Source: an uncultured Balneolaceae bacterium
GTDB taxonomy: Bacteria; Bacteroidota; Rhodothermia; Balneolales; Balneolaceae
Direction of reading: 5' to 3'
Assembly (NCBI GenBank): GCA_964423345.1
Contig: CAYREV010000007.1
Location: 23,912 to 87,911, forward strand
Length of the DNA: 64,000 bases
Part shown: piece by piece, positions 1 through 64,000 of the stretch
Numbering within the stretch: position 1 is the first letter of the stretch
Layout: the number at the start of each line of letters is the position of its first letter
The notes under the pieces: model-generated
What the model saw: the letters and a program-made list of their open reading frames with translations, nothing else
What the model was told of the DNA's origin: nothing
Database searches by the model: none
Translations under genes and position numbers: made by a program

Positions 1-1940
1 GGCTCATACCGGCGGTTAAGTATCTCTTTCCCGTCTACCACGATGCGAAGGCGTACGGCCGACCGCTCCCGGGAAATCCTGTTATCCGGCCGCCGCATAT
101 GGGGCAAGAGGTTCTCCTGGGAAGGTGCATCCTCAACGTTATTATCCACCGGCCGCCCGGGAAGCGTAAAGGATACCACCAGGCTCGAATCACTTTGAAC
201 CGGCAAGCTGTAGGGAGCCTTGCTAAAGAAGTAGGTCAGAAAACCCAGAACGGCTATCAGCGATAATCCCATTATATACCGGGCCGCTTTGCTTCCCCGA
301 GCCTTCGGCAGCTCCTGTTGCCCCCCATGCTCCCTGAAAGCACGGGCCTCCCGTATAAATGCCGCGGAATCCACCTGGTTAAAACGCAGATAACGAATGC
401 GGGAGGGGTCTGCCTTTTCACTTCTCAGCTCCGGATGCCTCGCCCCTTCCAGGCGCATGCCGGTCCACTTCGTCCCCAGCCTGAAGTCAGGTTCGCTCTG
501 GCAGCCGACAACCAGTACCCTCTCTGCTCCCTTTCTCAATACCCGCTCTATCATAAGCGGATGCACCCATCCCACACAGGGAACGGAGCGGACGATATAT
601 CCCGGCAGCTCTTTGCAACGGCCGGTTTCCTCATCAATTTGGAGCTCTGCCCCGGCCGAAGCCGAACAAATGTAGGCAACATATGCCGAGCCTTCCTCAT
701 CAAGCCTGTTTTCCAGCCATCCGTCCACTTCCCTTCGCACCTCGTTGGGCTGTAGCTGCGGAAAGGATATGCCCGCGGGGTCACAGGCCCCAACGCATAT
801 GCCGCAGGACATACACTTCGAGGGATCGATGGAGGCATAATAGTCACCTCTTTTGATATCTCCCTCTTCCCTGCGCAACATGGTCACAGCATTAAAGGGA
901 CAATCTTTATAACACTGTTCACACCCATTGCACAGTGAGGGGTCGACTTCAGGTTTCGGTGGCTCTTTTTTTACCAATAGCCAGGGTACGCTGATAAACC
1001 CAATAAAACCGACCAACAGTAACAGCCAGAGCATTCCGCCCTCCAGCCGGTCGGTGAAGTAAACGGGAATCATATAAAAATAATCGATGGGCATCGCCTC
1101 CTGCATTTCCAGCATGCGGGCGGGCTTGGTCAGGTCGGCAGGCAGCCAAACCGACATAATACAGAGTGAACCGGTCACGGCCCAGGTCATCGGTTTATTG
1201 GTAATAAAGTTAGCCTTGTTAAGCCGCGACACATGCAGCCACAAGGCAATTCCTATAGCCAGCGGTATCAGCATATGGAAGAAGAAAACCAGGAAAAACA
1301 GCAGGGAGTTGAAACTGTCGTCGGTCAGGAAGGAGCGGCTGAGCGGCTCGGCAAAAATCGGCAACTGGTCCAGCATCCGGGCAGTCCCCACCGCTACCTG
1401 GTTGGCCCTTTCATCCCAGACCAGCCAGTATCCCAGCCAGCCGTCAAACCAGAGTAATGCCACCGCCAGGATGCCGGTAACCCAGGCGAGCCACCTGCCT
1501 CCACCCAGGCGCTTGGCAAAAAACATTTTGAAGGCATGAAAAAGTATAAACAACATGCATGCATCCGAGCTGTAGCGGTGGAGGGCCCTGAAAAACTCCC
1601 CTGCCGGATTCATATGCAGCAGGGAATCGTAGGCCTGGTACACACTCGGCTTATACCATAACAGCAGGACAAATCCGGAGACCAGGGCAATCACAAAAGT
1701 AAGGTTGGCGATAGCACCCGACTGGGTAAAGGGGTTGAATGCGGGAGACAACACCTTTTCCACCCACTTGTCAAGCCGTTGAAACCACCGGTTACCGATA
1801 TTAAAAAACCATTCAGCCCGAACGGTCGACTCAGGGCACTGCTCTTTTACCCGGCTTTTATAGTCGCCGTTTTTTTTGAATGAGCTGTGGTCGCCTCCGG
1901 CCAGCTCCGCCAGATTAATTTCTTCAGTCAGGGTATTCAT
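1..1940 (-). CDS. Multidomain redox membrane protein, partial (C-terminus lies beyond the window edge): cytochrome b-type di-haem domain + 2x[4Fe-4S] ferredoxin domain + MvhD/FlpD-like domain + extra TM segment
   Basis: The minus-strand frame is open from the ATG at 1940 to position 1. It is absent from the ORF track because it has no in-window stop, so this is my own translation. 'FFRALHRYSSDACMLFILFHAFKMF..RWLAWVTGI' and 'FFFHMLIPLAIGIALWLH' give two His-x13-His pairs, as in cytochrome b helices B and D. 'CNGCEQCYKDCP' and 'CMSCGICVGAC' (about nt 960-800) are two CxxCxxCxxxC cluster motifs. 'YICSASAG...VPCVGWVHPLMIERVLRKGAERVLVVGCQ' resembles the MvhD/FlpD fold but with several Cys missing. 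The start overlaps the stop of the upstream SCO1-like gene (1924-1940). Confidence 0.7.
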   Translation of the reverse strand, partial: MNTLTEEINLAELAGGDHSSFKKNGDYKSRVKEQCPESTVRAEWFFNIGNRWFQRLDKWVEKVLSPAFNPFTQSGAIANLTFVIALVSGFVLLLWYKPSVYQAYDSLLHMNPAGEFFRALHRYSSDACMLFILFHAFKMFFAKRLGGGRWLAWVTGILAVALLWFDGWLGYWLVWDERANQVAVGTARMLDQLPIFAEPLSRSFLTDDSFNSLLFFLVFFFHMLIPLAIGIALWLHVSRLNKANFITNKPMTWAVTGSLCIMSVWLPADLTKPARMLEMQEAMPIDYFYMIPVYFTDRLEGGMLWLLLLVGFIGFISVPWLLVKKEPPKPEVDPSLCNGCEQCYKDCPFNAVTMLRREEGDIKRGDYYASIDPSKCMSCGICVGACDPAGISFPQLQPNEVRREVDGWLENRLDEEGSAYVAYICSASAGAELQIDEETGRCKELPGYIVRSVPCVGWVHPLMIERVLRKGAERVLVVGCQSEPDFRLGTKWTGMRLEGARHPELRSEKADPSRIRYLRFNQVDSAAFIREARAFREHGGQQELPKARGSKAARYIMGLSLIAVLGFLTYFFSKAPYSLPVQSDSSLVVSFTLPGRPVDNNVEDAPSQENLLPHMRRPDNRISRERSAVRLRIVVDGKEILNRRYE

Positions 1941-2937
1941 CTTTCAGATTGAGGTTTACAGAGTGGTTCAATGTCTTTTCCAACGGTGGGGCATCCTCTT
2001 GAACAAGCAGGCGTGTTGCTTTCAGCAGCCATTTCTGCTGTCGGTCTCCCAGCGTAAACCGGTAGGCTATGGTGCCATTTTTGTCAATGAGTATAAAGAG
2101 GTTCGCGTGGTCAATTGCCCCGTCTTCCCTTCTTATCCGGGGAATGTTAAGCTTGTCAAGGATCTCATTGATATATCCCGCTTCTCCCGTCAACAGATGC
2201 TGATTCGGTTCCGTCAACTCATAATGGTCGGCCGTCATTTTAAGCATGTCGGGAGTGTCTTTCGACGGATCCATGGTCAATGCCATCAGCTGTACCTGCC
2301 CGGCCTCCTTCTCGTTCAGTTCAGCAAGCACCTGTTTGGCCTGTTCCAGAATCAGGGGGCATGTTTCGGCACACGAGGCGTAAACCGCGGTAAGCATTAT
2401 CACATTCTCTCCCCTGTAATCGTCCAGCGAAATGTATTCCTTGTGCTGATTGACCAGCGTAAATGAGGGCGGACTAAATTCTGTCCTCAGGCTCTCGGCC
2501 GGAAACGGTAGTTCCCCTTCACTTTTCAACGAATAAAATGAGGGAAGGGTCAACCCCACGCCCAAAACTAAAACCAATGCCAGGCAGACAGCCGGCAAGG
2601 CAGGCGTCCACCCCTCTTTCAGTAAATCCGAGAGAGGGCGATACCAAAAAATTATTACAAACGTACTGAGGATGGCGGGCTGAACGATAAACATAGCCAG
2701 GTAGATAGACTCGATCTCACCCGTGGCCGGATCATAGCCCAGGCACCAGGTTTTAAACTCCTCGGCAAAAGCACCCAGGGTGGAACCGGAAACCGGGATC
2801 ATCGAAACCGCCAGAACCAGAACGGCAAAAAAGAACAGTACCGAAAGCATGAAAACGGGAAAGCGCCACGAGGAAAAGAAAGCTTCCAGGGAATATAGGA
2901 GATGCTTTGCCTGTTCTGTAGATGGGTCTTTCTTCAT
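1924..2937 (-). CDS. SCO1/SenC-family copper chaperone (thioredoxin fold) fused to an N-terminal polytopic membrane domain
   Basis: 337-aa ORF. The C-terminal half carries 'VIMLTAVYASCAETCPLILEQ' (the CxxxC motif of SCO1/SenC) and 'LMALTMDPSKDTP'. The N-terminal ~150 aa contain 3-4 hydrophobic helices. It lies directly downstream of HCO subunit I. Confidence 0.8.
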   Translation of the reverse strand: MKKDPSTEQAKHLLYSLEAFFSSWRFPVFMLSVLFFFAVLVLAVSMIPVSGSTLGAFAEEFKTWCLGYDPATGEIESIYLAMFIVQPAILSTFVIIFWYRPLSDLLKEGWTPALPAVCLALVLVLGVGLTLPSFYSLKSEGELPFPAESLRTEFSPPSFTLVNQHKEYISLDDYRGENVIMLTAVYASCAETCPLILEQAKQVLAELNEKEAGQVQLMALTMDPSKDTPDMLKMTADHYELTEPNQHLLTGEAGYINEILDKLNIPRIRREDGAIDHANLFILIDKNGTIAYRFTLGDRQQKWLLKATRLLVQEDAPPLEKTLNHSVNLNLKDEYPD

Positions 2938-3088
2938 AATAAATGCCTACTTTTTTTAATCAAGCTGATACAGCTAAAAACCCCTCCGGCCGGTACTACC
3001 GGCCAGAAGGTGATTTTAGTACTAATCCAACGTTTAGCTTACCGTAAGGGTATTATTCAGCAATTCCCCTCAACGGCACTCTACTTTG

Positions 3089-4816
3089 TCAACGAACGAA
3101 CCAAAGGTCAGCCAGGGCTTTCCAGTTGGCGAAATAGTAGATGGCGAAAGTCAACAGGAATATAATTACGACCGTCATGGTTCCGGGCGTTTTTACATGT
3201 TCGTAATCTTCGCCTTCCTCCTCATAGCCCTTCTCAATCAGCTCATCCTTCAGGCGGGTGGAATTTTCGTCCTGCCAGCTTTTCATCGGCTGTCCCTCAT
3301 TGGAACGTCCGAAGAACACCGCTGCAACCACCAGCCCGACAAAGAGCAGCAGGCCGAGGAATGCCAGTATCCCTCCAATTCCGACCAGCCCGAGCATGAC
3401 ATGGGCAATGGGATCAAAACCGGAATCAAGGATGGAGCCGCTGAAGTCGATATCATAGTGACGGCGCGGAACTCCATAGGAACCGGCGAACGACATACCC
3501 ATCGACATGATCACGATACCTCCTCCGAAAAGGTAGGGCTGTATGCGCGCCCACTTCTTAAGATAGAACTCGCGCTGGAATATGAGCGGCACCAGGTAGT
3601 AGGCCAGCCCCATGAAAGCGAGAGTGGTCCCTCCAACTACCGTTGCATGGAAGTGTCCGGGGATCCTGAGCGTGTTATGAGCAATAATATTGATCTGTTC
3701 GGTACCCAGCGTAACCCCGGTAATGCCTCCGATAAATCCGAAGATGACAATGGATAGCAGAATGGCCGAAAAGCCCGGGTCTTTCCATGGAAGTTTTGCG
3801 AACCATCCGAAAATACCCTTGGTAAAACCTTTACGGCGCTGTGCCACCTCAAGAGATGCGGGAACCGTATAGCCGTGAATCATGGAGGCCAATACCGCAA
3901 GATACATGGCATAGGAGGTGTTCCAGATTTTCCATCCGGCACCTACACCCGGATCCACCAGCAGGTGGTGGGCCGAAGCCAGGTTTATAAAAAGAATATA
4001 GAGCACGAAAGCCCCGCGGCAAACCGTTTGATTCAGGGGTTTGGCCCCCGTTGTCATCGTAGCCATGAAATACCAGACGGCAACCATGGCACAAACATTA
4101 ATCTGCTGTGACATATGTCCGAGTCCCCACCAGAGCAGGCGGTAAAGTCCGGGATCGTACGACTCGATCCACCCCATGGACCAGAAATAGGCGGGTACCA
4201 GGGCAGCCGCACCGTGAAGAAGCGCCAAAACCGCTATGATAGCCGCGGCGGCCGCACCGAAAGTTACCAGGGGCATCGAGCCCTCGTAGGTTTTATCCCG
4301 CTTGGCTATATAGAGGGTGGCAAAAAAGTTAAAACAGACAATCAATGCCCCGACGGCAAAGAGGATGATCCCCAGGTAAAAAAGCGGATGCGCTTTCAGC
4401 GGTACGTAGGACGTCATCAGCACATCGGCCTGTCCGGCAAGGATGATATAATTGGTCAATACCGCCCCAATAGTCATCAGCCCCAGTGAAAGGTGTGCCA
4501 GCTTTTTAGAAAACAGGCGACTGTTCAACAGGCTTGTGCTTGCGAAATAGAGGATGCCCATCTCCATGAAGATGATCCAGAAGACCAGCATATTGATCCC
4601 GTGGAAGGTCAACATACGGTAGTACCAGACGCTGTCGAGCAGGTGGACGGCCGTCCAGCGGGTCAGGGCCAAACCGATAGCGGCTATGGCGCCGAGCAGG
4701 AGAAAGACAACGGCTAATACGGCATTCGCCCGCACGAAATACTGTGCGTTTAGAAATACCCGAAGACCGGTAGTAGTACAGGTTCTGAACTTGGCTAAGG
4801 CTTGTGTAGCTTTCAT
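3089..4816 (-). CDS. Haem-copper oxidase superfamily subunit I, B-family (ba3)-like but lacking the cross-linked tyrosine; putative NO reductase of the eNOR/sNOR type
   Basis: 575-aa polytopic protein. Ligand set: His72 'LTFHGINM', His234 'WWGLGHMSQQ', His283/284 'SAHHLL', His388/390 'PGHFHA'. Gln238 sits at His+4, where ba3 has Tyr237. The gene lies next to a CuA subunit II and a SenC gene, in a nirK/azurin/Rrf2 context. Confidence 0.85.
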   Translation of the reverse strand: MKATQALAKFRTCTTTGLRVFLNAQYFVRANAVLAVVFLLLGAIAAIGLALTRWTAVHLLDSVWYYRMLTFHGINMLVFWIIFMEMGILYFASTSLLNSRLFSKKLAHLSLGLMTIGAVLTNYIILAGQADVLMTSYVPLKAHPLFYLGIILFAVGALIVCFNFFATLYIAKRDKTYEGSMPLVTFGAAAAAIIAVLALLHGAAALVPAYFWSMGWIESYDPGLYRLLWWGLGHMSQQINVCAMVAVWYFMATMTTGAKPLNQTVCRGAFVLYILFINLASAHHLLVDPGVGAGWKIWNTSYAMYLAVLASMIHGYTVPASLEVAQRRKGFTKGIFGWFAKLPWKDPGFSAILLSIVIFGFIGGITGVTLGTEQINIIAHNTLRIPGHFHATVVGGTTLAFMGLAYYLVPLIFQREFYLKKWARIQPYLFGGGIVIMSMGMSFAGSYGVPRRHYDIDFSGSILDSGFDPIAHVMLGLVGIGGILAFLGLLLFVGLVVAAVFFGRSNEGQPMKSWQDENSTRLKDELIEKGYEEEGEDYEHVKTPGTMTVVIIFLLTFAIYYFANWKALADLWFVR

Positions 4817-4836
4817 ATCATTAAAATGGTTTAGAT

Positions 4837-5361
4837 TTATTCGACAATGATTTTACCGGTCATCATATGGTGCCCGATGCCGCAAAATTCGTTACATATG
4901 ATATCAAAAGTCCCCGTAGTGGTGGGAGTCATGGTCAGCACATGATCGTAACCCGGAAGGATGTGGAAATTCATGTTCATCGGCAGCAGGGAGAAACCAT
5001 GCTGCAAATCGGGTGAAGAGATATGTATGCGATAGGTCTGATCTTTTTTAAGTTTCAGAACAGGATACCAGTTCCACATCTTTCCAACCAGGTAGGCATC
5101 TCCGCCCGGGGCGGGTTCAACGATAGGTATTCCATTCATCTCCCCCACCTTGTTTGTTTCAATGAATCGGTCGGTTCGATCCAGGAAAGCGGCGGCTTCC
5201 ACTCTATAGGATTCTCCCGTACTGTTTTGCTTCCCTTTGAAGTGCCAGTACGGCATGGTTACAGACATGACCAGACACCAGACTAAAGCCAGCCCGACCC
5301 AAAGGCGCTCGGTGCCGGTTGGGGCTTTAAACCAGTTTCCAACAGGATGAAAAATACTCAT
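4837..5361 (-). CDS. HCO subunit II, cupredoxin domain with intact CuA site, single N-terminal TM helix
   Basis: 174 aa. 'DLQHGFSL' plus 'FDIICNEFCGIGHHMMTGKIIVE' gives the H...CxxxCxxxHxxM CuA ligand pattern. It is very similar to ba3 subunit II 'CNQYCGLGHQNM'. It sits 20 nt upstream of subunit I. Confidence 0.85.
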   Translation of the reverse strand: MSIFHPVGNWFKAPTGTERLWVGLALVWCLVMSVTMPYWHFKGKQNSTGESYRVEAAAFLDRTDRFIETNKVGEMNGIPIVEPAPGGDAYLVGKMWNWYPVLKLKKDQTYRIHISSPDLQHGFSLLPMNMNFHILPGYDHVLTMTPTTTGTFDIICNEFCGIGHHMMTGKIIVE

Positions 5362-5390
5362 AATGTTATATCCGTTTTTTAGTTATTTGA

Positions 5391-5540
5391 TCAGGGTAGC
5401 GTGGCATCACCCATTGATATTAATTCGATGACACCCCAGAGGGTGTAGGAGATGATGGGAATCAGCAAGCCCAGGGCTAGCAACAGCCAGATGTTGTCCA
5501 GGAACCGCTGTCCTAATGGTTTTTCTTCTTCTGATTTCAT
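5391..5540 (-). CDS. Small (49 aa) single-TM peptide, positional analogue of ba3 subunit IIa
   Basis: My own translation, since it is below the ORF-track size cut-off: 'MKSEEEKPLGQRFLDNIWLLLALGLLIPIISYTLWGVIELISMGDATLP'. It has one hydrophobic helix and fills the gap between the HCO paralogue and subunit II. The order small-II-I matches cbaD-cbaB-cbaA of Thermus. Confidence 0.4.
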   Translation of the reverse strand: MKSEEEKPLGQRFLDNIWLLLALGLLIPIISYTLWGVIELISMGDATLP

Positions 5541-5554
5541 AACGATTATTGTTT

Positions 5555-6988
5555 TTATGTTTGAGGGTACATTCGCTTATTCTTCCAGGCCTTGACCATG
5601 ATCCAGAGAAACAGCAGGCCCCCGGAAACGGCCAGCAGTCCGCCGATAGTCATAATCCCCAGGCCCGCAAATACTTCTATAGAATCGATCTGCTGTTCGG
5701 AACCGAACGATTTTCTGGCCAGTCCGTGGTATCCCGCATAACCGAAACCGGCGGCAAACAGCGCCTGCCCGAATCCAAACAGCAGGGGTTGTATAGCGGC
5801 AAGCTTCCTGCTCCGCCCCCCGGGCAGCCGTATGTCGTGTATCTCCAGCAACAGGTAGGTTACGGCCATAAATGCTACGGTTATCCCTCCCACGGCTGCA
5901 TGGTAGTGGGCCGGAATAAGGGTGTTGGAACCGTTGATCATCGCCCCGAGAATAAAACCGATGGAGGTAAGCAGCATACTGGTGACCAATCCGCCGAAAT
6001 AGGGATTTTTCAACAATCTGCCGGGCAGCTCGCCCTTGCGGCGGGCCCGTACCAAAACGACGATGATCAGAACCATAAAAACCGTGACTACGGGGAATAT
6101 GCCCCATTGCATATACCGGGTAAAACCGGAATGGTATAGCATGTTGGAAGTCCCTTTCATCGTGAGCAGCGGGGCTGCCAACACCGGGAGCGTAAAAAGG
6201 GCAAACAGGATGGCCGACCATCGATAGGGTATGGGATTTCTTTTAAGCAATTTGCCCAACAGGATAATCCACACCGACAGCATGGCTGCCACATTCACAA
6301 ACTGAAGCAGGTGCCCCCCTCCCCAGATGGTCAGCTCGTAGTAGGTTTGATCTGACAGGGTTTGGGGTGTGGCAAGCCAGGAACCGAAGAAGGTTACAAA
6401 GCTGACAATCAGCAGAATGGCCGCCGATCGAAAACCGGGCAAAGAGGAATCAGGAAACGCCCTTTCCATAGGGCGGCCGCTCGGAATGGCTGAAATACGG
6501 GAGTTCAAAACCGTACACAATACCCCGGCACCGAATATTAAGAGACCCCCGATAAAAAGAGGATGGTCGAGGACCGGTATATAATTGGACAAGACCGGTT
6601 CCACCCCGGATACAAATATGGAACTGACCACCATGCCCACTCCCGTGACCGCCAAAGCGTATCCCAGCGGGAGCAGCCTGTTGCTTTTCCCGGCGGCGGG
6701 TACCAATACAAAGAGTCCGCACAGAAATGCATATATCCAGATCAGCAGGGCCAGGTCTACATGGACCACGAGTCCCCTCTTGGCAAAAAGAGGGTCAGAA
6801 ATCAGCTCACTGATGAAAGGTGCCCTTGCCAGGACAATGATTATCGAAAACAGGCCCGACAGAAGCAGGGTCCCTATACTCAGGAAAATCCAAAGCCGGG
6901 AGAGGGTCTTTGACTCAATCCCGGCATGATCAACCCAGGACGCTACCGGGAACATTAATATTTTTTTTACCGCTGCTAACAATAGCAA
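5555..6988 (-). CDS. Divergent HCO subunit-I paralogue that retains the haem ligands but lacks the CuB His-His pair
   Basis: 477 aa. It is clearly paralogous to the 575-aa subunit I: 'NYIPVLDHPLFIGGLLIFGAGVLC' vs 'SYVPLKAHPLFYLGIILFAVGALI'; 'WGGGHLLQFVNV' vs 'WWGLGHMSQQINV'; 'IPAHYHAAVGG' vs 'IPGHFHATVVGG'. The helix VII segment 'LFALFTLPVLAAPLLTM' aligns with 'LYILFINLASAHHLLVD', so HH is replaced by AP. The track start is TTG at 6988; an in-frame ATG lies at 6955. Confidence 0.75.
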   Translation of the reverse strand: MLLLAAVKKILMFPVASWVDHAGIESKTLSRLWIFLSIGTLLLSGLFSIIIVLARAPFISELISDPLFAKRGLVVHVDLALLIWIYAFLCGLFVLVPAAGKSNRLLPLGYALAVTGVGMVVSSIFVSGVEPVLSNYIPVLDHPLFIGGLLIFGAGVLCTVLNSRISAIPSGRPMERAFPDSSLPGFRSAAILLIVSFVTFFGSWLATPQTLSDQTYYELTIWGGGHLLQFVNVAAMLSVWIILLGKLLKRNPIPYRWSAILFALFTLPVLAAPLLTMKGTSNMLYHSGFTRYMQWGIFPVVTVFMVLIIVVLVRARRKGELPGRLLKNPYFGGLVTSMLLTSIGFILGAMINGSNTLIPAHYHAAVGGITVAFMAVTYLLLEIHDIRLPGGRSRKLAAIQPLLFGFGQALFAAGFGYAGYHGLARKSFGSEQQIDSIEVFAGLGIMTIGGLLAVSGGLLFLWIMVKAWKNKRMYPQT

Positions 6989-7006
6989 TCACCATCCTTT
7001 GTTTTC

Positions 7007-7059
7007 AATAGAGCTCTTTGTCTATTATCTATATTTTTCAATAGAGTTACAAGTCTATT
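7007..7059. promoter_or_regulatory. Two direct copies of an operator-like palindrome AATAGA-N8-TCTATT in the divergent HCO-operon / Rrf2 promoter region
   Basis: 'TTTTCAATAGAGCTCTTTGTCTATTA' (arms at 7007-7012 and 7021-7026) and 'TTTTCAATAGAGTTACAAGTCTATTA' (arms at 7040-7045 and 7054-7059). The copies are 33 bp apart and lie 19-71 bp upstream of the HCO-paralogue start. A related TATAGA-N8-TCTATA is found in front of nirK. Confidence 0.4.
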
Positions 7060-7319
7060 AATAATTTTTTTTATATTTTAAATGAACCTTAATATTACCG
7101 GTTGAAGGCGGGTTGACCGGATGCAGCAGGGTGTTGCACCTGGCCTGATCCCGATCGCCAATAGGCGGCTAACCGTCATTTATAATGGACGGGCCCTCAA
7201 CCGGAATGAATTTGGAAATGGGAACAAGGAACAGTTCCTTTTAAAAAAATCGATATCTTGGGTACCGGCACCTGCGTTTGCCGTCTACGTTTGAACACTA
7301 AATCCTTCAGCAAAAGCCT

Positions 7320-7760
7320 ATGCATTTACCCCAGACTGCAGAATACGCCCTCAGGGCGATGGCATGTATCGCCCTGAAAAAAGATGAACGCCCGGTAACA
7401 TCGAAGGTACTGGCAGAGGCTACAAACATTCCCAGTCATTACCTGTCCAAAATCATGCGGAAAATGGTTGAAGCAGATCTTGTTACATCAAAAAAAGGAC
7501 ATGGCGGCGGTTTCCAACTGGCCCAATCGCCCGGGGATATCACCTTCAGGATGATCCTGGAGACGGTAGATTATGAAATAGAACCGGAAAGCTGTGTATT
7601 CGGATGGGAAAAGTGCAACAACGATGATCCCTGCCCCCTGCACAATACCTGGAGCCAGCTCAAGGATTCCTTTCACTGGTGGGCCGAAAACGTGACCCTT
7701 CAGGACGTTATAGACCACCCCGGGGAAACCGAACTTATCTTAACTCCCGGCAACGACTGA
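7320..7760 (+). CDS. Rrf2-family transcriptional regulator with three-Cys Fe-S motif (NsrR-like)
   Basis: 'MHLPQTAEYALRAMACIAL', 'IPSHYLSKIMRKMVEADLVTSKKGHGGGFQLA' (winged helix), and 'CVFGWEKCNNDDPCPLH' (three clustered Cys). It is divergent from the HCO operon and close to nirK. Confidence 0.85.
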   Translation: MHLPQTAEYALRAMACIALKKDERPVTSKVLAEATNIPSHYLSKIMRKMVEADLVTSKKGHGGGFQLAQSPGDITFRMILETVDYEIEPESCVFGWEKCNNDDPCPLHNTWSQLKDSFHWWAENVTLQDVIDHPGETELILTPGND

Positions 7761-7789
7761 ACCAACTCTTTTAGCGGACTACATCTCAC

Positions 7790-8287
7790 ATGAACCTGTA
7801 CTACCTTTCCGTCTTTATCCACATAGTATCGGCAATCTTCTGGATTGGGGGCATGCTGTTTACCGCAGCCGTACTGGTGCCCGCCTCCCGTGATAAGCTC
7901 CTGAGAAATAAAAAGGGAGCCTTTTTTACGCTTGTGGGGGTCAAATTCAGCAGGCTGTCATGGATCTTGTTTGCTGTTTTATTCATTACGGGAATAACCA
8001 ACCTGCTGGCCCGCGGCTTTCACCTGCAGGACTTTGTGTCGGCACCATTCTGGCAGAGCGGGCTCGGAGATGCCCTGGCTGTCAAACTGCATCTGTTTGC
8101 GGTTGTACTGGTAATAAGTGGCATTCATGATTTCTATGCCGGACCAAAGGCGGCCGAACTCATTGACCGGTCCCCCGGCAAACCGGAGACTCGCCGATTC
8201 CGTAAGCTGTCCAGCTGGCTGGGCCGCATCAACCTGTTACTGGGACTGGCAATCCTGTATTACGCCATGAAAATGGTCCGCGGTTAG
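7790..8287 (+). CDS. CopD-family-like four-TM membrane protein
   Basis: 165 aa with four hydrophobic helices. The N-terminal 'FIHIVSAIFWIGGMLF' motif resembles the CopD/HemJ-type 'H..aa..W.GG' helix. It lies 29 nt downstream of the Rrf2 gene and is probably co-transcribed. Confidence 0.45.
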   Translation: MNLYYLSVFIHIVSAIFWIGGMLFTAAVLVPASRDKLLRNKKGAFFTLVGVKFSRLSWILFAVLFITGITNLLARGFHLQDFVSAPFWQSGLGDALAVKLHLFAVVLVISGIHDFYAGPKAAELIDRSPGKPETRRFRKLSSWLGRINLLLGLAILYYAMKMVRG

Positions 8288-8304
8288 ACGACTTTCCAAA
8301 CTAC

Positions 8305-9567
8305 TTACTTCACAAACTGCGGATGGATGGAGAGCATCACCCAAGCCCAGGACTGAAGTCCGTCGGCATCCACACCGCGAAGCGTTTCCATTGATCCGGA
8401 AGGCGAAAGCAGGGAATATCCCACCTTCAGGGAAATATCCGAACTGAAGCTATGCGCCAGGCTGAAATCAATTTCGGAACCCAATCCTTTTTCCAGGATT
8501 TCGCCGGGCACCGTCGGGTTCACCGCCGCTTCCGCCAGTGCAAAATAGTGGTAGGTCAGTGATATGTTGGACGCTGATCCCCTTTTGTACACGGCCTGCA
8601 CATACAGGTCCTGAAGTCCCCCGAAACGGCTGTCGGCCGGCACGTTCAGGAAATAATCCATATGCCCGTAGAACTTGTGGTTGGTGGCATACAAGGTGTT
8701 AAAGGCGTGGCGGCGTGGATTGGGGTCGTCGGCCCCTCCTCCCGAGAGGTAATCGTAGCCGGCAGACAGGTGGAATGCATCCAGCTCATATCCGGCTTTT
8801 ACCGCATACATATAGGCCCTTATATTTTCCCTTGTGGCATCATCCCCGCTTTGAAGGTAAACGGTCCCTGTTGTATGAATTCCGTTAAGCCGGTACTGGA
8901 GATGGGTCCCGTAGGTATAGCGAAACTTGACCGATCCCGACGGCCGTTCAAAACCATCGGTTATTCCGATAAAGGATGCCTGGAAGTTTTCCCACTTTTT
9001 TTGCAGCCATATATATGTCAGGACCTTGTAGTTTTTAAGCGTATACGTATTACCCAGCAGGTTTTGTGCCTCCTGGTTATAGGCTCCTCCCAGGTCCAGG
9101 CTAAGCCTGCCATCCCCCTTGCGAAGCTTCAACACCAGGGCATCATGGCTGCGTCCCTGCTGGGTCCAGTTGACACTTCCCAAGAGGCGCTGGTCGTCAT
9201 AGATCAATTCCTGGCGGCCCATTTTGATTGCTGATGCATCGGCTACCTTTACCTCTGCCCATGCTTCGTGAACATTCACATTGGGTGTGTCCCCAAGCTG
9301 TTCTACTTCCCCCCAGACCCTTACATCCTGGCCGGACAGTTTTATTTTGTACAGTTCCGTTTGATACCGGAGGCTCAGGCGCGCCCGTTGGGATATAAAA
9401 AATGCCGGCTCCACATCGGCGGTTTTCATAATCCTGTACCCGTTACGATATTCAGATCGGGGCCTGAACTCCCCCTCCACACTCAATTGAGCCTTTGTGG
9501 TGGCAGGTAAAACCATCAGTAAACAGCAAAGAACAAATAAACGGCTAACGGCTTTGTAAAAATTCAT
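8305..9567 (-). CDS. Outer-membrane beta-barrel porin (alginate-export-family-like)
   Basis: 420 aa with signal peptide 'LLMVLPATTKAQ'. The N-terminal 'EGEFRPRSEYRNGYR' motif and alternating beta-strand pattern resemble Alginate_exp-type porins, which are often found next to N-oxide genes. Confidence 0.5.
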   Translation of the reverse strand: MNFYKAVSRLFVLCCLLMVLPATTKAQLSVEGEFRPRSEYRNGYRIMKTADVEPAFFISQRARLSLRYQTELYKIKLSGQDVRVWGEVEQLGDTPNVNVHEAWAEVKVADASAIKMGRQELIYDDQRLLGSVNWTQQGRSHDALVLKLRKGDGRLSLDLGGAYNQEAQNLLGNTYTLKNYKVLTYIWLQKKWENFQASFIGITDGFERPSGSVKFRYTYGTHLQYRLNGIHTTGTVYLQSGDDATRENIRAYMYAVKAGYELDAFHLSAGYDYLSGGGADDPNPRRHAFNTLYATNHKFYGHMDYFLNVPADSRFGGLQDLYVQAVYKRGSASNISLTYHYFALAEAAVNPTVPGEILEKGLGSEIDFSLAHSFSSDISLKVGYSLLSPSGSMETLRGVDADGLQSWAWVMLSIHPQFVK

Positions 9568-9603
9568 GTCTTGAGAGATTTTAAATTGAAATGCCTATAC
9601 ATA

Positions 9604-9641
9604 AAACCGGGGGAGCCGTACTTAAACAACTCCCCCGGTTT
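9604..9641 (-). terminator. Intrinsic terminator downstream of the azurin-like gene
   Basis: A 10-12 bp GC-rich stem, AAACCGGGGGAG / CTCCCCCGGTTT, followed on the minus strand by TTTTAT. Confidence 0.6.
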
Positions 9642-9671
9642 CTTAAGATGGAAAGCCCTTAGTTCCGATAA

Positions 9672-10151
9672 CTAAGTTGCCTCCCTTTTTACAGTCAGGA
9701 TACCTTTCATACCGCCCGAATAGTGGCCCGGGAAGGTACAGATGTATTCGTACTCGCCCGGTTTGTCGGGAGCCGTAAAGGTAACCTCTACGGTTTCCCC
9801 TCCTCCGGCCAGGCCGGTATAGGCCAGGATCTGGTCCTCCATATCCGGTGCGATATATTCGTTGTCGGATGCTCGTGCCGAGGCGATAGCCACAGCAGTT
9901 GCATCCGCATCGGATTCCAGAAGAACGAAGTTGTGGGCCATAGCCACTTTCGGAAAGTCGCTGACCGTAGTCAGTTTAACGATGACCTTCTGGCCCGGCA
10001 GGACTTCGATATTAGTGACCGTAAACTTCAACTGGTTGGTTCCCTCCATTTCGATGACTTTGACGGCCGGGTTATCGGCCAGCCCGACCTGGGCTATTAA
10101 CAGCATCGGTAACAGGAGTAACAGTGATTTTATTTTTTTGATCGTTTCCAT
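9672..10151 (-). CDS. Azurin-like blue copper protein (cupredoxin), secreted
   Basis: Signal peptide, 'AMAHNFVLL' (His ligand), and 'YICTFPGHYSGGMKGILTV' (Cys-x2-Pro-Gly-His-x4-Met, as in azurin 'CTFPGHSALMKG'). Confidence 0.85.
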   Translation of the reverse strand: METIKKIKSLLLLLPMLLIAQVGLADNPAVKVIEMEGTNQLKFTVTNIEVLPGQKVIVKLTTVSDFPKVAMAHNFVLLESDADATAVAIASARASDNEYIAPDMEDQILAYTGLAGGGETVEVTFTAPDKPGEYEYICTFPGHYSGGMKGILTVKREAT

Positions 10152-10200
10152 GGTTGTATTCCTCTTGGATTATTTAATTATAAATTCAGTATTCGATTAA

Positions 10201-11331
10201 TTACTTGATGTCGGCATCAAAGATGTCCGGGCGTTTCTTGCCTTCCACATTGATGATACCGAGCATGCCTTTATGGGCAACCCTGCTGAGGGCGTGGTCG
10301 ACCAGCTTGACCGGTCCGGGTACGGGGAAATCCATTTCAAAGATGCCGCAGCTTCCCGGTGCCACATGGCAGGTTTGCACATATCGTTCCGGCTTGCTGG
10401 CAATGGCCCCTTCTCTCCAGGCTTTGGTGAATACATTGCCGATGGGGTGGAAATTGCTGGTCACATTCGGCCCGCCGGTAACCAGGTAGATACGCGCGGT
10501 CTCGCCGGTTTTGACATTGAGCGCTCCATACCGGTTGTCGGTGATGGCCTGGGATTCGCCGTTCAGCAGTACATAATTTGGATTTTCATCGATCATGGCC
10601 TGCGTATTGAAAAGGTGCATACCCTTCTCTCCCGCTTCCCTGTTGGTATATACCTCGTGCTGTCCGAAGTAGAACTCGTGATCTACCGGGGGAAGACCCT
10701 CTTCGGGCTCTACCAGTATCATGCCGAACATTCCGCTGCTGATGTGGTAGTCCATGCGTGGGACCGCACAGTGATAGATGAAGGCTCCGGGGTACATCGC
10801 CTTGAATTTCAGCTTGGTGGATTGGCCGGGAGGGCACAGGGTGGCTTCGGCTCCTCCGCCGGGGCCATAAACCGCGTGGAAGTCCACGTTGTGAATCATG
10901 GTATTTTCAGAGAGGTTCTTATGGGTCAATATTACCGTATCGCCCTGGCGTACACGCACCATGGGGCCGGGTACCTGCCCGTTGTATGTGAGATACTTGA
11001 ACTTGACGCCGTCTTCGATTTCGGCGATGACCTCCCGGCTTTCGAGCGTGATCTCATGGATTTTGGGCTTTCGGCGCTTGATCGGCCCGGGGATGTCGGT
11101 AGGATCGGCGGCAACCCGCTGAACCGTGGGAATATTTAGCATGGAAGCCGGGGTGAAATCGCCCGCCTTGCCAACTTCTTTGGCCTGCCCCACCTTGGGG
11201 AACCCCATGCCGGCCAGGAACCCGCCTGAGAGCAGGGCCGCGCCCGTGTTTCTCAGAAACCTTTTTCGAGACTGGGTAGGCTTGTCGTTAACGGCAGTGA
11301 TTTGATCGGAAGTATAATTTTTGCTTTCCAT
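10201..11331 (-). CDS. nirK: Copper-containing nitrite reductase NirK with Tat signal
   Basis: 'RKRFLRNTGAALLSGGFLAGMG' twin-arginine leader; 'HNVDFHAVYGPGGGA' and 'YHCAVPRMDYHISSGMFG' type-1/type-2 Cu ligand motifs; 376 aa two-cupredoxin size. Confidence 0.92.
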   Translation of the reverse strand: MESKNYTSDQITAVNDKPTQSRKRFLRNTGAALLSGGFLAGMGFPKVGQAKEVGKAGDFTPASMLNIPTVQRVAADPTDIPGPIKRRKPKIHEITLESREVIAEIEDGVKFKYLTYNGQVPGPMVRVRQGDTVILTHKNLSENTMIHNVDFHAVYGPGGGAEATLCPPGQSTKLKFKAMYPGAFIYHCAVPRMDYHISSGMFGMILVEPEEGLPPVDHEFYFGQHEVYTNREAGEKGMHLFNTQAMIDENPNYVLLNGESQAITDNRYGALNVKTGETARIYLVTGGPNVTSNFHPIGNVFTKAWREGAIASKPERYVQTCHVAPGSCGIFEMDFPVPGPVKLVDHALSRVAHKGMLGIINVEGKKRPDIFDADIK

Positions 11332-11355
11332 CTTATCGGAGTGTTTTATTCGAAT

Positions 11356-11375
11356 TATAGATTTAATTGTCTATA
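11356..11375. promoter_or_regulatory. Operator-like palindrome TATAGA-N8-TCTATA between the putative nirK promoter and the nirK start
   Basis: It has the same architecture (6-bp arms, 8-bp spacer, ATAGA/TCTAT core) as the two sites at 7007-7059. It lies 25-45 bp upstream of the nirK ATG. Confidence 0.35.
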
Positions 11376-11399
11376 GATAATTTTGTCTACTAATAGTAA

Positions 11400-11415
11400 T
11401 TCAATAGTCATGCCA
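11400..11415 (-). promoter_or_regulatory. Sigma-54-like -24/-12 element (TGGCAT-N5-TTGAA) facing nirK
   Basis: The minus strand reads TGGCAT GACTA TTGAA. The GG and the spacing are correct, but the -12 element is TTGAA rather than TTGCA. It lies about 70 bp upstream of the nirK ATG and about 115 bp from the TTGCA-N4-TGCAA palindrome pair. This geometry matches the stronger yceI promoter. Confidence 0.3.
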
Positions 11416-11519
11416 AACCCCTGTATTGCATAAAATTCTTTTTAAAAAGCTGCTCATCACCTTTCAGATGGGAAATATGATCGGGCATTAAATGCTGGAA
11501 AGAGCATGTGAAACGGGAG

Positions 11520-11578
11520 TATTGCAGAATTGCAATACCGCGAAATCTGGAATCTGGCAGATTTGCAATCCTGCAAAT
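11520..11578. promoter_or_regulatory. Pair of TTGCA-N4-TGCAA palindromes (candidate enhancer/UAS for a sigma-54 activator)
   Basis: TATTGCA-GAAT-TGCAATA (11520-11537) and ATTTGCA-ATCC-TGCAAAT (11561-11578). Both have perfect 7-bp arms, and their centres are 41 bp apart. Confidence 0.5.
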
Positions 11579-11768
11579 AGGTGTTATAGCCCCCCCTCCT
11601 ATCTATAAAAGTTCAGATACCCGGATTAGCATTCGTTACCCTCCCGATTTGACATGCCATACATACATTTTCAAAAAAACAGTTAATAGAACAGGTTCCA
11701 GTTTGAAATAAAGTTAGATTATTCTACATTATTTAATAATTAAGATAAAATAGTATTAAATATTATAT

Positions 11769-13859
11769 ATGGACATGAATGGCCCAAATTCCGCTCCCGA
11801 AAAACGATGGTCCCGTCCCCTTGTGATCCTCGTATCGGCGTTTCTGCTGTTTGAAACCATTACCGGCCTGCTGATATACTTTCTTCCGTTCAGTATCAGC
11901 AACCAGATGATGATCCTTGTCCACACCGGCATTGGGATCGCATTCTGTATCCCCTACCTGGTGTACCAGGTACAACACTGGCTCAGTCAGCGCCAACGAC
12001 CGCTCAGTGAAATCAAGCTTACAGGGTACATCTCCATGTTCGCTGCCCTGGCAGCCGTCATATCGGGACTGGTCCTTACATGGCAGGCCCTGTTTGAAGT
12101 CCGTATCAGCTATACATGGGACAAGATCCACCTGTTCTCTACTTATGTGCTGCTGGCCTCACTGCTACCACATATTGTGCTCATTGTCATACGCGACTAC
12201 AAGGCACGCAACAATCCGGTGATGAAACCGGTGATCGAATCCGAAAAGAATTTCGGCATAAGCAACCTCTTTGCCGTGCTTGCACAATTTGCGCTGGTAT
12301 TACTGCTTATATATGCTTTTGAGCCGACTCCCGTCGATAATAGCCTTCCCGAAGATTACCACTATACGGACGAAAGCGGCGACCGGCCCTTTGCGCCCAG
12401 CCTGGCAACCACCGAAAACGGCGAGGGCATCGATGACCTGCTGCTGGGAAAATCGGAAACATGCAGCAGTTCGGGATGCCACGAACAGATCGGAAAAGAG
12501 TGGGAGGCCAGCGCTCACCGCTACTCGGCTATGGACCCGGCTTTCCGGGCCGTCCAGACCGCCATGGGTAATCAGGAGGGACCCATGTCTACCCGTTATT
12601 GCGGTGGTTGCCACGATCCCATCTCCCTGTTTTCCGGAACCAAGAACCTGTTCAGCGACAGCCTGACCAATAAGATGGGCATGGACGAAGGGGTCTCCTG
12701 TGTCTCCTGCCATGCCATCAAGCAGGTGGATGTATCAGGAAATGCCGATTATGTGATTGCACCGCCCGAACGCTATATCTTTGAACTGAAAGACGGTAAG
12801 ATGGCCAAACTGATCAGTGATTTTCTGATTAGGGCCTACCCCCAGAAACATATCGACACCTTCCAGCGGCCACTGCTGAAAACTCCGGAATTCTGCGGAT
12901 CCTGTCATAAACAGTTTATAGACGAAGAGATCAATAACGTCGGATGGGTACAACTGCAGAACCAATACGACAATTGGCGTAAGAGCCGGTGGAATCATCC
13001 CAAAGAACCCACAAAAACCATTCAGTGCCGGGAATGCCATATGCCCCTCACAGATTCCTTTGATCCTGCCAGCGGGGACGATTTGGATTACAACCGTACC
13101 AAGGACGACGGGAAGCACCGGGACCATCGATTCCTCGGAGCCAACCAGCTGATACCCACCCTGCTGGACCTGCCGGGAGCCGAAGAGCACGTCAAACTCA
13201 CCGAAAAATGGCTAAGGGGTGAAATAGAGATTCCGGAAATCGCCGACAAATGGCGAACCGGGCCCGCAGTGCCCATCAACATTGTTGCTCCGAGAGAGAT
13301 AACCGCAGGCAATGACCTTGAGATAAGCATTGTCATAAGCAACAACAAAACAGGACACCACTTCCCCACCGGACCGCTCGATATCATTCAATCCTGGCTG
13401 GAGATTGTGGTGACAGATCAGGATGGAAACGAGATATTCACTTCCGGAACCCTGGACGAAAATAATTTTATCGAACCCGGCTCCTTTATTTTTAAAGCCG
13501 AACCGGTAGACCAGTACAATAATGTTATCGACCGGCACAACCTATGGGAAATGGTGGGCGTACGATACAGCCGGGCCCTCTATCCCGGCCATTCCGATAA
13601 CGCCGACTTCCGGATACCCCTGCCCGATTCACTGGGCCGGAAAAGCAGTGTTTCCATGAACATACCGGGCGACAAGCTCAACACCGATAAACACCAAACC
13701 ATTTTGAATATCAGTGCCCGTCTTCAGTACCGGAAAATAAATCAATACCTGATGAATGCGGTTTTCGGCAATACCTACGACAACCCCACCGCCACTGTTA
13801 CTACGATTTCAAGCGACCGGGCCGATGTAACCGTACTGAAAACAGACGCAACCTATTAG
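11769..13859 (+). CDS. Membrane-anchored multihaem cytochrome c (N-terminal ~5-TM domain + periplasmic domain with five haem-binding motifs)
   Basis: 696 aa. The N-terminal ~190 aa hold five hydrophobic helices with several His. Haem motifs are 'CSSSGCH' (CX4CH), 'CGGCH', 'CVSCH', 'CGSCH' and 'CRECH'. Confidence 0.8.
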   Translation: MDMNGPNSAPEKRWSRPLVILVSAFLLFETITGLLIYFLPFSISNQMMILVHTGIGIAFCIPYLVYQVQHWLSQRQRPLSEIKLTGYISMFAALAAVISGLVLTWQALFEVRISYTWDKIHLFSTYVLLASLLPHIVLIVIRDYKARNNPVMKPVIESEKNFGISNLFAVLAQFALVLLLIYAFEPTPVDNSLPEDYHYTDESGDRPFAPSLATTENGEGIDDLLLGKSETCSSSGCHEQIGKEWEASAHRYSAMDPAFRAVQTAMGNQEGPMSTRYCGGCHDPISLFSGTKNLFSDSLTNKMGMDEGVSCVSCHAIKQVDVSGNADYVIAPPERYIFELKDGKMAKLISDFLIRAYPQKHIDTFQRPLLKTPEFCGSCHKQFIDEEINNVGWVQLQNQYDNWRKSRWNHPKEPTKTIQCRECHMPLTDSFDPASGDDLDYNRTKDDGKHRDHRFLGANQLIPTLLDLPGAEEHVKLTEKWLRGEIEIPEIADKWRTGPAVPINIVAPREITAGNDLEISIVISNNKTGHHFPTGPLDIIQSWLEIVVTDQDGNEIFTSGTLDENNFIEPGSFIFKAEPVDQYNNVIDRHNLWEMVGVRYSRALYPGHSDNADFRIPLPDSLGRKSSVSMNIPGDKLNTDKHQTILNISARLQYRKINQYLMNAVFGNTYDNPTATVTTISSDRADVTVLKTDATY

Positions 13860-13872
13860 AAGTTTATTCAGC

Positions 13873-15669
13873 ATGTCCAGAAGAAAAAAACGAATTCTCT
13901 ACACCTCCCTCTTTTCAACTGCCATATTTCTGCTGGCCGGCTGGCACATTTGGGAAGATGATGAAAGGAAAATCTACCTGCCGGGAGAAGAAGTACAGGG
14001 CGTAACCACTCGCCTGAACCGGGAGATCCCCAAAGACTTTAATGCTTTCACCTTTAGCGATGTTACGGACAAGTCGGGTATCGACTTTACCCATTTCAAC
14101 CACAGGAGAAGTTCCCGGCTTCCCGAGGACATGGGTTCCGGGCTCGCCTGGTTCGACTATGATAACGACGGATGGGACGATCTGTTCCTGCTTAATTACT
14201 CTCTTCCCCTGGGTGATCAACATAAAGATCCCGATCAGACTCCGTCCAGAAGCAAACTGTACAGGAACAACGGGGACGGTACTTTTACGGATGTAAGCAA
14301 ACAGTCGGGCTTGGACCTGGCGGTCAGGGGAATGGGCGTAGCTGCGGCCGACTACGACAACGACGGGTGGACCGACCTCATTATAACAACCTACGGAACC
14401 AACCGCCTTATGAAAAACAACGGAGACGGAACCTTTACAGATGTAAGCAAGGAAGCGGGCATCGATTTCGGACCGGGCTTCTGGGCCGGGGCATCGTGGG
14501 GGGACTTCAACCGCGACGGAAATCCGGATCTTTATATTACGGGGTACGTCAAATTTGAAGATTTCGACTTGTCGGGCGAGAAACTTGCGGTTGAGGAACC
14601 GCCCAGCATCAATCCCTCCTCCTTTCTTCCCGAACGCAACCTGTTATATCAAAATAACGGGAACGGAACTTTTACAGAAATATCCCGCCAGACAGGTACG
14701 ATCAACGCTACCGGGCGCAGCCTCTCGGCCTCTTGGGTGGATGTGAATAACGATTTATGGCCCGACCTGTATGTGGCTAATGACGTCTCCGACAATATCT
14801 TATATCTCAACAACGGCGACGGTACATTTAGCGATATTAGCCATACCGCCCATGTGGCCGACTACCGGGGGGCCATGGGGCTGGCTACCGGCGACTGGGA
14901 CGGTGACCTTGACATGGATCTTTTTGTGACTCACTGGATCGCCCAGGAAAATGCGCTTTATACCAACCGCCTGCGCGATACCCTGCAGTCGTCTTCCGGA
15001 AGGCTTCGTTTCAAAGATGATTCGGCCAACCATGGCCTGGGACAATCCTCGCTGGATTTCGTGGGTTGGGCAACGGCTTTTACCGACTTCGACCTGGATT
15101 CGCGGCCGGATATCTTTATAGTCAACGGCAACACCATCCAGTATCCGGACAATCCCGAAAGACTAAAACCGATGACCGACCAGATATACTGGAATGCCGG
15201 AGCCAAACGAGGTTTTTACGATGTCTCAAAATTAAGCGGCTCCTATTTTGCCAAGGAGTTTGTCGGGCGCGGCGGTGCATATGCCGACTTTGATCATGAC
15301 GGAGATCCCGATTTGGCCATCATCAACCACGGTGGCAAGGCTGTATTGCTCGAAAATAATCAACATAGCGGAAACCATTGGCTGAGCATCAGGCTGGAAG
15401 GCACCGAAAGCAATCGTTCGGCCATAGGTGCTCATATTCGCATCACCACGGCAGAAAAAGTACAGGTGAAACAGGTGGGTTCCCAAAGTTCCTATCTCTC
15501 GCACAACAGCCTGGAACAACATTTCGGTTTGGGCAAGCACCGCAAAGTGGATACCCTGGAAATCAGGTGGCCCGGGGGTAAAATTGATACCTTCCCGGAT
15601 ATCAAGGCGAATCAGGTTCTGATCATAAAAGAAGGATCAACTGAATCATCCATCATGGCAGTCAATTAA
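13873..15669 (+). CDS. CRTAC1-family protein (FG-GAP/VCBS repeats + ASPIC/UnbV C-terminal domain)
   Basis: Repeated 'DYDNDGW.DL' / 'NNGDGTFTDVS' FG-GAP-type calcium-binding repeats. The C-terminal 'AIGAHIRITTAEKVQVKQVGSQSSYLSHNSLEQHFGLG' is typical of ASPIC/UnbV. Confidence 0.85.
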   Translation: MSRRKKRILYTSLFSTAIFLLAGWHIWEDDERKIYLPGEEVQGVTTRLNREIPKDFNAFTFSDVTDKSGIDFTHFNHRRSSRLPEDMGSGLAWFDYDNDGWDDLFLLNYSLPLGDQHKDPDQTPSRSKLYRNNGDGTFTDVSKQSGLDLAVRGMGVAAADYDNDGWTDLIITTYGTNRLMKNNGDGTFTDVSKEAGIDFGPGFWAGASWGDFNRDGNPDLYITGYVKFEDFDLSGEKLAVEEPPSINPSSFLPERNLLYQNNGNGTFTEISRQTGTINATGRSLSASWVDVNNDLWPDLYVANDVSDNILYLNNGDGTFSDISHTAHVADYRGAMGLATGDWDGDLDMDLFVTHWIAQENALYTNRLRDTLQSSSGRLRFKDDSANHGLGQSSLDFVGWATAFTDFDLDSRPDIFIVNGNTIQYPDNPERLKPMTDQIYWNAGAKRGFYDVSKLSGSYFAKEFVGRGGAYADFDHDGDPDLAIINHGGKAVLLENNQHSGNHWLSIRLEGTESNRSAIGAHIRITTAEKVQVKQVGSQSSYLSHNSLEQHFGLGKHRKVDTLEIRWPGGKIDTFPDIKANQVLIIKEGSTESSIMAVN

Positions 15670-15671
15670 AT

Positions 15672-16535
15672 ATGAAAAAGATTTTTATTCCCACATTTTT
15701 AATCCTGGGGTTGCTGTTCCTGGTCATCACCTACTTCAAATATGCCCCCTCCTCTACTTCAGATGCATCCGATACAGGAGAAGGAAAACAGAAATCCACT
15801 GAAGTTATTGAGTTCTGGAACCACTACGACCGGGCAACCGACTTGCGAACCGCAGGAGAGTTTCAGCAAGCGACGGCAAGATACCGGGAAGCCCTCAAGA
15901 TTGATTCCACCCACTCTAATGCCCTCTACTATATGGGCAATATGCAGATGGTACTGGGCGACTATGCCGATGCCGAAAAATACTGGAACCGTTTGATCAG
16001 GCTTAATCCTGCCAGCGCACGCGCCCATATTCAACTGGGAACCCTTTACAGTTGCAGTGAAGAATTGAATAAACAACTGTACCACCCTCCAAAAGCCTTT
16101 GCCCATTTTAAAAAAGCCATGGAGATTAACCCCGAGGATACCGGTCCCATGCTGCAGATGGCCAAGATGGACCTCGTCAACAATCGCCTGAAAGAGGCCC
16201 GACAGAAACTGGCCGATGTTGTTTCCAGTAATTTCAGAAGCACGGAAGGCATCTTTTTACAGGGATACCTGGCCTGGAAAGATAAAGGTGCCGATGAAGC
16301 TACCACATACCTGGAAAAAGCCGCGGCCATTGTGAAAGGTGACGATGAACGATATGCCAATGCGGGCGAAGGTGAAACCTCGGGGGGAGACGATCCATTG
16401 GCCATGGCTGCTCTTCGTTGTAACCTGTACAGCGACCTTATCAAAAATTTGATTACCGCCCATCTGGAAGGGCGTTTATCCGGTACGGAACAGGTATACC
16501 GCAGCTTCGACAGGGAAATCGCTTCCTCCTCCTGA
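15672..16535 (+). CDS. TPR-repeat protein with N-terminal TM/signal anchor
   Basis: 287 aa. TPR-like 34-aa repeats ('ATARYREALKIDSTHSNALYYMGNMQMVLGDYADAEKYWNRLIRLNP'). It starts 2 nt after the CRTAC1 gene stop. Confidence 0.75.
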   Translation: MKKIFIPTFLILGLLFLVITYFKYAPSSTSDASDTGEGKQKSTEVIEFWNHYDRATDLRTAGEFQQATARYREALKIDSTHSNALYYMGNMQMVLGDYADAEKYWNRLIRLNPASARAHIQLGTLYSCSEELNKQLYHPPKAFAHFKKAMEINPEDTGPMLQMAKMDLVNNRLKEARQKLADVVSSNFRSTEGIFLQGYLAWKDKGADEATTYLEKAAAIVKGDDERYANAGEGETSGGDDPLAMAALRCNLYSDLIKNLITAHLEGRLSGTEQVYRSFDREIASSS

Positions 16536-16772
16536 CTGCCTATCCACTCCCCGAATGAATTATTGCCGGCTTAAAAAAATCAAAGCACTACTTTATTTAG
16601 TATTTAAGAGTATTTTATCTTAATTTAAGATGTATTGATTAGGAGTAACCTGACCCGGACGATAACCATCGAAAAGATCATCTTACCCAATTGAAATTAA
16701 TATCTGCACATGGCAACGACCCTACCGGTTTGAGCCTCTCAATATGAACCTTGAAAAACTGAGGACAACACC

Positions 16773-17225
16773 ATGAGTAATCAGGAACACCTATATGAAA
16801 TTGACATAAGCTGGGACGAAAACCGCATGGGAACGATGCGATCTCCCGTACTCGACGATGAGATACGGGTTGCCACACCCCCCGAATTCAATGGGGGTAT
16901 CGAGGGGATTTGGTCGCCGGAACATCTCTTCGTTGCTTCCATCAGCAGTTGTTTCATGACTACTTTCCTTGCTATTGCTGAATATTCGAAAATGGATTTT
17001 GAAAACCTTCAGGTTAATGCCATCGGCAAACTTGATAAAGTGGATGGGAAATTTATGGTCAGTGAAGTCACACTGAAACCGGTACTGGAAATTCATGACG
17101 AAAAATTTGCCGATAAGGCACGACGCCTCATGGAAAAAGCGGAGGCCGCGTGCCTGATCTCCCGGTCCGTAAAGACCGTTATTCATTTTGAGCCGAAGGT
17201 TGTAATTGGCGCCCTGAATTCCTAG
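16773..17225 (+). CDS. OsmC/Ohr-family peroxiredoxin-like protein
   Basis: 150 aa. 'WSPEHLFVASISSCFMTTF' and 'AEAACLISRS' are the two conserved Cys-containing segments of the OsmC family. Confidence 0.8.
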   Translation: MSNQEHLYEIDISWDENRMGTMRSPVLDDEIRVATPPEFNGGIEGIWSPEHLFVASISSCFMTTFLAIAEYSKMDFENLQVNAIGKLDKVDGKFMVSEVTLKPVLEIHDEKFADKARRLMEKAEAACLISRSVKTVIHFEPKVVIGALNS

Positions 17226-17236
17226 AACGTCCATCC

Positions 17237-18583
17237 ATGGAATATTACCGGAAATTTATCTCTTCTGTGGAATCGCTATATTTTCGAGGTGGTTTGCCAA
17301 CCTCACAAAATATAAACAGGGCCAAGGAGCACAAGATGGCAAGCGGGATAACATCCACTAACTCTCTTAAGCACGATCCCTTGTGGTCGGTTACCTTCGC
17401 CTGCTTTATGCTGGCAGCCCTAACGGGCTCCCTCTACCGCTACGGCATGATCGGCACCCTCCCCTGGGAATTGAGCCTCGACAATATTCGCCATGCACAT
17501 TCCCATCTTATGTTCTTCTCCTGGGCCGCCCCCCTCCCTCTCTATATATTCCTGCTAAAAATGAAGGGATGGGTCAACAGCCGGGATACCGCCATTCGAT
17601 GGATGAAAATATCTCTTTGGGCCTGCCTGGCTTTTGGACTTATATCCTACCCATTTTTTCTACTATACGGCTATCATCCGGTGCCGGTCGGTTCCTCGTC
17701 CCTTCCCCTGTCGGTTATCATGTCCGGCATGGTCATGCTCTCATGGTACCTCTACATGGGTAGTTATCTTACTCTAAGAAAAAAGTTGAGCAACCGAACC
17801 AAACCGTGGATGGAAGCTTCCATGTTCATGCTTTTTATCTGTTCACTTGGGGCATGGGGCGTTGCCCTGGTACAGGCACTGTTTCCGGAAGCCCATTTAA
17901 TGATGAAAGGGCTGACGCATTTTTTTCTTGCGGCTTTTACAGAAGGGTGGGTGGTTCTGGCCCTGCTCTCGATGCTGCTTGATGCCCTACCGCTGGATAA
18001 GCGCGCGCTTCCCCTATCCCAGCATACCCTTATCGGCATGATCGCCATAGGTGCACCCCTGACATTTCCCTATGGTATTTCTGAAACCCTTTTGTCTCCC
18101 CTCCTGCTGGTTGTTGCCCGTTTTGGGGGACTGGTTATTGCCACCGCTTTGCTCACCCTTCTTTACGGTATGTTTAAGTCGGCAACATGGGAAAAATCCC
18201 TTTGGAAATGGGTTCTCGGATTGCTTCTGCTCAAGGCCCTAATGCAGCTCAGTGCCTCCCTCCTGCCCTCCGGCTTCTGGCTTTCGGAACCTACGTTCCG
18301 GGTGTTGTACCTCCATCTGCTCCTGCTCGGGGCATTCACATTGGGCATGGTAGGATGGCTTCATCATAATTCAGAAGCACCCGACAGGCCCTATACCTTA
18401 TTTGCCTGGACTGTAGCTATTTTATTGGTCAGCCTGGTCACACTGAGCCCACTATGGCCCGGTTCCTGGAGAGGCATGTGGATTTTCTATTTTGTTTGGG
18501 GCGCTACCCTGCTGCCGGTATTAGCCCTTGCCTATGAATGGATAACCTTAAAAGTAACATACGGGGATACTTCGCATGAGTGA
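17237..18583 (+). CDS. Polytopic membrane protein with conserved His motifs (NnrS-like or HCO-helix-like; function unknown)
   Basis: 448 aa with about 12 hydrophobic helices. Motifs: 'RHAHSHLMFFSWAAP', 'LTHFFLAAFTEGW', 'LYLHLLLLGAFTLGMVGW'. The true start is probably the internal Met at 17336 ('MASGITS'). It lies 12 nt after the OsmC gene. Confidence 0.6.
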   Translation: MEYYRKFISSVESLYFRGGLPTSQNINRAKEHKMASGITSTNSLKHDPLWSVTFACFMLAALTGSLYRYGMIGTLPWELSLDNIRHAHSHLMFFSWAAPLPLYIFLLKMKGWVNSRDTAIRWMKISLWACLAFGLISYPFFLLYGYHPVPVGSSSLPLSVIMSGMVMLSWYLYMGSYLTLRKKLSNRTKPWMEASMFMLFICSLGAWGVALVQALFPEAHLMMKGLTHFFLAAFTEGWVVLALLSMLLDALPLDKRALPLSQHTLIGMIAIGAPLTFPYGISETLLSPLLLVVARFGGLVIATALLTLLYGMFKSATWEKSLWKWVLGLLLLKALMQLSASLLPSGFWLSEPTFRVLYLHLLLLGAFTLGMVGWLHHNSEAPDRPYTLFAWTVAILLVSLVTLSPLWPGSWRGMWIFYFVWGATLLPVLALAYEWITLKVTYGDTSHE

Positions 18584-18683
18584 TATCAGAAATGAAGAGG
18601 ATATCAGTAAACTGGTTCACACCTTCTATCAAAAGGTGCAAAAAGATAGCTGCAACGGGAAGGCAAACTTGAAGAATAAATAA
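18576..18683 (+). pseudogene. Possible remnant of a truncated-haemoglobin (trHb group II/III) gene, N-terminal 25-35 codons only
   Basis: My own translation: 'MSDIRNEEDISKLVHTFYQKVQKDSCNGKANLKNK*'. The 'I..LV..FY.KV.KD' segment matches the conserved N-terminal helix of trHbs (for example 'IAKLMEIFYEKVRKD'). The reading frame then stops, and no continuation exists in the other frames. Confidence 0.3.
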
Positions 18684-18718
18684 TATGAAGAGAATTAAAA
18701 CCCACTAGATGAATTGAC

Positions 18719-19162
18719 ATGCCAAAAATTGCACGGATATTTATTAAAACCGGACTGCTCTTCTTTCTAGCTTCCCTGCTGGCGGGCATTGCACTCGAAG
18801 TAGACTCGTGGAGTTTTCCCGCCCTGATGCCGCTCTTCTGGCATATGCTTATGGTGGGCTGGATAACCCAAATCATTTTTGGGGTTTCTATCTGGATGTT
18901 TCCGGGCCGAACACGCGACAAGGGATTTCGGGTGTATTACTGGAGCTGGCTCACCTATATACTGTTAAATACCGGATTGGCACTGCGAATTATCGCCGAA
19001 CCCTTGATCGCCCTATCCGGCCACGAATTTTGGGATATCCTCGCCGTCTTATCGGCTGCATTTCAATGTGCTTCGGGAATTACCTATATCATCGATATGT
19101 GGCCGCGCATTCAATCCAAAGAACAACTGATTAAAAACAGAAAGAAACGATCGGCCGGTTAA
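18719..19162 (+). CDS. Four-TM membrane protein, His-x6-GW motif family (paralogue of 19192-19608)
   Basis: 147 aa. 'WHMLMVGWITQIIFGVSIWMFP' parallels 'IHIEIMLFGWIIQLTLGTAYWILP' of the next ORF and resembles the helix-X region of cbb3/NOR-type HCOs. Confidence 0.55.
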   Translation: MPKIARIFIKTGLLFFLASLLAGIALEVDSWSFPALMPLFWHMLMVGWITQIIFGVSIWMFPGRTRDKGFRVYYWSWLTYILLNTGLALRIIAEPLIALSGHEFWDILAVLSAAFQCASGITYIIDMWPRIQSKEQLIKNRKKRSAG

Positions 19163-19191
19163 TTCATTCATAACCTCTAAAATATTCACTC

Positions 19192-19608
19192 ATGCCTGCT
19201 CCAAGCCGGTGGATGATCCGCTGCTCTTTTGCCTATTTGATTTTTGGTTTCCTTCTCGGTGGAATCCTGCTGACCCACAAAGCCTATCCTCTGCATCCTT
19301 CAGTCTGGTTCCTGCTTCCCATTCATATTGAGATTATGCTCTTTGGCTGGATCATCCAGCTGACATTGGGAACAGCCTACTGGATTTTGCCCCGTTTCCT
19401 GGAAAGTCCCCAGCGGGGAAAACCGGTATTGGCAGTCATAATGGTCATCTTTTTGAACCTGGGCATCTCCTTTGTTGTTGTCGATGCCTTGGTGTCTACG
19501 GACATTCCCCTAAAGCTTTACGGAAGGCTATTGGAACTCGCAGCCGTTGCCCTATTTATCTCACTGCACTGGAAACGGGTGGTAGCCTATCAAAGAAGCC
19601 TCAGTTAA
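19192..19608 (+). CDS. Four-TM membrane protein, His-x6-GW motif family (paralogue of 18719-19162)
   Basis: 138 aa with the same topology and motif as the preceding ORF. Confidence 0.55.
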   Translation: MPAPSRWMIRCSFAYLIFGFLLGGILLTHKAYPLHPSVWFLLPIHIEIMLFGWIIQLTLGTAYWILPRFLESPQRGKPVLAVIMVIFLNLGISFVVVDALVSTDIPLKLYGRLLELAAVALFISLHWKRVVAYQRSLS

Positions 19609-19637
19609 AATTAAGCAAACCCATTAAATAATTTTTC

Positions 19638-20924
19638 ATGTCATTTGATTCAAAATATACAACAGCAGAAGAAGCAGTTAAGCTTATCAATTCCGGCGAT
19701 CGGATCTTTATCCACAGCGTGGCGGCCGCTCCACAGCCGTTGATCAACGCAATGACCGATCGGGCCCCGGAACTTGATGATATTGAAATTGTACACTTGC
19801 ACACCGAGGGAGAAGCACCCTACGCCGAGCCCGAATACAGCGACACCTTTCATACCAACGCACTTTTTGTGGGGGCCAATGTACGAAAGGCCGTTAACGA
19901 AGGCAGTGCCGATTACCTACCGATATTTCTTAGTGAAGTCCCCGGCCTCTTTCGCCGCAATATCCTGCCGGTTGACATGGCCCTGGTGCAGGTTTCTCCC
20001 CCCGACAAACACGGCTATTGCTCTCTGGGTGTTTCGGTAGATGCCAGCCGGGCAGCCCTGCAGTGTGCCGAGAAAGCCATCGCCCTGGTCAACCCCAACA
20101 TGCCACGAACACACGGAGACGGCATATTCCACGCCAGCCGTTTTAATGCCTTGGTCGAAAGCGAGGAACCGCTGCATGAGCTTGCCCTACCCGAGCCGAA
20201 CGAGGTGGAGCAAAAAATCGGCCGAAACTGCGCCGGACTGGTTGAAAACGGGGCTACCCTGCAGATGGGTATAGGGGCCATTCCCAATGCCGTTCTGCAG
20301 GCTCTTCATGGCCATAAAGACCTGGGCATCCATACCGAAATGTTTAGCGACGGGGTTATAGACCTGGTAGAGCGAGGGGTCGTTAACGGCAAGAATAAAA
20401 CCACTCACCCTGAAAAAATCGTGGCAGGTTTTGTAATGGGCAGCAGGAAACTGTACGACTTTGTAGATGACAACCCCATGCTTGCCATGCTGGATATAGC
20501 CTATGTGAACGATACGGCCGTCATCCGTAAAAACCCAAAGGTAACCGCCATCAACAGTGCCATTGAAGTCGATATTACCGGACAGGTATGCGCCGATTCC
20601 ATCGGAACCTACCACTACTCCGGGGTAGGCGGACAGATGGACTTTATCCGCGGGGCTTCACTCAGCGAAGGCGGCAAACCTATTATCGCCCTGCCTTCTA
20701 CCACCGCCAAGGGGGAAAGTAAAATCGTGCCCTACCTTAAACAGGGAGGGGGCGTGGTTACTACCCGGGCCCACGTTCATTATGTGGTTACAGAATACGG
20801 GGTGGCTAATCTGTATGGGAAAAATCTAAGCCAGCGTGCCAGGGCACTGGTTGAAATAGCCCACCCCGACCACCGTGAAGAACTGGAACGGGCAGCAGCA
20901 GAACGGTTTAACCATACGCACTAG
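19638..20924 (+). CDS. Acetyl-CoA hydrolase/transferase family protein (4-hydroxybutyrate CoA-transferase-like)
   Basis: 428 aa. 'TAEEAVKLINSGDRIFIHSVAAAPQPLINAM', 'LQMGIGAIPNAV', 'HTEMFSDG' and 'SAIEVDITGQV' are typical family motifs. Confidence 0.85.
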   Translation: MSFDSKYTTAEEAVKLINSGDRIFIHSVAAAPQPLINAMTDRAPELDDIEIVHLHTEGEAPYAEPEYSDTFHTNALFVGANVRKAVNEGSADYLPIFLSEVPGLFRRNILPVDMALVQVSPPDKHGYCSLGVSVDASRAALQCAEKAIALVNPNMPRTHGDGIFHASRFNALVESEEPLHELALPEPNEVEQKIGRNCAGLVENGATLQMGIGAIPNAVLQALHGHKDLGIHTEMFSDGVIDLVERGVVNGKNKTTHPEKIVAGFVMGSRKLYDFVDDNPMLAMLDIAYVNDTAVIRKNPKVTAINSAIEVDITGQVCADSIGTYHYSGVGGQMDFIRGASLSEGGKPIIALPSTTAKGESKIVPYLKQGGGVVTTRAHVHYVVTEYGVANLYGKNLSQRARALVEIAHPDHREELERAAAERFNHTH

Positions 20925-21058
20925 ATAAGGCCGGCCCGGGGCCCGCTCTTATGAAATAAATCCACATAAGGATAGATTTATTCAACAAGATGCTTCACGG
21001 CTTTCCCCTGCAGGAAACCAAGGGTTGCCCCTCATTTTTAAATCTGCCTGAACGGTAA

Positions 21059-21106
21059 ATTGCAGATTTGCAATCTCCCGTTTTTATCTATTGCACGAGT
21101 GCAATA
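21059..21106. promoter_or_regulatory. Pair of TTGCA-N4-TGCAA palindromes (candidate sigma-54 activator UAS) upstream of the porin gene
   Basis: ATTGCA-GATT-TGCAAT (21059-21074) and TATTGCA-CGAG-TGCAATA (21089-21106). Centres are 31 bp apart. Confidence 0.5.
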
Positions 21107-21220
21107 AAATCAATCTTCCCCCTTGGGCACGGGAAAAAAATAATAATATCAATCTTCATTTTAGTGCTTTAGAGGGCATCCAGGGAATATTTTCTCATTT
21201 TTTTCCAAAATCCGCCAGTT

Positions 21221-21236
21221 TGGAACGCATCTTGTA
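21221..21236 (+). promoter_or_regulatory. Sigma-54-like -24/-12 element TGGAAC-N5-TTGTA
   Basis: It has the same TGGAAC -24 box as the yceI promoter and the correct spacing, but the -12 box is TTGTA instead of TTGCA. It lies 60 bp upstream of the ATG at 21296 and about 125 bp downstream of the palindrome pair. Confidence 0.4.
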
Positions 21237-21295
21237 TAACTAAAAGCGAAACGATTAAAACATGTTGTACTAATCCAAACAAAAGAGGCTATACC

Positions 21296-22585
21296 ATGAA
21301 ACACCTATACAAACAAGTTACCCTGGTTCTTATCGCACTACTCGTTGGTACGGGAACCTTATTTGCCCAGCAGACCCGAGATCTGCAATTTTTCCGCTAT
21401 CCGGATCAGCGCGGGATTAATATGTTCGAAGCCCCCTTCCAGACAGACGTCGAATTTGACGGCGTTCAGGTTCGCCTGGGCGGTGCAAGTACCCTGCAAT
21501 TCCAGGGAATCACTCAGGATAATACGGCCGGTACGCTAAGCGAACTCGAATCCAACTTCAACCTGGCAACGGCAAACCTGGATTTTGATGTTGCTCTTGA
21601 AAACGGACTCCGTATGCATCTGCGCACCTATCTATCCTCCCAGCACCACCCCGAAGCCTGGGTGAAAAGTGGGTATTTACAGGTTGACCGGCTGGATTTC
21701 ATCCAGGAAGACCTGATGTCGGACCTGATGGATAAAGTTCGCATCAAGCTCGGCCACATGGAGATCAACTACGGCGATGCCCATTTCCGCCGAACGGATA
21801 ACGCCATGGCTCTCTACAATCCGTTTGCAGGAAACTACCTCATGGATTCTTTCTCCACGGAAGTAGCGGGAGAGCTCTATTACTACGACTACAATAAGGG
21901 CATCCTGGTCATGATTGGCCTGTCCAATGGCAAACTGAACCAGTCCGTGGTGGCCTCCGAGCCCGAAACCACTCCCAATTTTTACGGGAAACTGGGCTAT
22001 GACAAACAGATGAATGATGATATGAGATTTCGCCTGACGGCCTCGTTCCTGACCTCCGGTGAAAGCGGCTCCCTGTATCTCTACTCCGGAGACCGCGCCG
22101 GATCCCGCTACTATAGCGTAATGGATGAAGGCTTCCGCAGCGGACGCTTTGCACCCGACTATACCGTATCCGGCTTTGCACCGGGCGGGCCCATTGCCGG
22201 GGAAATGACCTCCTTCATGATCAACCCCTTCGTGAAGTTCCAGGGACTCGAGTTCTTCGGGCTGTATGAAAATGTTTCCGGCAAACGTGCCACCGAAACC
22301 GACACCCGCACATTCAACCAGTATGGTGCCGAGGTGCTGTATCGTTTCGGAGCCGGTGAGGACTTCTACCTCGGCGGCCGATACAACCTGGTGGAGGGAA
22401 CGACCGTGGGAGGCGATATCGAAATTTCCCGACTCAATATCGGCGGCGGCTGGTTCCTCACCAAGAACGTACTGACCAAGCTCGAATATGTAACCCAGAG
22501 CTACGACGGTGACGGATACACCGGCAGTAAGTACGAGGGTGGAGAGTTTAACGGAATCATGCTCGAAGCCGCTATCAGTTTCTAA
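21296..22585 (+). CDS. Outer-membrane beta-barrel protein (porin-like), function unknown
   Basis: 429 aa. Signal peptide 'LIALLVGTGTLFAQQ', alternating amphipathic strands, and a C-terminal aromatic residue ('MLEAAISF'). Confidence 0.6.
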   Translation: MKHLYKQVTLVLIALLVGTGTLFAQQTRDLQFFRYPDQRGINMFEAPFQTDVEFDGVQVRLGGASTLQFQGITQDNTAGTLSELESNFNLATANLDFDVALENGLRMHLRTYLSSQHHPEAWVKSGYLQVDRLDFIQEDLMSDLMDKVRIKLGHMEINYGDAHFRRTDNAMALYNPFAGNYLMDSFSTEVAGELYYYDYNKGILVMIGLSNGKLNQSVVASEPETTPNFYGKLGYDKQMNDDMRFRLTASFLTSGESGSLYLYSGDRAGSRYYSVMDEGFRSGRFAPDYTVSGFAPGGPIAGEMTSFMINPFVKFQGLEFFGLYENVSGKRATETDTRTFNQYGAEVLYRFGAGEDFYLGGRYNLVEGTTVGGDIEISRLNIGGGWFLTKNVLTKLEYVTQSYDGDGYTGSKYEGGEFNGIMLEAAISF

Positions 22586-22613
22586 CGCATAGCCCACCTC
22601 CCCCAACCCCTAA

Positions 22614-22648
22614 GCGGTGCTGCTATAAAAGGCAGCATCGCTTTTTTT
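22614..22648 (+). terminator. Intrinsic terminator after the porin-like gene
   Basis: GCGGTGCTGC-TATAAAAG-GCAGCATCGC stem-loop (one G-U pair) followed by TTTTTTT. Confidence 0.7.
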
Positions 22649-22801
22649 ATGCTCCTGTTTTCTGCCTGTTCCCTCCTATGATTAATAGCTATGGCAAATG
22701 CTTACTGTCCATTGGGCTAACGGCCAAGCCGGTGCTATAACTACCGTTGGAATTTGCCTAACAGGTATAGCAATGGAAGGTGTAGTTGTAGCTAAATTCG
22801 G

Positions 22802-23167
22802 TCAGAGCCGGGGAGACAACAGGCTTTCAACCTGATGCAAAAGCTCATCAAAAAAGAAAGGTTTGATAAGAAAGGCTACCGATTCGAATCCCTCGAGATC
22901 AAACGGATTGTCATAAGATCGAATAACAAGCAAGGGAGGGGAAATCGAAAATCTGCTATATGCCGAACGAAAACTATCCAGGTCGTCATGCAGTATATCC
23001 AAATCTACCAATATAAGGTCGGGCCTGCAGTCCCGGAGAGTATCCAGCAGGGATTGAAGGTCGGGAACCGACAGGCAATCGTACTGCTCATCCTCCAAAA
23101 CCAGCGCAACGGACTCCCGAATTGCTTCTTCGGGTTCTGCAACTACTATCATGGATTTTTTCGACAT
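22802..23167 (-). CDS. Stand-alone response-regulator receiver domain protein
   Basis: 121 aa. 'MIVVAEPEEAIRESVALVLEDEQY...PDLILVDLDIL' has the CheY-like acidic pocket and phospho-acceptor Asp context. There is no output domain. Confidence 0.7.
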   Translation of the reverse strand: MSKKSMIVVAEPEEAIRESVALVLEDEQYDCLSVPDLQSLLDTLRDCRPDLILVDLDILHDDLDSFRSAYSRFSISPPLLVIRSYDNPFDLEGFESVAFLIKPFFFDELLHQVESLLSPRL

Positions 23168-23341
23168 GACCGGCAGGGATGGTTAACATTTTCTGTTATT
23201 CGTTCTCAATAGATAATGCAATAGTGATACCAAACAGGCAGTCAGGCCTCTCTTTTCTTTTCAAACGGGATTTAACTAAACGGCAGGGACAATAATTGTT
23301 TAAAAGGCTGGTCCTGCCTCCCTTTGCCAATCATACATCTG

Positions 23342-23387
23342 TTGCATTCCTGCAAGGGAAATCAAATGACGGTATGCAAGTATGCAA
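23342..23387. promoter_or_regulatory. Pair of TTGCA-N4-TGCAA-type palindromes (candidate UAS) upstream of the yceI operon
   Basis: TTGCA-TTCC-TGCAA (23342-23355, perfect) and ATGCA-AGTA-TGCAA (23374-23387, one mismatch). Centres are 32 bp apart and lie about 118-150 bp upstream of the -24 box. Confidence 0.5.
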
Positions 23388-23495
23388 ACCACCTGAACGA
23401 GTTGGGCTTGTGCGATGTTTCGAAAATAGCCAGCCATGTTCCGGAGTGCTTATAGACCTATTTTCCCCTGGAAATTTTAGGTGAGCCGACGGTTT

Positions 23496-23511
23496 TGGAA
23501 CGATGATTGCA
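23496..23511 (+). promoter_or_regulatory. Sigma-54 promoter TGGAAC-GATGA-TTGCA
   Basis: It matches TGGCAC-N5-TTGCA at 10 of 11 specified positions with correct GG/GC spacing. It lies 47 bp upstream of the ATG at 23558. A sigma-54-dependent response regulator is encoded about 2.5 kb downstream. Confidence 0.65.
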
Positions 23512-23557
23512 TCTATAATAAGTAAACAAGGCAATCACCAACCCTAATCCCTCAATT

Positions 23558-24163
23558 ATGAAAAAAGCAACGATACTTAACTGGCTCATTTTCGCCTTCA
23601 TGCTCATCCCCTTTGCAGTATTTTCACAGGCGGCCGACTATACCATGTCACCCTCAAGCACCATGATCATCACGGGGACCTCCACCATCCATGACTGGGA
23701 AGCCGATGTAGAGGAGCTGCAACTTACCGTGGATATTAATCCGGACATGATGCTATGCGACAGTACAGCCGAAGCATTGTCGGCACTAACAGTAACCGTT
23801 CCGGTAACATCCATAGAAAGCGGCAAAGGTGGAATGAACAATAAGATATACGGTGCATTGGAATCGAAGAAGCATCCCAATATCACCTTTAAACTCGCAG
23901 ACGCCCGACTTACCGATATGAAGGAAAACGCCTTTACCCTGCAGCTGAAAGGAAACCTGACCATTGCCGGATTTACCCGAGAAGTAACTTTTCCCGTAAC
24001 CGGCATGAAGGAGAACGAGAAGGGCTATCGATTCAAAGGCAGCTACGGATTAAACATGAAAGACTACAAGGTTGATCCTCCCTCGGCTATGTTCGGAGCA
24101 ATCAAAAGCGGAGAAGAGGTGGAAATTGCGTTCGATATTCTATTAACCAGAAATAACCTGTAA
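23558..24163 (+). CDS. YceI-like domain protein (secreted)
   Basis: 201 aa. Signal peptide; 'ITGTSTIHDWEADV' and 'LKGNLTIAGFTREVTFPV' resemble the YceI lipid/polyisoprenoid-binding barrel. Confidence 0.65.
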   Translation: MKKATILNWLIFAFMLIPFAVFSQAADYTMSPSSTMIITGTSTIHDWEADVEELQLTVDINPDMMLCDSTAEALSALTVTVPVTSIESGKGGMNNKIYGALESKKHPNITFKLADARLTDMKENAFTLQLKGNLTIAGFTREVTFPVTGMKENEKGYRFKGSYGLNMKDYKVDPPSAMFGAIKSGEEVEIAFDILLTRNNL

Positions 24164-24186
24164 ACCACCTTCCATGGCCCCGGCAA

Positions 24187-24885
24187 ATGAATACATTCAC
24201 CGAATATATTCGCTCCCCTATTCCGATAAATAAGATACTGCTGTCTGCAATACTTCTTATTTTCCTCCCCTTTCATGCCGGGGCTCAAAACAATCCACAG
24301 GGGCAAATAAAAATTGAAGAGGGAGGCAAACTATGGATCAGCGGTTCGGCCACCATCGTCGACTACACCTGCAAGGCCAGAGAACTGTCCGGCAACGGAA
24401 CCATAAAATACAAGGGGCAGCCCCGGAAAAACGTACGAGAGAGCGGCGATGTAAACATAACCGTGAGCATCCCTGTTCATTCGCTGGATTGTGGCAAAAA
24501 GCCCATGAACCGGGATATGTATGAAGCCCTAAAAGCAAACAGCCACCCCAATATCCACTATGAGCTTCTGGATGCCTTACTGGTTGACAGTACTTCTGCA
24601 AACGGCAATGAAGGCCCATCCTGGATGAACATCAAAACCACCGGCATCCTTGAAATTGCCGGCGTCAGGGATACAACGGAAATCCTCATCAGGGGAAAAA
24701 TCACAGATAACAACCGGTTCAGGGTCAAGGGAAGTAAACATATATCCATGGATACTTTTAATATCGATCCCCCTACGGCCCTGCTGGGATTGATAAAGGC
24801 AAACAAGGAACTTACCGTCAAGTTTGATGTAGCTGTCAGAATTAAAGGCACCCGGCAAAACCCGGGTATAACCGGGCGGAAATGA
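24187..24885 (+). CDS. YceI-like domain protein (second copy, secreted)
   Basis: 232 aa. 'ISGSATIVDYTCKA' and 'TTGILEIAGVRDTTEILIRG', with the same architecture as the preceding ORF. Confidence 0.6.
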   Translation: MNTFTEYIRSPIPINKILLSAILLIFLPFHAGAQNNPQGQIKIEEGGKLWISGSATIVDYTCKARELSGNGTIKYKGQPRKNVRESGDVNITVSIPVHSLDCGKKPMNRDMYEALKANSHPNIHYELLDALLVDSTSANGNEGPSWMNIKTTGILEIAGVRDTTEILIRGKITDNNRFRVKGSKHISMDTFNIDPPTALLGLIKANKELTVKFDVAVRIKGTRQNPGITGRK

Positions 24886-24927
24886 TTTCCGCAAGGCGAC
24901 TTAACAACTAACCAACAACTGTTCGCC

Positions 24928-25908
24928 ATGTATACTTTCAAAAAGATTTTGGTTCCAACCGACTTGTCCGACAACGCTTCTGCAGCCTATCCACTGGCCC
25001 AGGAGATAGCCGCCCGATATGATGCCACCGTTGATTTTATTCATATCATCCCCATGCTGCACTATTTTCATGAAAGCATGGATACGCTGAATATCCCGCT
25101 GAATATGGAAAAAGATGTCTATCCCAAAATTCAGAAGCGAACTGCTGATAAAATAAACGAACTGATGAGCAGTTTTTTACAGCCTCAGAACAAGGGAAAG
25201 GGAGTGGTAACCATAGCAAGAAAACCGGCGATTGAAATTGCAGATTTTGCCGAAGGTAACGGTTATGACCTAATAGTAATGGCCACCAACGGCCAGCATG
25301 AATCGGACCTTTTGAGGGGAAGCATCACCGAAAAAGTTATAAGGTATGCCCATACCCCCGTCCTGACCACACAGATTGCAGACCCTGAACGTTTCAAGAC
25401 CCTGCTGCTACCCACCGATGGGTCTATGACCTCGCTTGAAGCCCTGCCCATAGCCGTTTCCATGGCCCTAATCTTTAACGCTTCCATCACTTTATACCAT
25501 GTGCTTGAACTGCATGGATCAATGACGGAAAGCGCCCCCAGAGATCCGCATAAAACTGTCGAGGAAAACATACATAATACCCTGTACAGAGCGCTGGAGG
25601 AATTCCTCGAGAGCCAACCAAACAGCAATACCGAACTGCGGCGGGGCGATAACAATGAAAATCAGCTGGTGTATACCGAGGGAGCCTCCAGTGCAACCAT
25701 CAATGTGAAAACCGTCATTGAGAAAGGTGTATCGGCCCATCATGCCATTACCAGCTATGCCGGCAGCCATGCGGATATGGTTATTATGGCTACGCACGGG
25801 CGCAGCGGACTGGCTCACCTGCTGCTGGGTTCCACGGCCGAGAAGGTTGCACAGCACCTGGATTTGCCGGTGCTAACGGTCAAACCCGACCTGCATACCG
25901 TCACATAG
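24928..25908 (+). CDS. Universal stress protein, tandem UspA domains
   Basis: 326 aa. 'KKILVPTDLSDNA', 'DLIVMATNGQH...GSITEKVIRYAHTPVL', then a second 'LLLPTDGS' ... 'DMVIMATHGRSGLAHLLLGSTAEKVAQHLDLPVLTV'. Confidence 0.85.
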   Translation: MYTFKKILVPTDLSDNASAAYPLAQEIAARYDATVDFIHIIPMLHYFHESMDTLNIPLNMEKDVYPKIQKRTADKINELMSSFLQPQNKGKGVVTIARKPAIEIADFAEGNGYDLIVMATNGQHESDLLRGSITEKVIRYAHTPVLTTQIADPERFKTLLLPTDGSMTSLEALPIAVSMALIFNASITLYHVLELHGSMTESAPRDPHKTVEENIHNTLYRALEEFLESQPNSNTELRRGDNNENQLVYTEGASSATINVKTVIEKGVSAHHAITSYAGSHADMVIMATHGRSGLAHLLLGSTAEKVAQHLDLPVLTVKPDLHTVT

Positions 25909-25975
25909 CCGATGCCGGGCCGGCTTTGGAAAACCGCTCCCGGTAATACTTGCAGAATCACCTGTGGGGATTTCA

Positions 25976-27322
25976 CTAAATACCCATACGCTCCATCTTG
26001 CGGTAAAGAGTTGAGGGGTCAATTCCCAGCAGCCGTGCGGCCTCGGTCTTATTGCCATCGGTACGTTTAAGCACGCTCATGATATGGTGTTTTTCAAAGG
26101 TTTGGACCGCCTCCTCCAGGGAATCATGATCGTAGTCTACCTTCCCTTTGGATTCACTGATGCTTTTGGGCAGGTCGTCAAGAGTTATAAATTCGTCACT
26201 ACCCAGCAGTACGGCCCTTTCAATAATATTTTCCAGCTCCCGCACCTGTCCTTTCCACTCAAACGACATCAGGGCTCCCATAGCCTCGCTGGTTATACCC
26301 TGAACAGGCCGGTTCAGCTCCCTGCTGTACTTTTTAAGGAAATGTTGAGCCAGCAGGGGGATATCCTCCCGCCGTTCCTGAAGGGTGGGCAAGGGTATCT
26401 CCACAACATTCAGGCGGTAATAGAGATCTTCCCTGAAATTGCCTTTTTCAACTTCCTCTTCAAGGTTTTTGTTGGTGGCCGCTACAATCCTCGTATCGAA
26501 ACTTACCATCCGGTTTGAACCAATGGGCTTAACCTCTCGCTCCTGAATGACCCGAAGCAGGTTAACCTGTTGACTCAGCGGTATTTCTCCCACCTCATCC
26601 AGAAAAACCGTTCCCTTGTGGGCAGCCACAAAAACCCCATCCTTGTCATTGATAGCCCCCGTAAACGCACCCTTTTTATGCCCGAAAAGCTCCGACTCAA
26701 TCAGGTCCCTGGGAATCGCACCGCAGTTTATCGCAATAAACGGCTTGGAGGACCTGTTGCTATGGGAGTGTATGGCCCTGGCTACCAGTTCCTTGCCCGT
26801 ACCGCTGGGGCCGGTAATCAGCACATTGCTGTTGGCGTCGCTTACCCTTTTAACCATCCGGTAGACCTCCTTCATCGCCGGGCTTTCACCTATAATGTGA
26901 TTGAAGTTGAACTCCTGGTCGATCTGCTCACGGAGGTATTTGTTTTCCTGCACCAGCTTTTTCTGTTTCAACAGATTCTCAATTCGTACAATCACTTCAT
27001 CAAAGTCGAGGGGTTTGAGGATATAGTCGGCTGCCCCCTTCCTCAAGGCCTGTATGGCTGTTTCCACCGTTGCATGGGCGGTAATGATAATAGTCAGGGT
27101 ATCCGACGATCGCCTGAGGGCATGTTCAAGGACCTCTATTCCCTCGACTTTGGGCATCTTAAGGTCCGTTATCAGGATATCGTAGGAGTGCTCGTTCAAG
27201 GCTTCAATGGCCTCTTCCCCGTCAGCAACGGCCTTGCACTGGAATCCCTCTTCCCGCAAAACTATGGACAGTGAATTCCGAATTTCCTCTTCATCGTCGG
27301 CAATAAGTATGGTTCCTATCAT
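25976..27322 (-). CDS. Sigma-54-dependent response regulator (NtrC/AtoC family: REC + AAA+ + Fis-type HTH)
   Basis: 'ILIADDEEEIRNSL...ILITDLKMP' (REC), 'GPSGTGKELVARAIH' (Walker A), 'ESELFGHKKGAFTGA' (GAFTGA loop), 'AARLLGIDPSTLYRKMERMGI' (HTH). Its start overlaps the kinase stop by 4 nt. Confidence 0.92.
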   Translation of the reverse strand: MIGTILIADDEEEIRNSLSIVLREEGFQCKAVADGEEAIEALNEHSYDILITDLKMPKVEGIEVLEHALRRSSDTLTIIITAHATVETAIQALRKGAADYILKPLDFDEVIVRIENLLKQKKLVQENKYLREQIDQEFNFNHIIGESPAMKEVYRMVKRVSDANSNVLITGPSGTGKELVARAIHSHSNRSSKPFIAINCGAIPRDLIESELFGHKKGAFTGAINDKDGVFVAAHKGTVFLDEVGEIPLSQQVNLLRVIQEREVKPIGSNRMVSFDTRIVAATNKNLEEEVEKGNFREDLYYRLNVVEIPLPTLQERREDIPLLAQHFLKKYSRELNRPVQGITSEAMGALMSFEWKGQVRELENIIERAVLLGSDEFITLDDLPKSISESKGKVDYDHDSLEEAVQTFEKHHIMSVLKRTDGNKTEAARLLGIDPSTLYRKMERMGI

Positions 27323-28641
27323 AGGGTTGTTGCTTTATGTTCAAGGGGCAGGCTTATTACAAAAGTGGTCCCTTCTCCGTAGTCGGAATCAACCTCTATG
27401 GCACCCCCCATCTTGGAAATGATACCGTGGCTCACCGACAGTCCGAGACCGGTGCCGCTGCCCACGTCCTTGGTCGTATAAAAAGGCTCAAATATTCGTT
27501 TAATATCTTTCTCGGGAATTCCCTGTCCCACATCCCGGATAGAAATTTTTACTTCTCCCTGCTCCTCCCATGTTTTAATGGTAACCCGGGGATTTTTAAC
27601 CGATTGCATCGCATCCACGGCATTCATCAGCAAGTTGACGATCACCTGGTGTATGTGATCCGGAACCCCCTCTATTTCGGGCAGGCCGGACGACAGGTTA
27701 AGATCAAAATCCACTGAACGGCAACGGGCGTCGTGCCTCAGCAGGCCCACAGCCGATCGAATAACCTCATTCAACTGTGTCATCTTCGTCTCCAGGCTGG
27801 ACGGCCGGGCAAAATCGACCAGATCCCTTACAATCTTGTTTATGCGTTGTATATGTTCCCGTACCTTGGCAAGCTGATCCTGCACAAAAGGCTCGTCACT
27901 TTTTCGCTGGCATACCTGTACCAGCGAGGAGATGGCGGTTAGCGGATTTCCCACCTCATGGGCTACCCCGGCAGCCATATGCCCCAGCGTGGCCAGGCGT
28001 TCGGAATGCTGTATCTGCTCCTCTTTAATTTTCAGGTCAGTCAGATCCCTTAAAATTTGGGAACGGCCCACAATCTCTCCTTTCTCGTCCCGGATATAGG
28101 ATTCCGTTAGATTGACCAGCACTTTGCTGCCCTCCTTGTTCAGCCTTTCCGTTTCATAATTCGTTACATAACCCCGGTAATGCATACCGAAGTCTATGCA
28201 TTCCAGCTCTTTCTGCTCAATCATTTCGTCGGGCAGCAGCACCTTGATCGACTTGCCGATAATTTCATCCCTGTTCCATCCGAAAATCTGCTCCGCCCCC
28301 TGGTTCCAGGAGGTTATGACCTTGTTATTATCCAGCGTTATGATTGCATCCGCAGAGTGTTCGATAATATTGCGGTACCGCTGTTCCGTCACATCCAGCT
28401 GCTCCTGGTACAACTCCCGGTAGTTGTAAACGGTCCACGCCGCCCAAACAACAAGTAACAGGGAAACGATAACCCCTCTGCTAAAATAGAGGATCTGCAG
28501 GGCCTGCGGAGATGTATCGTCCATAAATACGATCTTGATGATTTCGAACACCCCGAAAAAGAGCCCCAGGATCAACAGCGACATGAAAAGCAGATATCCG
28601 ATACGGACATGCTTTAAAAAGTGAAGAATGCCTTTCCTCAT
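27319..28641 (-). CDS. Sensor histidine kinase (2 TM + PAS + HisKA + HATPase_c)
   Basis: 'AAGVAHEVGNPLTAI' H-box; 'DAIITLDNNKVITSWNQGAEQIFGW' PAS; 'GTGLGLSVSHGII' G2 box. Confidence 0.9.
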   Translation of the reverse strand: MRKGILHFLKHVRIGYLLFMSLLILGLFFGVFEIIKIVFMDDTSPQALQILYFSRGVIVSLLLVVWAAWTVYNYRELYQEQLDVTEQRYRNIIEHSADAIITLDNNKVITSWNQGAEQIFGWNRDEIIGKSIKVLLPDEMIEQKELECIDFGMHYRGYVTNYETERLNKEGSKVLVNLTESYIRDEKGEIVGRSQILRDLTDLKIKEEQIQHSERLATLGHMAAGVAHEVGNPLTAISSLVQVCQRKSDEPFVQDQLAKVREHIQRINKIVRDLVDFARPSSLETKMTQLNEVIRSAVGLLRHDARCRSVDFDLNLSSGLPEIEGVPDHIHQVIVNLLMNAVDAMQSVKNPRVTIKTWEEQGEVKISIRDVGQGIPEKDIKRIFEPFYTTKDVGSGTGLGLSVSHGIISKMGGAIEVDSDYGEGTTFVISLPLEHKATTL

Positions 28642-28877
28642 CGTTTCAATCGATTGTTAGTAGTATTGTACCGGCTAAAATAGTAGGTAATGTTTATGAG
28701 GCTTCAAAAATAAACATATTTCCCCATTCCCGCCCCCAGGTAGCCGAAATATCTCAACTATTACATTTTAAGATGAACCGTTTATGAAGTTAACAACACC
28801 TTTTACCCGGATAATCCTTCCGCCTTTTACCTTTTAACGGCTAACAGCAATAGCAAAAGTTTTCTTATGTTATTCCC

Positions 28878-29591
28878 ATGGACTTCCATTATTCAATTAT
28901 CGGCACAAATATTCAACGTCTTTCAGCCATGGCTCTACTTGCCGGGCTGATGCTATGTTTAACCCCCTTTGCCTCCGGTGCTCAAACGTCCGATGGCATC
29001 ACCCTTGCCCGCATTGAATACCGGGGAGGGGGCGACTGGTACAATAATCCTTCCGCCCTCGGAAATCTTATTTCGTTTACCCAAAGCAGGGTACCCATTA
29101 CCCTGGACCGGGAGTACGACGATGTTTCCATAGGTAGCCGCGACCTCTTCAGCTATCCTTTTGCATTTATGACGGGACACGGCAACATAACCGTTAACGG
29201 CGCCGAGGCCGCCAATCTGAGAAATTACCTGCAGAATGGAGGTTTCCTCTATGTAGATGATGACTATGGCCTGGACAAGCATTTCCGGGAGATGATAGGC
29301 CGTGTATTTCCCGACGAAGAGTTAATCGAATTGCCATTTGACCACCCCATCTACCATCAGCTTTTCGACTTTCCCGACGGGCTGCCGAAAATCCATGAAC
29401 ACGACGGCAAAGCCCCACGGGGCTATGGCATCTTCATTGACGGCCGGCTGGCACTCTACTATACCTATGAATCCAATCTGAGTGACGGGTGGACCAATCC
29501 GGAAGTGCACAACGATCCCGAACCGCTGCGGCAAAAAGCCCTGCAGATGGGAGCCAACATTCTCATATATGCCCTTACCAACAGCCGTTAA
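28878..29591 (+). CDS. DUF4159-like secreted protein
   Basis: 237 aa. 'ARIEYRGGGDWYNNPSALGNLISF' and 'FAFMTGHGNI...GGFLYVDDDYG' resemble DUF4159 (GATase1-like fold). Recognised from memory only. Confidence 0.45.
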   Translation: MDFHYSIIGTNIQRLSAMALLAGLMLCLTPFASGAQTSDGITLARIEYRGGGDWYNNPSALGNLISFTQSRVPITLDREYDDVSIGSRDLFSYPFAFMTGHGNITVNGAEAANLRNYLQNGGFLYVDDDYGLDKHFREMIGRVFPDEELIELPFDHPIYHQLFDFPDGLPKIHEHDGKAPRGYGIFIDGRLALYYTYESNLSDGWTNPEVHNDPEPLRQKALQMGANILIYALTNSR

Positions 29592-29718
29592 ATCTACCTG
29601 GTATTCTTCATCTCTTGAAAAACCGCTATACGATCTATGAATCATCATTCTTCTTTTCACTGACTGATATTTTCTTGATATTAGTGATCCGTCATTTATT
29701 AACTTACCGATTCAAATT

Positions 29719-30162
29719 ATGATCATCCCAATAGCGAGCGACCATGCGGGTTTTGAAGCGAAGGAAAAAGTCAAAAAAATGCTGGAAGAGCTGGGGCATA
29801 TGCCCGTTGATTTTGGCACTCACTCGGAAGATTCTGTCGATTATCCGGAATTTGCAGTACAGGTTGCCCGCAAAGTCAACGATGGCGAACATGATCAGGG
29901 CATACTGATATGCGGAAGCGGTCAGGGGATGTGCATGACGGCCAATAAATTTAACAATATCCGCGCCGCCCTCATCTATAGTGAAAAGTCGGCCGCACTC
30001 ACCCGGCAGCATAACAATGCCAACGTCCTGTGCCTGCCGGGCAGGGAGCTGAACGATGAAGAGCTCAAGGAAATCCTGCAGGCCTGGTTTGAAGCTGATT
30101 TTGAAGGGGGCCGTCACGAACGCAGAGTTAAGAAAATACACACCCTAACCGAGAACGATTAG
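29719..30162 (+). CDS. rpiB: Ribose-5-phosphate isomerase B
   Basis: 'IIPIASDHAGFEAKEKV', 'ICGSGQGMCMTANKF', 'NANVLCLPGR'; 147 aa. Confidence 0.9.
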   Translation: MIIPIASDHAGFEAKEKVKKMLEELGHMPVDFGTHSEDSVDYPEFAVQVARKVNDGEHDQGILICGSGQGMCMTANKFNNIRAALIYSEKSAALTRQHNNANVLCLPGRELNDEELKEILQAWFEADFEGGRHERRVKKIHTLTEND

Positions 30163-30165
30163 CGC

Positions 30166-31464
30166 ATGAAGCCATTAGCAAAAAAAGATTCGGAAATATA
30201 CCGCCTGCTCGACGAGGAGCGTCAGCGGCAGAACGACAACCTGGAACTGATTGCCTCCGAAAATTTTGCCTCAAAAGCTGTAATAGAGGCTATGGGCTCA
30301 ACCCTCACCAATAAATATGCGGAAGGTCTGCCGGGAAAACGCTATTACGGCGGATGTGAAATTGTAGACCAGGTGGAAAACCTGGCCCGGGAGAGGGCAA
30401 AGAAACTCTTTGGGGCGGAATGGGTAAACGTACAGCCGCATTCGGGCGCACAGGCCAACGCGGCGGTATATCTCAGCTTTATGGAAGCCGGGGAAACCCT
30501 GCTGGGGCTGGACCTCTCTCACGGAGGGCACCTGACGCACGGTTCGCCGGTCAACTTCTCGGGGATCCTCTATAATTCGCAATTTTACGGAGTTGACAGG
30601 GATACCGGACGAATTGACCTGGACAAGGTCCGCCAAAAAGCACAGGAGGTCAAGCCCAAGCTGATATCCATCGGTGCCTCCGCTTATCCCCGTGATTTCG
30701 ACTATGCGGCATTTCGGGAGATAGCCGACGAAGTCGGTGCTTATCTCTGGATGGATATGGCCCATACCGCAGGACTCATTGCCATGGGACTTCTAAACGA
30801 CCCCCTGCCTCACTGCCATGTAGTGACAACGACCACCCACAAGACCCTTAGAGGTCCCCGGGGCGGCATGATACTGATCGGCAAAGACGGCGAGAATACA
30901 CTGGGAGTGAAAGCCCGGAAATCGGGCCGCACCAAAAACTGGAGCGAAGTGCTTGACTCGGCTGTCTTCCCCGGCACGCAGGGCGGGCCGCTGATGCACG
31001 TAATTGCCGCCAAAGCGGTATCCTTCGGGGAAGCGCTGGAGGATGATTTTAAAGCCTATCAACAGCAGGTACAGGCCAATGCCAAGACCCTGGCCGAATC
31101 ATTCCGGTCGATGGATTACAAGCTGGTAAGCGGCGGAACCGACAACCACCTCATCCTGGTTGACCTGAGAAATAAAGGGCTCACCGGCAAAATTGCAGAG
31201 GAGTCGCTCGACGAGGCAAAGATCACCCTTAATAAAAATATGGTTCCCTTCGATACGGAAAGCCCGTTTGTAACTTCCGGCATTCGCATCGGTACCCCGG
31301 CCATGACTACCCGCGGTTTTGGTACGGACGAATTTAAAGAAGTTGCCCGTCTCATTGACAAGGTACTGCAGGATCCGGAGAATGATGATACCATTGATGA
31401 AGTTCAGAAGCAGGTAAGCGAACTCTGCGAGGAGTTTCCCCTTTATGATTTTGTAACCGCCTGA
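30166..31464 (+). CDS. glyA: Serine hydroxymethyltransferase
   Basis: 'LELIASENF', '[16 protein letters not shown]', '[15 protein letters not shown]' (PLP-Lys motif); 432 aa. Confidence 0.95.
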
Positions 31465-31555
31465 GAAATGGAACACCCCGAATTTGAAACGTTAAAACCG
31501 GTATCTGCCTCAAGGTAGGGATCCCGGTTCCGACTGATATTATTCATAACTGTTT

Positions 31556-32407
31556 ATGGCACCAACTGAAGAACGACAAATTATGGCCGGAGACCCTCCC
31601 AAGGCTCAACAGCCGGCCGACCGAACCACCGACATGTCTTTCCTGGAACACCTGGAAGAGTTGCGGTGGCGCCTTATCAAGGGGTTTGGAGGGGTGGCCC
31701 TCGGAGTGATCATAGCCGTTTTCTTTGGCGATTTCCTGGTAAACAAGGTTATGCTCGGGCCAACCAGGGCCGATTTTATAGTCTACAAGTTCCTGGGAAT
31801 CGATGCCATAGACCTCACGCTTCAAAGCAGGAAGCTCCCCGGACAGTTTTTCACCTATTGGGGAACCCTGATCCTGATGGGGGGCATTATCGGATCTCCC
31901 ATTTTATTTTATCAGCTTTGGGCTTTTGTGGAACCGGCCCTGGAAAGTGATGAAAAATGGAAATCACGCCTTCACACCCTGTTTATAACCTCTTTTTTCC
32001 TGTTGGGCGTAAGTTTCGGTTATTTTGTGCTTGTGCCTTTCGCCCTTCAGTTTTTCAGCCAGTTCCAGATATCGGATGTCATCCATAACGATTTCGATAT
32101 CAACGAGTATTTCAGCTCACTCTCCATGTGGGTTATCTCCTGCGGTGTCATCTTTCAACTTCCGGTCGTAAGCTATTTCCTTTCGAAGTTCGGCCTTCTC
32201 ACCCCCGAATTCCTGATCAAATACCGGCGGCATTCCATCGTCTTCTGTTTTATCATATCGGCTTTCCTCACCCCGCCCGACCCTATTTCACAGATAATCA
32301 TAGGCATCCCGCTTATACTGCTCTACCAGTTTTCCATCTGGGTCAGCCGCCGTGGAGTCCGGCAGCGTGAAAAGGAGTTGCTAAAAGCATTCGGAAAGAG
32401 TGAATAG
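31556..32407 (+). CDS. tatC: Twin-arginine translocase subunit TatC
   Basis: 'MSFLEHLEELRWRLIK' is the conserved TatC N-terminus; six TM helices. The real start may be the internal Met at 31634 or 31583 rather than 31556. Confidence 0.9.
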   Translation: MAPTEERQIMAGDPPKAQQPADRTTDMSFLEHLEELRWRLIKGFGGVALGVIIAVFFGDFLVNKVMLGPTRADFIVYKFLGIDAIDLTLQSRKLPGQFFTYWGTLILMGGIIGSPILFYQLWAFVEPALESDEKWKSRLHTLFITSFFLLGVSFGYFVLVPFALQFFSQFQISDVIHNDFDINEYFSSLSMWVISCGVIFQLPVVSYFLSKFGLLTPEFLIKYRRHSIVFCFIISAFLTPPDPISQIIIGIPLILLYQFSIWVSRRGVRQREKELLKAFGKSE

Positions 32408-32507
32408 GCCGGTGAGGTTATCAGATACCTTCACAATTTCCATTTTTCTCAGCCGTTAAAATCCATTACCTTTGTGGGCTACATAATAATGATCACATAG
32501 ATGCTAA

Positions 32508-33029
32508 ATGAAATACCTCAGAAACATTCTATTCGTTCTTGCAAGCCTCTTGTTCATCCACTCCTGTGGACAGGATCCGACCGGTCCCGATTTCAGTGGG
32601 GCACCGGCCCCTTTTGATACCACAACTGCGGTCAGCGACACCACCACTCCCGATGGTTTGACCATCTACACTATCCGGGAGGGATATGGGGCCTTCGAGG
32701 TGATCAGCAGGGACCAGGTAAAGGTTAAATATACCGGGCGAACCGAAGACGGTACTATTTTCGACAGCACCTATAGAGACGGTTTTACCAATGCACGCAC
32801 CCTTCAAAATCTGACGCCGGTACCTATCAACACCGGTTTCTCACAGGTATCTCCACTCATAGATGGTTTCCGCCGCGGCATTATCGGCATGCGCCCGGGC
32901 GAGAAAAGAACGATTGTGGTACCTCCTTCCCTGGGTTACGGTGATGCAAAAGAAGGGACCAATGGTTTCGACCTAAAAGACAAAACACTGATTTTCGATA
33001 TTGAGCTGGTCGAAATCGTGACCCTTTAA
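32508..33029 (+). CDS. FKBP-type peptidyl-prolyl cis-trans isomerase, lipoprotein
   Basis: Lipobox 'LFIHSCG'; 'VKVKYTGRTEDGTIFDST', 'GFRRGIIGMRPGEKRTIVVPPSLGYG', 'LIFDIELVEI'. Confidence 0.88.
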   Translation: MKYLRNILFVLASLLFIHSCGQDPTGPDFSGAPAPFDTTTAVSDTTTPDGLTIYTIREGYGAFEVISRDQVKVKYTGRTEDGTIFDSTYRDGFTNARTLQNLTPVPINTGFSQVSPLIDGFRRGIIGMRPGEKRTIVVPPSLGYGDAKEGTNGFDLKDKTLIFDIELVEIVTL

Positions 33030-34114
33030 CGGTCGGGCAAGTACCGGCGGGTAATCCGCCGGTCAATGGAGACGAGAATCTCGTACGAAATGGTATCCAG
33101 CTTCTGAGCCATCTTTCCGGCCGTCAACCGCTCGGTATCCAGTATCGTCACCTCCGTCCCGGGATCAATCTTGTCTTTCCCTAAAAAGACCATAAAATAA
33201 TTCATGGTGATGGTGCCAACCTGGGGATAGGGCTCCCCTTCGATACGTACGTGTATCTTCCCGCTTAACGCTCTTCGCAGGCCGTCGCCGTACCCTACCG
33301 GCACCACCCCTATAAAGCCATCTCCCGGGGCCTGCCACCTGCCCCCGTAACTGACCGTGTCTCCACGGGCGACAGGCTTCACCTGCACCAGGCGGCTTTT
33401 CCAGGCCAGGGCCGGCTTAAGCCCTTCGACATCCGCCGGTGAGGGAGGATAGCCGTAGAGTCCGATACCAACCCTCACCAGGTCAAAGACCGAGCCTTCA
33501 TAATATAGGGCGCCCCCGGTATTGCCGACATGGGTACGTAATCCATCCGGAAATTTCGCCCGCAACTGGCGGAATTGTTCAAGCTGCCTGTAGGCTTTCT
33601 CCGATTCCGGTGCGTCGGCCGTTGCCAGGTGCGTATAGATACCTGTACAATTCAAACCATCGTACTGATCCATCTTCTCCCTGACTGCATGAACCTCGCC
33701 GGGTAGCAGGCCCAGCCGCCCCATCCCCGTATCGAAATTCAGATGATAGCCTGTCCCCTTCTCAAGGAGATCAAAATGAACCGGGCGGCTGACCGTAGCC
33801 GTCAGATTATGAGAAACATATGCTTCCGCATTCCCCTCTTCCGGAACGCCAAATACAAGTATGGGAAGTTCGATGCCGGCCTCTCTAAGTTCAATCCCCT
33901 CTTCCACATCGTTTACAGCCAGCCATTCCACGCGGTCTCCGAGAGCACGAACCACTTCCACGCTGCCGTGCCCGTAGGCGTTGGCCTTGACAACCGCCAT
34001 AACCCCGGCAGTGCCGCCTGCACGTTTGCGCAAAAAATCCAGGTTGCTCCTGATATTGTCCAGGTCGACAATCACCTCGGAATGGTAGTTGGATAACTTA
34101 TCTGGGCTTTTCAT
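33026..34114 (-). CDS. alr: Alanine racemase
   Basis: 'MAVVKANAYGHG' PLP-Lys motif, 362 aa, C-terminal 'ISYEILVSI..R' motif. Confidence 0.85.
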   Translation of the reverse strand: MKSPDKLSNYHSEVIVDLDNIRSNLDFLRKRAGGTAGVMAVVKANAYGHGSVEVVRALGDRVEWLAVNDVEEGIELREAGIELPILVFGVPEEGNAEAYVSHNLTATVSRPVHFDLLEKGTGYHLNFDTGMGRLGLLPGEVHAVREKMDQYDGLNCTGIYTHLATADAPESEKAYRQLEQFRQLRAKFPDGLRTHVGNTGGALYYEGSVFDLVRVGIGLYGYPPSPADVEGLKPALAWKSRLVQVKPVARGDTVSYGGRWQAPGDGFIGVVPVGYGDGLRRALSGKIHVRIEGEPYPQVGTITMNYFMVFLGKDKIDPGTEVTILDTERLTAGKMAQKLDTISYEILVSIDRRITRRYLPDR

Positions 34115-34118
34115 GGAT

Positions 34119-35714
34119 TTAAAACCAGGTTTTTTTCAGGTCTTTCAATATCACACGGGCCGCGTTCAGGCCGGCCGCTCCAAAAACACCTCCCCCCGGG
34201 TGGCAGGAGGCCGACGACAAATATAAGTTTTCAATCGGAGTCTTATACCGGCTCATCTCGGGTATAGGCCTGAACATAAACATTTGATCGAAACTCATCT
34301 CCACATGCATCACATTCCCCTTTGGCATCCCGTGCTTGCGTTCGATATCGAGAGGCGACTGTATATACCAGTCGATAAGCTTGCCTTCCATATTGGGGGC
34401 GTAACGGCATACCACTTCATATATCCTGCGGGCTTCCCGTTCCCGGATATCGTCCCAGTGAAGGCCCTCCTGCAACTCATAGGGATGCCACTGCGCCCAG
34501 GCGTAAAGGGTATGGCCCCCGTCGGGTACCATCTCAGGGTCAATAGCCGAAAAGGTCATGGCCAGGACGGCCGGCTTTTCGGGCGGTTTCTTCTGCATAT
34601 AATCGCCGATGGCATTCCTCATATACTGAACCGAGGGTGCCAAAAGCTGCATGCCGTTATGAATATACGGATCTTCCGGACAGGCGCTATACCGTGGGAG
34701 CTCTTCGACAGCACAGCGAATAACCATCCCGAAACCGTTGCCAACATTAATATTTTCAATTTTTTTATACATGCCGGCCTCCAGGTGCTCCCGTCCCACC
34801 AGCTTCATCATGGTAGTCTGCACATGGGCGTTTGAGACGATGGTCTCCGACCGGTATTCCTCCCCATCCCCGGTCCTCACTCCTATGGCCGATCCGTTGG
34901 CCACCATGATATTTTCCACAGGTGCCCCCGTAACAATCCGCCCTCCATGTGCCTCCAGAAAATTTGCCAGGGCCCGGCTAAGCATACCGCTGCCACCCTC
35001 CGGGTGAGCGGCACCGCTTTGGTGAAGCATGGATTGCCACCCGGCAAAATCACCGGTGGCGGGATGGTCGGGAGTGGGCCCCGACTGGGCGGCAAACCAC
35101 ATGATGGCTGCCTTGAGATGTGGGTTTTCAAAAGCGTCGTCCACCACTTTCCCATAACTGCTCAATATCTTCTGCAAGCCCGCCGACTGCTCCCCCTTTT
35201 GGAACATTCCCCCTTCCCGTATCTGTCCCCTGGCCAGTTCGGTAACGATATTCCTGCCGCTGGGCGGTACCAGGAAAGACTTAAGCACGCCCCTGTTGAT
35301 CCTTGTCCAAAAATCAACAAAATCACGATAGTTGCCCACATCTTCAGGAGCTACTCCCGCAATGGACTCCAGGGTCCTTTCCAGATCCTTGAAAAAATGT
35401 ATGACTCCTTCCCCTTCAGGCACCGGATACGACATGACCGGGTCCATCTCAATGTAGTTCAATCCATATTCCTCCAGCTTCAGATCTTCAATGATATCCG
35501 TCTGGTGTATCATTATATGGACCGACGATCCCACATCCATACGGAATCCCCCCGGATACTTTTCAGACTTGAACATGGTCTCCGTACTCACCGCACCGCC
35601 TATATCCTCGCGCCGTTCCAGAACACATACCGAGTACCCTTCCCGTGCCAGATAACAGGCTGTTACCAAGCCGTTATGGCCGGAACCTATAAGGATTATA
35701 TCGTATTTATTCAT
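34119..35714 (-). CDS. FAD-dependent oxidoreductase of the phytoene desaturase (CrtI-like) family
   Basis: 'YDIILIGSGHNGLVTACYLAREGYSVCVLERREDIGGA' dinucleotide-binding fold; 531 aa; C-terminal 'LYLSSASCHPGGGVFGAAG'. Confidence 0.8.
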   Translation of the reverse strand: MNKYDIILIGSGHNGLVTACYLAREGYSVCVLERREDIGGAVSTETMFKSEKYPGGFRMDVGSSVHIMIHQTDIIEDLKLEEYGLNYIEMDPVMSYPVPEGEGVIHFFKDLERTLESIAGVAPEDVGNYRDFVDFWTRINRGVLKSFLVPPSGRNIVTELARGQIREGGMFQKGEQSAGLQKILSSYGKVVDDAFENPHLKAAIMWFAAQSGPTPDHPATGDFAGWQSMLHQSGAAHPEGGSGMLSRALANFLEAHGGRIVTGAPVENIMVANGSAIGVRTGDGEEYRSETIVSNAHVQTTMMKLVGREHLEAGMYKKIENINVGNGFGMVIRCAVEELPRYSACPEDPYIHNGMQLLAPSVQYMRNAIGDYMQKKPPEKPAVLAMTFSAIDPEMVPDGGHTLYAWAQWHPYELQEGLHWDDIREREARRIYEVVCRYAPNMEGKLIDWYIQSPLDIERKHGMPKGNVMHVEMSFDQMFMFRPIPEMSRYKTPIENLYLSSASCHPGGGVFGAAGLNAARVILKDLKKTWF

Positions 35715-35754
35715 TGTTAAAGACTATGGCATTTTATAACATGCGGTCGGCCAA

Positions 35755-35831
35755 GGAGTCTGTCGGACTTAGCTAAAACTACTGCAAAAGCGTCATATTT
35801 TCGTAACGATTTCCTAAGTCCGAAAGACTCC
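35755..35831. repeat. Long inverted repeat (18-bp arms, one mismatch, 41-nt loop) in a divergent intergenic region
   Basis: GGAGTCTGTCGGACTTAG (35755-35772) pairs with CTAAGTCCGAAAGACTCC (35814-35831). It lies between the oxidoreductase start (35714) and the sppA start (35891). Confidence 0.6.
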
Positions 35832-35890
35832 AAGGTACACTTATTAAACAGGCAACGTTCAATTTTAGAAATTTTAAACCCCACTTCAGA

Positions 35891-37681
35891 ATGAAATTTT
35901 TTCAAAACCTGGTAGCTGCCACCCTGGGAACTCTCATAGCCCTCTTCCTGGTGTTCATTGTTCTCTTTATAACCCTGGCCAGCAGCACCGGAGAACCCGA
36001 ACCCTACATACGGGAAAATACGGTCCTTAAAATTGATATAAGCGGCAATCTCCCCGCTCAGTCTACAAAAGACCCGCTCGAAGAGCTGTTCAACCGCGGC
36101 AGGTATAATAAGGTGTCGCTTGAAACATTAAAAGAGAACCTGGCAAAAGCCAAAAGCCATGAGAGGGTAAAAGGGGTTTGGCTGGAGATCGACTTCGTTA
36201 CCGAGGGATGGGCTAATCTTGAGGAGGCCCACCGCATGATCAAGGCTTTCAGGGACAGCACCGATAAATTTGTATATGCCAGCACCAACGATTTGGGATT
36301 CAACGAGCAGGGGTATTACCTGGCAACGGCTTCCGACTCGATATTTTCTCCTCCCGAATCATTTTTTGAATTCGACGGCTTCTTTACCCAGGTCGCATTT
36401 TACAAGGGACTATTTGACAAAATAGGCATAGATGCCAATATAGCGAGGGTCGGCAAATATAAAAGCGCCGTGGAGCCATACATGCGCAAAGAATTCTCCG
36501 AAGAAAGCAAGCTGCAGCTCTCGGCCCTCATCGACCAAAGCACCTCTACCTTCATGGAGGCAGTAAGCCGAAAAACCGGCTTGAGCACTTCTCACATCAA
36601 TAGCCTGATGAGTGACAGTCCCCGGCTTCTGGCCGGCTTTGGCTATGAAAATGGCCTTATCGACTCACTGATGTATACCGATGAAGTGGAACAGCAAATC
36701 AAAAAGAGGATAGGCATTAAAGAGAATGCTGATCTCAAAACAGTATCCAATGCCAGGTACGCCAGGGTGACGAGGCAAAGTGCCGGCTTAAAAAGCGGTG
36801 ACGATAGCAATAAAATTGCCGTTATCTATGCTGACGGGCCCATACTGCCCGAAATGAACGGTGGTAACCCATTCGACAAACAGCAATATATAACCACCGC
36901 TTTCTTCGATGAACAGCTTGGTGAGATCCGGGAGGACGACCGGATCAAGGCATTGGTCGTCCGGGTCAACAGCCCGGGAGGTTCGGGCAGCACCTCCGAT
37001 GCCATACTCAGAATGCTTAAAGAGGTCAAAAAGGATATGCCCGTGATTGTATCCATGGGGCCCGTGGCCGCATCGGGGGGATACTACATTTCCATGGAAG
37101 CCGACACTATTGTGGCCTCCCCCACAACCATAACCGGATCCATTGGAGTCTTTGCGACAAAATTCAACACCAAGCAACTCTTTAACGAGGAATTGGGCAT
37201 TACCTTCGACGAGGTGAAGTCGCACCCCCATGCAGGCTGGCTGTTGCCAACCACCGATTTTACTCCTTCCGAGGAAAAGGCGTTCAACCAATTTGTTGAA
37301 ACGTTTTATGACACCTTTATAGGCAAGGTGGCCGATGCCCGCGGGCTCAGCAGGCAACAGGTGCATGAGGTAGCCCAGGGTCGGGTATGGACCGGTGAAG
37401 CGGCCTTAAACCATAACCTTGTGGACGTGCTGGGCGGTCTGGATAAGGCGATGGAGATTGCAGCCGAAAAAGCCGAACTGAAAGAGTATGCCATAGAAAC
37501 CTATCCAAAGCGAAAAGATATTTATGAGTTGCTGATGGGATCTGCCGAAATGAAAGCCCGATCTTTCTTAGGGGACCGTTGGTTCTTCAACTCCCAACTG
37601 GAGCAAGCAAGCCGAACCCTCTCCATACTGAAAAGGAAAGGGCCGCTTGCTTATTTCCCTTACGAAATCACCATACAATAG
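35891..37681 (+). CDS. sppA: Signal peptide peptidase SppA (67K type, two S49 domains)
   Basis: 596 aa. N-terminal TM, 'VVRVNSPGGSGSTSDAI', 'MGPVAASGGYYISMEAD', 'TGSIGVF'. Confidence 0.85.
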   Translation: MKFFQNLVAATLGTLIALFLVFIVLFITLASSTGEPEPYIRENTVLKIDISGNLPAQSTKDPLEELFNRGRYNKVSLETLKENLAKAKSHERVKGVWLEIDFVTEGWANLEEAHRMIKAFRDSTDKFVYASTNDLGFNEQGYYLATASDSIFSPPESFFEFDGFFTQVAFYKGLFDKIGIDANIARVGKYKSAVEPYMRKEFSEESKLQLSALIDQSTSTFMEAVSRKTGLSTSHINSLMSDSPRLLAGFGYENGLIDSLMYTDEVEQQIKKRIGIKENADLKTVSNARYARVTRQSAGLKSGDDSNKIAVIYADGPILPEMNGGNPFDKQQYITTAFFDEQLGEIREDDRIKALVVRVNSPGGSGSTSDAILRMLKEVKKDMPVIVSMGPVAASGGYYISMEADTIVASPTTITGSIGVFATKFNTKQLFNEELGITFDEVKSHPHAGWLLPTTDFTPSEEKAFNQFVETFYDTFIGKVADARGLSRQQVHEVAQGRVWTGEAALNHNLVDVLGGLDKAMEIAAEKAELKEYAIETYPKRKDIYELLMGSAEMKARSFLGDRWFFNSQLEQASRTLSILKRKGPLAYFPYEITIQ

Positions 37682-37683
37682 CC

Positions 37684-38529
37684 ATGGAATTGGGACGGTT
37701 TCATATCGAGCAATTGAGCGAGGGACAGTTCGAATTTTTTTCGGACGGGACGGTTCACCGAAAGCCCGTGGATGAGTCGGCCGATCCCCGCCCCTCCCTG
37801 TCGGGCAAACGCAATTCCGCCCTGATAGGTATCAACCCCATATTGATAAGCAATGGCGAGGATAACATCCTGCTCGATACCGGATTGGGCTGGGGACTCG
37901 ATGCCGGTAGCGGCTACGATGACATATCCAATGTAGTTACCAACCTCGACATATTTGATATCGATCCCGAAGCGGTTTCCCATGTGGTGCTGACGCATCT
38001 TCACTATGACCATGCCGCAGGCTCTTCATTTACCGACGCCTCCTCCGCCACCCGTCCCACCTTCCCCAACGCCACCTATTATGTACAGAAAAGGGAATGG
38101 GATTATGCACTGGAACAGGTGGAGTCGGGCATGGATATCAAGGGAATAGGATACCGGCTGGACGACTTCTACCGGCTGGTGGCAGACGGACGCGTGGAAT
38201 TCATCACGGAAGATTTCATGACCCTGACGGAAGGGGTGGAAGTAATGTGGACCGGGGGCCATACACCGGGGCACCAGGCCGTTCGCATCCGGGACCAGGG
38301 CAAGACTGCATTTTACCTGGGGGAGCTGCTGCCGAACGAATCTCACCTTAACCGGTATGCCATGCGCCAGATGGATGTACACCCGCTGCAGGCCAAAAAA
38401 ATGAAAATACAGTTATTGAAATCGGCTTATGAAAGCAAGGCGGTACTGTTCTTCTATCATTCGCTCTTTTCTAAAGTGGGTCGGCTGGAAAAGGATCAGA
38501 AAAGGTATGTGCTGAAAGAGCTGAACTAG
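37684..38529 (+). CDS. MBL-fold metallo-hydrolase
   Basis: 'VVLTHLHYDHAAG' (HxHxDH). I chose the ATG at 37684 ('MELGRFHIEQL') instead of the track start 37579, which overlaps sppA by about 100 nt. Confidence 0.8.
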   Translation: MELGRFHIEQLSEGQFEFFSDGTVHRKPVDESADPRPSLSGKRNSALIGINPILISNGEDNILLDTGLGWGLDAGSGYDDISNVVTNLDIFDIDPEAVSHVVLTHLHYDHAAGSSFTDASSATRPTFPNATYYVQKREWDYALEQVESGMDIKGIGYRLDDFYRLVADGRVEFITEDFMTLTEGVEVMWTGGHTPGHQAVRIRDQGKTAFYLGELLPNESHLNRYAMRQMDVHPLQAKKMKIQLLKSAYESKAVLFFYHSLFSKVGRLEKDQKRYVLKELN

Positions 38530-38530
38530 T

Positions 38531-40054
38531 TCACTCCTTGTTCATTGATATCAGAAACTCCTCGTTCGACTTCGTTCCCTTCATCTTGTTGAGAAGAAAC
38601 TCCATCGCTTCAAATGCATTCATCCTGTTCAGGTAACGGCGCAACAGTACCACCTTCTCTCTTTCTTCATCGGGTACGATAAGCTCCTCGCGCCGCGTTC
38701 CGCTTTTAAAGATATCCATTGCCGGAAATATACGACGATCGGCCAGGTTACGGTTCAGCACTACCTCCATATTACCGGTACCTTTGAACTCCTCGAAAAT
38801 GAGATCGTCCATTCGCGAGCCTGTCTGCACCAGTGCGGTAGCCAGGATAGAAAGGCTCCCCCCATTTTCAATATTACGGGCCGAGCTGAACAGCTGCCGG
38901 GGTGCTTTCAGCGCTTCCGAATCGATACCGCCCGACATCGTTCGGCCGGAACTCGGTGCACAAATGTTATAGGCCCTGGCAAGGCGTGTAATAGAATCCA
39001 TCAGCAGCAAGACATCATGGCCGCTCTCCACAAGGCGCTTGGCCTTTTCAAAAACAATCTCGGATAGGCCCACATGGTTTTCGGGGCGTTCATCAAATGT
39101 GGAAGCAACCACTTCCGCATTATCTACGTTACGCTCCATTTCGGTTACTTCTTCAGGCCGTTCGTCAATCAGTAGAATAATTACTTTCGTATTGGGATTA
39201 TTCTCGTTTACTGCGTTTGCTATATTACGGAGAATGGTTGTTTTTCCCGTCTTGGGTTGCGCTACAATCAACCCGCGCTGCCCTTTCCCCAGAGGGGCAA
39301 AGAGGTTTATAATACGCGTGGTATACTCATTGGCCCTGTGCTCGAGGTTAAACCGTTCTTCGGGATAGATTGGCAGAAGGTCCTCAAAATCCTCCCTGTT
39401 ATCCATGTCATGCGGTATCTTTCCATTCACACCGTCTACCCTCAAAAGGGCAAAATACCGCTCCCCTACTTTCGGGGGCCTGATTATACCGATGACGCAA
39501 TCACCCTGTTTCAGCCGGAAACGCTTGATTTGCGAAGGCGACACATAAATGTCGTCCGGACTGGCCTTATAGTTATAATTTACCGAACGCAGGAAGCCGT
39601 AACCGTCAGGAAGTATTTCAAGTGTACCCTCCTGTATCAGGTAAGGTCCCAGTCCCGGCTCGATTTCTTCCAGGCGCTCTTCCAGGGTAGGGGCTTCCGA
39701 TTCAGGCAGGATATCGTGAACGCTTTTTTTCTTCTTACCCTTCTTTTTTCCTCCCTTGCCGGATGAACCGGAACGGCGGGAACGAGTATTCCTGGAATCT
39801 GAATCATTATTTTCGGTCTGGTAGGGTTGGGTATGCTGGGTATTATCCTGCTGCCTTCCTTCATCATCAGCTTCAGAAGAGTCCTTATTCTCCTCGCCAA
39901 CCGTCTTACGAATCTTTTCAATAAGTTCGTTTTTACGAAGTCCTCCAGGCTTTAACCCCTGCTTCCGGGCAATTTTTTGAAGCTCGCTAACCTTCTTCTT
40001 GGAGAGCGAGTCTATATCTTCAATGGTTACACCATCGGTTTGGTTATCCGACAT
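38531..40054 (-). CDS. rho: Transcription termination factor Rho with low-complexity N-terminal insertion
   Basis: '[23 protein letters not shown]' Walker A, '[12 protein letters not shown]', '[14 protein letters not shown]', '[21 protein letters not shown]'. A D/S/R/K-rich insert spans about residues 50-115. Confidence 0.95.
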
Positions 40055-40178
40055 AATGATCTAATGAATCCGTTTTATTGAGATGAATAAATAGTTCTAA
40101 GGTTCTAATATGACTCTAATAGGGAATTGATCTACACTGCTATCATAAAAAGGTGGAGAAAATCAGGGTAGATATGAC

Positions 40179-41477
40179 TCAACGGTTGTTAGCGGAAGAG
40201 ATTAACCAATCCTGAACCGTATCGTAAAAGTAAAAACTTCCTGCAAAAATTACTAATTCCGATTTAAATTCCTCAAAAAGCGACTGCCGTTCCGTGTCGC
40301 TCACCGGAAACTGCTTAACACCGGGTAATTCGCTCCTTACAGCCTCTATGCCGGCTGCCCGGGGTGAATCCATTCCATGATAAAATATTTTCTTGAATTC
40401 CGAAAATTCATTTAAAACCTCAGGGCTTACCTTGTCGCGCATCAGGGAAAGTACCAGTACGGCTTCCTCAACACTACCTACAGTATCTACCGACTTCATC
40501 ATGGCACGAACCGCCTGAAGGTTATGAGCCCCGTCAAAATACCAGCGGCGGCTTTTCACAAGCTTTTCAAAGCGGGCAGCCATGTTGAATTCCGCTACTC
40601 CGCGCCTGAAGTCCTCCCGGCAGACGGCAAAGGTGTTTCCCATTAAATTGCAGACATGCCAGGCCGCCGCAATGTTATTGGCCTGAATGGGATGGGCCAG
40701 CTTACTAGCCAAACGAATTACCTCCTCCCCGTATTGCAGCAGGAAACAGCCATTATCATACTGCGGGTTAAGGCTTTCTGCATATCTGACCGGTGCATTA
40801 CGCTCAGAGGCAATGCCTTCCAACACCTTTCGGGCCTCATCTCCCGTATTTCCCAGCACAAGAGGGATCCCTTCCTTTATGATTCCTCCCTTCTCAGCGG
40901 CAATATCGGGGATAGTGTCGCCCAGTATATCGGTATGATCCCTGGAAATGTTGGTTATAACCGCCACTTCCGGCCGAATAATATTGGTGGCATCCAGTCG
41001 TCCTCCCAAACCAACCTCTATAACGGCCAGGTCTACCTCTTGTCGGGAAAAATACCAGAAAGCTATTGCCGTACTCAACTCAAAATAACTCAGCTTAAAG
41101 CGACGGAGTTGTCTTTCTTGCTCCTTGAAAAAGGATAGCATCGCTTCATCAGTTATGGGATTCCCGCCTACCGTGATTCGCTCGTTGAACGAACGGATGT
41201 GGGGAGAGGTATAAACCCCCGCCTTGTAGCCGGCCTGCCGGTATACCGATCCCAGGATAGTACAGGTACTCCCCTTTCCGTTCGATCCTGCTACATGCAC
41301 CGCGGGAAACGCCTGCTGGGGATCCCCTATTGCCCTACAGAATGACCGAAAAGATTCCAGGTCAAATTTTGCGGCTTCCTTGCCGTCATGCTGGAAACGG
41401 GGCATGGCCTCCAGGTAAGCGTGTACGTCATTTATGGTATCGACAGCCTTCAAATTAAGTTCAGATTGCAATTTCAT
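40179..41477 (-). CDS. folC: Bifunctional folylpolyglutamate synthase / dihydrofolate synthase
   Basis: 'VHVAGSNGKGST' P-loop, 'AVIEVGLGGRLDATN', 'ITNISRDHTDILG'; 432 aa. Confidence 0.85.
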   Translation of the reverse strand: MKLQSELNLKAVDTINDVHAYLEAMPRFQHDGKEAAKFDLESFRSFCRAIGDPQQAFPAVHVAGSNGKGSTCTILGSVYRQAGYKAGVYTSPHIRSFNERITVGGNPITDEAMLSFFKEQERQLRRFKLSYFELSTAIAFWYFSRQEVDLAVIEVGLGGRLDATNIIRPEVAVITNISRDHTDILGDTIPDIAAEKGGIIKEGIPLVLGNTGDEARKVLEGIASERNAPVRYAESLNPQYDNGCFLLQYGEEVIRLASKLAHPIQANNIAAAWHVCNLMGNTFAVCREDFRRGVAEFNMAARFEKLVKSRRWYFDGAHNLQAVRAMMKSVDTVGSVEEAVLVLSLMRDKVSPEVLNEFSEFKKIFYHGMDSPRAAGIEAVRSELPGVKQFPVSDTERQSLFEEFKSELVIFAGSFYFYDTVQDWLISSANNR

Positions 41478-41533
41478 TCTTAGCTTTAAGGTGCTAACTT
41501 ACGAAAGTAATTAAAGTAGTATCCGTTCAATTT

Positions 41534-42616
41534 ATGATCTATAAAAAATTGCTGCGCCCCCTCCTGTTTCGCCTGGAGGCCGAAAAAGCCCATGAGGCCA
41601 CCTATCGTTTTGCTGAAACAGCCTCGCGAAACTCCTTTCTAAGACTGCTGGCCCGAACATTTTTAAGTTACCAGTCTCCTAAACTGTCCCAGGACATATG
41701 GGGCCTTCCCTTCAGGAATCCGGTCGGGCTTGCCGCCGGTTTCGACAAAAACGGAAAGATACCTGAGATTATGGAAGCCTCGGGCTTCGGTTTTGTTGAG
41801 GTTGGCAGCATTACGGCCAAGCCGAATACCGGAAATCCGCCTCCTCGTGTTTTTCGACTACCTGAAGACGAGGCCCTCATCAACCGCATGGGGCTTAACA
41901 ACGACGGGGCAAAAACCGTTGCAAAACGACTTAAAAATAAAAAAATATCCATCCCCCTCGGCATCAATATTGCCAAAACCCACGATCCCTCTATCATGGG
42001 AGATGAGGCCATAAGCGATTATATCTTTAGTTTCAGGGAGGCCCAGAAGGTAGCCGATTATGTGACCGTCAATATTTCCTGCCCCAACACCCGCGAAGGC
42101 AAGACATTCGAAGATCCCATGGTTCTCGACAAGCTGTTGACCGCTCTCAAGCTGCGCGACGATGCCAGCGTCAAGCCGACCCTGGTTAAATTCTCGCCCG
42201 ACATAGCACGCGACGAGCTACAAAAGCTGCTTGAAATATGTGAGCATCACCGTGTGCACGGCTATGTGGTTTCCAATACGACGGCTTCACGCGTCAACCT
42301 TTTAACAGAGGGTGATGAGCTCAAAAAAATAGGTGCCGGAGGCCTAAGCGGCCCCCTGCTTGCTTCCAAAAGCATTGAACGGATTCGCTGGATCAGCAAA
42401 GCCGTAAAAGGGCAGAAACCAATTATTGGTGTAGGCGGCATAAACTCTTTTGAAACGGCCCTGGAGATGATCAAAGCGGGGGCCGACCTTCTGCAGGTGT
42501 ATACCGGTCTCATTTATGAGGGTCCCGGCCTCGTCAAGCGGATAAACCGTGAGCTGGTGCGATACCTGAAAACGGAGGGGCTCGATTCCATCCACCAGAT
42601 CTCTAAACACAAGTAG
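41534..42616 (+). CDS. pyrD: Dihydroorotate dehydrogenase (quinone), class 2
   Basis: 'FRNPVGLAAGFDKNG', 'GFVEVGSIT', 'NISCPNT', 'GVGGI', 'LLQVYTGLIYEGPGLV'. Confidence 0.9.
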   Translation: MIYKKLLRPLLFRLEAEKAHEATYRFAETASRNSFLRLLARTFLSYQSPKLSQDIWGLPFRNPVGLAAGFDKNGKIPEIMEASGFGFVEVGSITAKPNTGNPPPRVFRLPEDEALINRMGLNNDGAKTVAKRLKNKKISIPLGINIAKTHDPSIMGDEAISDYIFSFREAQKVADYVTVNISCPNTREGKTFEDPMVLDKLLTALKLRDDASVKPTLVKFSPDIARDELQKLLEICEHHRVHGYVVSNTTASRVNLLTEGDELKKIGAGGLSGPLLASKSIERIRWISKAVKGQKPIIGVGGINSFETALEMIKAGADLLQVYTGLIYEGPGLVKRINRELVRYLKTEGLDSIHQISKHK

Positions 42617-42639
42617 GTTTTTCTTCCTGCTACAAGGCT

Positions 42640-45237
42640 TTATTGTACGGCCGCCAGTGGAATACGAAAGGTACATCTGGTTTGAGATGCTGCTGCACGG
42701 GCGGGCAGCGGTTCAAAGTTAAGCCATCGATCGATCGCCCTTTCAACGGCCTCCCTTAGCCGTTCATCCACCGGCGGCGAACGCAAGGTGTGGGAAACCA
42801 CCTGCCCCTCCAGGTTTATCGTCATCCTGTATACCAGTTGGTAATCGTCCTTCACCTCTACTTCCTGCGGGTACATGATTTTATCAAGAAATTGCTGCAT
42901 GCTTCCCTCTACCTGCAGGCTTATGCCCTTCCCTTCGCAGGTGCCCGGGGTGATGGCACGTTCTTTATACTCCAATGCCGCCTCCAGCAACTTCAGCTGG
43001 GGCACCTCCCTGGCATCCGGGAAGGCCCTTTTGTATTCTTTAATGGCCGAACGCACACTGTCCCAGTATGCCCCCTCCAGGGGCTTCTGTTGAACAGGTC
43101 CCCCGATATGGTCTCCGGATGCCCGGAGGCCTATTACAGAATCTTTTGCTCCGCCCTGCCTCCAAACAAATATTGAATCGCTGTGCGCTTTGGCAAGGTT
43201 AACATACTCCCGCACAGACCTGAAATATATGTAGGGAGCAAGGCGGGATGTTTGGTTGTCCAGCGCCAGCTGCCTGAACGCTTCGGCCTTTTGAGGGGCC
43301 GGGGAATCGGGATGCTTTGCTATCCGCTCCATTTTATCCCGCAACACTGCCGAGGAATCAACCCTGCTATTGGAGAGGGATCCGCCCTCCAGCCGCCGGG
43401 ATACCTTAGCGGCGTATTCGGTATGGGGGAATCTGTTCAGTATGGTATCGGCCCAGTACCTGGCCTCTTCCCCCTTACCGCGATCGCTCTGTAATTCAAA
43501 CAGGGCGTACATGGCACGTTGTACCAGTGGACTTTCCGGATATTTGCCAATCACCTCATTATAATAATAAGCGGCACTGTCCGGCATCTGCAGATTCAAA
43601 AAGAACAGGCTTCCCAACTCATACAGGGCCTGTGCCCGTTTCTGCCGATAAGAAGATTTTTGTTCCGGTGTAGAGGGTATCTCGCTCAGATCAAGTTTCA
43701 ATGCCCGGGTGCCGGCTAATTTCGCATTCCCCGCTGAATTTTCGGAATCCCCCTGCCTCAATGCTTGAGCTCCTGCCCTTCGTACCGCTTCGGCCCTTCG
43801 CCAGTTATCCATTAGCGGGCGTTCACCCCAAACCACCCTAAACTCGTTAACGGATTCCCTGACCAGCCGGGCATTTCTATAATTTAAAAAACCGTAAACC
43901 GTCGACTTTACATTATTCTCACCGGATCTGCCTCGGTTGAGGTTCAACAACCTGTTACTGCGGACCTCCTCCCGTTCAAGTCTCTCTTCAATCTGTCGCT
44001 TTTTCCGACTGCGGGCTTCCGCTATAACCGAATCGAGCTCTGCCGGTGGTAGCGACCCAAGCCATAGCAGGCTGTCAAGCCGGGCGGCGGTTTCCTTTAA
44101 AGACGTATACCTGTGATAAGCCGATGCAAGCATCCGGGCATCCCGTTTCTCTCCTTCAATCTCCAGTGATGAGGCATAGGTGGATGAGGAATCAAAATAG
44201 GCAGCAGCTTTACTTAAATCCCCATGTTCCTCGCTGAAAATTTTACCCATCCGGTAATAGATACGTCCCTGTATATCCCTGGGTAGCCGGTCAACTTCCA
44301 TACGCAGCAGCCGGTTATACAGCACCTTTGCCCCGGCTATCCGGCCCTCCATTTCCAGGGTGCGGGCTACCTCATAGCGAATGTCGGCTCTACGTGAAAA
44401 GTTTTTGTCATCTTTTGCCATCGACCGGTAGATCGAAATAGCCATATCCATGTTCCCCTCTTTTCTCGCCACTTCGGCCCTTTTCATATCAGACCAGTAG
44501 ATATACTCGTAGTCGGGGTAAAAAGTTCGAACCTGCCCAAAGGCGTATATAGCTTCTCCAAAGCGGCCCTGTTCCTCCAACACCTGTCCGTACAAAAAAT
44601 AGGCGCGGCTTTTCATCTCATTGCGAGGCAGATTCCTTATTGCTGCACCCAGGAAACTGGACGACTGTTCCCAGTTTTCCCGCATGGCAAACAGCTCTCC
44701 CAGGAGCAGTTCCGCTTCTGCAAGAGTGCGGGGTTGCCAGAAAACGGCATCAAGCTCGTTCAGCAGGTAGGATATGCCCTCCCCGAATTCTTCACCGGCC
44801 AGTAAAGCCTTCCCCTTCCAAAGAGTCGCTTCCGCCTTAAGACGGTCTTTGCCGGTAAGGGCTTTCAGCTCTTCAAACTTCTGGATGGCCTGAAAAAAAT
44901 CTCTCTGGTAGTAATATGATTTTCCAATCAACAGCAGGGCGTCATCCGTCCACTTGGAATCCGGAAACTTTCGGAGAATCTGTGCGCACTTGTCAATGGA
45001 TTTCTGAAATTCCGGGTTGGATACCGCCAGGGGCCGGATATGAACGCTTATGGGTTGGGAGGGATCCAGGTTTACCTCTTGTTCCTTAATTTTTTCAAGG
45101 CCCTTGCTGTAGCTTTTTTCGGCGTTGTAGAAGCTGTTATAGTGAGCCCGAAAATTGTCCAATGAGCTTTTGACTCCCGTACACCCGGCAAGGTAAATCA
45201 ACAGAGGCAGAAGGGCTATGTAGTTTATCCATTTCAA
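42640..45237 (-). CDS. Large TPR-repeat lipoprotein (size and architecture similar to PorW/SprE; C-terminal TonB-C-like segment)
   Basis: 865 aa. Lipobox 'LIYLAGCTG' and many TPR-like repeats. The C-terminal ~80 aa ('QLVYRMTINLEGQVVSHTLRSPP...AIDRWLNFEPLP') resemble a TonB C-terminal fold. The PorW/SprE assignment is speculative. Confidence 0.55.
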   Translation of the reverse strand: MKWINYIALLPLLIYLAGCTGVKSSLDNFRAHYNSFYNAEKSYSKGLEKIKEQEVNLDPSQPISVHIRPLAVSNPEFQKSIDKCAQILRKFPDSKWTDDALLLIGKSYYYQRDFFQAIQKFEELKALTGKDRLKAEATLWKGKALLAGEEFGEGISYLLNELDAVFWQPRTLAEAELLLGELFAMRENWEQSSSFLGAAIRNLPRNEMKSRAYFLYGQVLEEQGRFGEAIYAFGQVRTFYPDYEYIYWSDMKRAEVARKEGNMDMAISIYRSMAKDDKNFSRRADIRYEVARTLEMEGRIAGAKVLYNRLLRMEVDRLPRDIQGRIYYRMGKIFSEEHGDLSKAAAYFDSSSTYASSLEIEGEKRDARMLASAYHRYTSLKETAARLDSLLWLGSLPPAELDSVIAEARSRKKRQIEERLEREEVRSNRLLNLNRGRSGENNVKSTVYGFLNYRNARLVRESVNEFRVVWGERPLMDNWRRAEAVRRAGAQALRQGDSENSAGNAKLAGTRALKLDLSEIPSTPEQKSSYRQKRAQALYELGSLFFLNLQMPDSAAYYYNEVIGKYPESPLVQRAMYALFELQSDRGKGEEARYWADTILNRFPHTEYAAKVSRRLEGGSLSNSRVDSSAVLRDKMERIAKHPDSPAPQKAEAFRQLALDNQTSRLAPYIYFRSVREYVNLAKAHSDSIFVWRQGGAKDSVIGLRASGDHIGGPVQQKPLEGAYWDSVRSAIKEYKRAFPDAREVPQLKLLEAALEYKERAITPGTCEGKGISLQVEGSMQQFLDKIMYPQEVEVKDDYQLVYRMTINLEGQVVSHTLRSPPVDERLREAVERAIDRWLNFEPLPARAAASQTRCTFRIPLAAVQ

Positions 45238-45356
45238 AATTCAGGCAATCTTTATAAGCAAAAAGGCTTTATGGTTTATGAGGGGTGTGGCCAGCGGTTA
45301 ATCGGCAACTGCATTATTGCCAAACCTTTTTTATAGTACCTCTCGCTCGTTATGCA

Positions 45357-46790
45357 CTATTCTATGGTGCTGACCTTAATCATATTGGTGTGTCCCCTTT
45401 TGGCAATGGGCATGCCGGTAGCTATAATGACCCGGTCGCCCTTGTCGACCATACCTTTATTTTTCAAATAATCTTCCATCAGTTTTACACTCTTGTCGGT
45501 ATCGAATATTTCATCAATCTTGACAGCTCGCACTCCCCATACCAAACCAAGCTGACTCCGCACTTTTTCACTTTCCGTAAAAGCCACAATGGGGACCTTT
45601 GGCCTGAACTTGGCTATGCGCCTTGCCGTACTCCCCGAGTGGGTGATGGTGCTTATGACTCTTGCATCCACATTATCGGCCAGGCTGATACAGGAGTAGG
45701 CCAGTGATTCAATTACCTGCTTTTCTTTCCATTCCGGCTTTCGATATTCCAGGCTGTGGTAAATTCCGGGTGCATTGGTTTCCACCGAACGGCAAATCTT
45801 GTCCATTGCCCTGACCGATTCTACCGGATACTCCCCGGCCGCTGTCTCTCCGGAGAGCATAACGGCGTCGGTCCCATCCATGACTGCATTGGCCACGTCT
45901 GAGCTTTCCGCACGGGTAGCCCGGGGATTGTGTATCATGGAATCCAGCATCTGTGTAGCGGTAATAACCGGTTTTCCTGCTTTCCGGCACTGCTGTATGA
46001 TCGTCTTCTGCACCAGGGGCACCCGCTCACTGTCAATTTCGATGCCCAGGTCTCCCCGAGCCACCATGATTCCGTCCGACTCTTCAATGATATCCCCTAT
46101 AACGCTTACGGCCTCCGGTTTTTCAATTTTGGCAATGATACCGGCCTGGCTTCCCGCCGCCCTGACCCTGGATATCACTTCCTGCACGTCGGCTGCCGTC
46201 CGCACAAACGACATCGCTACATAATCCACCTCCTCGTTTAATGCATGGTCGAGATCCTCAATGTCCTTTTCCGTCAGGGAGGGCATGCTGATTTTGACAT
46301 CCGGCAGGTTTACCCCCTTACGCGATTTGAGCATACCGCCTACCACCACCTGGGCAATAATGTCGTCGGTATTTTTTTTCACAACCTTCAGCTCCAGCAG
46401 CCCATCATCCATCAAAATTTTGTTGCCCGTCTCGGCATCCCGGGCAAGGTTTTCATAATCAATGGGAATCCTCTCCGAGGTCCCTTCAATATCGTCCGAC
46501 GTCAAGGTAACGTACTGTCCCGCCTCCAGCTGCCGACTTCCCCCCTTCATCTCTCCCACCCTGATTTTGGGTCCCTGCAAGTCGGCCAATATGGGAATGC
46601 TGAGTTCATATTTATCTGCCACCTCCCTTATCAGGCTGATCACCCGGCTGTGTTCCTCGTGAGTACCGTGGGAAAAATTGATGCGGGCTAAATCCATACC
46701 GTTCCGGGTCAGATCTTCAATCATTCCCCTCGTATTACTGCTGGGTCCCAGAGTGCAAACAATTTTGGTTCTTCGGTCACTTAGATTCAT
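45357..46790 (-). CDS. pyk: Pyruvate kinase
   Basis: 'RRTKIVCTLGPS', 'ARINFSHG', 'ILADLQGPKIR', 'MVARGDLGIE', 'ITATQMLDSM'; 477 aa. Confidence 0.95.
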   Translation of the reverse strand: MNLSDRRTKIVCTLGPSSNTRGMIEDLTRNGMDLARINFSHGTHEEHSRVISLIREVADKYELSIPILADLQGPKIRVGEMKGGSRQLEAGQYVTLTSDDIEGTSERIPIDYENLARDAETGNKILMDDGLLELKVVKKNTDDIIAQVVVGGMLKSRKGVNLPDVKISMPSLTEKDIEDLDHALNEEVDYVAMSFVRTAADVQEVISRVRAAGSQAGIIAKIEKPEAVSVIGDIIEESDGIMVARGDLGIEIDSERVPLVQKTIIQQCRKAGKPVITATQMLDSMIHNPRATRAESSDVANAVMDGTDAVMLSGETAAGEYPVESVRAMDKICRSVETNAPGIYHSLEYRKPEWKEKQVIESLAYSCISLADNVDARVISTITHSGSTARRIAKFRPKVPIVAFTESEKVRSQLGLVWGVRAVKIDEIFDTDKSVKLMEDYLKNKGMVDKGDRVIIATGMPIAKRGHTNMIKVSTIE

Positions 46791-47105
46791 TAAATATCTG
46801 CTTGTTAATAATGTTATAATTTTTCCGAATTTGAACTACAACCGGTATACGCATTAAAAGTATTTCTGTGTATCTCACAAAATATCAACTTAAACGTTAA
46901 AGGTGAATCGACAAACCGAATGACGGTACCTCCGCGCCAACCGGCAGGACGGAAAATACCCCGTAATTATATAGGTTTACAAAATTAGAATTATATTTCC
47001 CTTCTGCCTGTTTGGACAATAACATTAATATGTGACTTTTAAAGTACTCACATTATAATATATTACATCTAAAAGAGCAGTATTCTTTGGCTGATCCGAA
47101 CGTTT

Positions 47106-48554
47106 ATGTATTCATATTCCACACAGAAATACCTTTTATATTACCTTGCAGGGGTGTTTACGGTCCTCTCCTGTGCTCGCGCCTACAATCCTGATATTGA
47201 ACGGGGATCCAATTTCAAGTTCCGGGAAGGATTTCCGGAAGTGCGCATCTCGGCAATTGGGCTGCTGAGTGAAACCGATGAACCCGGCATCAATGTATCG
47301 ACCGACATCGTTTACGGAAGCCTCATTTATAAAGAACGTGATGGAAAATCGGAAGCCCGGTTTACCATCGAGATTCAAATAGTACCCCAGGTTGAATCTG
47401 ACGAGGCCGTAAACCTCTCATCCAAAACGGAACAGCAAAGCTTTTCCATAAGCAGGGGAAACTCCGATATTACGCACAGCCAGGAAGTATTCTCCTACGA
47501 TACGAGGGTACCGGTCAAGCCCGGCAATTACCAGATCAATGTAACCGTCATAGACCAGCACTCCGGGAAGAGCATTACCCGCCGCACCCAGACCTACATT
47601 CCCGACCCCGATGACAACACCGTGTCAAATTTCACCAATATACAGCTGTTGGGTAAGGATATGGATGTGCAAAACCCCGCCTGGTCCCCCATCACCACCT
47701 ATGATGTACCCGGAAGCATAGATTCCCTGATGTTCAGGCTGCAGGTTACCAACAACGACGCCGATGCACCGCTGACCATCAACTCCAGGCTGATCCGTTT
47801 TAAGTCTGATACCACCGTCGCCCGCCCGATGCACTATAACAACTACAGTCCATCAAGCATACAATACAAGGGGATTGACTATGACCGGGAAGAAGAGCTG
47901 CAGAGTAACCGGAGGACATTAACACAGCCCGGCAGTGTATTAATCGAATATAAATACGCCCAGCACAAGCGTGGAAATTACCGTTTTGAGGTAACAAACG
48001 AGGTCGAAAATGAAGAGGAGGAACGCTTCAAAGCCCGTGATTTCGGGGTAAAGAGCAAAAATTATCCTTCTATTAAATCGGCCAGGGAGCTGGCCCGCCC
48101 CCTCCACTATCTGATGGATGAGGATGAATATGAGGAACTGATGGCCATCAACAATCCCGACTCACTCAAGCAGGCCGTCGATCGCTTCTGGCTGAGAAGC
48201 CTGAAAAACAAGAATGACGCCCGGAGCGTACTGAAAATGTATTACCAGCGCGTGGAGGAGGCCAACAAGCAGTTCTCCAATTTCAAGGAGGGCTGGAAAA
48301 CCGATCTCGGCATGATTTACATCCTATTCGGCCCGCCCTGGTATATAGACCGGCGCCTGGACCAGATGGTCTGGTCCTATTCCTACAACCGGAACGATCC
48401 CGAATACAACTACCTGTTCCGGACCCCCAAATTAAAATCGGAATTTTTTCCTTTCCAGAACTATCTGCTGCAGCGTCAGCAGCAGTATTTCAACATCCAG
48501 TACCAGCAGGTCCAACTGTGGCTCTCCGGACAGATATTACGCCGCAGCATATAA
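47106..48554 (+). CDS. GWxTD-domain protein
   Basis: 482 aa. C-terminal 'FKEGWKTDLGMIYILFGPP' GWxTD signature. N-terminal lipoprotein-like signal ('VLSCA'). Confidence 0.8.
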   Translation: MYSYSTQKYLLYYLAGVFTVLSCARAYNPDIERGSNFKFREGFPEVRISAIGLLSETDEPGINVSTDIVYGSLIYKERDGKSEARFTIEIQIVPQVESDEAVNLSSKTEQQSFSISRGNSDITHSQEVFSYDTRVPVKPGNYQINVTVIDQHSGKSITRRTQTYIPDPDDNTVSNFTNIQLLGKDMDVQNPAWSPITTYDVPGSIDSLMFRLQVTNNDADAPLTINSRLIRFKSDTTVARPMHYNNYSPSSIQYKGIDYDREEELQSNRRTLTQPGSVLIEYKYAQHKRGNYRFEVTNEVENEEEERFKARDFGVKSKNYPSIKSARELARPLHYLMDEDEYEELMAINNPDSLKQAVDRFWLRSLKNKNDARSVLKMYYQRVEEANKQFSNFKEGWKTDLGMIYILFGPPWYIDRRLDQMVWSYSYNRNDPEYNYLFRTPKLKSEFFPFQNYLLQRQQQYFNIQYQQVQLWLSGQILRRSI

Positions 48555-48836
48555 TTCTACCCCGGCCAGACAGCGGGCTATCGACCAGCTGGACCAGGTC
48601 CGCAGCGTGAGATCGATGCGAACCCGCAGCTGGAACAGAATCCGGGTTACTAATTCGTAATAGATAAACTACCATTAAAAAAGGCTGCCCCGCACTTGAG
48701 GGATAGCCTTTTCTATTTTTTGTTAGCCCGAAAAGGCAATGTTGAATTCAAGATATTTAGCAGAAGGCTGCTTCCTGTAGGATCCGCAATTTTAGGCTCC
48801 CATTAACTGCCCTTACCTACTACTTTTTTTAGTCAT

Positions 48837-48870
48837 AAAAAAATGGCCGCCCCTGAAAAGAGGCGGCCAT
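48837..48870 (-). terminator. Intrinsic terminator downstream of the SusD-like gene
   Basis: ATGGCCGCC / GGCGGCCAT 9-bp stem with a 10-nt loop, followed on the minus strand by a T7 run. Confidence 0.7.
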
Positions 48871-48903
48871 TTTAAATTCGGCTATATCGTTGACTGTTAC
48901 AGC

Positions 48904-50277
48904 CTAGTTGTCATAGCCTGTGTTCTGCACGATGTTGGAGTTGGCACGGATCTCAGAATCGGGAATCGGAAGTGCCACCCGGTAATCATCTGATGCGATC
49001 GTGGTCGAACGAAGTGATTCGGTATCACCGGGGATGATATCCCGGCCCGTTCGAATCAGGTCATACAGCCTGAATCCCTCCATGGCCAGTTCAAGACGGC
49101 GCTCTCTGAGCACGTTTTCAACTGAACCGGTCGCATAATAGCTGGCGCCCAGTCCCCTGTTGGAGGTGATTTTGTCCAGCTCGAGCTTGGCATCAGCTTC
49201 CCGGTTGCTATTGGCCAGGGCCTCAGCATAATTGAGAATAACTTCAGCGTAACGAATGATGCGCACGTTATCCGTGCCGGTATTCTCATCCGCATATTTG
49301 CTGACCATGCGGTGTGTGGAACCGTCCGAAGAGTACAGGTCCAAACGCACGTCGCCCGCATCATGCTCATTAAAGAGATCGTCCGTAACCTCCACATCTC
49401 CGTAGTTGGTATCACGGTAGATACGGGCAATACTGTCCGATCCGGGGTTGTCCGATGAGGTAAAAGCGACCTCAAACAGAGACGCCGGTCCGGAACCTGA
49501 CTCCCAGGTTGCTACCAGGGCGCCCGCCGGGGTAATGGAGAAGTTGCCGGAGTCAATAATCTCCTCGGCAGCCGTAATGGCATTCCCGTACTGCTCTGTA
49601 TAGAGGAAGTAACGGGTTTGCAGGGCTTTGGCTGCCCAGTAATTCAGCTCTATGGTGTTCGTATCGGAGGGATCAAGCAGGCTTACGGCCTGTGCCAGGT
49701 CGGCTCCGATATTTGACCAGACGTCGGCAATGGCATCACGTGAAGGATACAGATTGCCTTCGCTGTAGGTAGTGACATAGGGTACGCCCAGTGCGGGATC
49801 CCCGCCGGCAACATACTGTTGGCCGAAAGCCAGCAGCAGGTTCATGTGGGAAAGAGCCCTAAGAGCATACGCCTGCCCACGGTAGTGGTCTACCTCCGGT
49901 GTGGATTCGATGTCGGCATTGATGGCGATGTTGGCGCCGGCAATGACTTCATAGTAGACATCCCAGTAACCGATGGCCAGTCCGCTGTTTACAGTAAAGT
50001 CGAACTCATCCTGTCCCAGGAATCGACCTGTGTTACCGTTAGAGAAGGCGTTGTCCGACATCACCTCGGCCGAGACCGGAAAGTCCCGCCCGTAAAGTGC
50101 AACTCGGTTTAAATCGTCATATGCGCCGTAAACGGCGAGCTTGATGTCCTCCGATGACTGTATAGCCTCGTCAATCGGTTTGGACTGATCTACGGAAGGG
50201 CTGAGAAAATTTTCGCAGCCGCTACCGATACCTGCTACAAGGAGCAGTACAGTAAGATATTTTATAATGTTGTTCAT
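48904..50277 (-). CDS. SusD/RagB-family outer-membrane lipoprotein
   Basis: 457 aa. Lipobox 'GIGSGCE', immediately downstream of a SusC-like gene. TPR-like helical N-terminal half ('AYALRALSHMNLLLAFGQ'). Confidence 0.85.
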   Translation of the reverse strand: MNNIIKYLTVLLLVAGIGSGCENFLSPSVDQSKPIDEAIQSSEDIKLAVYGAYDDLNRVALYGRDFPVSAEVMSDNAFSNGNTGRFLGQDEFDFTVNSGLAIGYWDVYYEVIAGANIAINADIESTPEVDHYRGQAYALRALSHMNLLLAFGQQYVAGGDPALGVPYVTTYSEGNLYPSRDAIADVWSNIGADLAQAVSLLDPSDTNTIELNYWAAKALQTRYFLYTEQYGNAITAAEEIIDSGNFSITPAGALVATWESGSGPASLFEVAFTSSDNPGSDSIARIYRDTNYGDVEVTDDLFNEHDAGDVRLDLYSSDGSTHRMVSKYADENTGTDNVRIIRYAEVILNYAEALANSNREADAKLELDKITSNRGLGASYYATGSVENVLRERRLELAMEGFRLYDLIRTGRDIIPGDTESLRSTTIASDDYRVALPIPDSEIRANSNIVQNTGYDN

Positions 50278-50288
50278 GGTGTTACTAT

Positions 50289-53200
50289 TTAGAAATTGGC
50301 TTTAATTCCGAATGTAATGGACTTCAACGGCGCTGAGTTCAGGTCGAGGAATCCATTGGCCGGCGTGTCGGGATCATACTTCAGATCCTCGTCAAAAGTA
50401 TACGTCCAGAGGTTCGTACCATTGAAGTATACCATGGCCGACTTGAGGCCTACATTTTCCAGATATTTCGCCGGAATGTTGTACCCCACATTTAGGCTGC
50501 TCAGCCTCAGGTAGTCGCCGTCGTAGAGCCGGCGGGAAGAGGTGGAGCTGGAGTTTTTGTTACCGATAAATGCGATCGGTTTGGGATTCTTAGCAATATC
50601 GCCCGGCTCTTCCCAGTAATCGGTCATAGATGCATACTGCCCGAAGAAGGGGCTGTAGGCACCGTCGGACTTCATATAGAATGCCCAGGAGTCATATACC
50701 TTGTGGCCGAAAGCATAATAAAGATCGGCACTGACGGTAAATCCATAGGCATCGAAGCGGGTATTAAAGCCGCCGAACTTGGTAGGCTGTGCATTACCGC
50801 CCTGGTAGTATTCGTCGGCCGCATTGTAATCATTGGTCGTCGTTCGGCCTCCGTTGCCGTCGTCCATGTACCACAGCGGGTCACCGTTGGCGGGATCCAC
50901 ACCGGCCCACTCTTTCATGAACCAGGAATCAACCGCATATCCTACCACTGCCCGGTAACGGGTACTGGTGGTAATCTCTACAGGTTCACCGTTAAGATCT
51001 ACCGGAAGTTCGGTAATCTCGTTTTTAAGCGTGGTAAAATTACCGCCGAGGCTCCAGGCGAAATTCTTGCCCTGAACGATGTTGGCATTCAACTCAACCT
51101 CCAGACCTTTGTTATACAGCTCTCCGGAGTTTTGCAGCTGGGAAGAATGTCCCGTGGTGCGTGAAAGCGGCACATTGAAGAGCAGGTCGTAGCTGTTCTT
51201 TTTAAAAGCCACAACAGAACCTGAAATACGATCGAGTGCTTCAAACTCAACCCCTATATCCAGGGATTTTGCTTTCTCCCAGGTAAGGCCCGAGTTACCC
51301 AGCTGTCCCGGCTGGAAGTTGGGGTAGTTGTTGTAGCTTCCGGTAAAGGAGGCCAGGGCCTGGTAGTTGTTCAGGCCGATAGAGGCATTCCCCGTAAGGC
51401 CGTAGGAAGCGCGAACCTTAAGGAAATCGAGCCATTCCATATCCTGGAAAAACTCCTCTTCGGTCAGCTTGTACCCAAGTCCAACGGACCAGAAAGTACC
51501 CCATCTCTTGGCTTCGGAAAAGCGGGAGTTCCCCTCACGGCGAAGGCTGACGTCGGCCAAGACCTTGTCGCTAAAGGTATAGTTAACCAAGCCGGTAAAG
51601 GACTGTACGGCCCAGTCGGAGGTAGAACCGCTAACCCAGTTCGGAGATGCCGTACTGGCAAGATTTACCAGGCCGGCGGCGGCATACCCTTCCCCGTAGG
51701 CACCGAGGAATCGGTTGTAGTTGCGCTGGCTCTCTGAAATCAGCTTGACATCAAAAAGATGATCTTCCTTCGGCTGAAATACATACTGGAGGTTGTTTCT
51801 CCAGACGTAGTTGAAGTTCCGGGTATCGTAGTCCGAAACCGAGCCGCGTACATCTTCACTGTCCCCGTAGTAGGGGTTATTGTAATATTTCTCCTCCGTC
51901 AGGATGTAATCAATAGAGAAATTGGTCGTAAACGACAGGTTCTCCATAATATTTACATCCACCGTGGTATTGTTTATCAGCCGGTAGTTGGTTTTTCGGT
52001 CGATATCCATCTCCTGAACAGCCACCGGATTGTAGAGGAAAGTACCGAAGCTGTCGGTTTTCGGGGATCCGTCATCATTGTAAACTTTATAGATGGGTGG
52101 CAGGAAGAATTCCGAAAGTACCGGGTTGCCGAAATATCCGGCTCCCTCGAGGATACCATCCTGATTGACATAGGAACCGTTGAACGAGTTATTGAGCCTT
52201 ACCCTGTCGTCAAAGCGATGCTGAATGTTCAGTTTTCCCGAAATACGATCCAGGCTGGTACCGATGGTTTGCCCCTGTTGCTCAAAAAAGCCTGCCGAGG
52301 CGTAGAAAGTCGTGCTTTCATTGCCACCGCGTGCAGAAATATCGTAAGACTGCTGAACGGCAGCATCGTTGGTAACAACATCGCCCCAGTTGGTGTTTGT
52401 TTCACCGTCCCATCCACTTGAACCTATAAAGTTGTCGACCTGATCTCTCGTACCTTCAAGTCCAAATCTTTGCAGGTAGTTCCCTGTGGCGTCATAATAG
52501 AGTTGATCCCATTGCTCGGCATTCAACGCTCCAGGTCCGGCAACGGCCCGGTCGTTAAATCCGCGCTGCATGGCAACGCTGTAGGTTACATCTCCTTCGC
52601 GACCGTCCTTGGTTTCAATAACGATTACGCCATTGGAACCGCGGGCTCCGTAGGGTGCCGTGGAAGAGGCATCCTTCAGAATGGTTACCGATTTAATATC
52701 GGAAGGGCTCAGGTTGGCCAGAACGCCCAGCGAGCTGGTTGCCCCGGAAGCGGCATTGCTCCCGCTGACAACGGGTACCCCGTCAATTACATAGAGGGGG
52801 GAAACGCCGGCATTGATAGAGCTGAGTCCTCGTATACGAATCTGCTGGACCGCTCCGGGCGTACCGGTTGAAGCCGATATGCTGGCACCTGTAACATTTC
52901 CTTTAAGTACCTGGTCGACTGAAACAGCCGGTATATTTTCAAAACTTTCCGAGGATACCGTAGATACCGACCCGGTAAAGTTTTGTTTTTCTACATTGCC
53001 ATAGCCTGTGACGACTACTTCGCTAAGTTCGGTTACTCCGGCCATCATCTCTACATTTATAACAGAGCGGCCGTTGATGGCAACTTCCTGCTGGTTAAAT
53101 CCGATAGAGCTGAAAACGAGTGTACCGGTATCTGAAGGTACATTCAGTTCATATTTCCCATCCGAATTGGTAGCTGTACCAATGGTGGTTCCTTGATATA

Positions 53201-53333
53201 AGACTGTGACTCCCGGTAACGGGTTTCCGTCGTCCGATGCGGTAACCGTACCTGATACGGTATGTTGGGCCGCTGCCGTTGACGCAAACACGAAACCAAA
53301 AGCACACAGAATAGTTAGTGCCTTTAATTTCAT
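50289..53333 (-). CDS. SusC/RagA-family TonB-dependent outer-membrane transporter
   Basis: 1014 aa. Signal peptide; CarboxypepD_reg-like N-domain ('VSGTVTASDDGNPLPGVTVL'); plug ('SVTILKDASSTAPYGARGSNGVIVIETK'); C-terminal 'FGIKANF'. Confidence 0.92.
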   Translation of the reverse strand: MKLKALTILCAFGFVFASTAAAQHTVSGTVTASDDGNPLPGVTVLYQGTTIGTATNSDGKYELNVPSDTGTLVFSSIGFNQQEVAINGRSVINVEMMAGVTELSEVVVTGYGNVEKQNFTGSVSTVSSESFENIPAVSVDQVLKGNVTGASISASTGTPGAVQQIRIRGLSSINAGVSPLYVIDGVPVVSGSNAASGATSSLGVLANLSPSDIKSVTILKDASSTAPYGARGSNGVIVIETKDGREGDVTYSVAMQRGFNDRAVAGPGALNAEQWDQLYYDATGNYLQRFGLEGTRDQVDNFIGSSGWDGETNTNWGDVVTNDAAVQQSYDISARGGNESTTFYASAGFFEQQGQTIGTSLDRISGKLNIQHRFDDRVRLNNSFNGSYVNQDGILEGAGYFGNPVLSEFFLPPIYKVYNDDGSPKTDSFGTFLYNPVAVQEMDIDRKTNYRLINNTTVDVNIMENLSFTTNFSIDYILTEEKYYNNPYYGDSEDVRGSVSDYDTRNFNYVWRNNLQYVFQPKEDHLFDVKLISESQRNYNRFLGAYGEGYAAAGLVNLASTASPNWVSGSTSDWAVQSFTGLVNYTFSDKVLADVSLRREGNSRFSEAKRWGTFWSVGLGYKLTEEEFFQDMEWLDFLKVRASYGLTGNASIGLNNYQALASFTGSYNNYPNFQPGQLGNSGLTWEKAKSLDIGVEFEALDRISGSVVAFKKNSYDLLFNVPLSRTTGHSSQLQNSGELYNKGLEVELNANIVQGKNFAWSLGGNFTTLKNEITELPVDLNGEPVEITTSTRYRAVVGYAVDSWFMKEWAGVDPANGDPLWYMDDGNGGRTTTNDYNAADEYYQGGNAQPTKFGGFNTRFDAYGFTVSADLYYAFGHKVYDSWAFYMKSDGAYSPFFGQYASMTDYWEEPGDIAKNPKPIAFIGNKNSSSTSSRRLYDGDYLRLSSLNVGYNIPAKYLENVGLKSAMVYFNGTNLWTYTFDEDLKYDPDTPANGFLDLNSAPLKSITFGIKANF

Positions 53334-54257
53334 ATTAAGAAAGATTTGGATTTGGATTTATCGTACCCCCCCCTAAACCGGCAATAGTGTCGCTGCACTA
53401 ATGTGGCTCATGAGAAGGAATATTTGATATAGATCAAGGGGTCCGCCGTTTCTCAACAGCCGGGGTACCTTGAGATCGTGTTTGAATTTCAGAAGAGTAA
53501 ATGGGGGGTGACTCCTTATAATTAATGCCCTAAATTAGCACGTTGTAAGACTCCCCGTTGTAAAATAAAAAGAGAGGATATCCTGCTCCTCCTATTTTAT
53601 TACCATCTGATTTTACATAAAGAAAGCAAATTAGCCTTTTAAAACCAATACGCCATTGCCCATCCCCAGAACTTCCATTCCCGATCCCTTTCCCCAAACT
53701 TTATATAATCCCCCCCAGATACTTTTTAAACAGCATTTTTATCCACCTGACTATGAATGAAAACCCGTTTGTAAAACCTTGTAATCACATTTCCGGGGAA
53801 ATAGCTACCGGCATTCAAATGAAACCCCCGGTTACTTAAAAATTTTCGCAAAAGAAATATAGCCTTTCGCCGGTAACCGGCCACAGCTGAAATGCCATTA
53901 GTTATTTAGGCTTGAACCCTATATTCCCGTTTTTCTTCAAAAAAAACCTGAATATAATACCTGCGGGTTAAATAGATAAACCGGGCTGGCCACACCGCTT
54001 ATTACAGCATACCAATGTTTGTAAAATTTTGTTTTTTTATCCCTAAAAATTACTTTAATTATAGAATGGGGACGATCGGAATAGATCGATGATCTGCTCA
54101 AACAATGCAGATCTCCCTTTAAAGCGGTTATATAATACTCTTGGGGAATGATGTTCAGCTATCGCTAAAATCTTGGGGATTCTAGTTTAGCTTTACCTTT
54201 CTCCTATTATTTAATACTGCTTTTCAATTACCTAACTAACAAATAAAGAGGTTATCT

Positions 54258-57200
54258 ATGCTTAGAAAGCTACTTTCTATGGCCCTCGCCTTGTTGCTCC
54301 TGCCCGCCTTCGTGCTGGCGCAGGGATCCATCACGGGTACCGTGTCGGATGCTGCAACAGGAGAAACCCTGCCCGGCGCCAACGTCGTGGTACAGGAGCT
54401 CAATCGCGGTGCGGCCACCGATACTGAAGGACGATTTGTAATCGACAATGTGCCCAACGGTACATATACCCTGACCAGTTCATTCGTCGGTTATAAAAAA
54501 TTCGAAACGACGGTAGAGGTCAGCGGTTCTGAAACCACGCTGAACATTGAACTGGAACCCGACTACTTCGGTCTCGAAGAGGTTGTGGTTACCGGTGTGG
54601 GTACCGGAACCCAAACCACCAAACTGGGCTTCTCTGTAGGCAAGGTTGGTGAGAAACAACTGTCACAGGTTACCGCTGCCGACCCGGCAAACGCCCTTCG
54701 CGGGAAAGTTTCCGGTGTAACCATTGTTCAGGCTTCCGGCGACCCGTCGGCTGCTCCGGACATTCGACTCCGCGGTTCCACTTCCATAACCGGTGATCAG
54801 TCACCGCTTATTATTGTGGACGGAGTTATCACCTCCGGTAGTCTCCGCGACATCAACATGGAAGACGTTAAGTCCATCGAGGTTGTTAAAGGTGCGGCTG
54901 CCGCTTCCATCTACGGATCGCTGGCCGGTAATGGAGTAATCCAGATCATTACCAAGCGTAACGCCGACAAGGTGGATGAGCCCCAGTTTACCATCCGTTC
55001 CGAATACGGATTTTCGGAGATCGCTGATAAGTACCCGATCGCAACCAAGCACCCGTTCATTAACGATGCTACACTGACCTCCGGCGGACAGTATGTGGAT
55101 ACATGGCCTGGCTATGAAAACTACGACAGCGACCGGCGTTTCGACAACGATTTCCCGGTACTGTATGACAACGTAGAGGCCCTGTTTACAGGAAAGCCGT
55201 TCAATACCAACAACTTCTCACTGGCCAACTCCGGTGAAGACTATAACTATATGGCTTCCTTCGAAAACTTCAACCAGGGTGGTGTACTCGAGCCCGTGGA
55301 AGACTATGTACGGAATACCGTTCGATTGAACGCTGACTACACGCCGAACGACAAGCTGGCTGTAAACTTCAGCGCTTCCTACATCAACGTGGATTCCCCG
55401 AGGTTTGAAGAGCAGGGACAGGGAGACAACTTCTTCTACTCCGTGCTGACGGCCATGCCGTTTATGGATCTGACCGAGAAGAATGAAGACGGGGAGTTCA
55501 GCAACGACCCGACCGGCTACGACATCCAGGGTTCCAACTTCCAGAACCCCCTGTATGTTGCCGAACAGCGTGATTTCCAGTTCAACCGGGATCGCATTAT
55601 CGCCGGCGCCAAGCTTCAGTATAAGTTAACCGACTGGCTCTCGGCCAACGGCCGTCAGTCACTGGACAAATCCTACCGTCAAAATACTACGTTCTATCCG
55701 AAGGGGTATATTACTCCGACGCCGAGTGCAAGTATCAATGACGGTTATGAAAGCCGCACTTCCATTGTCAGCAGTGCCGCCATTACGGAACTGTGGTTAG
55801 ACTTCCAGAAGGAGTTTGACGACTATAATGTGAACGCCATCGTAAAGTACCTCTATGAAGATCGCAATTTTGAGCGATTCTCGGCCGAGGGTAGCAACTA
55901 CGTGGTGGCAGGAATCCGCGACATCGGAGACCTGACCCAGAACCAGGAGATTGACTCCTATCAGCAGACCATCCGGGCGGAAAACATCTTCCTGAATGTG
56001 GATGTTGACTACCAGGACAAGATCATCGCCTCGGGCCTTATCCGCCGCGACGGTTCGTCCATGTTTGGTTCTGAAGAAAGATGGCAGACCTACTACCGGG
56101 GATCTGTAGCTTACCGAATTACCGAAGATGTGGACATCAACAACATCAACGAATGGAAAGTCCGCGCCTCCTACGGTACTTCCGGTAACCGTCCTCCGTT
56201 TGAAGCTCAATATGAAACCTTCAGCGCCAGCCAGTCTGGTATCTCGCCCAACATTCTGGGTAACAACGAGATCAAGCCTTCCACGGTTGCTGAAATGGAA
56301 GTGGGTACAAACATTACCTTCTTTGACAGGTACAATGCTGAGATCAACTACGCCATGACAACCACCACCAACGACTACCTGTTGGTACCGCTGTCAAGCG
56401 TAGCCGGTTACAATGCCCAGTGGCAGAACATCGGTGAAATCGAAAGCACCTCTTTCGAGGTTGCCCTTAACGGACAGTTCTACAACACCCAGGATTTATC
56501 CTGGAGTGCAGGTCTGACCTTCGACAAGACCACCCAGGAAATCACCGACCTTGGCGACGTACCACCGTTCACGCGAAACATCGGGGGCTCCGCCCTTCCG
56601 CTGTTCCGGGTTGAAGCCGGTGTGCCTTATGGCGCCATGTACGGTAACCTGGCTCTGACGTCACTCGACCAGCTTACTGTTGTAAACGGTGAAGTAGTTA
56701 ACAGCGGCGTTGATGTAAACGGCGACGGACAACTAACCACCGCCGATTACGAGGTCAACTCACACGGTTACGTGGTACCCAAAGGGACTCACGGTACTGT
56801 ACAGGAGCAGATCACTTACCAGGTCGACGAGAACGGTGAGAAAACCGTCTCCCAGATCGGTAACACCACTCCCGACTTCCAGATGGGCCTATCCAATACC
56901 CTGAACTACAAGGGCGTTGGGCTTTATATCCTTCTGGATTGGTCTAGGGGACAGGACGTATACAACTATACGAAGCAACTCCTGTACTTCAACAACCGTC
57001 ACAAGGACCTGCAGGACTTTGCTGCTCAAGGTTTCGACGTTGGATATGCCGACGGTTCTTCACAAATCTATAATGGCGCCAGCGCCTCCTCCTACTTCGT
57101 AGAGGATGCCAGCTTCATTAAGCTGCGTGAAGTAGCCCTCTCCTATACACTTGCCGGGTCCAAGCTCGGTACCGTGGGAGATTATGTCGACGAAATCAGG

Positions 57201-57356
57201 CTGTCGGTTACCGGACGCAACCTCCTGACCTTTACCGATTACACCGGTTGGGATCCGGAAGTGGCCCTGCGTACAAACGCTACCAACTTCCGTTTGGATG
57301 AGTATGCGTATCCTAACTACAGAACTTATACTGGTTCAATCCAGATACGATTCTAA
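54258..57356 (+). CDS. SusC/RagA-family TonB-dependent outer-membrane transporter
   Basis: 1032 aa. 'ITGTVSDAATGETLPGANVVV', 'IEVVKGAAAASIYGSLAGNGVIQIITKR', C-terminal 'GSIQIRF'. Confidence 0.92.
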   Translation: MLRKLLSMALALLLLPAFVLAQGSITGTVSDAATGETLPGANVVVQELNRGAATDTEGRFVIDNVPNGTYTLTSSFVGYKKFETTVEVSGSETTLNIELEPDYFGLEEVVVTGVGTGTQTTKLGFSVGKVGEKQLSQVTAADPANALRGKVSGVTIVQASGDPSAAPDIRLRGSTSITGDQSPLIIVDGVITSGSLRDINMEDVKSIEVVKGAAAASIYGSLAGNGVIQIITKRNADKVDEPQFTIRSEYGFSEIADKYPIATKHPFINDATLTSGGQYVDTWPGYENYDSDRRFDNDFPVLYDNVEALFTGKPFNTNNFSLANSGEDYNYMASFENFNQGGVLEPVEDYVRNTVRLNADYTPNDKLAVNFSASYINVDSPRFEEQGQGDNFFYSVLTAMPFMDLTEKNEDGEFSNDPTGYDIQGSNFQNPLYVAEQRDFQFNRDRIIAGAKLQYKLTDWLSANGRQSLDKSYRQNTTFYPKGYITPTPSASINDGYESRTSIVSSAAITELWLDFQKEFDDYNVNAIVKYLYEDRNFERFSAEGSNYVVAGIRDIGDLTQNQEIDSYQQTIRAENIFLNVDVDYQDKIIASGLIRRDGSSMFGSEERWQTYYRGSVAYRITEDVDINNINEWKVRASYGTSGNRPPFEAQYETFSASQSGISPNILGNNEIKPSTVAEMEVGTNITFFDRYNAEINYAMTTTTNDYLLVPLSSVAGYNAQWQNIGEIESTSFEVALNGQFYNTQDLSWSAGLTFDKTTQEITDLGDVPPFTRNIGGSALPLFRVEAGVPYGAMYGNLALTSLDQLTVVNGEVVNSGVDVNGDGQLTTADYEVNSHGYVVPKGTHGTVQEQITYQVDENGEKTVSQIGNTTPDFQMGLSNTLNYKGVGLYILLDWSRGQDVYNYTKQLLYFNNRHKDLQDFAAQGFDVGYADGSSQIYNGASASSYFVEDASFIKLREVALSYTLAGSKLGTVGDYVDEIRLSVTGRNLLTFTDYTGWDPEVALRTNATNFRLDEYAYPNYRTYTGSIQIRF

Positions 57357-57382
57357 TAATTTAAAGCTAAAAGGTATTAGCT

Positions 57383-59107
57383 ATGAATATGACACATAAA
57401 CTAAAAGTATCTACTCTCTTCCTGGCCATTGCGCTGGTAGTGAGTAGCTGCGCTGATCTCAGCGTAGAGAATGTTAACGATCCGGATCGCGAGCGAGCGC
57501 TTGCGAATCCTGCGGATCTGGTTAGCCTGCTGGAAGGATCAACTTCCAGTGTCTTCTTTGAAACGACCAACCTGTGGGGTGTCCACATGGACGGTCTGGC
57601 AGACCAGATGACGTCTACCAACAAGTACCTGAGTTTCTGGGATTATGCAGACGAACCCAGAGACCGTATTAACAACCGCACCACCTTCGCGGATGCTGTC
57701 ATTATGAACAGCCCGTGGAGCGACTACAATGCGGGGGTTTCTACGGCCAACACCATTATCCAGAAGATTGAAGGCGATGGTGATTCCATCGTCCTGGAAA
57801 ACGGTGATGATGTTACTCAGAAAATGCTGGCATCCGCCTACTTCCTGCGGGGCGTATCCCGGGGATACATCTCCATGATCTACGATCAGGGTTATGTCGT
57901 TGATATCGACACCGACCTGAGTCAGCTTGAAGTAGTGCCTGCAGCCGACATCGCCAACGCGGCTATCGGTGATCTCGACAAGGCCAAGACGGTTGCCGAC
58001 GGTATCGGAGCCTCTTTCGCCTGGGATTTCCTGCCGGCCGGGGTTAGCTGGGATCTTGCCGAATTCAAAACCATTGCGAATTCATATGCTGCAAGATTCC
58101 TGGCCGCCATGCCGCGCACCAAGGCGGAAGGCGACTCTCATGACTGGGATCGCGTTCTGAGTTATGCCGACAAGGCTGTTGGCGGACCGGATGCACCGGC
58201 AACTATGGACGGCTTCTATGCCATCTCCGTATCTCCGTATGTGTTCTACAACAACCTGCAGGACTGGTCGGGCTTTGTACTGTCTGACAACTCAGGCTAC
58301 CTGCCTACCGACCTGAAGGTGCTGCACATGCTGGATCCGAACTATCCGACGAATTACCCGCCGGCTCCGGAAGTGCTGGACCCCGCCGAGAGTAGCGATC
58401 AACGTATCGACTACTATTTCTACACGCCTAACTTCGGCTTCCTGAACCCCGCACGGCGCCGTTCCATCTTTTCCAACTATTGGAATATGAGAACATGGTG
58501 CCAGAACTTCTGCGGTGCAGGTGGATATCCAATCGTATACTTCCTTCCTGCGGAAACGGATTACCTCCGCGCGGAAGCATACCTGCGTAAAGGGGATAAA
58601 CTCACGGCTTCCACTATCCTGAACGATAGCCCGTACGGAAGCGGTGTTACCGACCTGGCCGTTGACCTTGCTGCCAATCAGCTGGGTGATATAGACTACG
58701 ACGGATTGTCGGGAGGCAACTCTATTGCCGCAACCGCCAGTGACGGACAGTTCCAGCGTGCACTGCTCCGAGAGTATTCCGTTGAACTGGATCTCATGGC
58801 AGGAACCGGAACCCAGTGGTTCTTCATGCGCCGATGGGATATGCTCCTTCCGGGAACAGCCCTGCACTACGCCATACCCGGCGAAGAGCTGGAAATCACC
58901 GGGCGTGAGTACTACACCTTCGGTGGTGCCGATTATGCCGGCGAAGAAGGTACGGCAGACGGCTCCAACAGCTGGAAGGACCTGCCGGCACCCAAGGTTC
59001 AAAGCAAGGCTATGCAATCTAACGGAATGTATAGTCCCAGAGTTAAAGATCTCGGAAATTATTCCGTGGACTTTAACGCAGGAGATCGCAAGAAAGGAAA
59101 TAACTAA
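57383..59107 (+). CDS. SusD/RagB-like outer-membrane lipoprotein
   Basis: 574 aa. Lipobox 'LVVSSCA', directly downstream of a SusC-like gene, helical N-terminal region. It is more divergent than the first SusD-like gene. Confidence 0.7.
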   Translation: MNMTHKLKVSTLFLAIALVVSSCADLSVENVNDPDRERALANPADLVSLLEGSTSSVFFETTNLWGVHMDGLADQMTSTNKYLSFWDYADEPRDRINNRTTFADAVIMNSPWSDYNAGVSTANTIIQKIEGDGDSIVLENGDDVTQKMLASAYFLRGVSRGYISMIYDQGYVVDIDTDLSQLEVVPAADIANAAIGDLDKAKTVADGIGASFAWDFLPAGVSWDLAEFKTIANSYAARFLAAMPRTKAEGDSHDWDRVLSYADKAVGGPDAPATMDGFYAISVSPYVFYNNLQDWSGFVLSDNSGYLPTDLKVLHMLDPNYPTNYPPAPEVLDPAESSDQRIDYYFYTPNFGFLNPARRRSIFSNYWNMRTWCQNFCGAGGYPIVYFLPAETDYLRAEAYLRKGDKLTASTILNDSPYGSGVTDLAVDLAANQLGDIDYDGLSGGNSIAATASDGQFQRALLREYSVELDLMAGTGTQWFFMRRWDMLLPGTALHYAIPGEELEITGREYYTFGGADYAGEEGTADGSNSWKDLPAPKVQSKAMQSNGMYSPRVKDLGNYSVDFNAGDRKKGNN

Positions 59108-59124
59108 CGTTTCTTTTCAAACAA

Positions 59125-59158
59125 CAAAAAAGGCCTGCATTGCTGCAGGCCTTTTTTA
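59125..59158. terminator. Bidirectional intrinsic terminator
   Basis: A6-AGGCCTGCA-TTGC-TGCAGGCCT-T6, lying between the convergent SusD-like (+) and lipoprotein (-) genes. Confidence 0.75.
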
Positions 59159-59237
59159 TTTTATAGCTATATGGTTGCTACCGGCAAATCAAAATCATTA
59201 CCCCCCCTTCTTGCTACTTACTACTTGCTACTATTTA

Positions 59238-59744
59238 TTACTGTTTTGCCTCTTCAAGCGGAAGCGCTTCTATATATACCGGGTAATCCCTGGGAACGAC
59301 AACGGTAATGGAGCTGGAATCACTTTTCATAAATTTCATAATCCCCTGAACGGAAATAAGGGGCGGATTGATCACTTTGTATTTGGGTTCATCCTCTGAA
59401 AGCTCATTCCGGTTGATGCTATTAAAATGTTGAGCCAGACGAAGTCCGATGGACCGATTTTCTATGGGGGTCCCCACCTTTCTTCCCGTAGTTTCCATAG
59501 AATCCACCACCAGGTAGGTGGACGGAAGGGTTAATGTACCTTCCATACCCTCCTGCATCGTTCGCACATGATCGAACTTCCACCGGTCGATCTTTATCCA
59601 GTCGCTTTTTGTAACATCATCAATCCGGTTGAAATCCAGTTTTATAACGGTCCCTTCTATCCGCCGCGTATCGGGAGTGCAGCCGGCATCAATCAGGGTA
59701 ACGGCAATCAACAGGGTAATTATAGTCTTGACAGTATTATGCAT
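59238..59744 (-). CDS. Hypothetical lipoprotein
   Basis: 168 aa. Signal peptide with lipobox 'LIDAGCT'. No recognisable domain. Confidence 0.5.
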   Translation of the reverse strand: MHNTVKTIITLLIAVTLIDAGCTPDTRRIEGTVIKLDFNRIDDVTKSDWIKIDRWKFDHVRTMQEGMEGTLTLPSTYLVVDSMETTGRKVGTPIENRSIGLRLAQHFNSINRNELSEDEPKYKVINPPLISVQGIMKFMKSDSSSITVVVPRDYPVYIEALPLEEAKQ

Positions 59745-59850
59745 AATCGGTTCAGGCTTAAGTGATTTATTTTAAGAGAGTGGCAAACATACTATTAAAT
59801 CGAGAAAATTGATACAGCCGAAATCGGTTACGGCCTCATTATTACTAACC

Positions 59851-61332
59851 CTACTGTTCCTGCAGCACATCGCCGCTCAGCCATTGGTCCACCACCAGAT
59901 ACTCGTTTTCATTGATCTGGGGGTCGCTCCGGTCAAGGATATAGACCTTAAAGGGAAACACCTCCGACTGCCTGCGTTCCTGCCGGAACACATAATTGTA
60001 CCTGGAATCGTACTGATTGGTCGAATAGGACCACTGAACGTAGTTAAAGGTGGTCCGGGAATAAGAGGGGGGACCAAACAGCACGTAAATCATACCAAAA
60101 TCGGTCTTCCACCCCTCCTTGTAGCTTGAATAGTATTTATTGGCCTCTTCCACCCGCGTATAATAGAGGCGTATCACATCCCTCGCCCGGTTGGCGTTTT
60201 CAATATGCCTGATCCAGAATTCGTCAACCGCTCTTTTCAGTGAATCGCTGTCTTCAATAGCGAGCATCTTTTCATAGTCCTTGTCATCCATCAGGTAATA
60301 GAGGGGCCTTGCAAGGTCCCTGGCGCTGCGCACAAAGGGGAACCCCTTCCGCTTGACGCCGAAGTCAAAAGCCCTGACCAAGGTCTTGCCCGTTCGCGTA
60401 TTTTTGACCGTAACCTGGTAGCGGTAATTGCCGATTTCGGGAACGGGAAAGCGCACGCGATAGGTAAATACTTTATCTCCCGTCCTGATACTCCTCTCCT
60501 GTGAATAGAGAACTTCAGAATGGTCATAATCAATGCCTTCCCGCTGCAGGGTGGAAATGGCATAGGTGGGGGCACTCATCCTTTCGGCAGGCCGGTTGTC
60601 GGAACGGTATTTTATCACTTCCGAATATATTTGAAGGGAATCATCGGAGATGTCGCTGGTAAGCTGTGATTCAAACCGGATCTCTTCATATTTCCCGGTA
60701 ATATCGTAGGTGGTAATGGGTATATATCCTTCATCTATACTGGAACTGTCCAGGGCCGAAACCGATACATTGGAGAGGCCGAACTGTTCGGATGACAGAT
60801 CCGGGATGATGACGGTGTCCGTCAGCGTTTTGGAATTCCCTGATTTCTCGTCAGCCACCGAAACATACACTTCGTACACTCCGGCCGAAGGCACCTCGAA
60901 ATCCCTCTCAAGTTTTACGGGTTCTACCTGTTCCGGATCCTTTGTACCGTCAAAAACAAGGTTTTTACGCTCGGTGAAATTAATTGCGCCCCCTTCCGCC
61001 TTATTTTTTTTAATGATTTCATAAGTAACGGTAAATCCGGCCGACTCTTTAGCCGAAAAAAGCGAATCATTGCGATAAGTTATTAAACTGGAAGGGACTA
61101 TATCGGTGGTAACAGTAATAATTGACCGGTTGTCATTATTGTAATACCCATAAGAACTCACGCTGAAGGAGGGATAACCCGGTTCAAATACCAGGTTCTG
61201 GTTCCGAAAAATGGTATCCGGCCCGGTAGTGGAACAGGACCAGAAAAGTGCGGGAAGCACCAGAACAAGCAGGATAACACCTGCCTTGTAAAATATCCGT
61301 TTCTCTGTTAACACCCTTCTTATCATACGCAA
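59851..61332 (-). CDS. GWxTD-domain protein (paralogue of 47106-48554)
   Basis: 493 aa. 'YKEGWKTDFGMIYVLFGPP'. The C-terminal ~170 aa align closely with the first GWxTD protein ('ARDLARPLYYLMDDKDYEKM' vs 'ARELARPLHYLMDEDEYEEL'). Confidence 0.8.
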   Translation of the reverse strand: MRMIRRVLTEKRIFYKAGVILLVLVLPALFWSCSTTGPDTIFRNQNLVFEPGYPSFSVSSYGYYNNDNRSIITVTTDIVPSSLITYRNDSLFSAKESAGFTVTYEIIKKNKAEGGAINFTERKNLVFDGTKDPEQVEPVKLERDFEVPSAGVYEVYVSVADEKSGNSKTLTDTVIIPDLSSEQFGLSNVSVSALDSSSIDEGYIPITTYDITGKYEEIRFESQLTSDISDDSLQIYSEVIKYRSDNRPAERMSAPTYAISTLQREGIDYDHSEVLYSQERSIRTGDKVFTYRVRFPVPEIGNYRYQVTVKNTRTGKTLVRAFDFGVKRKGFPFVRSARDLARPLYYLMDDKDYEKMLAIEDSDSLKRAVDEFWIRHIENANRARDVIRLYYTRVEEANKYYSSYKEGWKTDFGMIYVLFGPPSYSRTTFNYVQWSYSTNQYDSRYNYVFRQERRQSEVFPFKVYILDRSDPQINENEYLVVDQWLSGDVLQEQ

Positions 61333-61428
61333 GCTGTTTGCCGGCTTTTACCAATAGAACAGAAACAGTTTAATAAAAATTGCGAATATCAGACAGGATA
61401 TTTCAAATAATTCTTACCGAACAAGCAT

Positions 61429-62598
61429 TCATTCGACGGTATAGCGGGGCAATTCGGAGGGAATTCTCACCAATACTTCATAGTTAAGATTGTTCTGCAT
61501 TTCGGTAAAGGAGGATACGGGCATCTCCTCTTCTCCCTGTTTTCCTATTATCACCACCTCGTCCCCTTTCCGAACATCGGGAATATCGGTTACGTCGATC
61601 GTCAGCATATTCATATTTACCAGGCCGGCCACCGGCGCCCGTTGCCCTTTTACCAGCACAATACCCACGTTGGTCAGGTTGCGCCCGAAACCGTGTGAAT
61701 ATCCGATGGGCACGGTTGCGATCTGCTGTCTCCTGCTGGTCTGGTAGGTGGTGCCGTAGCCGACAAATTCTCCCGCATCTACGGTTTTGGTGCTCATGAC
61801 CCTGCTTTTCCAGGTCATGATTCTTTTCAGGGGATCCTTGTGTACCTTGCGGATATCGGAGTGGTTTTTCAGGAATTTCATATAGGTTTCGCGGTTCGGC
61901 CAGAAACCATACTGGGCAATACCGATGCGCACCATATCCATGATCGTCTCCGGATAATTCAATACCGCAGCCGAACAGGCGGTATGATTGTACGTAGCTT
62001 CAATCCCTTTCTCCCTAAGCAGGGCGCAGTAGTTATTGAAATTTTCAATCTGGCGGGTGACCCGCACGTGGTTGCTTACGCTCTCCGCCCCCGCATAGTG
62101 GGTGCATATACCCTCCACACGTATTAAATCTTCATGGGCCTTGATCATTTTTACGGCCTTAATCAGGCGTTCCCGGTTCAGGCCCGTCCGGTTCATGCCG
62201 GTCTCCAGGTGGAGATGTATACGCGCCGGTTTTTCATGTTCCCCGGATCGCTTAATAGCCGCTTCCAGTCGGTCCAGTTCAAATATGTAAAACGATACCT
62301 CTTCCTCAATAGCCCAATCAATGGTTTTGTTGTTGATCATTCCCATGATCATTACCCTGCTATCCGGCTTCTTTTTGGCTTTGCATGCACGGCGGGCCTC
62401 GTCGGCACTGAACACTGAAAAATGCCGTATCCCGCACTGTTCCGCCATCGGCACAAACTGTTCAATGCCGTGTCCATAGGCATTACCCTTTATGACCGAA
62501 GAGAAAACCGTATCGTCTCCTATAAAATCCTTGAGAAATGAGATGTTTTGCTTAAAAGCCGACCGGCTTAATTCAATATGTGCGGGCGCAAAATCCAT
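61429..62598 (-). CDS. Alanine-racemase-family PLP enzyme (second copy)
   Basis: 389 aa. 'SSVIKGNAYGHGIEQF' PLP-Lys motif, 'RIHLHLETGMNRTG', 'VPIGYSHGF'. Confidence 0.75.
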   Translation of the reverse strand: MDFAPAHIELSRSAFKQNISFLKDFIGDDTVFSSVIKGNAYGHGIEQFVPMAEQCGIRHFSVFSADEARRACKAKKKPDSRVMIMGMINNKTIDWAIEEEVSFYIFELDRLEAAIKRSGEHEKPARIHLHLETGMNRTGLNRERLIKAVKMIKAHEDLIRVEGICTHYAGAESVSNHVRVTRQIENFNNYCALLREKGIEATYNHTACSAAVLNYPETIMDMVRIGIAQYGFWPNRETYMKFLKNHSDIRKVHKDPLKRIMTWKSRVMSTKTVDAGEFVGYGTTYQTSRRQQIATVPIGYSHGFGRNLTNVGIVLVKGQRAPVAGLVNMNMLTIDVTDIPDVRKGDEVVIIGKQGEEEMPVSSFTEMQNNLNYEVLVRIPSELPRYTVE

Positions 62599-62643
62599 TT
62601 ATTGCTGATTCGTTATTTGTTATACGTTTTTGGTTAATTGTTA

Positions 62644-62733
62644 CCGGCCTGTTCACCAAAGCTTACGAAAGAAAGCGCAGGCGACTTACGGGCCTGGCCG
62701 CCGAAGCTCCCCCAGGGAAGCGCGGGAGGCTTG
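62644..62733. repeat. Degenerate 2 x 45-bp tandem repeat in the M20 / racemase intergenic spacer
   Basis: CCGGCCTGTTCACCAAAGCTTACGAAAGAAAGCGCAGGCGACTTA followed by CGGGCCTGGCCGCCGAAGCTCCCCCAGGGAAGCGCGGGAGGCTTG. About two thirds of positions are identical, and most differences are A/G transitions. Confidence 0.55.
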
Positions 62734-62760
62734 CCGGTTTCTGAATGCTGGCTTCTGATT

Positions 62761-63939
62761 TCAAACCTCCTCACCGGGGTCTTCATTTCCCATGACCTGC
62801 TCGATGATACCGGTAAAGATCCTGACGCCGGTCGGGATAATATCATCGGGAAAATCGTAATTGCCGGCATGCAGGGCCGGCTGGTCCTCACCCGATCCCA
62901 GGCCGAATAGCGCTCCTCTGTAAGCCTTGGTAAAATGTCCGAAATCTTCCGACCATCCAAAAGGCTCATCCTTTCTTATGGTCTCTATTCCCTGCTGTTG
63001 GGCGGCTTTCTCGAGCAGGGAAACCGCCTCCTCATCATTCCGGGTGGCGGCAAACCCTTCCACCCATTCGGTTTCCACATCCAGTCCGTAGGTTCCCGCC
63101 ACTTCTTCGGCCAACTCCACGGCCCGCTCTTTTAGTTTCAGCAGCGTTTCATCATCATAGGTTCGCAGCGTAGCCATAATCTCGGCAAAACCCGGGGAAG
63201 TGCCGTAGGCCTCCTCACCCAGCCTTGCATGAATAATGGTAACCTTGGCAGCATGATCCAAAGAGGTATAGAACTGCGGAAGGGACGAATAGGCATTGAT
63301 CAGCTGGGCCACCGCCAGGGCCGGGCTTCTCCCCTCTTCGGGGTGTGCCGCATGCGAGGTCTCCCCTTGAAGCTGAACATTCAGTCCGATGGAAGCAGCC
63401 GCAAACGTCCCCGCACGAGTTACCACCCGGTGTTTTTTAAAACCCGGAAGGTTATGAAGGGCAAAAACAAAGTCAGGCTCCAGCTTCTCAAAAGCGGGGT
63501 CTTCCAGTACGCGCTGCGCACCCTGCCCCGTCTCTTCCGCCGGTTGAAACAGCAAAAGCACCTCACCGGCATAATTCATGCCACCTGCCAGTTCCCGGGC
63601 CACCCCGCACATGATCGCCATGTGTCCGTCATGGCCGCACTTGTGGCCGGTGTCTTCATTCCGAGAACGGTAATCAAATTCATTTTCCTCCGGAATGGGA
63701 AGGGCGTCAAGCTCGCACCGTAACAGCAGCCGGGGGCCTTCCCCCTCTCCCGGGAATCGGGCCAGGATTCCGTGTCCCCCGACCCCGGTAGTCAGGTCGC
63801 TGCAGCCGGTGCCTTTCAGAAACTCCACTATTTTTCGTGCGGTCTGCTCCTCTTTCCCGGAGAGCTCTGCAATAGAATGCAGCTGATGCCTTAACTCAAT
63901 CAGTTCGTCCATATCCGTATGACTGCTGTTTAAAACCAT
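62761..63939 (-). CDS. M20-family amidohydrolase (N-acyl-amino-acid amidohydrolase / hippuricase-like)
   Basis: 392 aa. 'HKCGHDGHMAIM', 'LLFQPAEETGQGA', 'FALHNLPG', 'GETSHAAHPEEG'. Confidence 0.8.
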   Translation of the reverse strand: MVLNSSHTDMDELIELRHQLHSIAELSGKEEQTARKIVEFLKGTGCSDLTTGVGGHGILARFPGEGEGPRLLLRCELDALPIPEENEFDYRSRNEDTGHKCGHDGHMAIMCGVARELAGGMNYAGEVLLLFQPAEETGQGAQRVLEDPAFEKLEPDFVFALHNLPGFKKHRVVTRAGTFAAASIGLNVQLQGETSHAAHPEEGRSPALAVAQLINAYSSLPQFYTSLDHAAKVTIIHARLGEEAYGTSPGFAEIMATLRTYDDETLLKLKERAVELAEEVAGTYGLDVETEWVEGFAATRNDEEAVSLLEKAAQQQGIETIRKDEPFGWSEDFGHFTKAYRGALFGLGSGEDQPALHAGNYDFPDDIIPTGVRIFTGIIEQVMGNEDPGEEV

Positions 63940-64000
63940 GAATATCTAAAAGGGGCTTTGCGCCCGCTTCGTTCAACTACCTGCCCAATACTCCTTCCGG

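Follow-up and report, generated by a model that had tools for sequence, protein, structure and literature searches.

The window, a 64 kb stretch of DNA whose coordinates are used throughout, was found to carry what is probably an eNOR-family NO reductase operon accompanied by two conserved, unstudied extra genes, g1 and g6. The eNOR family of haem-copper NO reductases has already been described (Hemp & Gennis 2008; Murali et al. 2024, PMC11214002; R. marinus DSM 4252), with biochemical characterisation in Rhodothermus marinus (PMC11214002). The block comprises six co-directional genes, all on the minus strand (positions 1-6988; Table 1), and Pfam profile searches upheld every domain call that the original prediction had made for them.

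Table 1 Features of the eNOR locus and its nirK neighbourhood (window coordinates)
Feature	Position	Strand	Basis or remark
g6, cytochrome b + 2x[4Fe-4S] ferredoxin + FlpD/MvhD-like + C-terminal TM helix/beta-sandwich	1..1940	-	window start cuts gene
g5, SCO1/SenC CuA-assembly protein, 337 aa	1924..2937	-	Pfam SCO1-SenC
Hairpin + T-run	2982..3010	-	in g4-g5 gap
g4, eNOR subunit I, predicted catalytic, 575 aa	3089..4816	-	Pfam COX1, ligands, tree
g3, eNOR subunit II with CuA site, 174 aa	4837..5361	-	Pfam COX2
g2, small subunit of eNOR operons, single-TM peptide, 49 aa	5391..5540	-	conserved motif
g1, eNOR subunit I paralogue, two haem sites, without metal-B site, 477 aa	5555..6988	-	Pfam COX1, hhalign
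Two operator palindromes ATAGA-N8-TCTAT (putative)	7008-7025 + 7041-7058	.	motif count
Rrf2-family regulator, divergent from operon	7320..7760	+	Pfam Rrf2, TIGR00738
CopD/DUF4149-like four-TM membrane protein	7790..8287	+	Pfam CopD 38.9 bits
Outer-membrane porin, alginate-export/Porin_4 type	8305..9567	-	Pfam
Azurin-like type-1 cupredoxin with signal peptide	9672..10151	-	Pfam Copper-bind
nirK, copper nitrite reductase	10201..11331	-	TIGR02376
nirK operator palindromes (putative)	11357..11390	.	11357-11374 exact, 11373-11390 one mismatch

Catalytic core and gene layout

Genes g2 to g4 form the core of the operon. Subunit I (g4; Pfam COX1, 238 bits) shows 62-91% identity across phyla, and the closest solved structure for both g4 (E 1e-45) and g3 (E 3e-11) is the ba3 oxidase of T. 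thermophilus (PDB 1EHK, 1XME), which has the same 13-helix subunit I, CuA site and single K-type channel. All six ligand histidines are kept in g4 (H72, H234, H283, H284, H388 and H390), and S311, H314 and T317 stand at the ba3 K-channel positions. As predicted, the cross-linked tyrosine is missing; its position is occupied by Gln238, next to Q237, in a GH-x2-QQ-x-N motif, whereas the ba3 enzyme carries the His-Tyr cofactor and reduces O2. The motif is common to g4 and the enzymes of Defluviimonas, Thermus and Thermomicrobium, and in a small neighbour-joining tree, which has no support values and left out sNOR, gNOR, nNOR and bNOR references, g4 grouped with these Gln-signature enzymes, apart from the Tyr-bearing ba3 and Halogeometricum oxidases. 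Gln at the cross-link site is the published diagnostic of eNOR and Asn that of sNOR (PMC8756737, Table A4), and the earlier likening of the core to sNOR was therefore not borne out.

Subunit II (g3; Pfam COX2, 23.5 bits) matches the ba3 CuA domain (E 1.6e-11), and the CuA ligands expected of it (H...CxExCx3Hx2M) are intact, the ligands H...CNEFCGIGHHMM being conserved in 72 loci. The motif FLDN-WLLL-LG..P...Y..WG of the 49-aa peptide g2 is conserved in 67 loci and in the eNOR operons of Defluviimonas and Thermus; the likeness to ba3 subunit IIa once claimed for the peptide was not borne out, since sequence comparison found no similarity between the two. Besides the six histidines, the Gln and the K-channel-like residues, the locus shares with the eNOR family a CuA subunit II immediately upstream of subunit I, a small TM peptide before subunit II, a poorly conserved C-terminal stretch and, as in the Thermus eNOR locus, an Rrf2 gene nearby. 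Unlike the described family, the operon is prefixed by the paralogue g1 and lacks genes for CtaA and haem O synthase. On sequence grounds g2-g4 are assigned to the eNOR family, and to neither sNOR nor the ba3 oxidases. The R. marinus eNOR reduces NO, not O2, and the purified active enzyme shows two subunits (PMC11214002); by homology to it, we infer NO reductase activity for g2-g4.

The fifth gene encodes a Sco chaperone, a CuA assembly factor, in the fused form predicted: an SCO1-SenC domain (68 bits) lies behind a conserved membrane domain of about 150 aa with three TM helices. Its CxxxCP and DH motifs, and Cys65 of the N-terminal domain (F-x3-F-x2-W-C), are conserved across 59 loci. Spacing between the genes, from g1 to g6 in transcription order, is 14, 29, 20, 151 and -17 nt, g5 and g6 overlapping by 17 nt. 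The tight or overlapping arrangement claimed before holds for most gaps and fails for that between g4 and g5, which is not tight because it spans 151 nt and which holds a strong hairpin, its 13 bp including 9 GC pairs, with a T-run after it. At the equivalent place in L001, L003 and L016, hairpins of -25 to -32 kcal/mol were found; most other phyla show no hairpin there, their g4 and g5 genes overlapping or lying 0-30 nt apart. The element is possibly an attenuator or transcript-stabilising structure.

Operator, Rrf2 regulator and nirK genes

The operator-bearing promoter predicted before the block was recovered as two ATAGA-N8-TCTAT palindromes, 33 bp apart and 20-70 nt upstream of the g1 start, which overlap sigma-70-like hexamers. 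Only three exact copies occur in the 64 kb, two before g1 and one before nirK, where the palindromes lie 26-59 nt upstream of the start. Allowing up to one mismatch, seven matches were found against 1.29 expected, a count reached by none of 100 shuffles. Among 39 Rrf2-g1 intergenic regions this was the most enriched palindrome, with conserved arms and variable spacers in 11 of them, and in Fodinibius halophilus (L001) an equivalent arrangement was located upstream of nirK (6127-6160).

The divergent gene encodes an Rrf2-family protein (Pfam Rrf2, 118 bits; TIGR00738, 115 bits, over the cut-off) with a visible C-x7-C-x5-C motif. Its naming as NsrR was not supported, the NsrR equivalog model scoring 35 bits against a cut-off of 182. 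Of the 51 full-block loci, 27 have a divergent Rrf2 gene, and the CopD-like gene directly downstream of it recurs beside Rrf2 in L003, L005 and L006/L085. We infer that the protein pairs with the putative ATAGA-N8-TCTAT operator, and it is the likely NO-responsive repressor of the operon.

Profile searches also recovered the other predicted neighbours. NirK scored 388 bits with TIGR02376 (cut-off 296). The azurin-like cupredoxin (Copper-bind, 56.5 bits; TIGR02695 azurin, 67.7 bits, below the cut-off of 105) displays C-x4-H-x4-M ligands and is a probable periplasmic electron donor. The porin is the last gene of the nirK string and is conserved in F. halophilus L001.

Extra genes g1 and g6

The product of g1 (Pfam COX1, 55 bits) aligned with the g4 family at a probability of 99.8% (hhalign), and its 13-helix AF2 model (pLDDT 88) has ba3 subunit I as its closest solved structure (TM-score 0.72). 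It keeps H76, H226, H361 and H363 together with R425/K426, but, unlike ba3, is without two of the CuB ligands. As predicted, the His-His pair is missing, being replaced by A/S/G-P in all 135 representatives of the g1 family; in these representatives neither the haem ligands nor the propionate-binding Arg/Lys pair varies, and E218, Q229, T290 and M293 are invariants of the family's own. The g1 proteins form a distinct and widespread family, placed as sister to the eNOR clade by the small tree without support values; members were found in at least 589 species genomes and make up about 430 clusters at 50% identity. Its residues mark g1 as a degenerate copy of eNOR subunit I, predicted still to bind two haems; since two of three metal-B histidines are lost, it cannot be a binuclear-centre NO reductase or oxidase. 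Its role may be that of a pseudo-subunit, a haem-bearing but non-catalytic partner in haem-copper complexes, a reading we hold tentatively; a haem scaffold and an NO-binding protein are both rather doubtful, and some further role is improbable. NifEN is a paralogous scaffold of NifDK without the catalytic ligands. Like it, and by analogy only, g1 is a paralogue of a catalytic subunit in the same cluster that retains the fold and some of the cofactor sites; the protein families are unrelated, and cofactor handling by g1 would be hypothetical.

Of the 715 codons of g6, 646 lie inside the window, and the full-length protein (P0241, 715 aa) was used. Its Pfam domains, Cytochrome_B (59.6 bits), Fer4 (two clusters) and FlpD (32.4 bits), agree with the cytochrome b, di-cluster ferredoxin and MvhD-like fusion described before; a C-terminal TM helix and beta-sandwich domain in the tail had been missed. 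H121, H135, H222, H236 and eight cluster cysteines are invariant. In the AF2 model (pLDDT 83) the N-terminal 300 or so residues match bc1 cytochrome b. Thus g6 joins a dihaem cytochrome b of the bc1 type to a cytoplasmic 2x[4Fe-4S] part and an MvhD-like domain. DsrMK/HmeCD-type modules combine a membrane dihaem cytochrome b with a cytoplasmic Fe-S protein and connect the quinone pool with a redox partner in the cytoplasm. The same coupling of transmembrane haems to cytoplasmic clusters is seen in g6, but its cytochrome b is of bc1/b6 rather than NarI type, its Fe-S part resembles the ferredoxin + MvhD tail of HdrA2 (NF040770, 62 bits, far under the cut-off), and all parts are in one chain.

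In 51 of 59 informative loci, spread over at least eight phyla, the genes again stand as g1-g2-g3-g4-SCO-cytb/FeS, a biased sample because the 80 loci examined were ranked by similarity to g1. Conservation of the gene neighbourhood, which the original prediction had proposed as a check and made a refuting test, thus extends far beyond related genomes. The two extra genes are separable modules. No g1 was present in the proteobacterial, Thermus and Thermomicrobium eNOR operons examined, and the cytb/FeS gene accompanies eNOR in operons without g1: a Rhodothermales operon reads small-II-I-SCO-cytb/FeS (subunit I 71% identical to g4) and a Defluviimonas plasmid operon (NZ_CP156080) small-II-I-cyoE-SCO-cytb/FeS-172aa-hemerythrin. 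Residues 47-506 of g6 match the Defluviimonas cytochrome b fusion (E 5e-76, 30% identity), and residues 582-677 match the 172-aa product of the next gene, which is separate there and fused to g6 here. The small-II-I-SCO-cytb/FeS layout is shared by Ferrigenium straubiae (preprint 10.64898/2026.01.22.701106); this species and Defluviimonas both have II-I-(haem O synthase)-Sco1-cytochrome b/[Fe-S] with a small protein of unknown function after it, and neither has g1; one Ferrigenium cytochrome b protein, unlike g6, bears FAD and NADH domains. This is a common eNOR layout, so the claim of an undescribed combination survives only for the metal-B-less paralogue, the sole element of the operon for which a literature search found no description. 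Relatives of g1 also stand outside the block: one is monocistronic in Fodinibius sediminis, those of L058 and L077 adjoin a cytochrome c gene, that of L027 adjoins SCO and an A-type oxidase, and CP070734 has g1-g2-g3 without g4-g6, beside nirS and Rrf2. In several phyla g6 is accompanied by the genes for eNOR, Sco and haem O synthase. It could well be a redox module for eNOR biogenesis, e.g. converting haem O to haem A(s) at low O2, though we hold this at slightly under even odds; a quinol-linked electron-supply module is possible at lower probability, and another role a little less probable still.

Proposed module and alternatives

The original prediction took the six products as one composite enzyme, which is not supported; g5 is an assembly factor, and g1 and g6 are separable. 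A supercomplex of g1-g4 with g6 would make an NO reductase that depends on quinol or ferredoxin and needs no soluble carriers, electrons passing from quinol or a cytoplasmic low-potential donor through cytochrome b/Fe-S and the g1 haems to the eNOR core. We regard it as unlikely, even though it accords with the order and co-directionality in 51 of 59 loci of many phyla, where gaps are often overlapping or very short, with the haem sites and propionate-binding pair retained by g1, with the transmembrane dihaem wire and cytoplasmic clusters of g6, and with the supercomplex that the Ferrigenium authors propose for their cytb/FeS genes (10.64898/2026.01.22.701106). Against it, g1 and g6 are found independently of each other, the CuA entry site is intact with a cupredoxin gene adjoining, the two-subunit R. 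marinus enzyme is active, and the cytb-like proteins seem far scarcer than eNOR I and II in the single Ferrigenium proteome (26.2 and 23.9, with Sco1 at 24.7, versus 31.6; unit not stated, n=1, another organism; Table S6 of the same preprint).

Rather improbable, too, is that g1 is an independent haem-only protein, co-regulated with eNOR but outside it, which would bind or buffer NO, act as a sensor or catalyse an unknown reaction at its His-ligated high-spin haem. The monocistronic and otherwise placed relatives, the CP070734 arrangement and the family-specific invariants speak for such a protein; the stand-alone copies, however, have no evident donor or partner, and 51 of the 59 sampled copies lie inside an eNOR operon. 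To our knowledge, moreover, all known HCO-type N-oxide enzymes retain the metal-B site. A conventional ba3-type (B-family) oxygen reductase or an sNOR operon is highly improbable. The gene order reported for sNOR, norSY-senC-orf1, resembles the II-I-SenC-extra-ORF order here, and ba3 is the best solved relative; yet Gln238, neither the Tyr of ba3 nor the Asn of sNOR, contradicted this candidate in the active-site test, g4 lies with the Gln-signature enzymes away from Tyr-bearing B-family oxidases, and nirK shares the operator.

The explanation that we prefer, and hold to be probable, is a nitrite-to-N2O module with an eNOR core (g2-g4) and g1, g5 and g6 as accessories that would add no new catalytic chemistry. 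NirK would produce NO in the periplasm, and the eNOR-type reductase would convert 2 NO to N2O with electrons from the azurin-like cupredoxin, passing from CuA, loaded by g5, to the low-spin haem and on to the high-spin haem/metal-B centre. The K-channel-like path S311/H314/T317 would bring in protons from the cytoplasm, which probably makes the step electrogenic.

Some observations on g1 run against this explanation: the strict g1-g2-g3-g4 order in at least eight phyla and the placement of g1 together with the structural genes on one side of the hairpin also fit a stoichiometric subunit, and g1-g2-g3 without g4-g6 in CP070734 fits g1 and subunit II as an enzyme of their own.

NO, rather than O2, had been predicted as the substrate, a reading supported by the eNOR Gln signature and by the operator shared with nirK. 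The same palindrome before the operon and before nirK points to a single putative Rrf2-controlled nitrite-to-N2O regulon, whose regulator probably responds to NO.

Gene layout and catalytic core

The operon consists of six minus-strand genes, g1 to g6, separated in that order by 14, 29, 20 and 151 nucleotides, with g5 and g6 overlapping by 17 nucleotides. Pfam searches confirmed each of the domain assignments made in the original prediction. Gene g6 is cut by the window start; its full-length product was found as protein P0241, with 100% identity across the 646 in-window residues.

Coordinates of the operon genes and other features discussed (window positions unless another locus is named)
Feature	Position	Strand	Length	Annotation
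g1	5555-6988	minus	477 aa	HCO paralogue; Pfam COX1, 55 bits
g2	5391-5540	minus	49 aa	Small transmembrane peptide
g3	4837-5361	minus	174 aa	CuA subunit II; Pfam COX2
g4	3089-4816	minus	575 aa	Subunit I; Pfam COX1, 238 bits
g4 N-terminal motif	4770-4790		Residues 11-18	R-T-C-x-T-T-G-L
g4-g5 hairpin	2982-3010	minus	13 bp	GC-rich, with T-run
g5	1924-2937	minus	337 aa	SCO1/SenC after N-terminal membrane domain of ~150 residues
g5 membrane-domain motif	2740-2760		Residues ~57-70	F-x3-F-x2-W-C (WCLGYDPATGE)
g6	1-1940 (cut by window start)	minus	715 aa (full)	Cytochrome_B, two 4Fe-4S motifs, FlpD/MvhD
Rrf2 regulator	7320-7760			Rrf2 superfamily
CopD/DUF4149-like gene	7790-8287	plus		Four transmembrane helices
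Multihaem cytochrome c	11769-13859	plus	696 aa	Weak Cytochrome_C554/MtrC-like and ExtKL matches
ORF	17237-18583		448 aa
ORF	18719-19162		147 aa
COX1-like ORF	19192-19608	plus	138 aa	N-terminal part of Pfam COX1, 33 bits
Defluviimonas SCO	L083, 10608-11432			C-terminal membrane domain
Defluviimonas hemerythrin	L083, 13544-13948			Last gene of eNOR operon
Rhodothermales membrane protein	L090, 9095-10360		421 aa	Last gene of eNOR operon
Planctomycetota g1-like ORF	L058, 9359-11311		650 aa	N-terminal extension

Among solved structures, the ba3 subunit I of Thermus thermophilus is closest to g4 (E 1e-45), and in the multiple alignment all six ligands (H72, H234, H283, H284, H388 and H390) were present and aligned with those of ba3. 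The column of the cross-linked ba3 tyrosine (Y237) is occupied by Q238, directly preceded by Q237, and this GH-x2-QQ motif was invariant in 24 relatives. The residue at the Tyr position is Gln in eNOR, Asn in sNOR, Glu in cNOR and qNOR, and Tyr in oxidases (PMC8756737, Table A4). GH-x2-QQ-x-N was also found in subunit I from a Defluviimonas plasmid, Thermus thermophilus plasmids and the Thermomicrobium roseum megaplasmid; the Thermus protein has the His/Lys low-spin ligation noted for some eNORs (Murali et al., PMC11214002). In a small neighbour-joining tree, built without support values and without sNOR, gNOR, nNOR and bNOR references, g4 and its relatives clustered with these Gln-signature proteins, apart from ba3 and a Tyr-bearing haloarchaeal oxidase. 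S311, H314 and T317 of g4 show no variation among relatives and line up with S309, T312 and T315 of the ba3 K-channel. Subunit II (g3) matches the ba3 CuA domain (E 1.6e-11) and has a complete set of CuA ligands (H, CxExC, H and M), kept in 72 loci. The product of g2 is a conserved single-helix peptide also encoded in the Defluviimonas and Thermus operons. It matched no ba3 subunit IIa (CbaD) chain in the PDB even at E <= 10, and the label "IIa-like" was therefore dropped as a homology claim; the likeness lies in size and position alone.

Other classes do not fit these residues. A B-family O2 reductase of the ba3 type is contradicted by the absence of the helix VI cross-link Tyr in both g4 and g1, and g4 scored far below every oxidase cut-off in NCBIfam. 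An sNOR requires Asn at that position, which is Gln in g4 and Phe in g1. A gNOR carries Asp for one metal-B His, and its subunit II is devoid of CuA ligands; g4 keeps three His, g1 has Ala-Pro instead of the HH pair without an Asp, and the CuA set of g3 is full. The sequence data place the catalytic core, g2 to g4, in eNOR, a described family. The biochemically characterised eNOR of R. marinus reduces NO and not O2, contains haem A(s) and was resolved into two subunits by gel electrophoresis (PMC11214002 and its bioRxiv version); NO reductase activity without O2 reductase activity, and haem A(s) in both sites, are known for this enzyme alone (PMC11214002). NO reduction by g2 to g4 is predicted, on good grounds, by homology to it. 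The original reading of the operon is supported in part: an NO-reductase operon set among nitrite-reduction genes, its synteny strongly conserved, stands, with a catalytic enzyme that is already described.

An N-terminal cytoplasmic motif, R-T-C-x-T-T-G-L, was observed in g4; its Arg11 and Cys13 are invariant in eNOR subunit I, and the motif is recognisable in Thermus (ERTCPATGL) and Defluviimonas (YRICRFSGL). Our literature search found no eNOR structure.

A paralogue family lacking the metal-B histidine pair

Comparison of g1 with the g4 family by hhalign gave a probability of 99.8% across 433 columns, and the AlphaFold model of g1 (pLDDT 88, pTM 0.90, 13 helices) had ba3 subunit I as its best structural match (TM-score 0.72). 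Both profile and model thus identify g1 as a true homologue of HCO subunit I. It keeps the low-spin haem ligand H76, H361 and H363 of helix X, the first metal-B (second active-site metal) ligand H226, the helix-VI Trp and the haem-propionate-binding Arg/Lys pair. In helix VII, Ala-Pro stands in place of the HH pair. The predicted lack of this pair extends to all family representatives compared: HH was found in 0 of 135 (50%-identity clusters, some only ~31% identical to g1), and Pro occupies the second position in 110. The Tyr/Gln column holds Phe, Val or Leu, and Gln229, corresponding to Q237 of g4, is retained. We make no firm claim on K-channel loss because alignments of that region disagree by one residue; T290 and M293 may fill the first two channel positions. 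In the neighbour-joining tree the g1 family is sister to the eNOR clade; most simply, a subunit I of the eNOR lineage would have been duplicated and one copy would then have lost its metal-B site.

The family comprises 429 clusters (E <= 1e-30) among 1.84 billion representatives, and of the species genomes scanned, at least 589 contain relatives; a tblastn search of plasmids with g1 gave no match. Database entries name the relatives cbb3-type oxidase subunit I or hypothetical protein. NCBIfam holds no curated family for g1, g2, g5 or g6, and our literature search returned no description of a metal-B-less HCO paralogue in eNOR operons or of the g1 family. The new element is this paralogue family and its frequent joining to the eNOR operon. 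The SCO and cytochrome b/Fe-S genes are regular eNOR companions. The g1-like ORF of a Planctomycetota locus (L058) has an N-terminal extension and is followed by a cytochrome c gene.

Conserved synteny and the roles of g5 and g6

Synteny was examined by tblastn of the window proteins on the 80 best g1 loci, a sample ranked by similarity to g1, of which 59 extend for 6 kb or more past g1. Genes g3, g4, g5 and g6 followed g1 in the same order and on the same strand in 51 of the 59; 46 of these 51 also gave a g2 match, and 27 have a divergent Rrf2 gene. The hosts include Balneolaceae, Myxococcota/Polyangia, Planctomycetota, Verrucomicrobiota, Spirochaetia, Fibrobacteria, Gemmatimonadota and Calditrichota, and median identities to the window proteins were 67% for g4, 69% for g3, 43% for g6 and 41% for g5. 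Leptospiraceae and Acidobacteria loci, reached independently via g4, contain the same six genes. The expected synteny of the six-gene block in related genomes was thus found.

The g1 and g6 modules are separable from the eNOR core. A Rhodothermales MAG, taken as a proxy for the gene content of the R. marinus operon, has an Rrf2 gene and the order small peptide, II, I (71% identical), SCO and cytochrome b/Fe-S, without g1. The Defluviimonas operon, with the order small peptide, II, I, cyoE, SCO, cytochrome b/Fe-S, a 172-aa gene and hemerythrin, also lacks g1, and the Thermus and Thermomicrobium eNOR loci lack both g1 and g6. Relatives of g1 are solitary in Fodinibius sediminis, beside SCO and A-type COX1/COX3 genes in one locus (L027), and beside cytochrome c genes in two others (L058 and L077). 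CP070734.1, a complete deltaproteobacterial MAG chromosome, carries g1-g2-g3 without g4 to g6 (L002/L019, 290-311 kb); the three genes have nirS, a nap-like cluster and a divergently oriented Rrf2 gene beside them, and a Mut7-C fragment lies 3′ of g3. The membrane protein gene that ends the Rhodothermales eNOR operon, 3′ of g6, was considered as a relocated g1 and rejected (E 1.8, no Pfam match).

The g5 product matches PF02630 at 68 bits (cut-off 22.8), with the CxxxC and distal His motifs conserved, and we take it from family knowledge to be a CuA assembly factor. Its N-terminal three-helix domain is also conserved, with a nearly invariant Cys within the motif F-x3-F-x2-W-C. The Defluviimonas eNOR-operon SCO has a similar CTVYNPLTGAYRFDY motif, but its membrane domain is C-terminal; this Cys-containing domain may be a mobile module on eNOR-associated Sco proteins.

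In g6, the two H-x13-H pairs of the N-terminal part (H121/H135 and H222/H236, for helices B and D) were invariant in 32 sequences; the eight cluster Cys are invariant too. The MvhD/FlpD-like part matches PF02662 (32.4 bits versus a cut-off of 22.3), but of possible ligands for the [2Fe-2S] cluster typical of such domains only C425, C455 and C480 (and H460) are conserved. The model (pLDDT 83) has a six-helix membrane domain matching bc1 cytochrome b, a cytoplasmic Fe-S part, and at the C-terminus an extra transmembrane helix followed by a beta-sandwich, which in Defluviimonas form the separate 172-aa gene product. The 151-nucleotide gap between g4 and g5 contains a strong hairpin, similar to ones in Fodinibius halophilus (L001) and two further loci (L003 and L016); in other phyla g4 and g5 abut or overlap and there is none. 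It was rejected as a general operon divider, being confined to close Balneolaceae relatives.

The same operon logic is found in Ferrigenium straubiae, where genes for eNOR II and I are joined by those for haem O synthase and Sco1, for cytochrome b/[Fe-S] proteins and for an "eNOR scaffold protein"; the core arrangement was termed common, and all these proteins were detected in a proteome, the cytochrome b-like proteins and Sco1 at much lower levels than eNOR I and II (10.64898/2026.01.22.701106). Because of these protein levels, because g6 accompanies Sco, haem O synthase and hemerythrin genes, because the active R. marinus enzyme has two subunits, and because the Balneolaceae hairpin parts g1-g4 from g5-g6, we lean weakly towards a role of g6 in eNOR biogenesis, perhaps moving electrons to or from the conversion of haem O to haem A(s) at low O2. 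A quinol-oxidising electron-input module is a serious alternative for g6. The wider proposal, that g1 and g6 are stoichiometric subunits making eNOR a self-contained membrane machine, appears improbable to us; here the bc1-type cytochrome b/Fe-S module would be fed with electrons by quinol or by a cytoplasmic donor at the ferredoxin level, and g1 would conduct them to the NO-reducing centre.

Putative Rrf2 regulon and significance

Beyond a 331-nucleotide intergenic region lie genes for an Rrf2 regulator, a CopD-like membrane protein, a porin, an azurin-like cupredoxin and NirK; nirK, on the strand opposite to the Rrf2 and CopD-like genes, passes TIGR02376 (388 bits versus a cut-off of 296). 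G + C content is 50-56% over the genes without a sharp break. A horizontal-transfer island by composition was rejected on this account, and "island" is used only to describe gene content. The CopD/DUF4149-like gene is directly 3′ of the Rrf2 gene, a pair that recurs in other Balneolaceae (L003, L005 and L085), even beside the lone g1 relative of F. sediminis. A multihaem cytochrome c gene is divergent from nirK and is followed 3′ by genes for FG-GAP/ASPIC and TPR proteins; all of these are absent from the F. halophilus locus. The COX1-like ORF, which scored just below the Pfam cut-off, and the two ORFs 5′ of it, which had no Pfam or NCBIfam match, may together represent a further HCO-like set, fragmentary or split, at a distance of ~12 kb from the operon (17237-19608).

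The operator-bearing promoter proposed for the operon was recovered as two copies of ATAGA-N8-TCTAT, 33 bp apart, upstream of g1 and overlapping sigma-70-like hexamers. The 64-kb window holds three exact copies, the third being 26 nucleotides upstream of the nirK start beside an overlapping one-mismatch copy; with up to one mismatch, 7 were observed versus 1.29 expected, a number reached in 0 of 100 shuffles. F. halophilus has the same layout at its g1 and nirK promoters, and the palindrome was the most frequent one across 39 Rrf2-g1 intergenic regions. In Balneolaceae its arms are conserved and its spacers free; it also occurs in one Fibrobacteria and one Gemmatimonadota locus. The Rrf2 protein (superfamily model 115 bits, cut-off 73) contains C-x7-C-x5-C, typical of cluster-binding Rrf2 members. 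Its naming as NsrR did not hold (NF008240, 35.4 bits versus a cut-off of 182), and the NsrR-like features found are the three cluster-binding Cys and the palindromes before g1 and nirK in two genomes. We infer a single Rrf2-controlled, putatively NO-responsive regulon of nirK-cupredoxin-porin and the eNOR operon, and this predicted sharing with nirK lends independent support to an N-oxide function.

For annotation, a COX1 match whose HH pair is replaced by A/S/G-P should not be called an oxidase. By estimate, eNOR ranks among the most common NO reductases in nature, which makes it a source of N2O, and studies so far have dealt with the two-subunit core only. Balneolaceae, Myxococcota, Planctomycetota, Verrucomicrobiota, Spirochaetia, Acidobacteria and others encode this core with both g1 and g6. 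If these were subunits, they would constitute a new architecture of respiratory NO reduction in hundreds of species, with the first pseudo-catalytic HCO subunit, and the bioenergetics of denitrification in these organisms would differ from what is modelled at present; a role in assembly would instead bear on how haem A enzymes mature under near-anoxic denitrifying conditions.

Follow-up and report, generated by a model that had tools for sequence, protein, structure and literature searches.

A widely conserved membrane protein that joins a Rieske-less cytochrome b to an iron-sulfur module is encoded in eNOR-type gene clusters

An eNOR-type gene cluster at the edge of the window

The 64-kb stretch of DNA that we analysed (hereafter the window) belongs to a Balneolaceae-like lineage and opens inside a gene on its minus strand. 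This open reading frame (1..1940, minus strand) has its ATG at 1940-1938 and leaves the window at its other end, and the part inside encodes residues 1-646 of a 715-aa protein in which cytochrome b, 2x[4Fe-4S], MvhD-like, transmembrane and beta-sandwich parts follow one another. When the reverse strand of positions 3-1940 was translated, we obtained 646 codons without a stop, and the 646 residues were 100% identical to residues 1-646 of P0001, a protein of 715 aa from an NCBI contig. The remaining 69 residues lie outside the window, and no frameshift was found; the last 69 codons, as well as the true downstream gene of the host genome, are known through homologues only. A preliminary description of the window had taken the edge ORF for a real gene that continues beyond it, and the stop-free frame and the match to P0001 bear this out; the uninterrupted reading frame also rules out a frameshift into separate genes. 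Each of the elements listed in that description (cytochrome b, His pairs, two helices, Fe-S motifs, MvhD-like domain, transmembrane helix and extra domain) was found in the protein, which we refer to as the fusion.

The genes upstream of the fusion, likewise on the minus strand, form a haem-copper reductase cluster. Directly upstream is a SCO1/SenC copper chaperone with three N-terminal transmembrane helices (1924..2937), the reading frame of which ends, with its stop codon, 17 nt inside the fusion gene. It is preceded by haem-copper subunit I (3089..4816), which retains all six metal-binding His and has Gln (GHMSQQI) where the cross-link Tyr would be; in an alignment to Thermus thermophilus ba3, GHPIVY is replaced by GHMSQQ, with the His ligands retained. 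A Gln in place of the cross-link Tyr of subunit I is the eNOR signature (PMC8756737, Table A4), and by this signature (B-family-related sequence, Gln, His ligands and a CuA-type subunit II) we assign the enzyme to the eNOR type. Subunit II itself is a cupredoxin with the CuA motif CNEFCGIGHHMM (4837..5361). Next come a conserved single-TM protein of 49 aa (5391..5540), matched in other loci by a gene of 48-52 aa at the same position, and a divergent subunit-I paralogue (5555..6988) in which the haem His and a single CuB/FeB His remain and the HH pair is gone. This paralogue is the “eNOR scaffold protein” of a recent preprint on Ferrigenium straubiae (bioRxiv 10.64898/2026.01.22.701106); it is present in 26 of 28 loci and has no match among PDB sequences. 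An Rrf2-family regulator is transcribed divergently on the plus strand (7320..7760), as in most annotated loci. Beyond it, back on the minus strand, are two context genes, for an azurin/plastocyanin-type cupredoxin (9672..10151) and for the copper nitrite reductase NirK (10201..11331; TIGR02376, 388 bits, cut-off 296). The denitrification setting proposed in the preliminary description is thus supported both by NirK and by the Tyr-to-Gln exchange in subunit I.

Domain architecture of the fusion

The membrane part of the fusion is a cytochrome b domain of helices A-F (aa 62-322; 975..1757, minus strand), identified by Pfam, PDB profile, Foldseek and residue invariance. Pfam Cytochrome_B (PF00033) matches residues 62-242 with 59.6 bits (cut-off 27.2), and a profile of the family finds cytochrome b6 among PDB sequences at E=1e-28. 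An AlphaFold model of the fusion (pLDDT 84, pTM 0.81) aligns with cytochrome b of complex III over 280-315 columns in Foldseek, with E about 2e-6. In agreement with the preliminary description, helices B and D carry one bis-His pair each, H121-x13-H135 and H222-x13-H236 (minus-strand codons 1578-1580, 1536-1538, 1275-1277 and 1233-1235, respectively), and two further helices follow, E at 249-265 and F at 301-322 in the model. All four haem ligands are invariant in 36 homologues, and are also kept in a sister clade.

Cytochrome b of bc1/b6f complexes (PF00033; PDB 6rqf chain I, 8ugd) is the best match of this part in both sequence and fold. Common to both are a bundle of four helices that holds the haems (H-x13-H on B and D), the cd-loop GY.L.WD, and an acidic-aromatic ef-loop motif, together with helices E and F. 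The cd-loop motif of the fusion, GYWLVWD (aa 170-176; 1413..1433, minus strand), aligns to b6, is invariant in 36 sequences and recurs in the sister clade; in b6/bc1 it corresponds to GYSLPWDQ/GYVLPWGQ, which is part of the Qo pocket. In the ef-loop, the conserved PIDYFYMIP (aa 284-292; 1065..1091, minus strand) has an invariant D286 and P292 and a nearly invariant Y289, and D286 stands in the place of the Glu of PEWY. We take this motif to be the equivalent of PEWY/PDWY from its location between helices E and F and from what is generally known of bc complexes. As both Qo-type motifs, GYWLVWD and xD[WY][FW]Y..P, are invariant across the two clades, we predict that the protein has a quinone pocket of the Qo type that faces the periplasm.

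The differences from bc1/b6f are equally clear. The membrane domain stops after helix F and runs straight into the first Fe-S motif, lacking helices G/H or a subunit IV; the Cys for haem ci is missing, with Gln73 at the position of b6 Cys35; an Fe-S domain is joined at the N-side face; and the gene adjoins haem-copper genes, never pet/qcr genes. A Rieske motif (CxHxGC...CxxH) was found neither in the window nor in 102 loci, no Pfam-annotated context contains a Rieske Pfam family, and cytochrome c1/f is likewise encoded in no locus. In NarI/NarH, HdrE/HdrD and QmoC-type proteins, two b haems link a quinone site on the periplasmic side to cytoplasmic Fe-S clusters. The fusion resembles these redox loops in outline, but its Pfam matches are to Cytochrome_B and not to the NarI type, which is a different membrane fold family, and its cluster has no catalytic cytoplasmic subunit.

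Helix F is followed by a di-cluster ferredoxin domain (aa 330-392; 765..953, minus strand), in which two CxxCxxCxxxC [4Fe-4S] motifs occupy residues 337-347 and 376-386 (900-932 and 783-815). None of the eight Cys varies among 36 homologues, Pfam scores for 2x[4Fe-4S] ferredoxin families (PF12838/PF00037) exceed the threshold, and the domain matches the C-terminal ferredoxin domain of HdrA. Next is an MvhD/FlpD-like domain (aa 417-537; 330..692, minus strand) with Cys425, Cys455 and Cys480, recognised by Pfam (PF02662, residues 421-537, 32.4 bits against a cut-off of 22.3), by alignment, and by a sub-profile searched against solved MvhD chains (7bkb_F, E=6.5e-10; 5odc_D, E=2.8e-8). The partly degenerate Cys pattern noted earlier is real: the protein of the window keeps three of the five canonical MvhD Cys (C425, C455, C480) and does not have the full conserved set (C..C / C / GC...DC) for the MvhD [2Fe-2S] cluster. 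Throughout the family, Ser428 takes the place of the second canonical Cys, and the fifth is missing in the clade of the window, while members of the sister clade and of the Myxococcota type have four of five.

Taken together, the Fe-S and MvhD parts are similar in sequence to the HdrA2 C-terminus: residues 324-537 match HdrA2 positions 566-766 of 777, and the HdrA2 C-terminus (NF040770) and MvhD/ElpC (PDB 7bkb_F, 5odc_D, 9sw2_D) share with them the order of two [4Fe-4S] motifs and then an MvhD fold. Unlike in those systems, however, the module of the fusion has a membrane anchor on both sides, and no HdrABC, hydrogenase or formate dehydrogenase is encoded in any context. In complexes of known structure, MvhD connects a dehydrogenase module with an Fe-S chain and transfers electrons between them (PMC12350162). 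The Fe-S/MvhD part is probably cytoplasmic, since homology to cytochrome b puts the N-terminus and the end of helix F on the N side and since its flanks are rich in Lys/Arg. The di-cluster ferredoxin described earlier is upheld as to its two motifs and eight invariant Cys, and its predicted cytoplasmic location is probable.

The additional transmembrane helix and extra domain of the preliminary description correspond to a seventh helix (aa 551-574; 219..290, minus strand), seen in hydropathy and in the AlphaFold model, and to an all-beta domain that begins at residue 576. The latter is a predicted periplasmic beta-sandwich (aa 576-715), the first half of which (aa 576-646; 3..215, minus strand; pLDDT 89.9) lies in the window. 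No cofactor ligands could be recognised in it, and Foldseek returned generic beta-sandwiches only (TM about 0.4), with no cupredoxin or PCuAC fold. We considered the domain as a PCuAC/cupredoxin copper site and dropped this idea for want of sequence or fold support: neither Pfam nor PDB sequences gave a match of the C-terminal domain to PCuAC (PF04314; motif H(M)x10Mx21HxM), and an invariant His614-Met615 pair is left unexplained.

Conservation of the gene cluster and its variants

We surveyed 80 clade-1 metagenome loci obtained from a profile scan with the family alignment. The gene immediately before the fusion encodes SenC in 56/56 loci, subunit I and subunit II each accompany it in 35/36, and the GHxxQQ motif is present in 39/40. 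All 13 other contexts agree on the linkage to the reductase (10/10 from clade 1 and 3/3 from clade 2), which is thus close to universal. The fusion is also, as proposed, the last gene of the operon, or at least its last conserved one: downstream, only a haem O synthase gene recurs (15/54 loci). The linkage spans at least five source-named phyla (Balneolaceae, Rhodothermales, Calditrichota, Myxococcota and Nitrospinota/Nitrospirota), and Fodinibius halophilus, the nearest named relative of the lineage of the window, carries the cluster. Homologues of the fusion make up hundreds of clusters at 50% identity, with about 28% identity between the group of the window and its sister group. We are dealing with a widely conserved, uncharacterised membrane protein that combines a Rieske-less cytochrome b with an iron-sulfur module. 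Here, one element of the earlier interpretation has to be given up: its architecture, NOR-like linkage and denitrification setting all stand, but the MvhD-like domain, which it considered unusual in a denitrification context, is instead the rule for this type of cluster.

Two variants of the cluster add partners to the fusion. In three loci of the sister clade (clade 2; L017, L021 and L022), a NuoF-like gene (Complex1_51K + NADH_4Fe-4S) lies between two fusion paralogues; this gene is limited to a clade with members named from Nitrospinota, Nitrospirota and “Deltaproteobacteria”, and was found neither in the 64-kb window nor in the 80 clade-1 loci. Clade-2 clusters have haem O synthase upstream, and also contain a NorQ-like ATPase and a second Sco. 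In the second variant (L018/L019), a cytochrome c (CKVCH) is appended at the periplasmic end of the fusion, the gene follows straight after subunit I, and Sco and PCuAC lie past an opposite-strand gene; as subunit I there has the canonical GHPLVY, its sequence marks it as a true oxygen reductase. CtaA (COX15-CtaA) was listed in none of the Pfam-annotated contexts, although it is described as present in many eNOR operons (PMC11214002).

Related genes have been noticed before. The “bc1 chain C-like” cytochrome b/[Fe-S] genes in the eNOR operon of F. straubiae were flagged as “rather unusual” (bioRxiv 10.64898/2026.01.22.701106), and this operon has eNOR II, eNOR I, sco1, the scaffold protein and a cytochrome b plus Fe-S protein in common with the clusters studied here, as well as haem o synthase, which is also met in many fusion loci. 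Its layout, as published, is repeated in the three NuoF-bearing loci. Unlike the window, which encodes a single such gene and lacks a NuoF-like partner, it has two of them together with an NADH-binding part; the preprint makes no mention of an MvhD-like domain, a seventh helix or a periplasmic domain.

The order of subunit II/I, senC and one more membrane protein also recurs in norSY-senC-orf1 (sNOR of ammonia oxidisers) and in cbaCBA-senC-cbaD of Bacillus. We therefore considered whether the fusion is the orf1 of sNOR, and found this unsupported. The sNOR and Bacillus enzymes have Asn at the Tyr position (PMC8756737), whereas subunit I of the window has Gln; no ammonia oxidiser (Nitrosomonas, Nitrosospira) is named among the 240 homologues listed; and the fourth gene of Bacillus encodes a six-TM protein of 190 aa, against 715 aa for the fusion. 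The papers leave orf1 itself undescribed.

Possible roles of the fusion

The domains, their ligand conservation, their fold and the gene linkage are established, and the topology is assigned by homology. On this basis we favour, tentatively and at a little under an even chance, a role as conserved accessory redox subunit, that is, as dedicated transmembrane electron module of eNOR-type NO reductase clusters; what we infer in this proposal is that the cofactors are loaded, that the protein associates physically with the reductase, which donor it uses and in which direction the electrons flow. The protein would consist of a bc-type cytochrome b cut after helix F, in which a stack of two b haems bridges the membrane and a Qo-type pocket faces the periplasm, and of a cytoplasmic module like the HdrA2 C-terminus, in which two [4Fe-4S] clusters precede an MvhD-like connector, before the chain re-crosses the membrane to end in the periplasmic beta-sandwich. 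A cytoplasmic reductant would dock at the MvhD-like domain; in the sister clade the donor may be the adjacent NuoF-like NADH-oxidising flavoprotein, and in the lineage of the window ferredoxin or an unlinked dehydrogenase. Electrons would travel along the two [4Fe-4S] clusters, reach the inner haem (H135/H236) and then the outer one (H121/H222), and exit at the periplasmic face by way of the quinone pocket, with the CuA subunit of the NO reductase as their acceptor. The outcome would be a private electron supply for the reductase, controlled by the Rrf2 regulator.

The operon coupling seen in the overlap with senC speaks for such a wire, and the NuoF-like and appended cytochrome c variants point to its two ends. 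Other observations count against it. The protein of the window has just three Cys for the MvhD cluster, and it shares with the 80 clade-1 loci the absence of a NuoF-like partner. Biogenesis genes are its neighbours, SenC upstream and in part of the loci haem O synthase downstream. The account of the purified Rhodothermus marinus eNOR mentions no such fusion protein (PMC11214002). In addition, the step from the outer haem to CuA is without an obvious carrier in the clade of the window, since the beta-sandwich has neither recognisable ligands nor a cupredoxin or PCuAC fold. Finally, that the Qo-type residues do not vary suggests that the protein carries out quinol/quinone chemistry and is more than a wire.

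This last point leads to quinol bifurcation without a Rieske protein, which we consider unlikely. Menaquinol would be oxidised at the Qo-type pocket, with NO reduction paying for low-potential reductant: the first electron would go to CuA or to the appended cytochrome c, and the low-potential electron inward via the b haems and the Fe-S/MvhD module to NAD+ (NuoF-like) or ferredoxin. The strict invariance of both Qo-type motifs in the two clades is consistent with this, as is the Fe-S chain that stands where a Qi site would otherwise accept the electron, and the cytochrome c variant would provide a high-potential acceptor in the periplasm. Nitrite and iron oxidisers require reverse electron flow, and the NuoF-like gene is confined to the Nitrospinota/Nitrospirota/“Deltaproteobacteria”-named clade. 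Essentially this idea has been raised for F. straubiae, where the proteins were detected in the proteome (bioRxiv 10.64898/2026.01.22.701106). The scheme would be costly, however, as an electron has to move against the membrane potential and then to about -320 mV, a target that we estimate from textbook potentials. Members of the Balneolaceae-like lineage are known as heterotrophs, without an obvious need for reverse electron flow, and the lineage of the window has no NuoF-like partner nearby. Moreover, MvhD in known complexes takes electrons in from a dehydrogenase (PMC12350162). More doubtful still is an extended form, in which fusion and eNOR would make up a “bc-like” supercomplex, CuA or the appended cytochrome c replacing the Rieske/c1 chain at the Qo-type site and the low-potential electron reaching ferredoxin or NAD+ through the HdrA2-like Fe-S/MvhD module.

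The fusion might instead lie outside the catalytic path, as a biogenesis factor that delivers cytoplasmic reducing equivalents to the periplasmic side of the membrane, a reading that we also hold to be rather improbable. These equivalents could maintain SenC and the cysteines of CuA in the reduced state, make Cu(I), or serve haem O/haem A chemistry for an enzyme containing haem As. The placement between SenC and (often) haem O synthase fits this just as well: SenC is the immediate upstream neighbour in 56/56 survey loci, with frames that overlap or nearly abut, haem O synthase lies directly downstream in 15/54 loci and upstream in clade 2, and the clade-2 clusters bring the NorQ-like ATPase and the second Sco. 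The lack of CtaA in the Pfam-annotated contexts points the same way, and the invariant periplasmic His614-Met615 could be a metal site. Against this, the periplasmic domain has no PCuAC, cupredoxin or thioredoxin fold, and a strictly kept Qo-type pocket would be unexpected in a thiol or copper reductase. In L018/L019, moreover, it is subunit I that the fusion follows, with Sco/PCuAC set apart, and the appended cytochrome c resembles a catalytic donor to CuA.

We think it improbable that the protein is merely a co-transcribed independent enzyme or sensor (a ferredoxin/NADH:menaquinone oxidoreductase or a redox/NO sensor) without direct contact to the reductase. All parts are present to link a cytoplasmic donor with a quinone site, and physical contact with subunits I/II is hypothetical; yet the gene linkage is near-absolute across at least five phyla, and a general-purpose quinone reductase would be expected elsewhere too, while no other context was seen in 94 loci. 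That distinct cytochrome b, ferredoxin and MvhD genes were merged through sequencing error is refuted by a ~700-aa architecture unbroken in hundreds of independent assemblies and down to 28% identity, so that we give an annotation artefact practically no credence and found no support for it. A single ORF joining SenC to cytochrome b (P0156) is probably such an artefact; incomplete, on a 6-kb contig and with a probable frameshift, it was dropped as Rosetta-stone evidence.

Enzymes of the eNOR type reportedly rank with the most common natural NO reductases, and their activity has been measured with TMPD/ascorbate only; their physiological donor, and whether their NO reduction conserves energy, are unknown (PMC11214002). 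The near-constant co-encoding of a quinone-type cytochrome b joined to a cytoplasmic Fe-S connector makes the fusion an obvious candidate for the missing electron link. The existence of related genes in the eNOR operon of F. straubiae is already known (bioRxiv 10.64898/2026.01.22.701106). Our analysis also corrects the present annotation “hydrogenase iron-sulfur subunit”, a label that would lead metagenome-based metabolic reconstructions astray. If the fusion supplies electrons from NADH or ferredoxin, it would represent a new branch of electron transport in denitrification or NO detoxification; if bifurcation takes place at its Qo site without a Rieske protein, the mechanism would be new to bioenergetics, with the reduction of NO (or O2) coupled to the formation of low-potential reductant.

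Architecture and fold of the fusion protein

The gene at window positions 1-1940 (minus strand) had been described as encoding a cytochrome b joined to a di-cluster ferredoxin domain, an MvhD/FlpD-like domain, a further transmembrane helix and an extra domain, and as running past the window edge. Using ORF translation, Pfam, AlphaFold and Foldseek, we found all structural details of this preliminary description to be correct. A single open frame of 646 codons occupies window 3-1940 on the reverse strand, with its ATG at 1940, and its translation is identical to residues 1-646 of the 715-aa protein P0001 from an NCBI contig; the final 69 residues therefore lie beyond the window, and separate genes joined by a frameshift are excluded. 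Pfam places Cytochrome_B at residues 62-242 (59.6 bits, curated cut-off 27.2), including the two His-x13-His pairs H121/H135 and H222/H236, di-cluster ferredoxin models at residues 330-392 (above curated cut-offs; [4Fe-4S] motifs at 337-347 and 376-386), and FlpD at residues 421-537 (32.4 bits, curated cut-off 22.3). Residues 324-537 align to the C-terminal part of HdrA2 (200 residues), made up of a ferredoxin domain and a fused MvhD. NCBIfam assigned the whole protein to no family. For the cytochrome b domain, the best-scoring model was ExtP, from a selenite/tellurite operon family, at a score below threshold.

In an alignment of 36 homologues (42-68% identity), the residues that never vary are the four haem-ligand His, the eight ferredoxin Cys, GYWLVWD (170-176), D286 and P292 of PIDYFYMIP, and C425 and C455; C480 is at least 90% conserved. 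Searched against the PDB, the alignment profile matched cytochrome b6 (E=1e-28) together with bc1 cytochrome b, MvhD chains and the C-terminal ferredoxin domain of HdrA; GYSLPWDQ of b6 pairs with GYWLVWDE of the fusion, and the haem ci-binding Cys of b6 pairs with Gln73. The MvhD-like sub-profile matched six solved MvhD/ElpC-type chains (best E=6.5e-10), and its Cys pattern, called partly degenerate from the sequence, is exactly that. Compared with the canonical C-N-W-C ... V-M-C ... G-C-H-x-G-D-C-H-Y, the family keeps the first, third and fourth Cys and has Ser for the second in every member, while the fifth is present in Myxococcota-type members and the sister clade (whose domains retain GCxxxDCHYREGN) but absent from the window's clade.

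The AlphaFold model, built with this alignment (pLDDT 84.2, pTM 0.81), contains helices A-D, the two further helices E (249-265) and F (301-322) with a short ef helix (287-298) between them and, after these, an Fe-S region of alpha/beta type, a long helix (551-574) and an all-beta domain. Foldseek matched the membrane part, from helix A to F, to cytochrome b of complex III over 280-315 aligned columns. Both the N-terminus and the helix F end face the N side in bc complexes; based on this topology and on Lys/Arg-rich flanks, we infer that the Fe-S/MvhD part is cytoplasmic and the C-terminal domain periplasmic. Modelled separately, the latter is a generic beta-sandwich (pLDDT 89.9), for which searches found no relative in Pfam or among PDB sequences and no specific one by fold. 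Its His614-Met615 (window 3-215 and homologues) is invariant in both clades. A Cys pair flanks this motif (C...HM...C) in Myxococcota-type and sister-clade members and is absent from the window's clade; either a metal site or a disulfide could be formed here. The cytochrome c variant described below lacks the His-Met region.

The gene cluster and its conservation

From upstream to downstream on the minus strand, the window cluster encodes NirK (10201-11331; TIGR02376, 388 bits), a cupredoxin (9672-10151), a porin (8305-9567), a divergent 477-aa haem-copper subunit-I paralogue (5555-6988), a 49-aa single-TM protein (5391-5540), CuA subunit II (4837-5361), the 575-aa subunit I (3089-4816), a SenC/SCO1 protein with three predicted TM helices (1924-2937) and the fusion, whose ATG lies 17 nt inside the 3' end of senC. 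Genes for an Rrf2 regulator and a CopD-like protein diverge from the cluster. When subunit I is aligned with T. thermophilus ba3, its six metal His are all retained, and the cross-linked Tyr237 is replaced by Gln (GHPIVY to GHMSQQ). This substitution is used for eNOR recognition (PMC8756737), and by this signature residue subunit I is probably of the eNOR type.

Several neighbouring features were also observed. The paralogue reaches 55 bits against COX1 and shares 28% identity with the genuine subunit I; its helix II His, a single helix VI His (GGGHLLQF) and the helix X HxH remain, but the HH pair is lost. The single-TM protein has conserved counterparts of 48-52 aa in nearly every locus of both clades and is a candidate third, small subunit. 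At the end of subunit I (window 3089-3300), ~70 residues form an acidic linker and one TM helix and correspond to a separate small ORF (57-79 aa) in loci L010 and L011, so that a small subunit has been either fused in the window or split off in those two loci. About 150 extra N-terminal residues give SenC its three predicted helices instead of a single anchor, a feature conserved in clade-1 loci. The CopD-like short membrane protein (165 aa, window 7790-8287, plus strand) directly follows Rrf2, and is likewise beside Rrf2 in locus L002. Divergent from the nirK side, a 696-aa protein (window 11769-13859, plus strand) has weak multihaem cytochrome c matches (c554, MtrC/MtrF-like, ExtKL-like) and a weak DUF4405 membrane-domain match; the ExtKL-like model comes from the selenite/tellurite operon family to which ExtP also belongs.

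The order paralogue, small protein, II, I, SenC, fusion recurs, usually with a divergent Rrf2, in ten clade-1 contexts: the window, Fodinibius halophilus, a Balneolaceae MAG, Persicimonas, Calditrichota, two Myxococcota-type loci, an 8.1-Mb genome, Gracilimonas and a Rhodothermales MAG. A metagenome scan with the alignment added 80 loci, counted where enough upstream DNA was available. SenC lies immediately upstream of the fusion in 56/56, subunits I and II are each present in 35/36, and the paralogue in 26/28, which clearly contradicts the possibility that linkage to haem-copper genes is not conserved. A haem O synthase gene immediately follows the fusion in 15 of 54 loci, NirK lies within 10 kb in seven, a NuoF-like gene was found in none of the 80, and 39 of the 40 subunit-I helix-VI motifs found read GHxxQQ.

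Family size and variants

Rather than an oddity of the window locus, the fusion belongs to a large unnamed family: among 50%-identity representatives, searched exhaustively, there were 2829 matches at E<=1e-3 (366 at E<=1e-30), with the full-length architecture present down to 28% identity. In the sister clade, whose members are named from Nitrospinota, Nitrospirota and "Deltaproteobacteria", the genes run small, II, I, small, haem O synthase, SenC, fusion 1, NuoF-like flavoprotein, fusion 2 or, in its place, a shorter cytochrome b plus ferredoxin, and then the paralogue. Their subunit I likewise has GH-SS-QQ; beyond the paralogue, L021 and L022 also carry a NorQ/CbbQ-like ATPase and a second Sco, and both loci have NirK or NirS upstream. 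Two fusion paralogues, or one with a truncated cytochrome b plus ferredoxin, flank the NuoF-like gene (L017, 12090-14593; L021, 6583-12049; L022, 6556-12112), an arrangement suggestive of a heterodimeric cytochrome b core to which an NADH-binding flavoprotein is joined.

In a second variant (L018, 5083-7374; L019, 2361-4652), the beta-sandwich is kept and a cytochrome c (CKVCH) is appended C-terminally. It comes after a subunit I whose canonical GHPLVY retains the cross-link Tyr, a motif that marks an oxygen reductase; the family thus extends beyond NO reductases. Nearby are two Sco genes and one for PCuAC.

Possible functions and precedents

The fusion combines a cytochrome b carrying both haem sites and Qo-type residues with an HdrA2-like Fe-S/MvhD module on the predicted cytoplasmic side. 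No Rieske motif was found in the window or any of 102 loci, and co-occurrence with eNOR-type haem-copper genes (oxygen-reductase-type in one branch) is near-obligatory. The electron route to the NOR-like enzyme proposed in the preliminary description is reasonable but unproven. We tentatively favour a dedicated transmembrane electron supply to the reductase, since the NuoF-like gene and the appended cytochrome c mark both ends of the protein, between which an electron path would run. The cytoplasmic end would be a dehydrogenase docking site, given the sister-clade NuoF-like gene and the role of MvhD elsewhere as an electron connector linking a dehydrogenase module with Hdr (PMC12350162); the periplasmic end, marked by the cytochrome c, would face a CuA-type acceptor. 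The strict conservation of the Qo-type pocket is consistent with quinol being oxidised there and the low-potential electron leaving via the Fe-S module, which we consider less likely. About as likely as this alternative is a role in biogenesis, to which the placement between senC and a haem O synthase gene points. All of these readings meet three problems in the window's fusion: it has only three MvhD Cys, no NuoF-like gene and no recognisable periplasmic cofactor. Within the family, it is the member that explains itself least.

Murali et al. 2024 (PMC11214002) defined eNOR and showed that the R. marinus enzyme reduces NO with TMPD/ascorbate; the fusion protein is not mentioned. An appendix table of PMC8756737 lists, without comment, one accession with cytochrome b6, DMSOR-beta-like, FlpD and C1 cytochrome c domains. 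The norSY-senC-orf1 (sNOR) cluster of ammonia oxidisers and a Bacillus cluster share the gene order of the fusion loci, but have Asn at the Tyr position; the fourth Bacillus gene encodes a 190-aa protein, and we found no evidence that sNOR orf1 belongs to the family. A 2026 preprint on Ferrigenium straubiae (bioRxiv 10.64898/2026.01.22.701106) reports a "very common" eNOR operon of II, I, haem o synthase, sco1 and an "eNOR scaffold protein of unknown function", our subunit-I paralogue. It calls two further bc1-chain-C-like cytochrome b/[Fe-S] genes, whose proteins it reports in a proteome, "rather unusual", and suggests a quinol:NAD+ oxidoreductase supercomplex. The fusion family is a variant of a cytochrome b plus Fe-S theme glimpsed earlier in that one preprint, is mislabelled by current annotation, and is a good experimental target.

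Follow-up and report, generated by a model that had tools for sequence, protein, structure and literature searches.

The nearest described enzymes to the protein considered here are the eNORs, CuA-containing nitric oxide reductases derived from the B family of haem-copper oxidoreductases, in which Gln takes the place of the cofactor tyrosine. It is by this exchange of the cross-link Tyr that the family is diagnosed (PMC8756737, section 2.7.1 and Table A4, after Hemp and Gennis, 2008). The eNOR of R. marinus has been purified, and was found to reduce NO with a kcat of about 0.7 per s (0.68), with no reduction of O2 with several donors (Murali et al., 2024, PMC11214002). It has haem As in both sites (PMC11214002, section 6), and a His/Lys variant of the low-spin haem ligation is described for 'some eNORs' (Murali et al., 2024, PMC11214002). 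A K family has been reported to cluster with eNOR (bioRxiv 592808). In a 2026 estuarine survey, eNOR surpassed every other type of nor in both abundance and expression (PMC13592168).

There is no eNOR-specific model in NCBIfam, and a fold search of the PDB found no eNOR structure. The closest solved structure, by both sequence and fold, is the ba3 oxidase of Thermus thermophilus (PDB 1EHK, 3S8F). The better known nitric oxide reductases, cNOR and qNOR, resemble eNOR in their proposed reaction, in the missing cross-link Tyr and in having a polar active-site pocket. They differ in being derived from the C family, in having a Glu as the fourth FeB ligand, in using a haem c subunit or quinol in place of CuA, and in having no conserved cytoplasmic proton channel (PMC11214002).

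Subunit I and its active site

The gene at 3089-4816 on the minus strand of the window (the whole 64-kb stretch of DNA analysed, to which all positions refer) very probably encodes subunit I of a nitric oxide reductase belonging to the eNOR family. The initial annotation described it as a ba3-like catalytic subunit with every metal ligand retained, and translation bears this out: the 575-residue product is a haem-copper oxidoreductase subunit I (Pfam COX1, 3e-70) with H72, H234, H283/H284 and H388/H390. All six canonical histidines are seen in the translation, in the ba3 alignment and in the homologue alignment. The best solved relatives by sequence are Thermus ba3 CbaA chains (about 1e-45, at about 25-30% identity), and ba3 is also the best fold match to the AlphaFold2 model (pLDDT 81.6; TM 0.76-0.80). 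The HMMER alignment sets H72, H283/284 and H388/390 opposite ba3 H72, H282/283 and H384/386, the nearly equal numbering that had been pointed out. The ligands are thus predicted to be H72/H390 for the low-spin haem, H388 for the high-spin haem, and H234, H283 and H284 for the non-haem metal.

In ba3-type enzymes of the B family, the tyrosine of the His-Tyr cofactor lies at His+4, within the motif HP[ILV]VYFW, whereas the motif here is H-M-S-Q-Q-I-N. The codons CAT ATG TCA CAG CAG (4103-4117, minus strand) do encode H234-M-S-Q-Q238, as had been read from the sequence, and HMMER pairs 'wwglgHmsqQinv' with ba3 'fwwtgHpivYfwl'. This aligns H234-M-S-Q-Q238 with ba3 H233-P-I-V-Y237, placing Gln238 where the cross-linked Tyr237 would be. 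The other changes from ba3 include Val236 to Gln237, Trp239 to Asn240 and Thr312 to His314, together with an additional invariant Asn278 and the tyrosines Tyr302 and Tyr305 discussed below.

H234, Q237, Q238 and N240 are invariant in all 120 close homologues and in all 119 Chloroflexi-type homologues, which are 42-50% identical, and the replacement of Tyr at 238 is therefore not a chance substitution. The signature G-H-x-x-Q-Q-[IV]-N holds without exception across the 239 sequences. Equally invariant in both sets are H72, Y249, H283, H284, S311, H314, H388 and H390. In the alignment that includes B-family sequences, each of these has VYFW.

Phylogenetic placement

The tree is a neighbour-joining tree without support values, and it contains neither the R. 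marinus, Magnetospirillum and Natronomonas eNOR references nor references for sNOR, bNOR, gNOR and nNOR. In it, subunit I clusters with other proteins that have the Gln-Gln pair (the QQ clade), from Natrarchaeobius (haloarchaeal), from the Thermomicrobium/Chloroflexi type, to which a protein of an Ardenticatenales MAG is related, and from Thermus. Identity to these proteins is only 40-50%. The Thermus copies are carried on plasmids and have H-F-K in place of H-F-H, giving a His/Lys haem ligand. Plasmid matches from Deinococcus, Geobacillus and Methylobacterium were considered as sNOR references, and proved to be ordinary Tyr-containing B-family oxidases.

The QQ group lies apart from the B family (HP[ILV]VYFW), and its nearest neighbour in the tree is a sister clade that retains the Tyr (the QY clade: P0124, P0125 from Hodarchaeales, P0128 from Thermoproteota, and P0142), with 34-46% identity to subunit I. 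The QY proteins have Q237, N240, Y249, Y273, S311 and H314 in common with eNOR, but differ in having Tyr at 238 and Val at 278 and in having neither Y302 nor Y305. Because of these three differences they are presumably O2 reductases, and may possibly correspond to the K family.

Closer relatives span several phyla. The best 80 of at least 567 matches in GTDB species genomes are all at least 64% identical, and come from Balneolaceae, Rhodothermales, Myxococcota, Opitutaceae, Leptospiraceae and Planctomycetota; none of these 80 is from Rhodothermus. Fodinibius halophilus has an orthologue with 88% identity. The R. marinus eNOR was also absent from homologue searches seeded with a Rhodothermales MAG protein or with the Thermomicrobium roseum protein. 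Since it does not appear among the matches listed, all of them at least 64% identical, it is evidently not one of the closest relatives of this clade.

The assignment to eNOR is a sequence-based one: it rests on the diagnostic residue, on the other features described in the literature and on the clustering with other QQ proteins. NO reductase activity would follow by analogy with the R. marinus enzyme. The initial annotation had proposed an NO reductase that evolved from an O2 reductase and is supplied with electrons through CuA. This matches the published definition of eNOR, and agrees with the QQ placement, with the CuA site of subunit II and with the presence of nirK 5 kb away; the annotation had in effect re-derived, without naming it, an enzyme type that is already known. 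The named homologues are all labelled 'cbb3-type' or 'cytochrome c oxidase subunit I', and the misannotation of eNORs as 'cbb3-type cytochrome c oxidase subunit I' has been noted in the literature.

The operon and its partners

Subunit I is preceded by a gene for subunit II (4837-5361, minus strand), a 174-residue protein with one transmembrane helix and a cupredoxin domain, identified by its CuA motif, by alignment with the ba3 CuA domain (2e-11) and by Pfam COX2. The CuA site was said to be intact, and H121...C156-x3-C160-x3-H164-x2-M167 does lie opposite ba3 H114, C149, C153, H157 and M160. The subunit II gene is upstream of subunit I in 78 of the 80 related loci.

Further upstream are two more genes. 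The ORF at 5391-5540 (minus strand) encodes a single-helix membrane peptide of 49 residues that has no family match. It is 45% identical over 42 residues to a small ORF that precedes the subunit II gene of Defluviimonas, at an E value of only 0.34 in the window; the Defluviimonas-type ORF occurs at the same position in 39 loci (E<1e-6). The peptide is possibly a small subunit resembling ba3 subunit IIa. The gene at 5555-6988 (minus strand) encodes a 477-residue haem-copper oxidoreductase paralogue of subunit I, 27% identical to it (hhalign probability 100%, E 7e-58). Of the ligands, the paralogue has those of the haems (H76, H361 and H363) and a single distal His (H226); the CuB His-His pair is missing, with Ala-Pro in its place in the alignment. 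These four histidines are kept in at least 61 of 62 syntenic homologues, and the paralogue is found upstream in about 62-65 of the 80 loci.

Downstream of subunit I, at 1924-2937 (minus strand), is a SCO1/SenC copper chaperone (CAETC; Pfam SCO1-SenC, 9e-19) that carries a fused multi-helix membrane domain at its N terminus. It is found in this position in 75 of the 80 loci, and presumably inserts copper into CuA. The ATG of the next gene, at 1940, overlaps the SCO1 stop; this gene (1-1940, minus strand) continues past the start of the window. It encodes a fusion of a cytochrome b N-terminal domain, a 2x[4Fe-4S] ferredoxin, an FlpD/MvhD-like domain and a C-terminal membrane segment (Pfam Cytochrome_B 4e-16, Fer4 1.5e-10, FlpD 1e-7), and matches a Defluviimonas homologue at 2e-68 by tblastn. 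A homologue of the fusion is present in 76 of 83 loci as well as in this window (tblastn E<1e-6, with no coverage filter), and in the loci listed it follows SCO1.

The locus therefore has much in common with the eNOR family: Gln at the Tyr position, the six His, a CuA subunit II, a K-path with the Ser309 equivalent, and SCO1 in the operon. It differs in that there is no haem o/a synthase gene beside subunit I, no ctaA or ctaB being found within the 64-kb window, and in that these loci usually have the CuB-less paralogue upstream instead.

It is worth adding that the genes form a conserved module: the CuB-less two-haem paralogue, the 49-residue peptide, subunit II, subunit I, the membrane-anchored SCO1 and the cytochrome b/2x[4Fe-4S]/FlpD fusion. 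A further reading, which we consider rather doubtful, is that the cross-phylum clade is a distinct and undescribed eNOR subtype, working as a larger complex of this six-gene module, in which the paralogue could be an NO-binding, sensing or assembly subunit. If so, the quinone pool or a cytoplasmic redox carrier could be linked to NO reduction through the module, and periplasmic cupredoxins need not be the only partners. As a separate point of this reading, Tyr302/Tyr305 could in some way stand in functionally for the lost Tyr.

nirK, the azurin-like gene and a common palindrome

The nearby gene at 10201-11331 (minus strand) encodes a NirK copper nitrite reductase with a twin-arginine motif (TIGR02376, 3e-116, above cutoff). 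Adjoining it is the azurin-like gene to which the initial annotation drew attention (9672-10151, minus strand). This is a genuine cupredoxin gene with a signal peptide (Pfam Copper-bind 4e-15; TIGR02695 azurin 1e-18, below cutoff), and its product is a candidate periplasmic electron donor to NirK, to CuA, or to both.

Divergent from the eNOR operon is an Rrf2-family regulator (7320-7760, plus strand; Pfam Rrf2 4e-34; TIGR00738 above cutoff). It matches the NsrR model at only 1e-8, below cutoff, and is a candidate NO-responsive (NsrR-like) repressor. An Rrf2 homologue is found inside the 10-kb flank in 32 of the 80 loci, mostly divergent and immediately upstream. Between the operon and the Rrf2 gene the palindrome ATAGA-N8-TCTAT, a candidate operator, occurs twice (7008-7025 and 7041-7058). 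Just upstream of nirK there is a third perfect copy (11357-11374), overlapped by a copy with one mismatch (11373-11390). Three perfect copies are present in the 64 kb, against 0.06 expected, and they occur only upstream of the eNOR operon (two) and of nirK (one). The palindrome recurs in the Rrf2-eNOR intergenic region of six related loci: in L001-L004 there are two, spaced 33 nt apart, and in L005 and L006 one each. The eNOR operon and nirK seem to be under common control through this palindrome, probably exerted by the adjacent Rrf2 protein. A sigma-70 promoter scan did no better than on shuffled sequence, and Rfam gave no match in the window.

Because nirK lies within 10 kb of the eNOR gene in only 9 of the 80 related loci, the link to denitrification is not universal, and nirK or nirS is usually not adjacent. 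This leaves some room for an eNOR fold in a non-respiratory role, whether in NO detoxification only, on another small N- or O-oxide substrate, or in a function linked to the fusion protein and the paralogue, such as reverse electron flow or sensing. The conserved partners are odd ones for a simple terminal reductase, the turnover of the R. marinus enzyme is low (PMC11214002), and a 2026 Ferrigenium preprint speculates that cytochrome b and FeS genes next to eNOR serve to couple the reduction of NO with that of NAD+ (10.64898/2026.01.22.701106). Nevertheless we think such a role improbable: the operon here is near nirK and has the operator-like motif in common with it, the sole family member tested converts NO to N2O (PMC11214002), and the conserved K-path residues fit an energy-conserving reductase.

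Other tyrosines

An O2 reductase could in principle have recovered its redox cofactor from another helix, as cbb3 oxidases do, the candidates being Y273 in helix VII and Y302 or Y305 in helix VIII. The segment 'SYAMYLAVLASMIHGY' (residues 301-316) had been taken for helix VII, but the AlphaFold model and the ba3 alignment place it in helix VIII, the K-path helix: in the model, helix VII comprises residues 263-287, ending at the His-His pair, and the next helix, 293-328, is helix VIII. The position of the cbb3-type Tyr, six residues before the His-His pair in helix VII, is Ile277 here. Tyr273, ten residues before the pair, also occurs in the QY proteins, where the canonical Tyr is retained, and it is therefore not a replacement tyrosine.

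Tyr302 and Tyr305 lie on helix VIII near the level of the metal site. They are specific to eNOR, with Y302 in 11/11 and Y305 in 10/11 sequences of the QQ-clade alignment, and in 119/119 and 118/119 of the Chloroflexi-type homologues. Neither is found in the QY clade or in the B family, which argues that they arose when Tyr238 was lost. They flank the helix-VIII position that hydrogen-bonds a CuB histidine in the bovine and Rhodobacter structures. That the enzyme is still an O2 reductase is nonetheless very unlikely, given the mapping of these residues and the published enzymology of another family member: models of these families show no migrated tyrosine, and the R. marinus eNOR does not reduce O2 (Murali et al., 2024, PMC11214002, sections 5 and 6).

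The putative proton path and other Tyr-less families

HMMER places S311, Y249 and T317 opposite ba3 S309, Y248 and T315, and S311, H314 and Y249 of this putative K-path are invariant in the 239 homologues. In subunit II, E18, just before the transmembrane helix, is a candidate equivalent of ba3 subunit II Glu15.

In ammonia oxidisers, sNOR genes have been reported in the arrangement norSY-senC, which the SCO1/SenC gene directly downstream of subunit I resembles. The residues led to rejection of the sNOR reading prompted by this gene, and make any other Tyr-less offshoot of the B family hardly credible: Asn occupies the Tyr position in sNOR and bNOR (PMC8756737, Table A4; PMC11214002) where this protein has Gln238, the ba3 Ser309 equivalent is retained in eNOR and bNOR but lost in sNOR (Murali et al., 2024, PMC11214002, section 8) and is present here as S311, gNOR has a metal-ligand His changed to Asp and no CuA (PMC8756737, Table A4; PMC11214002, section 7) against the six His and complete CuA here, and in nNOR there is a Glu site of the cNOR type, together with His/Met ligation of the low-spin haem (PMC11214002, section 7).

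Proposed mechanism and implications

As an eNOR, the enzyme would work as follows. A periplasmic donor, for which the azurin-like protein is the obvious candidate and a c-type cytochrome another possibility, would reduce CuA in subunit II, its copper having been loaded by SCO1. Electrons would then pass to the low-spin haem (H72/H390) and on to the binuclear site, formed by the haem on H388 and the non-haem metal on H234, H283 and H284. There, two NO would be converted to N2O and water, a two-electron reaction for which a tyrosyl radical is unnecessary, and Gln237, Gln238, Asn240 and Asn278 would provide a polar, non-redox pocket where the Tyr used to be. Protons would probably come from the cytoplasm by a ba3-like K-path (subunit II E18, then T317, Y249, H314 and S311), and such an entry would make NO reduction electrogenic. 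The NO would be supplied by the neighbouring NirK, apparently co-regulated through the palindrome, probably by the adjacent Rrf2 protein.

The eNORs are routinely misannotated, and as a result genomes like this one seem to have nirK but no NO reductase. Recognition of the eNOR fills in the segment from nitrite to N2O for a halophile of the Balneolaceae type, and adds to the evidence for eNOR as a major and under-counted source of N2O. For the field, the gain is little beyond one more member of the family; more deserving of attention are the accessory genes, with their conservation, and the candidate operator, linked to Rrf2, that the operon has in common with nirK. Another feature of the operon, picked out by consensus scan only, is a terminator-like hairpin between the subunit I and SCO1 genes (2982-3010, minus strand), with a 13-bp stem that includes nine G-C pairs, and a T-run.

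Family assignment of the catalytic subunit

The gene at 3089-4816 (minus strand) encodes a haem-copper oxidoreductase (HCO) subunit I of 575 aa, in which all of the metal ligands listed in the initial annotation are present (H72, H234, H283/H284 and H388/H390). It matches Pfam COX1 at 3e-70, and the nearest solved proteins are the Thermus ba3 CbaA chains (about 1e-45). In the alignment to CbaA, H234 and Q238 lie opposite ba3 H233 and Y237, and the remaining histidines opposite H72, H282/283 and H384/386. The proposed replacement of the cross-linked tyrosine by glutamine is therefore confirmed, nt 4103-4117 (minus strand) reading CAT ATG TCA CAG CAG, or H-M-S-Q-Q. An AlphaFold2 model built with 46 homologues as input has a mean pLDDT of 81.6 and a pTM of 0.86; by fold it matches ba3 structures best (TM 0.76-0.80), and the matches include no eNOR structure. 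Residues H234, Q237, Q238, N240, Y249, H283/284, S311, H314 and H388/390 are invariant both in 120 close homologues and in a set of 119 Chloroflexi-type homologues with 42-50% identity.

The published marker of eNOR, a CuA-containing NO reductase family, is glutamine at this position (PMC8756737, section 2.7.1, Table A4, after Hemp & Gennis 2008), the equivalent residue being Asn in sNOR and CuANOR/bNOR, Asp in gNOR and Glu in cNOR/qNOR (PMC8756737). Murali et al. (2024) describe eNOR as derived from the B family, with CuA and a ba3-like K channel, and found that the purified enzyme from Rhodothermus marinus contains haem As and reduces NO at 0.68 per s, with no reduction of O2 (PMC11214002). 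Both points support the original suggestion of an NO reductase that evolved from an O2 reductase. That subunit I is still an oxidase is highly improbable, because a purified member of its family does not reduce O2. The enzyme type is already known and its class is settled by the literature; judged by sequence, and with the R. marinus enzyme compared by description, subunit I is very probably a new eNOR in a tight, widely transferred subclade. What makes the locus interesting is chiefly its accessory genes and the candidate operator it shares with nirK, both described below, more than the tyrosine-to-glutamine substitution.

Distribution and relatives

The best matches to subunit I (88-92% identity) are from Balneolaceae MAGs and Fodinibius halophilus, and every named match is annotated as a cbb3-type or cytochrome c oxidase subunit I. 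Relatives occur in at least 567 GTDB species genomes, the best 80 of which (64-91% identity) belong to Balneolaceae, Rhodothermales, Myxococcota, Opitutaceae/Verrucomicrobiota, Leptospiraceae, Planctomycetota and Calditrichota. The remainder of the window consists of housekeeping genes (Rho, pyruvate kinase, SHMT, TatC, alanine racemase), and the eNOR cluster is therefore chromosomal. Plasmid-borne relatives with 47-50% identity, in Defluviimonas, Thermomicrobium roseum and Thermus thermophilus, share the motif GH-x-x-QQ-[IV]-N. The Thermus plasmid copies have H-F-K instead of H-F-H, corresponding to the His/Lys low-spin haem ligation of some eNORs (PMC11214002). One such gene, with Lys as the second low-spin haem ligand (plasmid pHB5018d, 6010-7692; locus L083), adjoins multicopper oxidase and Rrf2 regulator genes.

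A wider search of 1.84 billion cluster representatives gave four kinds of full-length neighbour: proteins with the same glutamine (QQ), including one from the haloarchaeal Natrarchaeobius; a group that retains the tyrosine (QY), from Hodarchaeales and Thermoproteota; ordinary B-family sequences; and relatives of the 477-aa paralogue discussed below. In a neighbour-joining tree without support values, the query clade falls inside QQ, which is sister to QY, both being apart from the B family. The same search returned a further group of HCO relatives of about 550 aa (P0170, P0174, P0184, P0223, P0249, P0252). As aligned, this group has H-x-x-H-Y-x-P at the helix-VI site, Y-H for H-H, and Tyr at the expected high-spin haem His, a pattern that may be an alignment artefact or mark another divergent family.

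Tyrosines and the active site

Models of these NOR families lack a migrated tyrosine (Murali et al., 2024; PMC11214002). By sequence mapping, Ile277 of subunit I stands at the cbb3 tyrosine position, six residues ahead of the His-His pair. Tyr273 is no substitute, because the QY clade also has it and still keeps the canonical tyrosine. The segment SYAMYLAVLASMIHGY had been placed on helix VII; in fact it belongs to model helix 293-328, located after the His-His pair; this is the K-path helix, number VIII. Among the changes specific to QQ relative to QY are Y238Q, V278N/Q and two tyrosines gained on helix VIII, Y302 and Y305 (nt 3902-3913, minus strand). These two tyrosines are eNOR-specific: they are invariant in the QQ proteins examined and absent from both the Tyr-retaining sister clade and the B family, and were therefore acquired as the cross-link tyrosine was lost. 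They flank the helix-VIII position that hydrogen-bonds a CuB histidine in bovine and Rhodobacter structures, and probably belong to the second sphere of the metal site.

Subunit II (4837-5361, minus strand) retains the CuA site, as initially annotated, with H121, C156, C160, H164 and M167 aligned to the ba3 CuA ligands. For the proton path, ba3 S309, T312, T315, Y248 and S261 align with S311, H314, T317, Y249 and N262 of subunit I, and E18 of subunit II precedes its helix, a candidate for the position of Glu15 in ba3 subunit II. It is plausible that protons reach the enzyme along a path from the cytoplasm, which would make its NO reduction electrogenic.

A conserved accessory module

Module frequencies were obtained by tblastn of the window proteins against the 80 loci. 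Subunit II lies upstream of subunit I in 78 of 80 and SCO1 downstream in 75 of 80. A strong terminator-like hairpin (2982-3010, minus strand; 13-bp stem and T-run) between the subunit I and SCO1 genes may weaken read-through transcription of the accessory genes.

A 477-aa HCO paralogue (5555-6988, minus strand) is found in about 62-65 of 80 loci, some 1.5 kb upstream of subunit II; its hhalign alignment with subunit I covers all twelve helices (E 7e-58). It keeps the histidines of both haem sites (H76, H361, H363) and one distal His (H226), and has Ala-Pro opposite the CuB His-His pair. Its 62 syntenic homologues share these ligands, and across the family the residue at His+4 is variably hydrophobic. 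The paralogue has no PDB or NCBIfam match, and a limited literature search found no description of such a CuB-less protein. Elsewhere, P0218, P0225 (Anaerolineae MAG) and P0241 are similar proteins of about 476-479 aa that lack the His pair. Neither the Rhodothermales and 'Bacteroidetes' MAG loci nor the operons of Defluviimonas, Thermomicrobium and Thermus have the paralogue; those three operons have haem o synthase in its place. Between paralogue and subunit II is an unannotated 49-aa single-helix ORF (5391-5540, minus strand), perhaps a peptide resembling ba3 subunit IIa. A small homologous ORF occupies this position in 39 related loci, and also in the operons of Defluviimonas and Thermomicrobium.

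After SCO1, in 76 of the loci searched, comes a cytochrome b fusion (1-1940, minus strand), whose ATG at 1940 overlaps the SCO1 stop and which runs off the window start. In it the N-terminal domain of cytochrome b is joined to two [4Fe-4S] motifs, an FlpD/MvhD-like domain and a C-terminal membrane segment, suggesting that eNOR is associated with an electron route linked to quinone or to the cytoplasm. The eNOR operons in a 2026 Ferrigenium preprint contain subunits II and I, haem o synthase, sco1 and a 'scaffold protein', and cytochrome b/FeS genes beside eNOR are there called unusual (10.64898/2026.01.22.701106), whereas in the query clade they are the rule.

A palindrome shared with nirK

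The palindrome ATAGA-N8-TCTAT occurs three times in the 64 kb, against 0.06 expected, and is confined to the regions upstream of the eNOR operon (7008-7025 and 7041-7058, facing a divergent Rrf2 gene) and of nirK (11357-11374, with a neighbouring one-mismatch copy at 11373-11390). It recurs in the Rrf2-eNOR intergenic region of six related loci (L001-L006; five Balneolaceae, one Rhodothermales). As a sequence pattern it supports joint regulation of the production and removal of NO, and it is a candidate for the operator in an NO-responsive regulon. The Rrf2 protein is a candidate for binding the palindrome and may sense NO, its match to the NsrR model being only 1e-8, below the cutoff.

Proposed electron route and the nirK region

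NirK (10201-11331; TIGR02376 at 3e-116), which would supply the NO, adjoins an azurin-like gene (9672-10151), whose product is a natural candidate for the periplasmic carrier to CuA. The bis-His low-spin haem would then hand the electrons on to the site formed by the high-spin haem and the non-haem metal, where two NO would be converted to N2O.

Divergent from nirK are genes for a 696-aa membrane-anchored multihaem cytochrome c with c554-like motifs (11769-13859, plus strand), an FG-GAP/ASPIC-UnbV protein (13873-15669, plus strand) and a TPR protein (15672-16535, plus strand). Homologues of the cytochrome, 56-59% identical, are found near eNOR in three related loci (L002, L003, L035). Further along is a 448-aa polytopic membrane protein without a family match (17237-18583, plus strand), followed by two small paralogous membrane proteins of 147 and 138 aa (18719-19162 and 19192-19608, plus strand; 25% mutual identity), each with a weak match to COX1 N-terminal helices, one conserved His and a GWI-x-Q motif.
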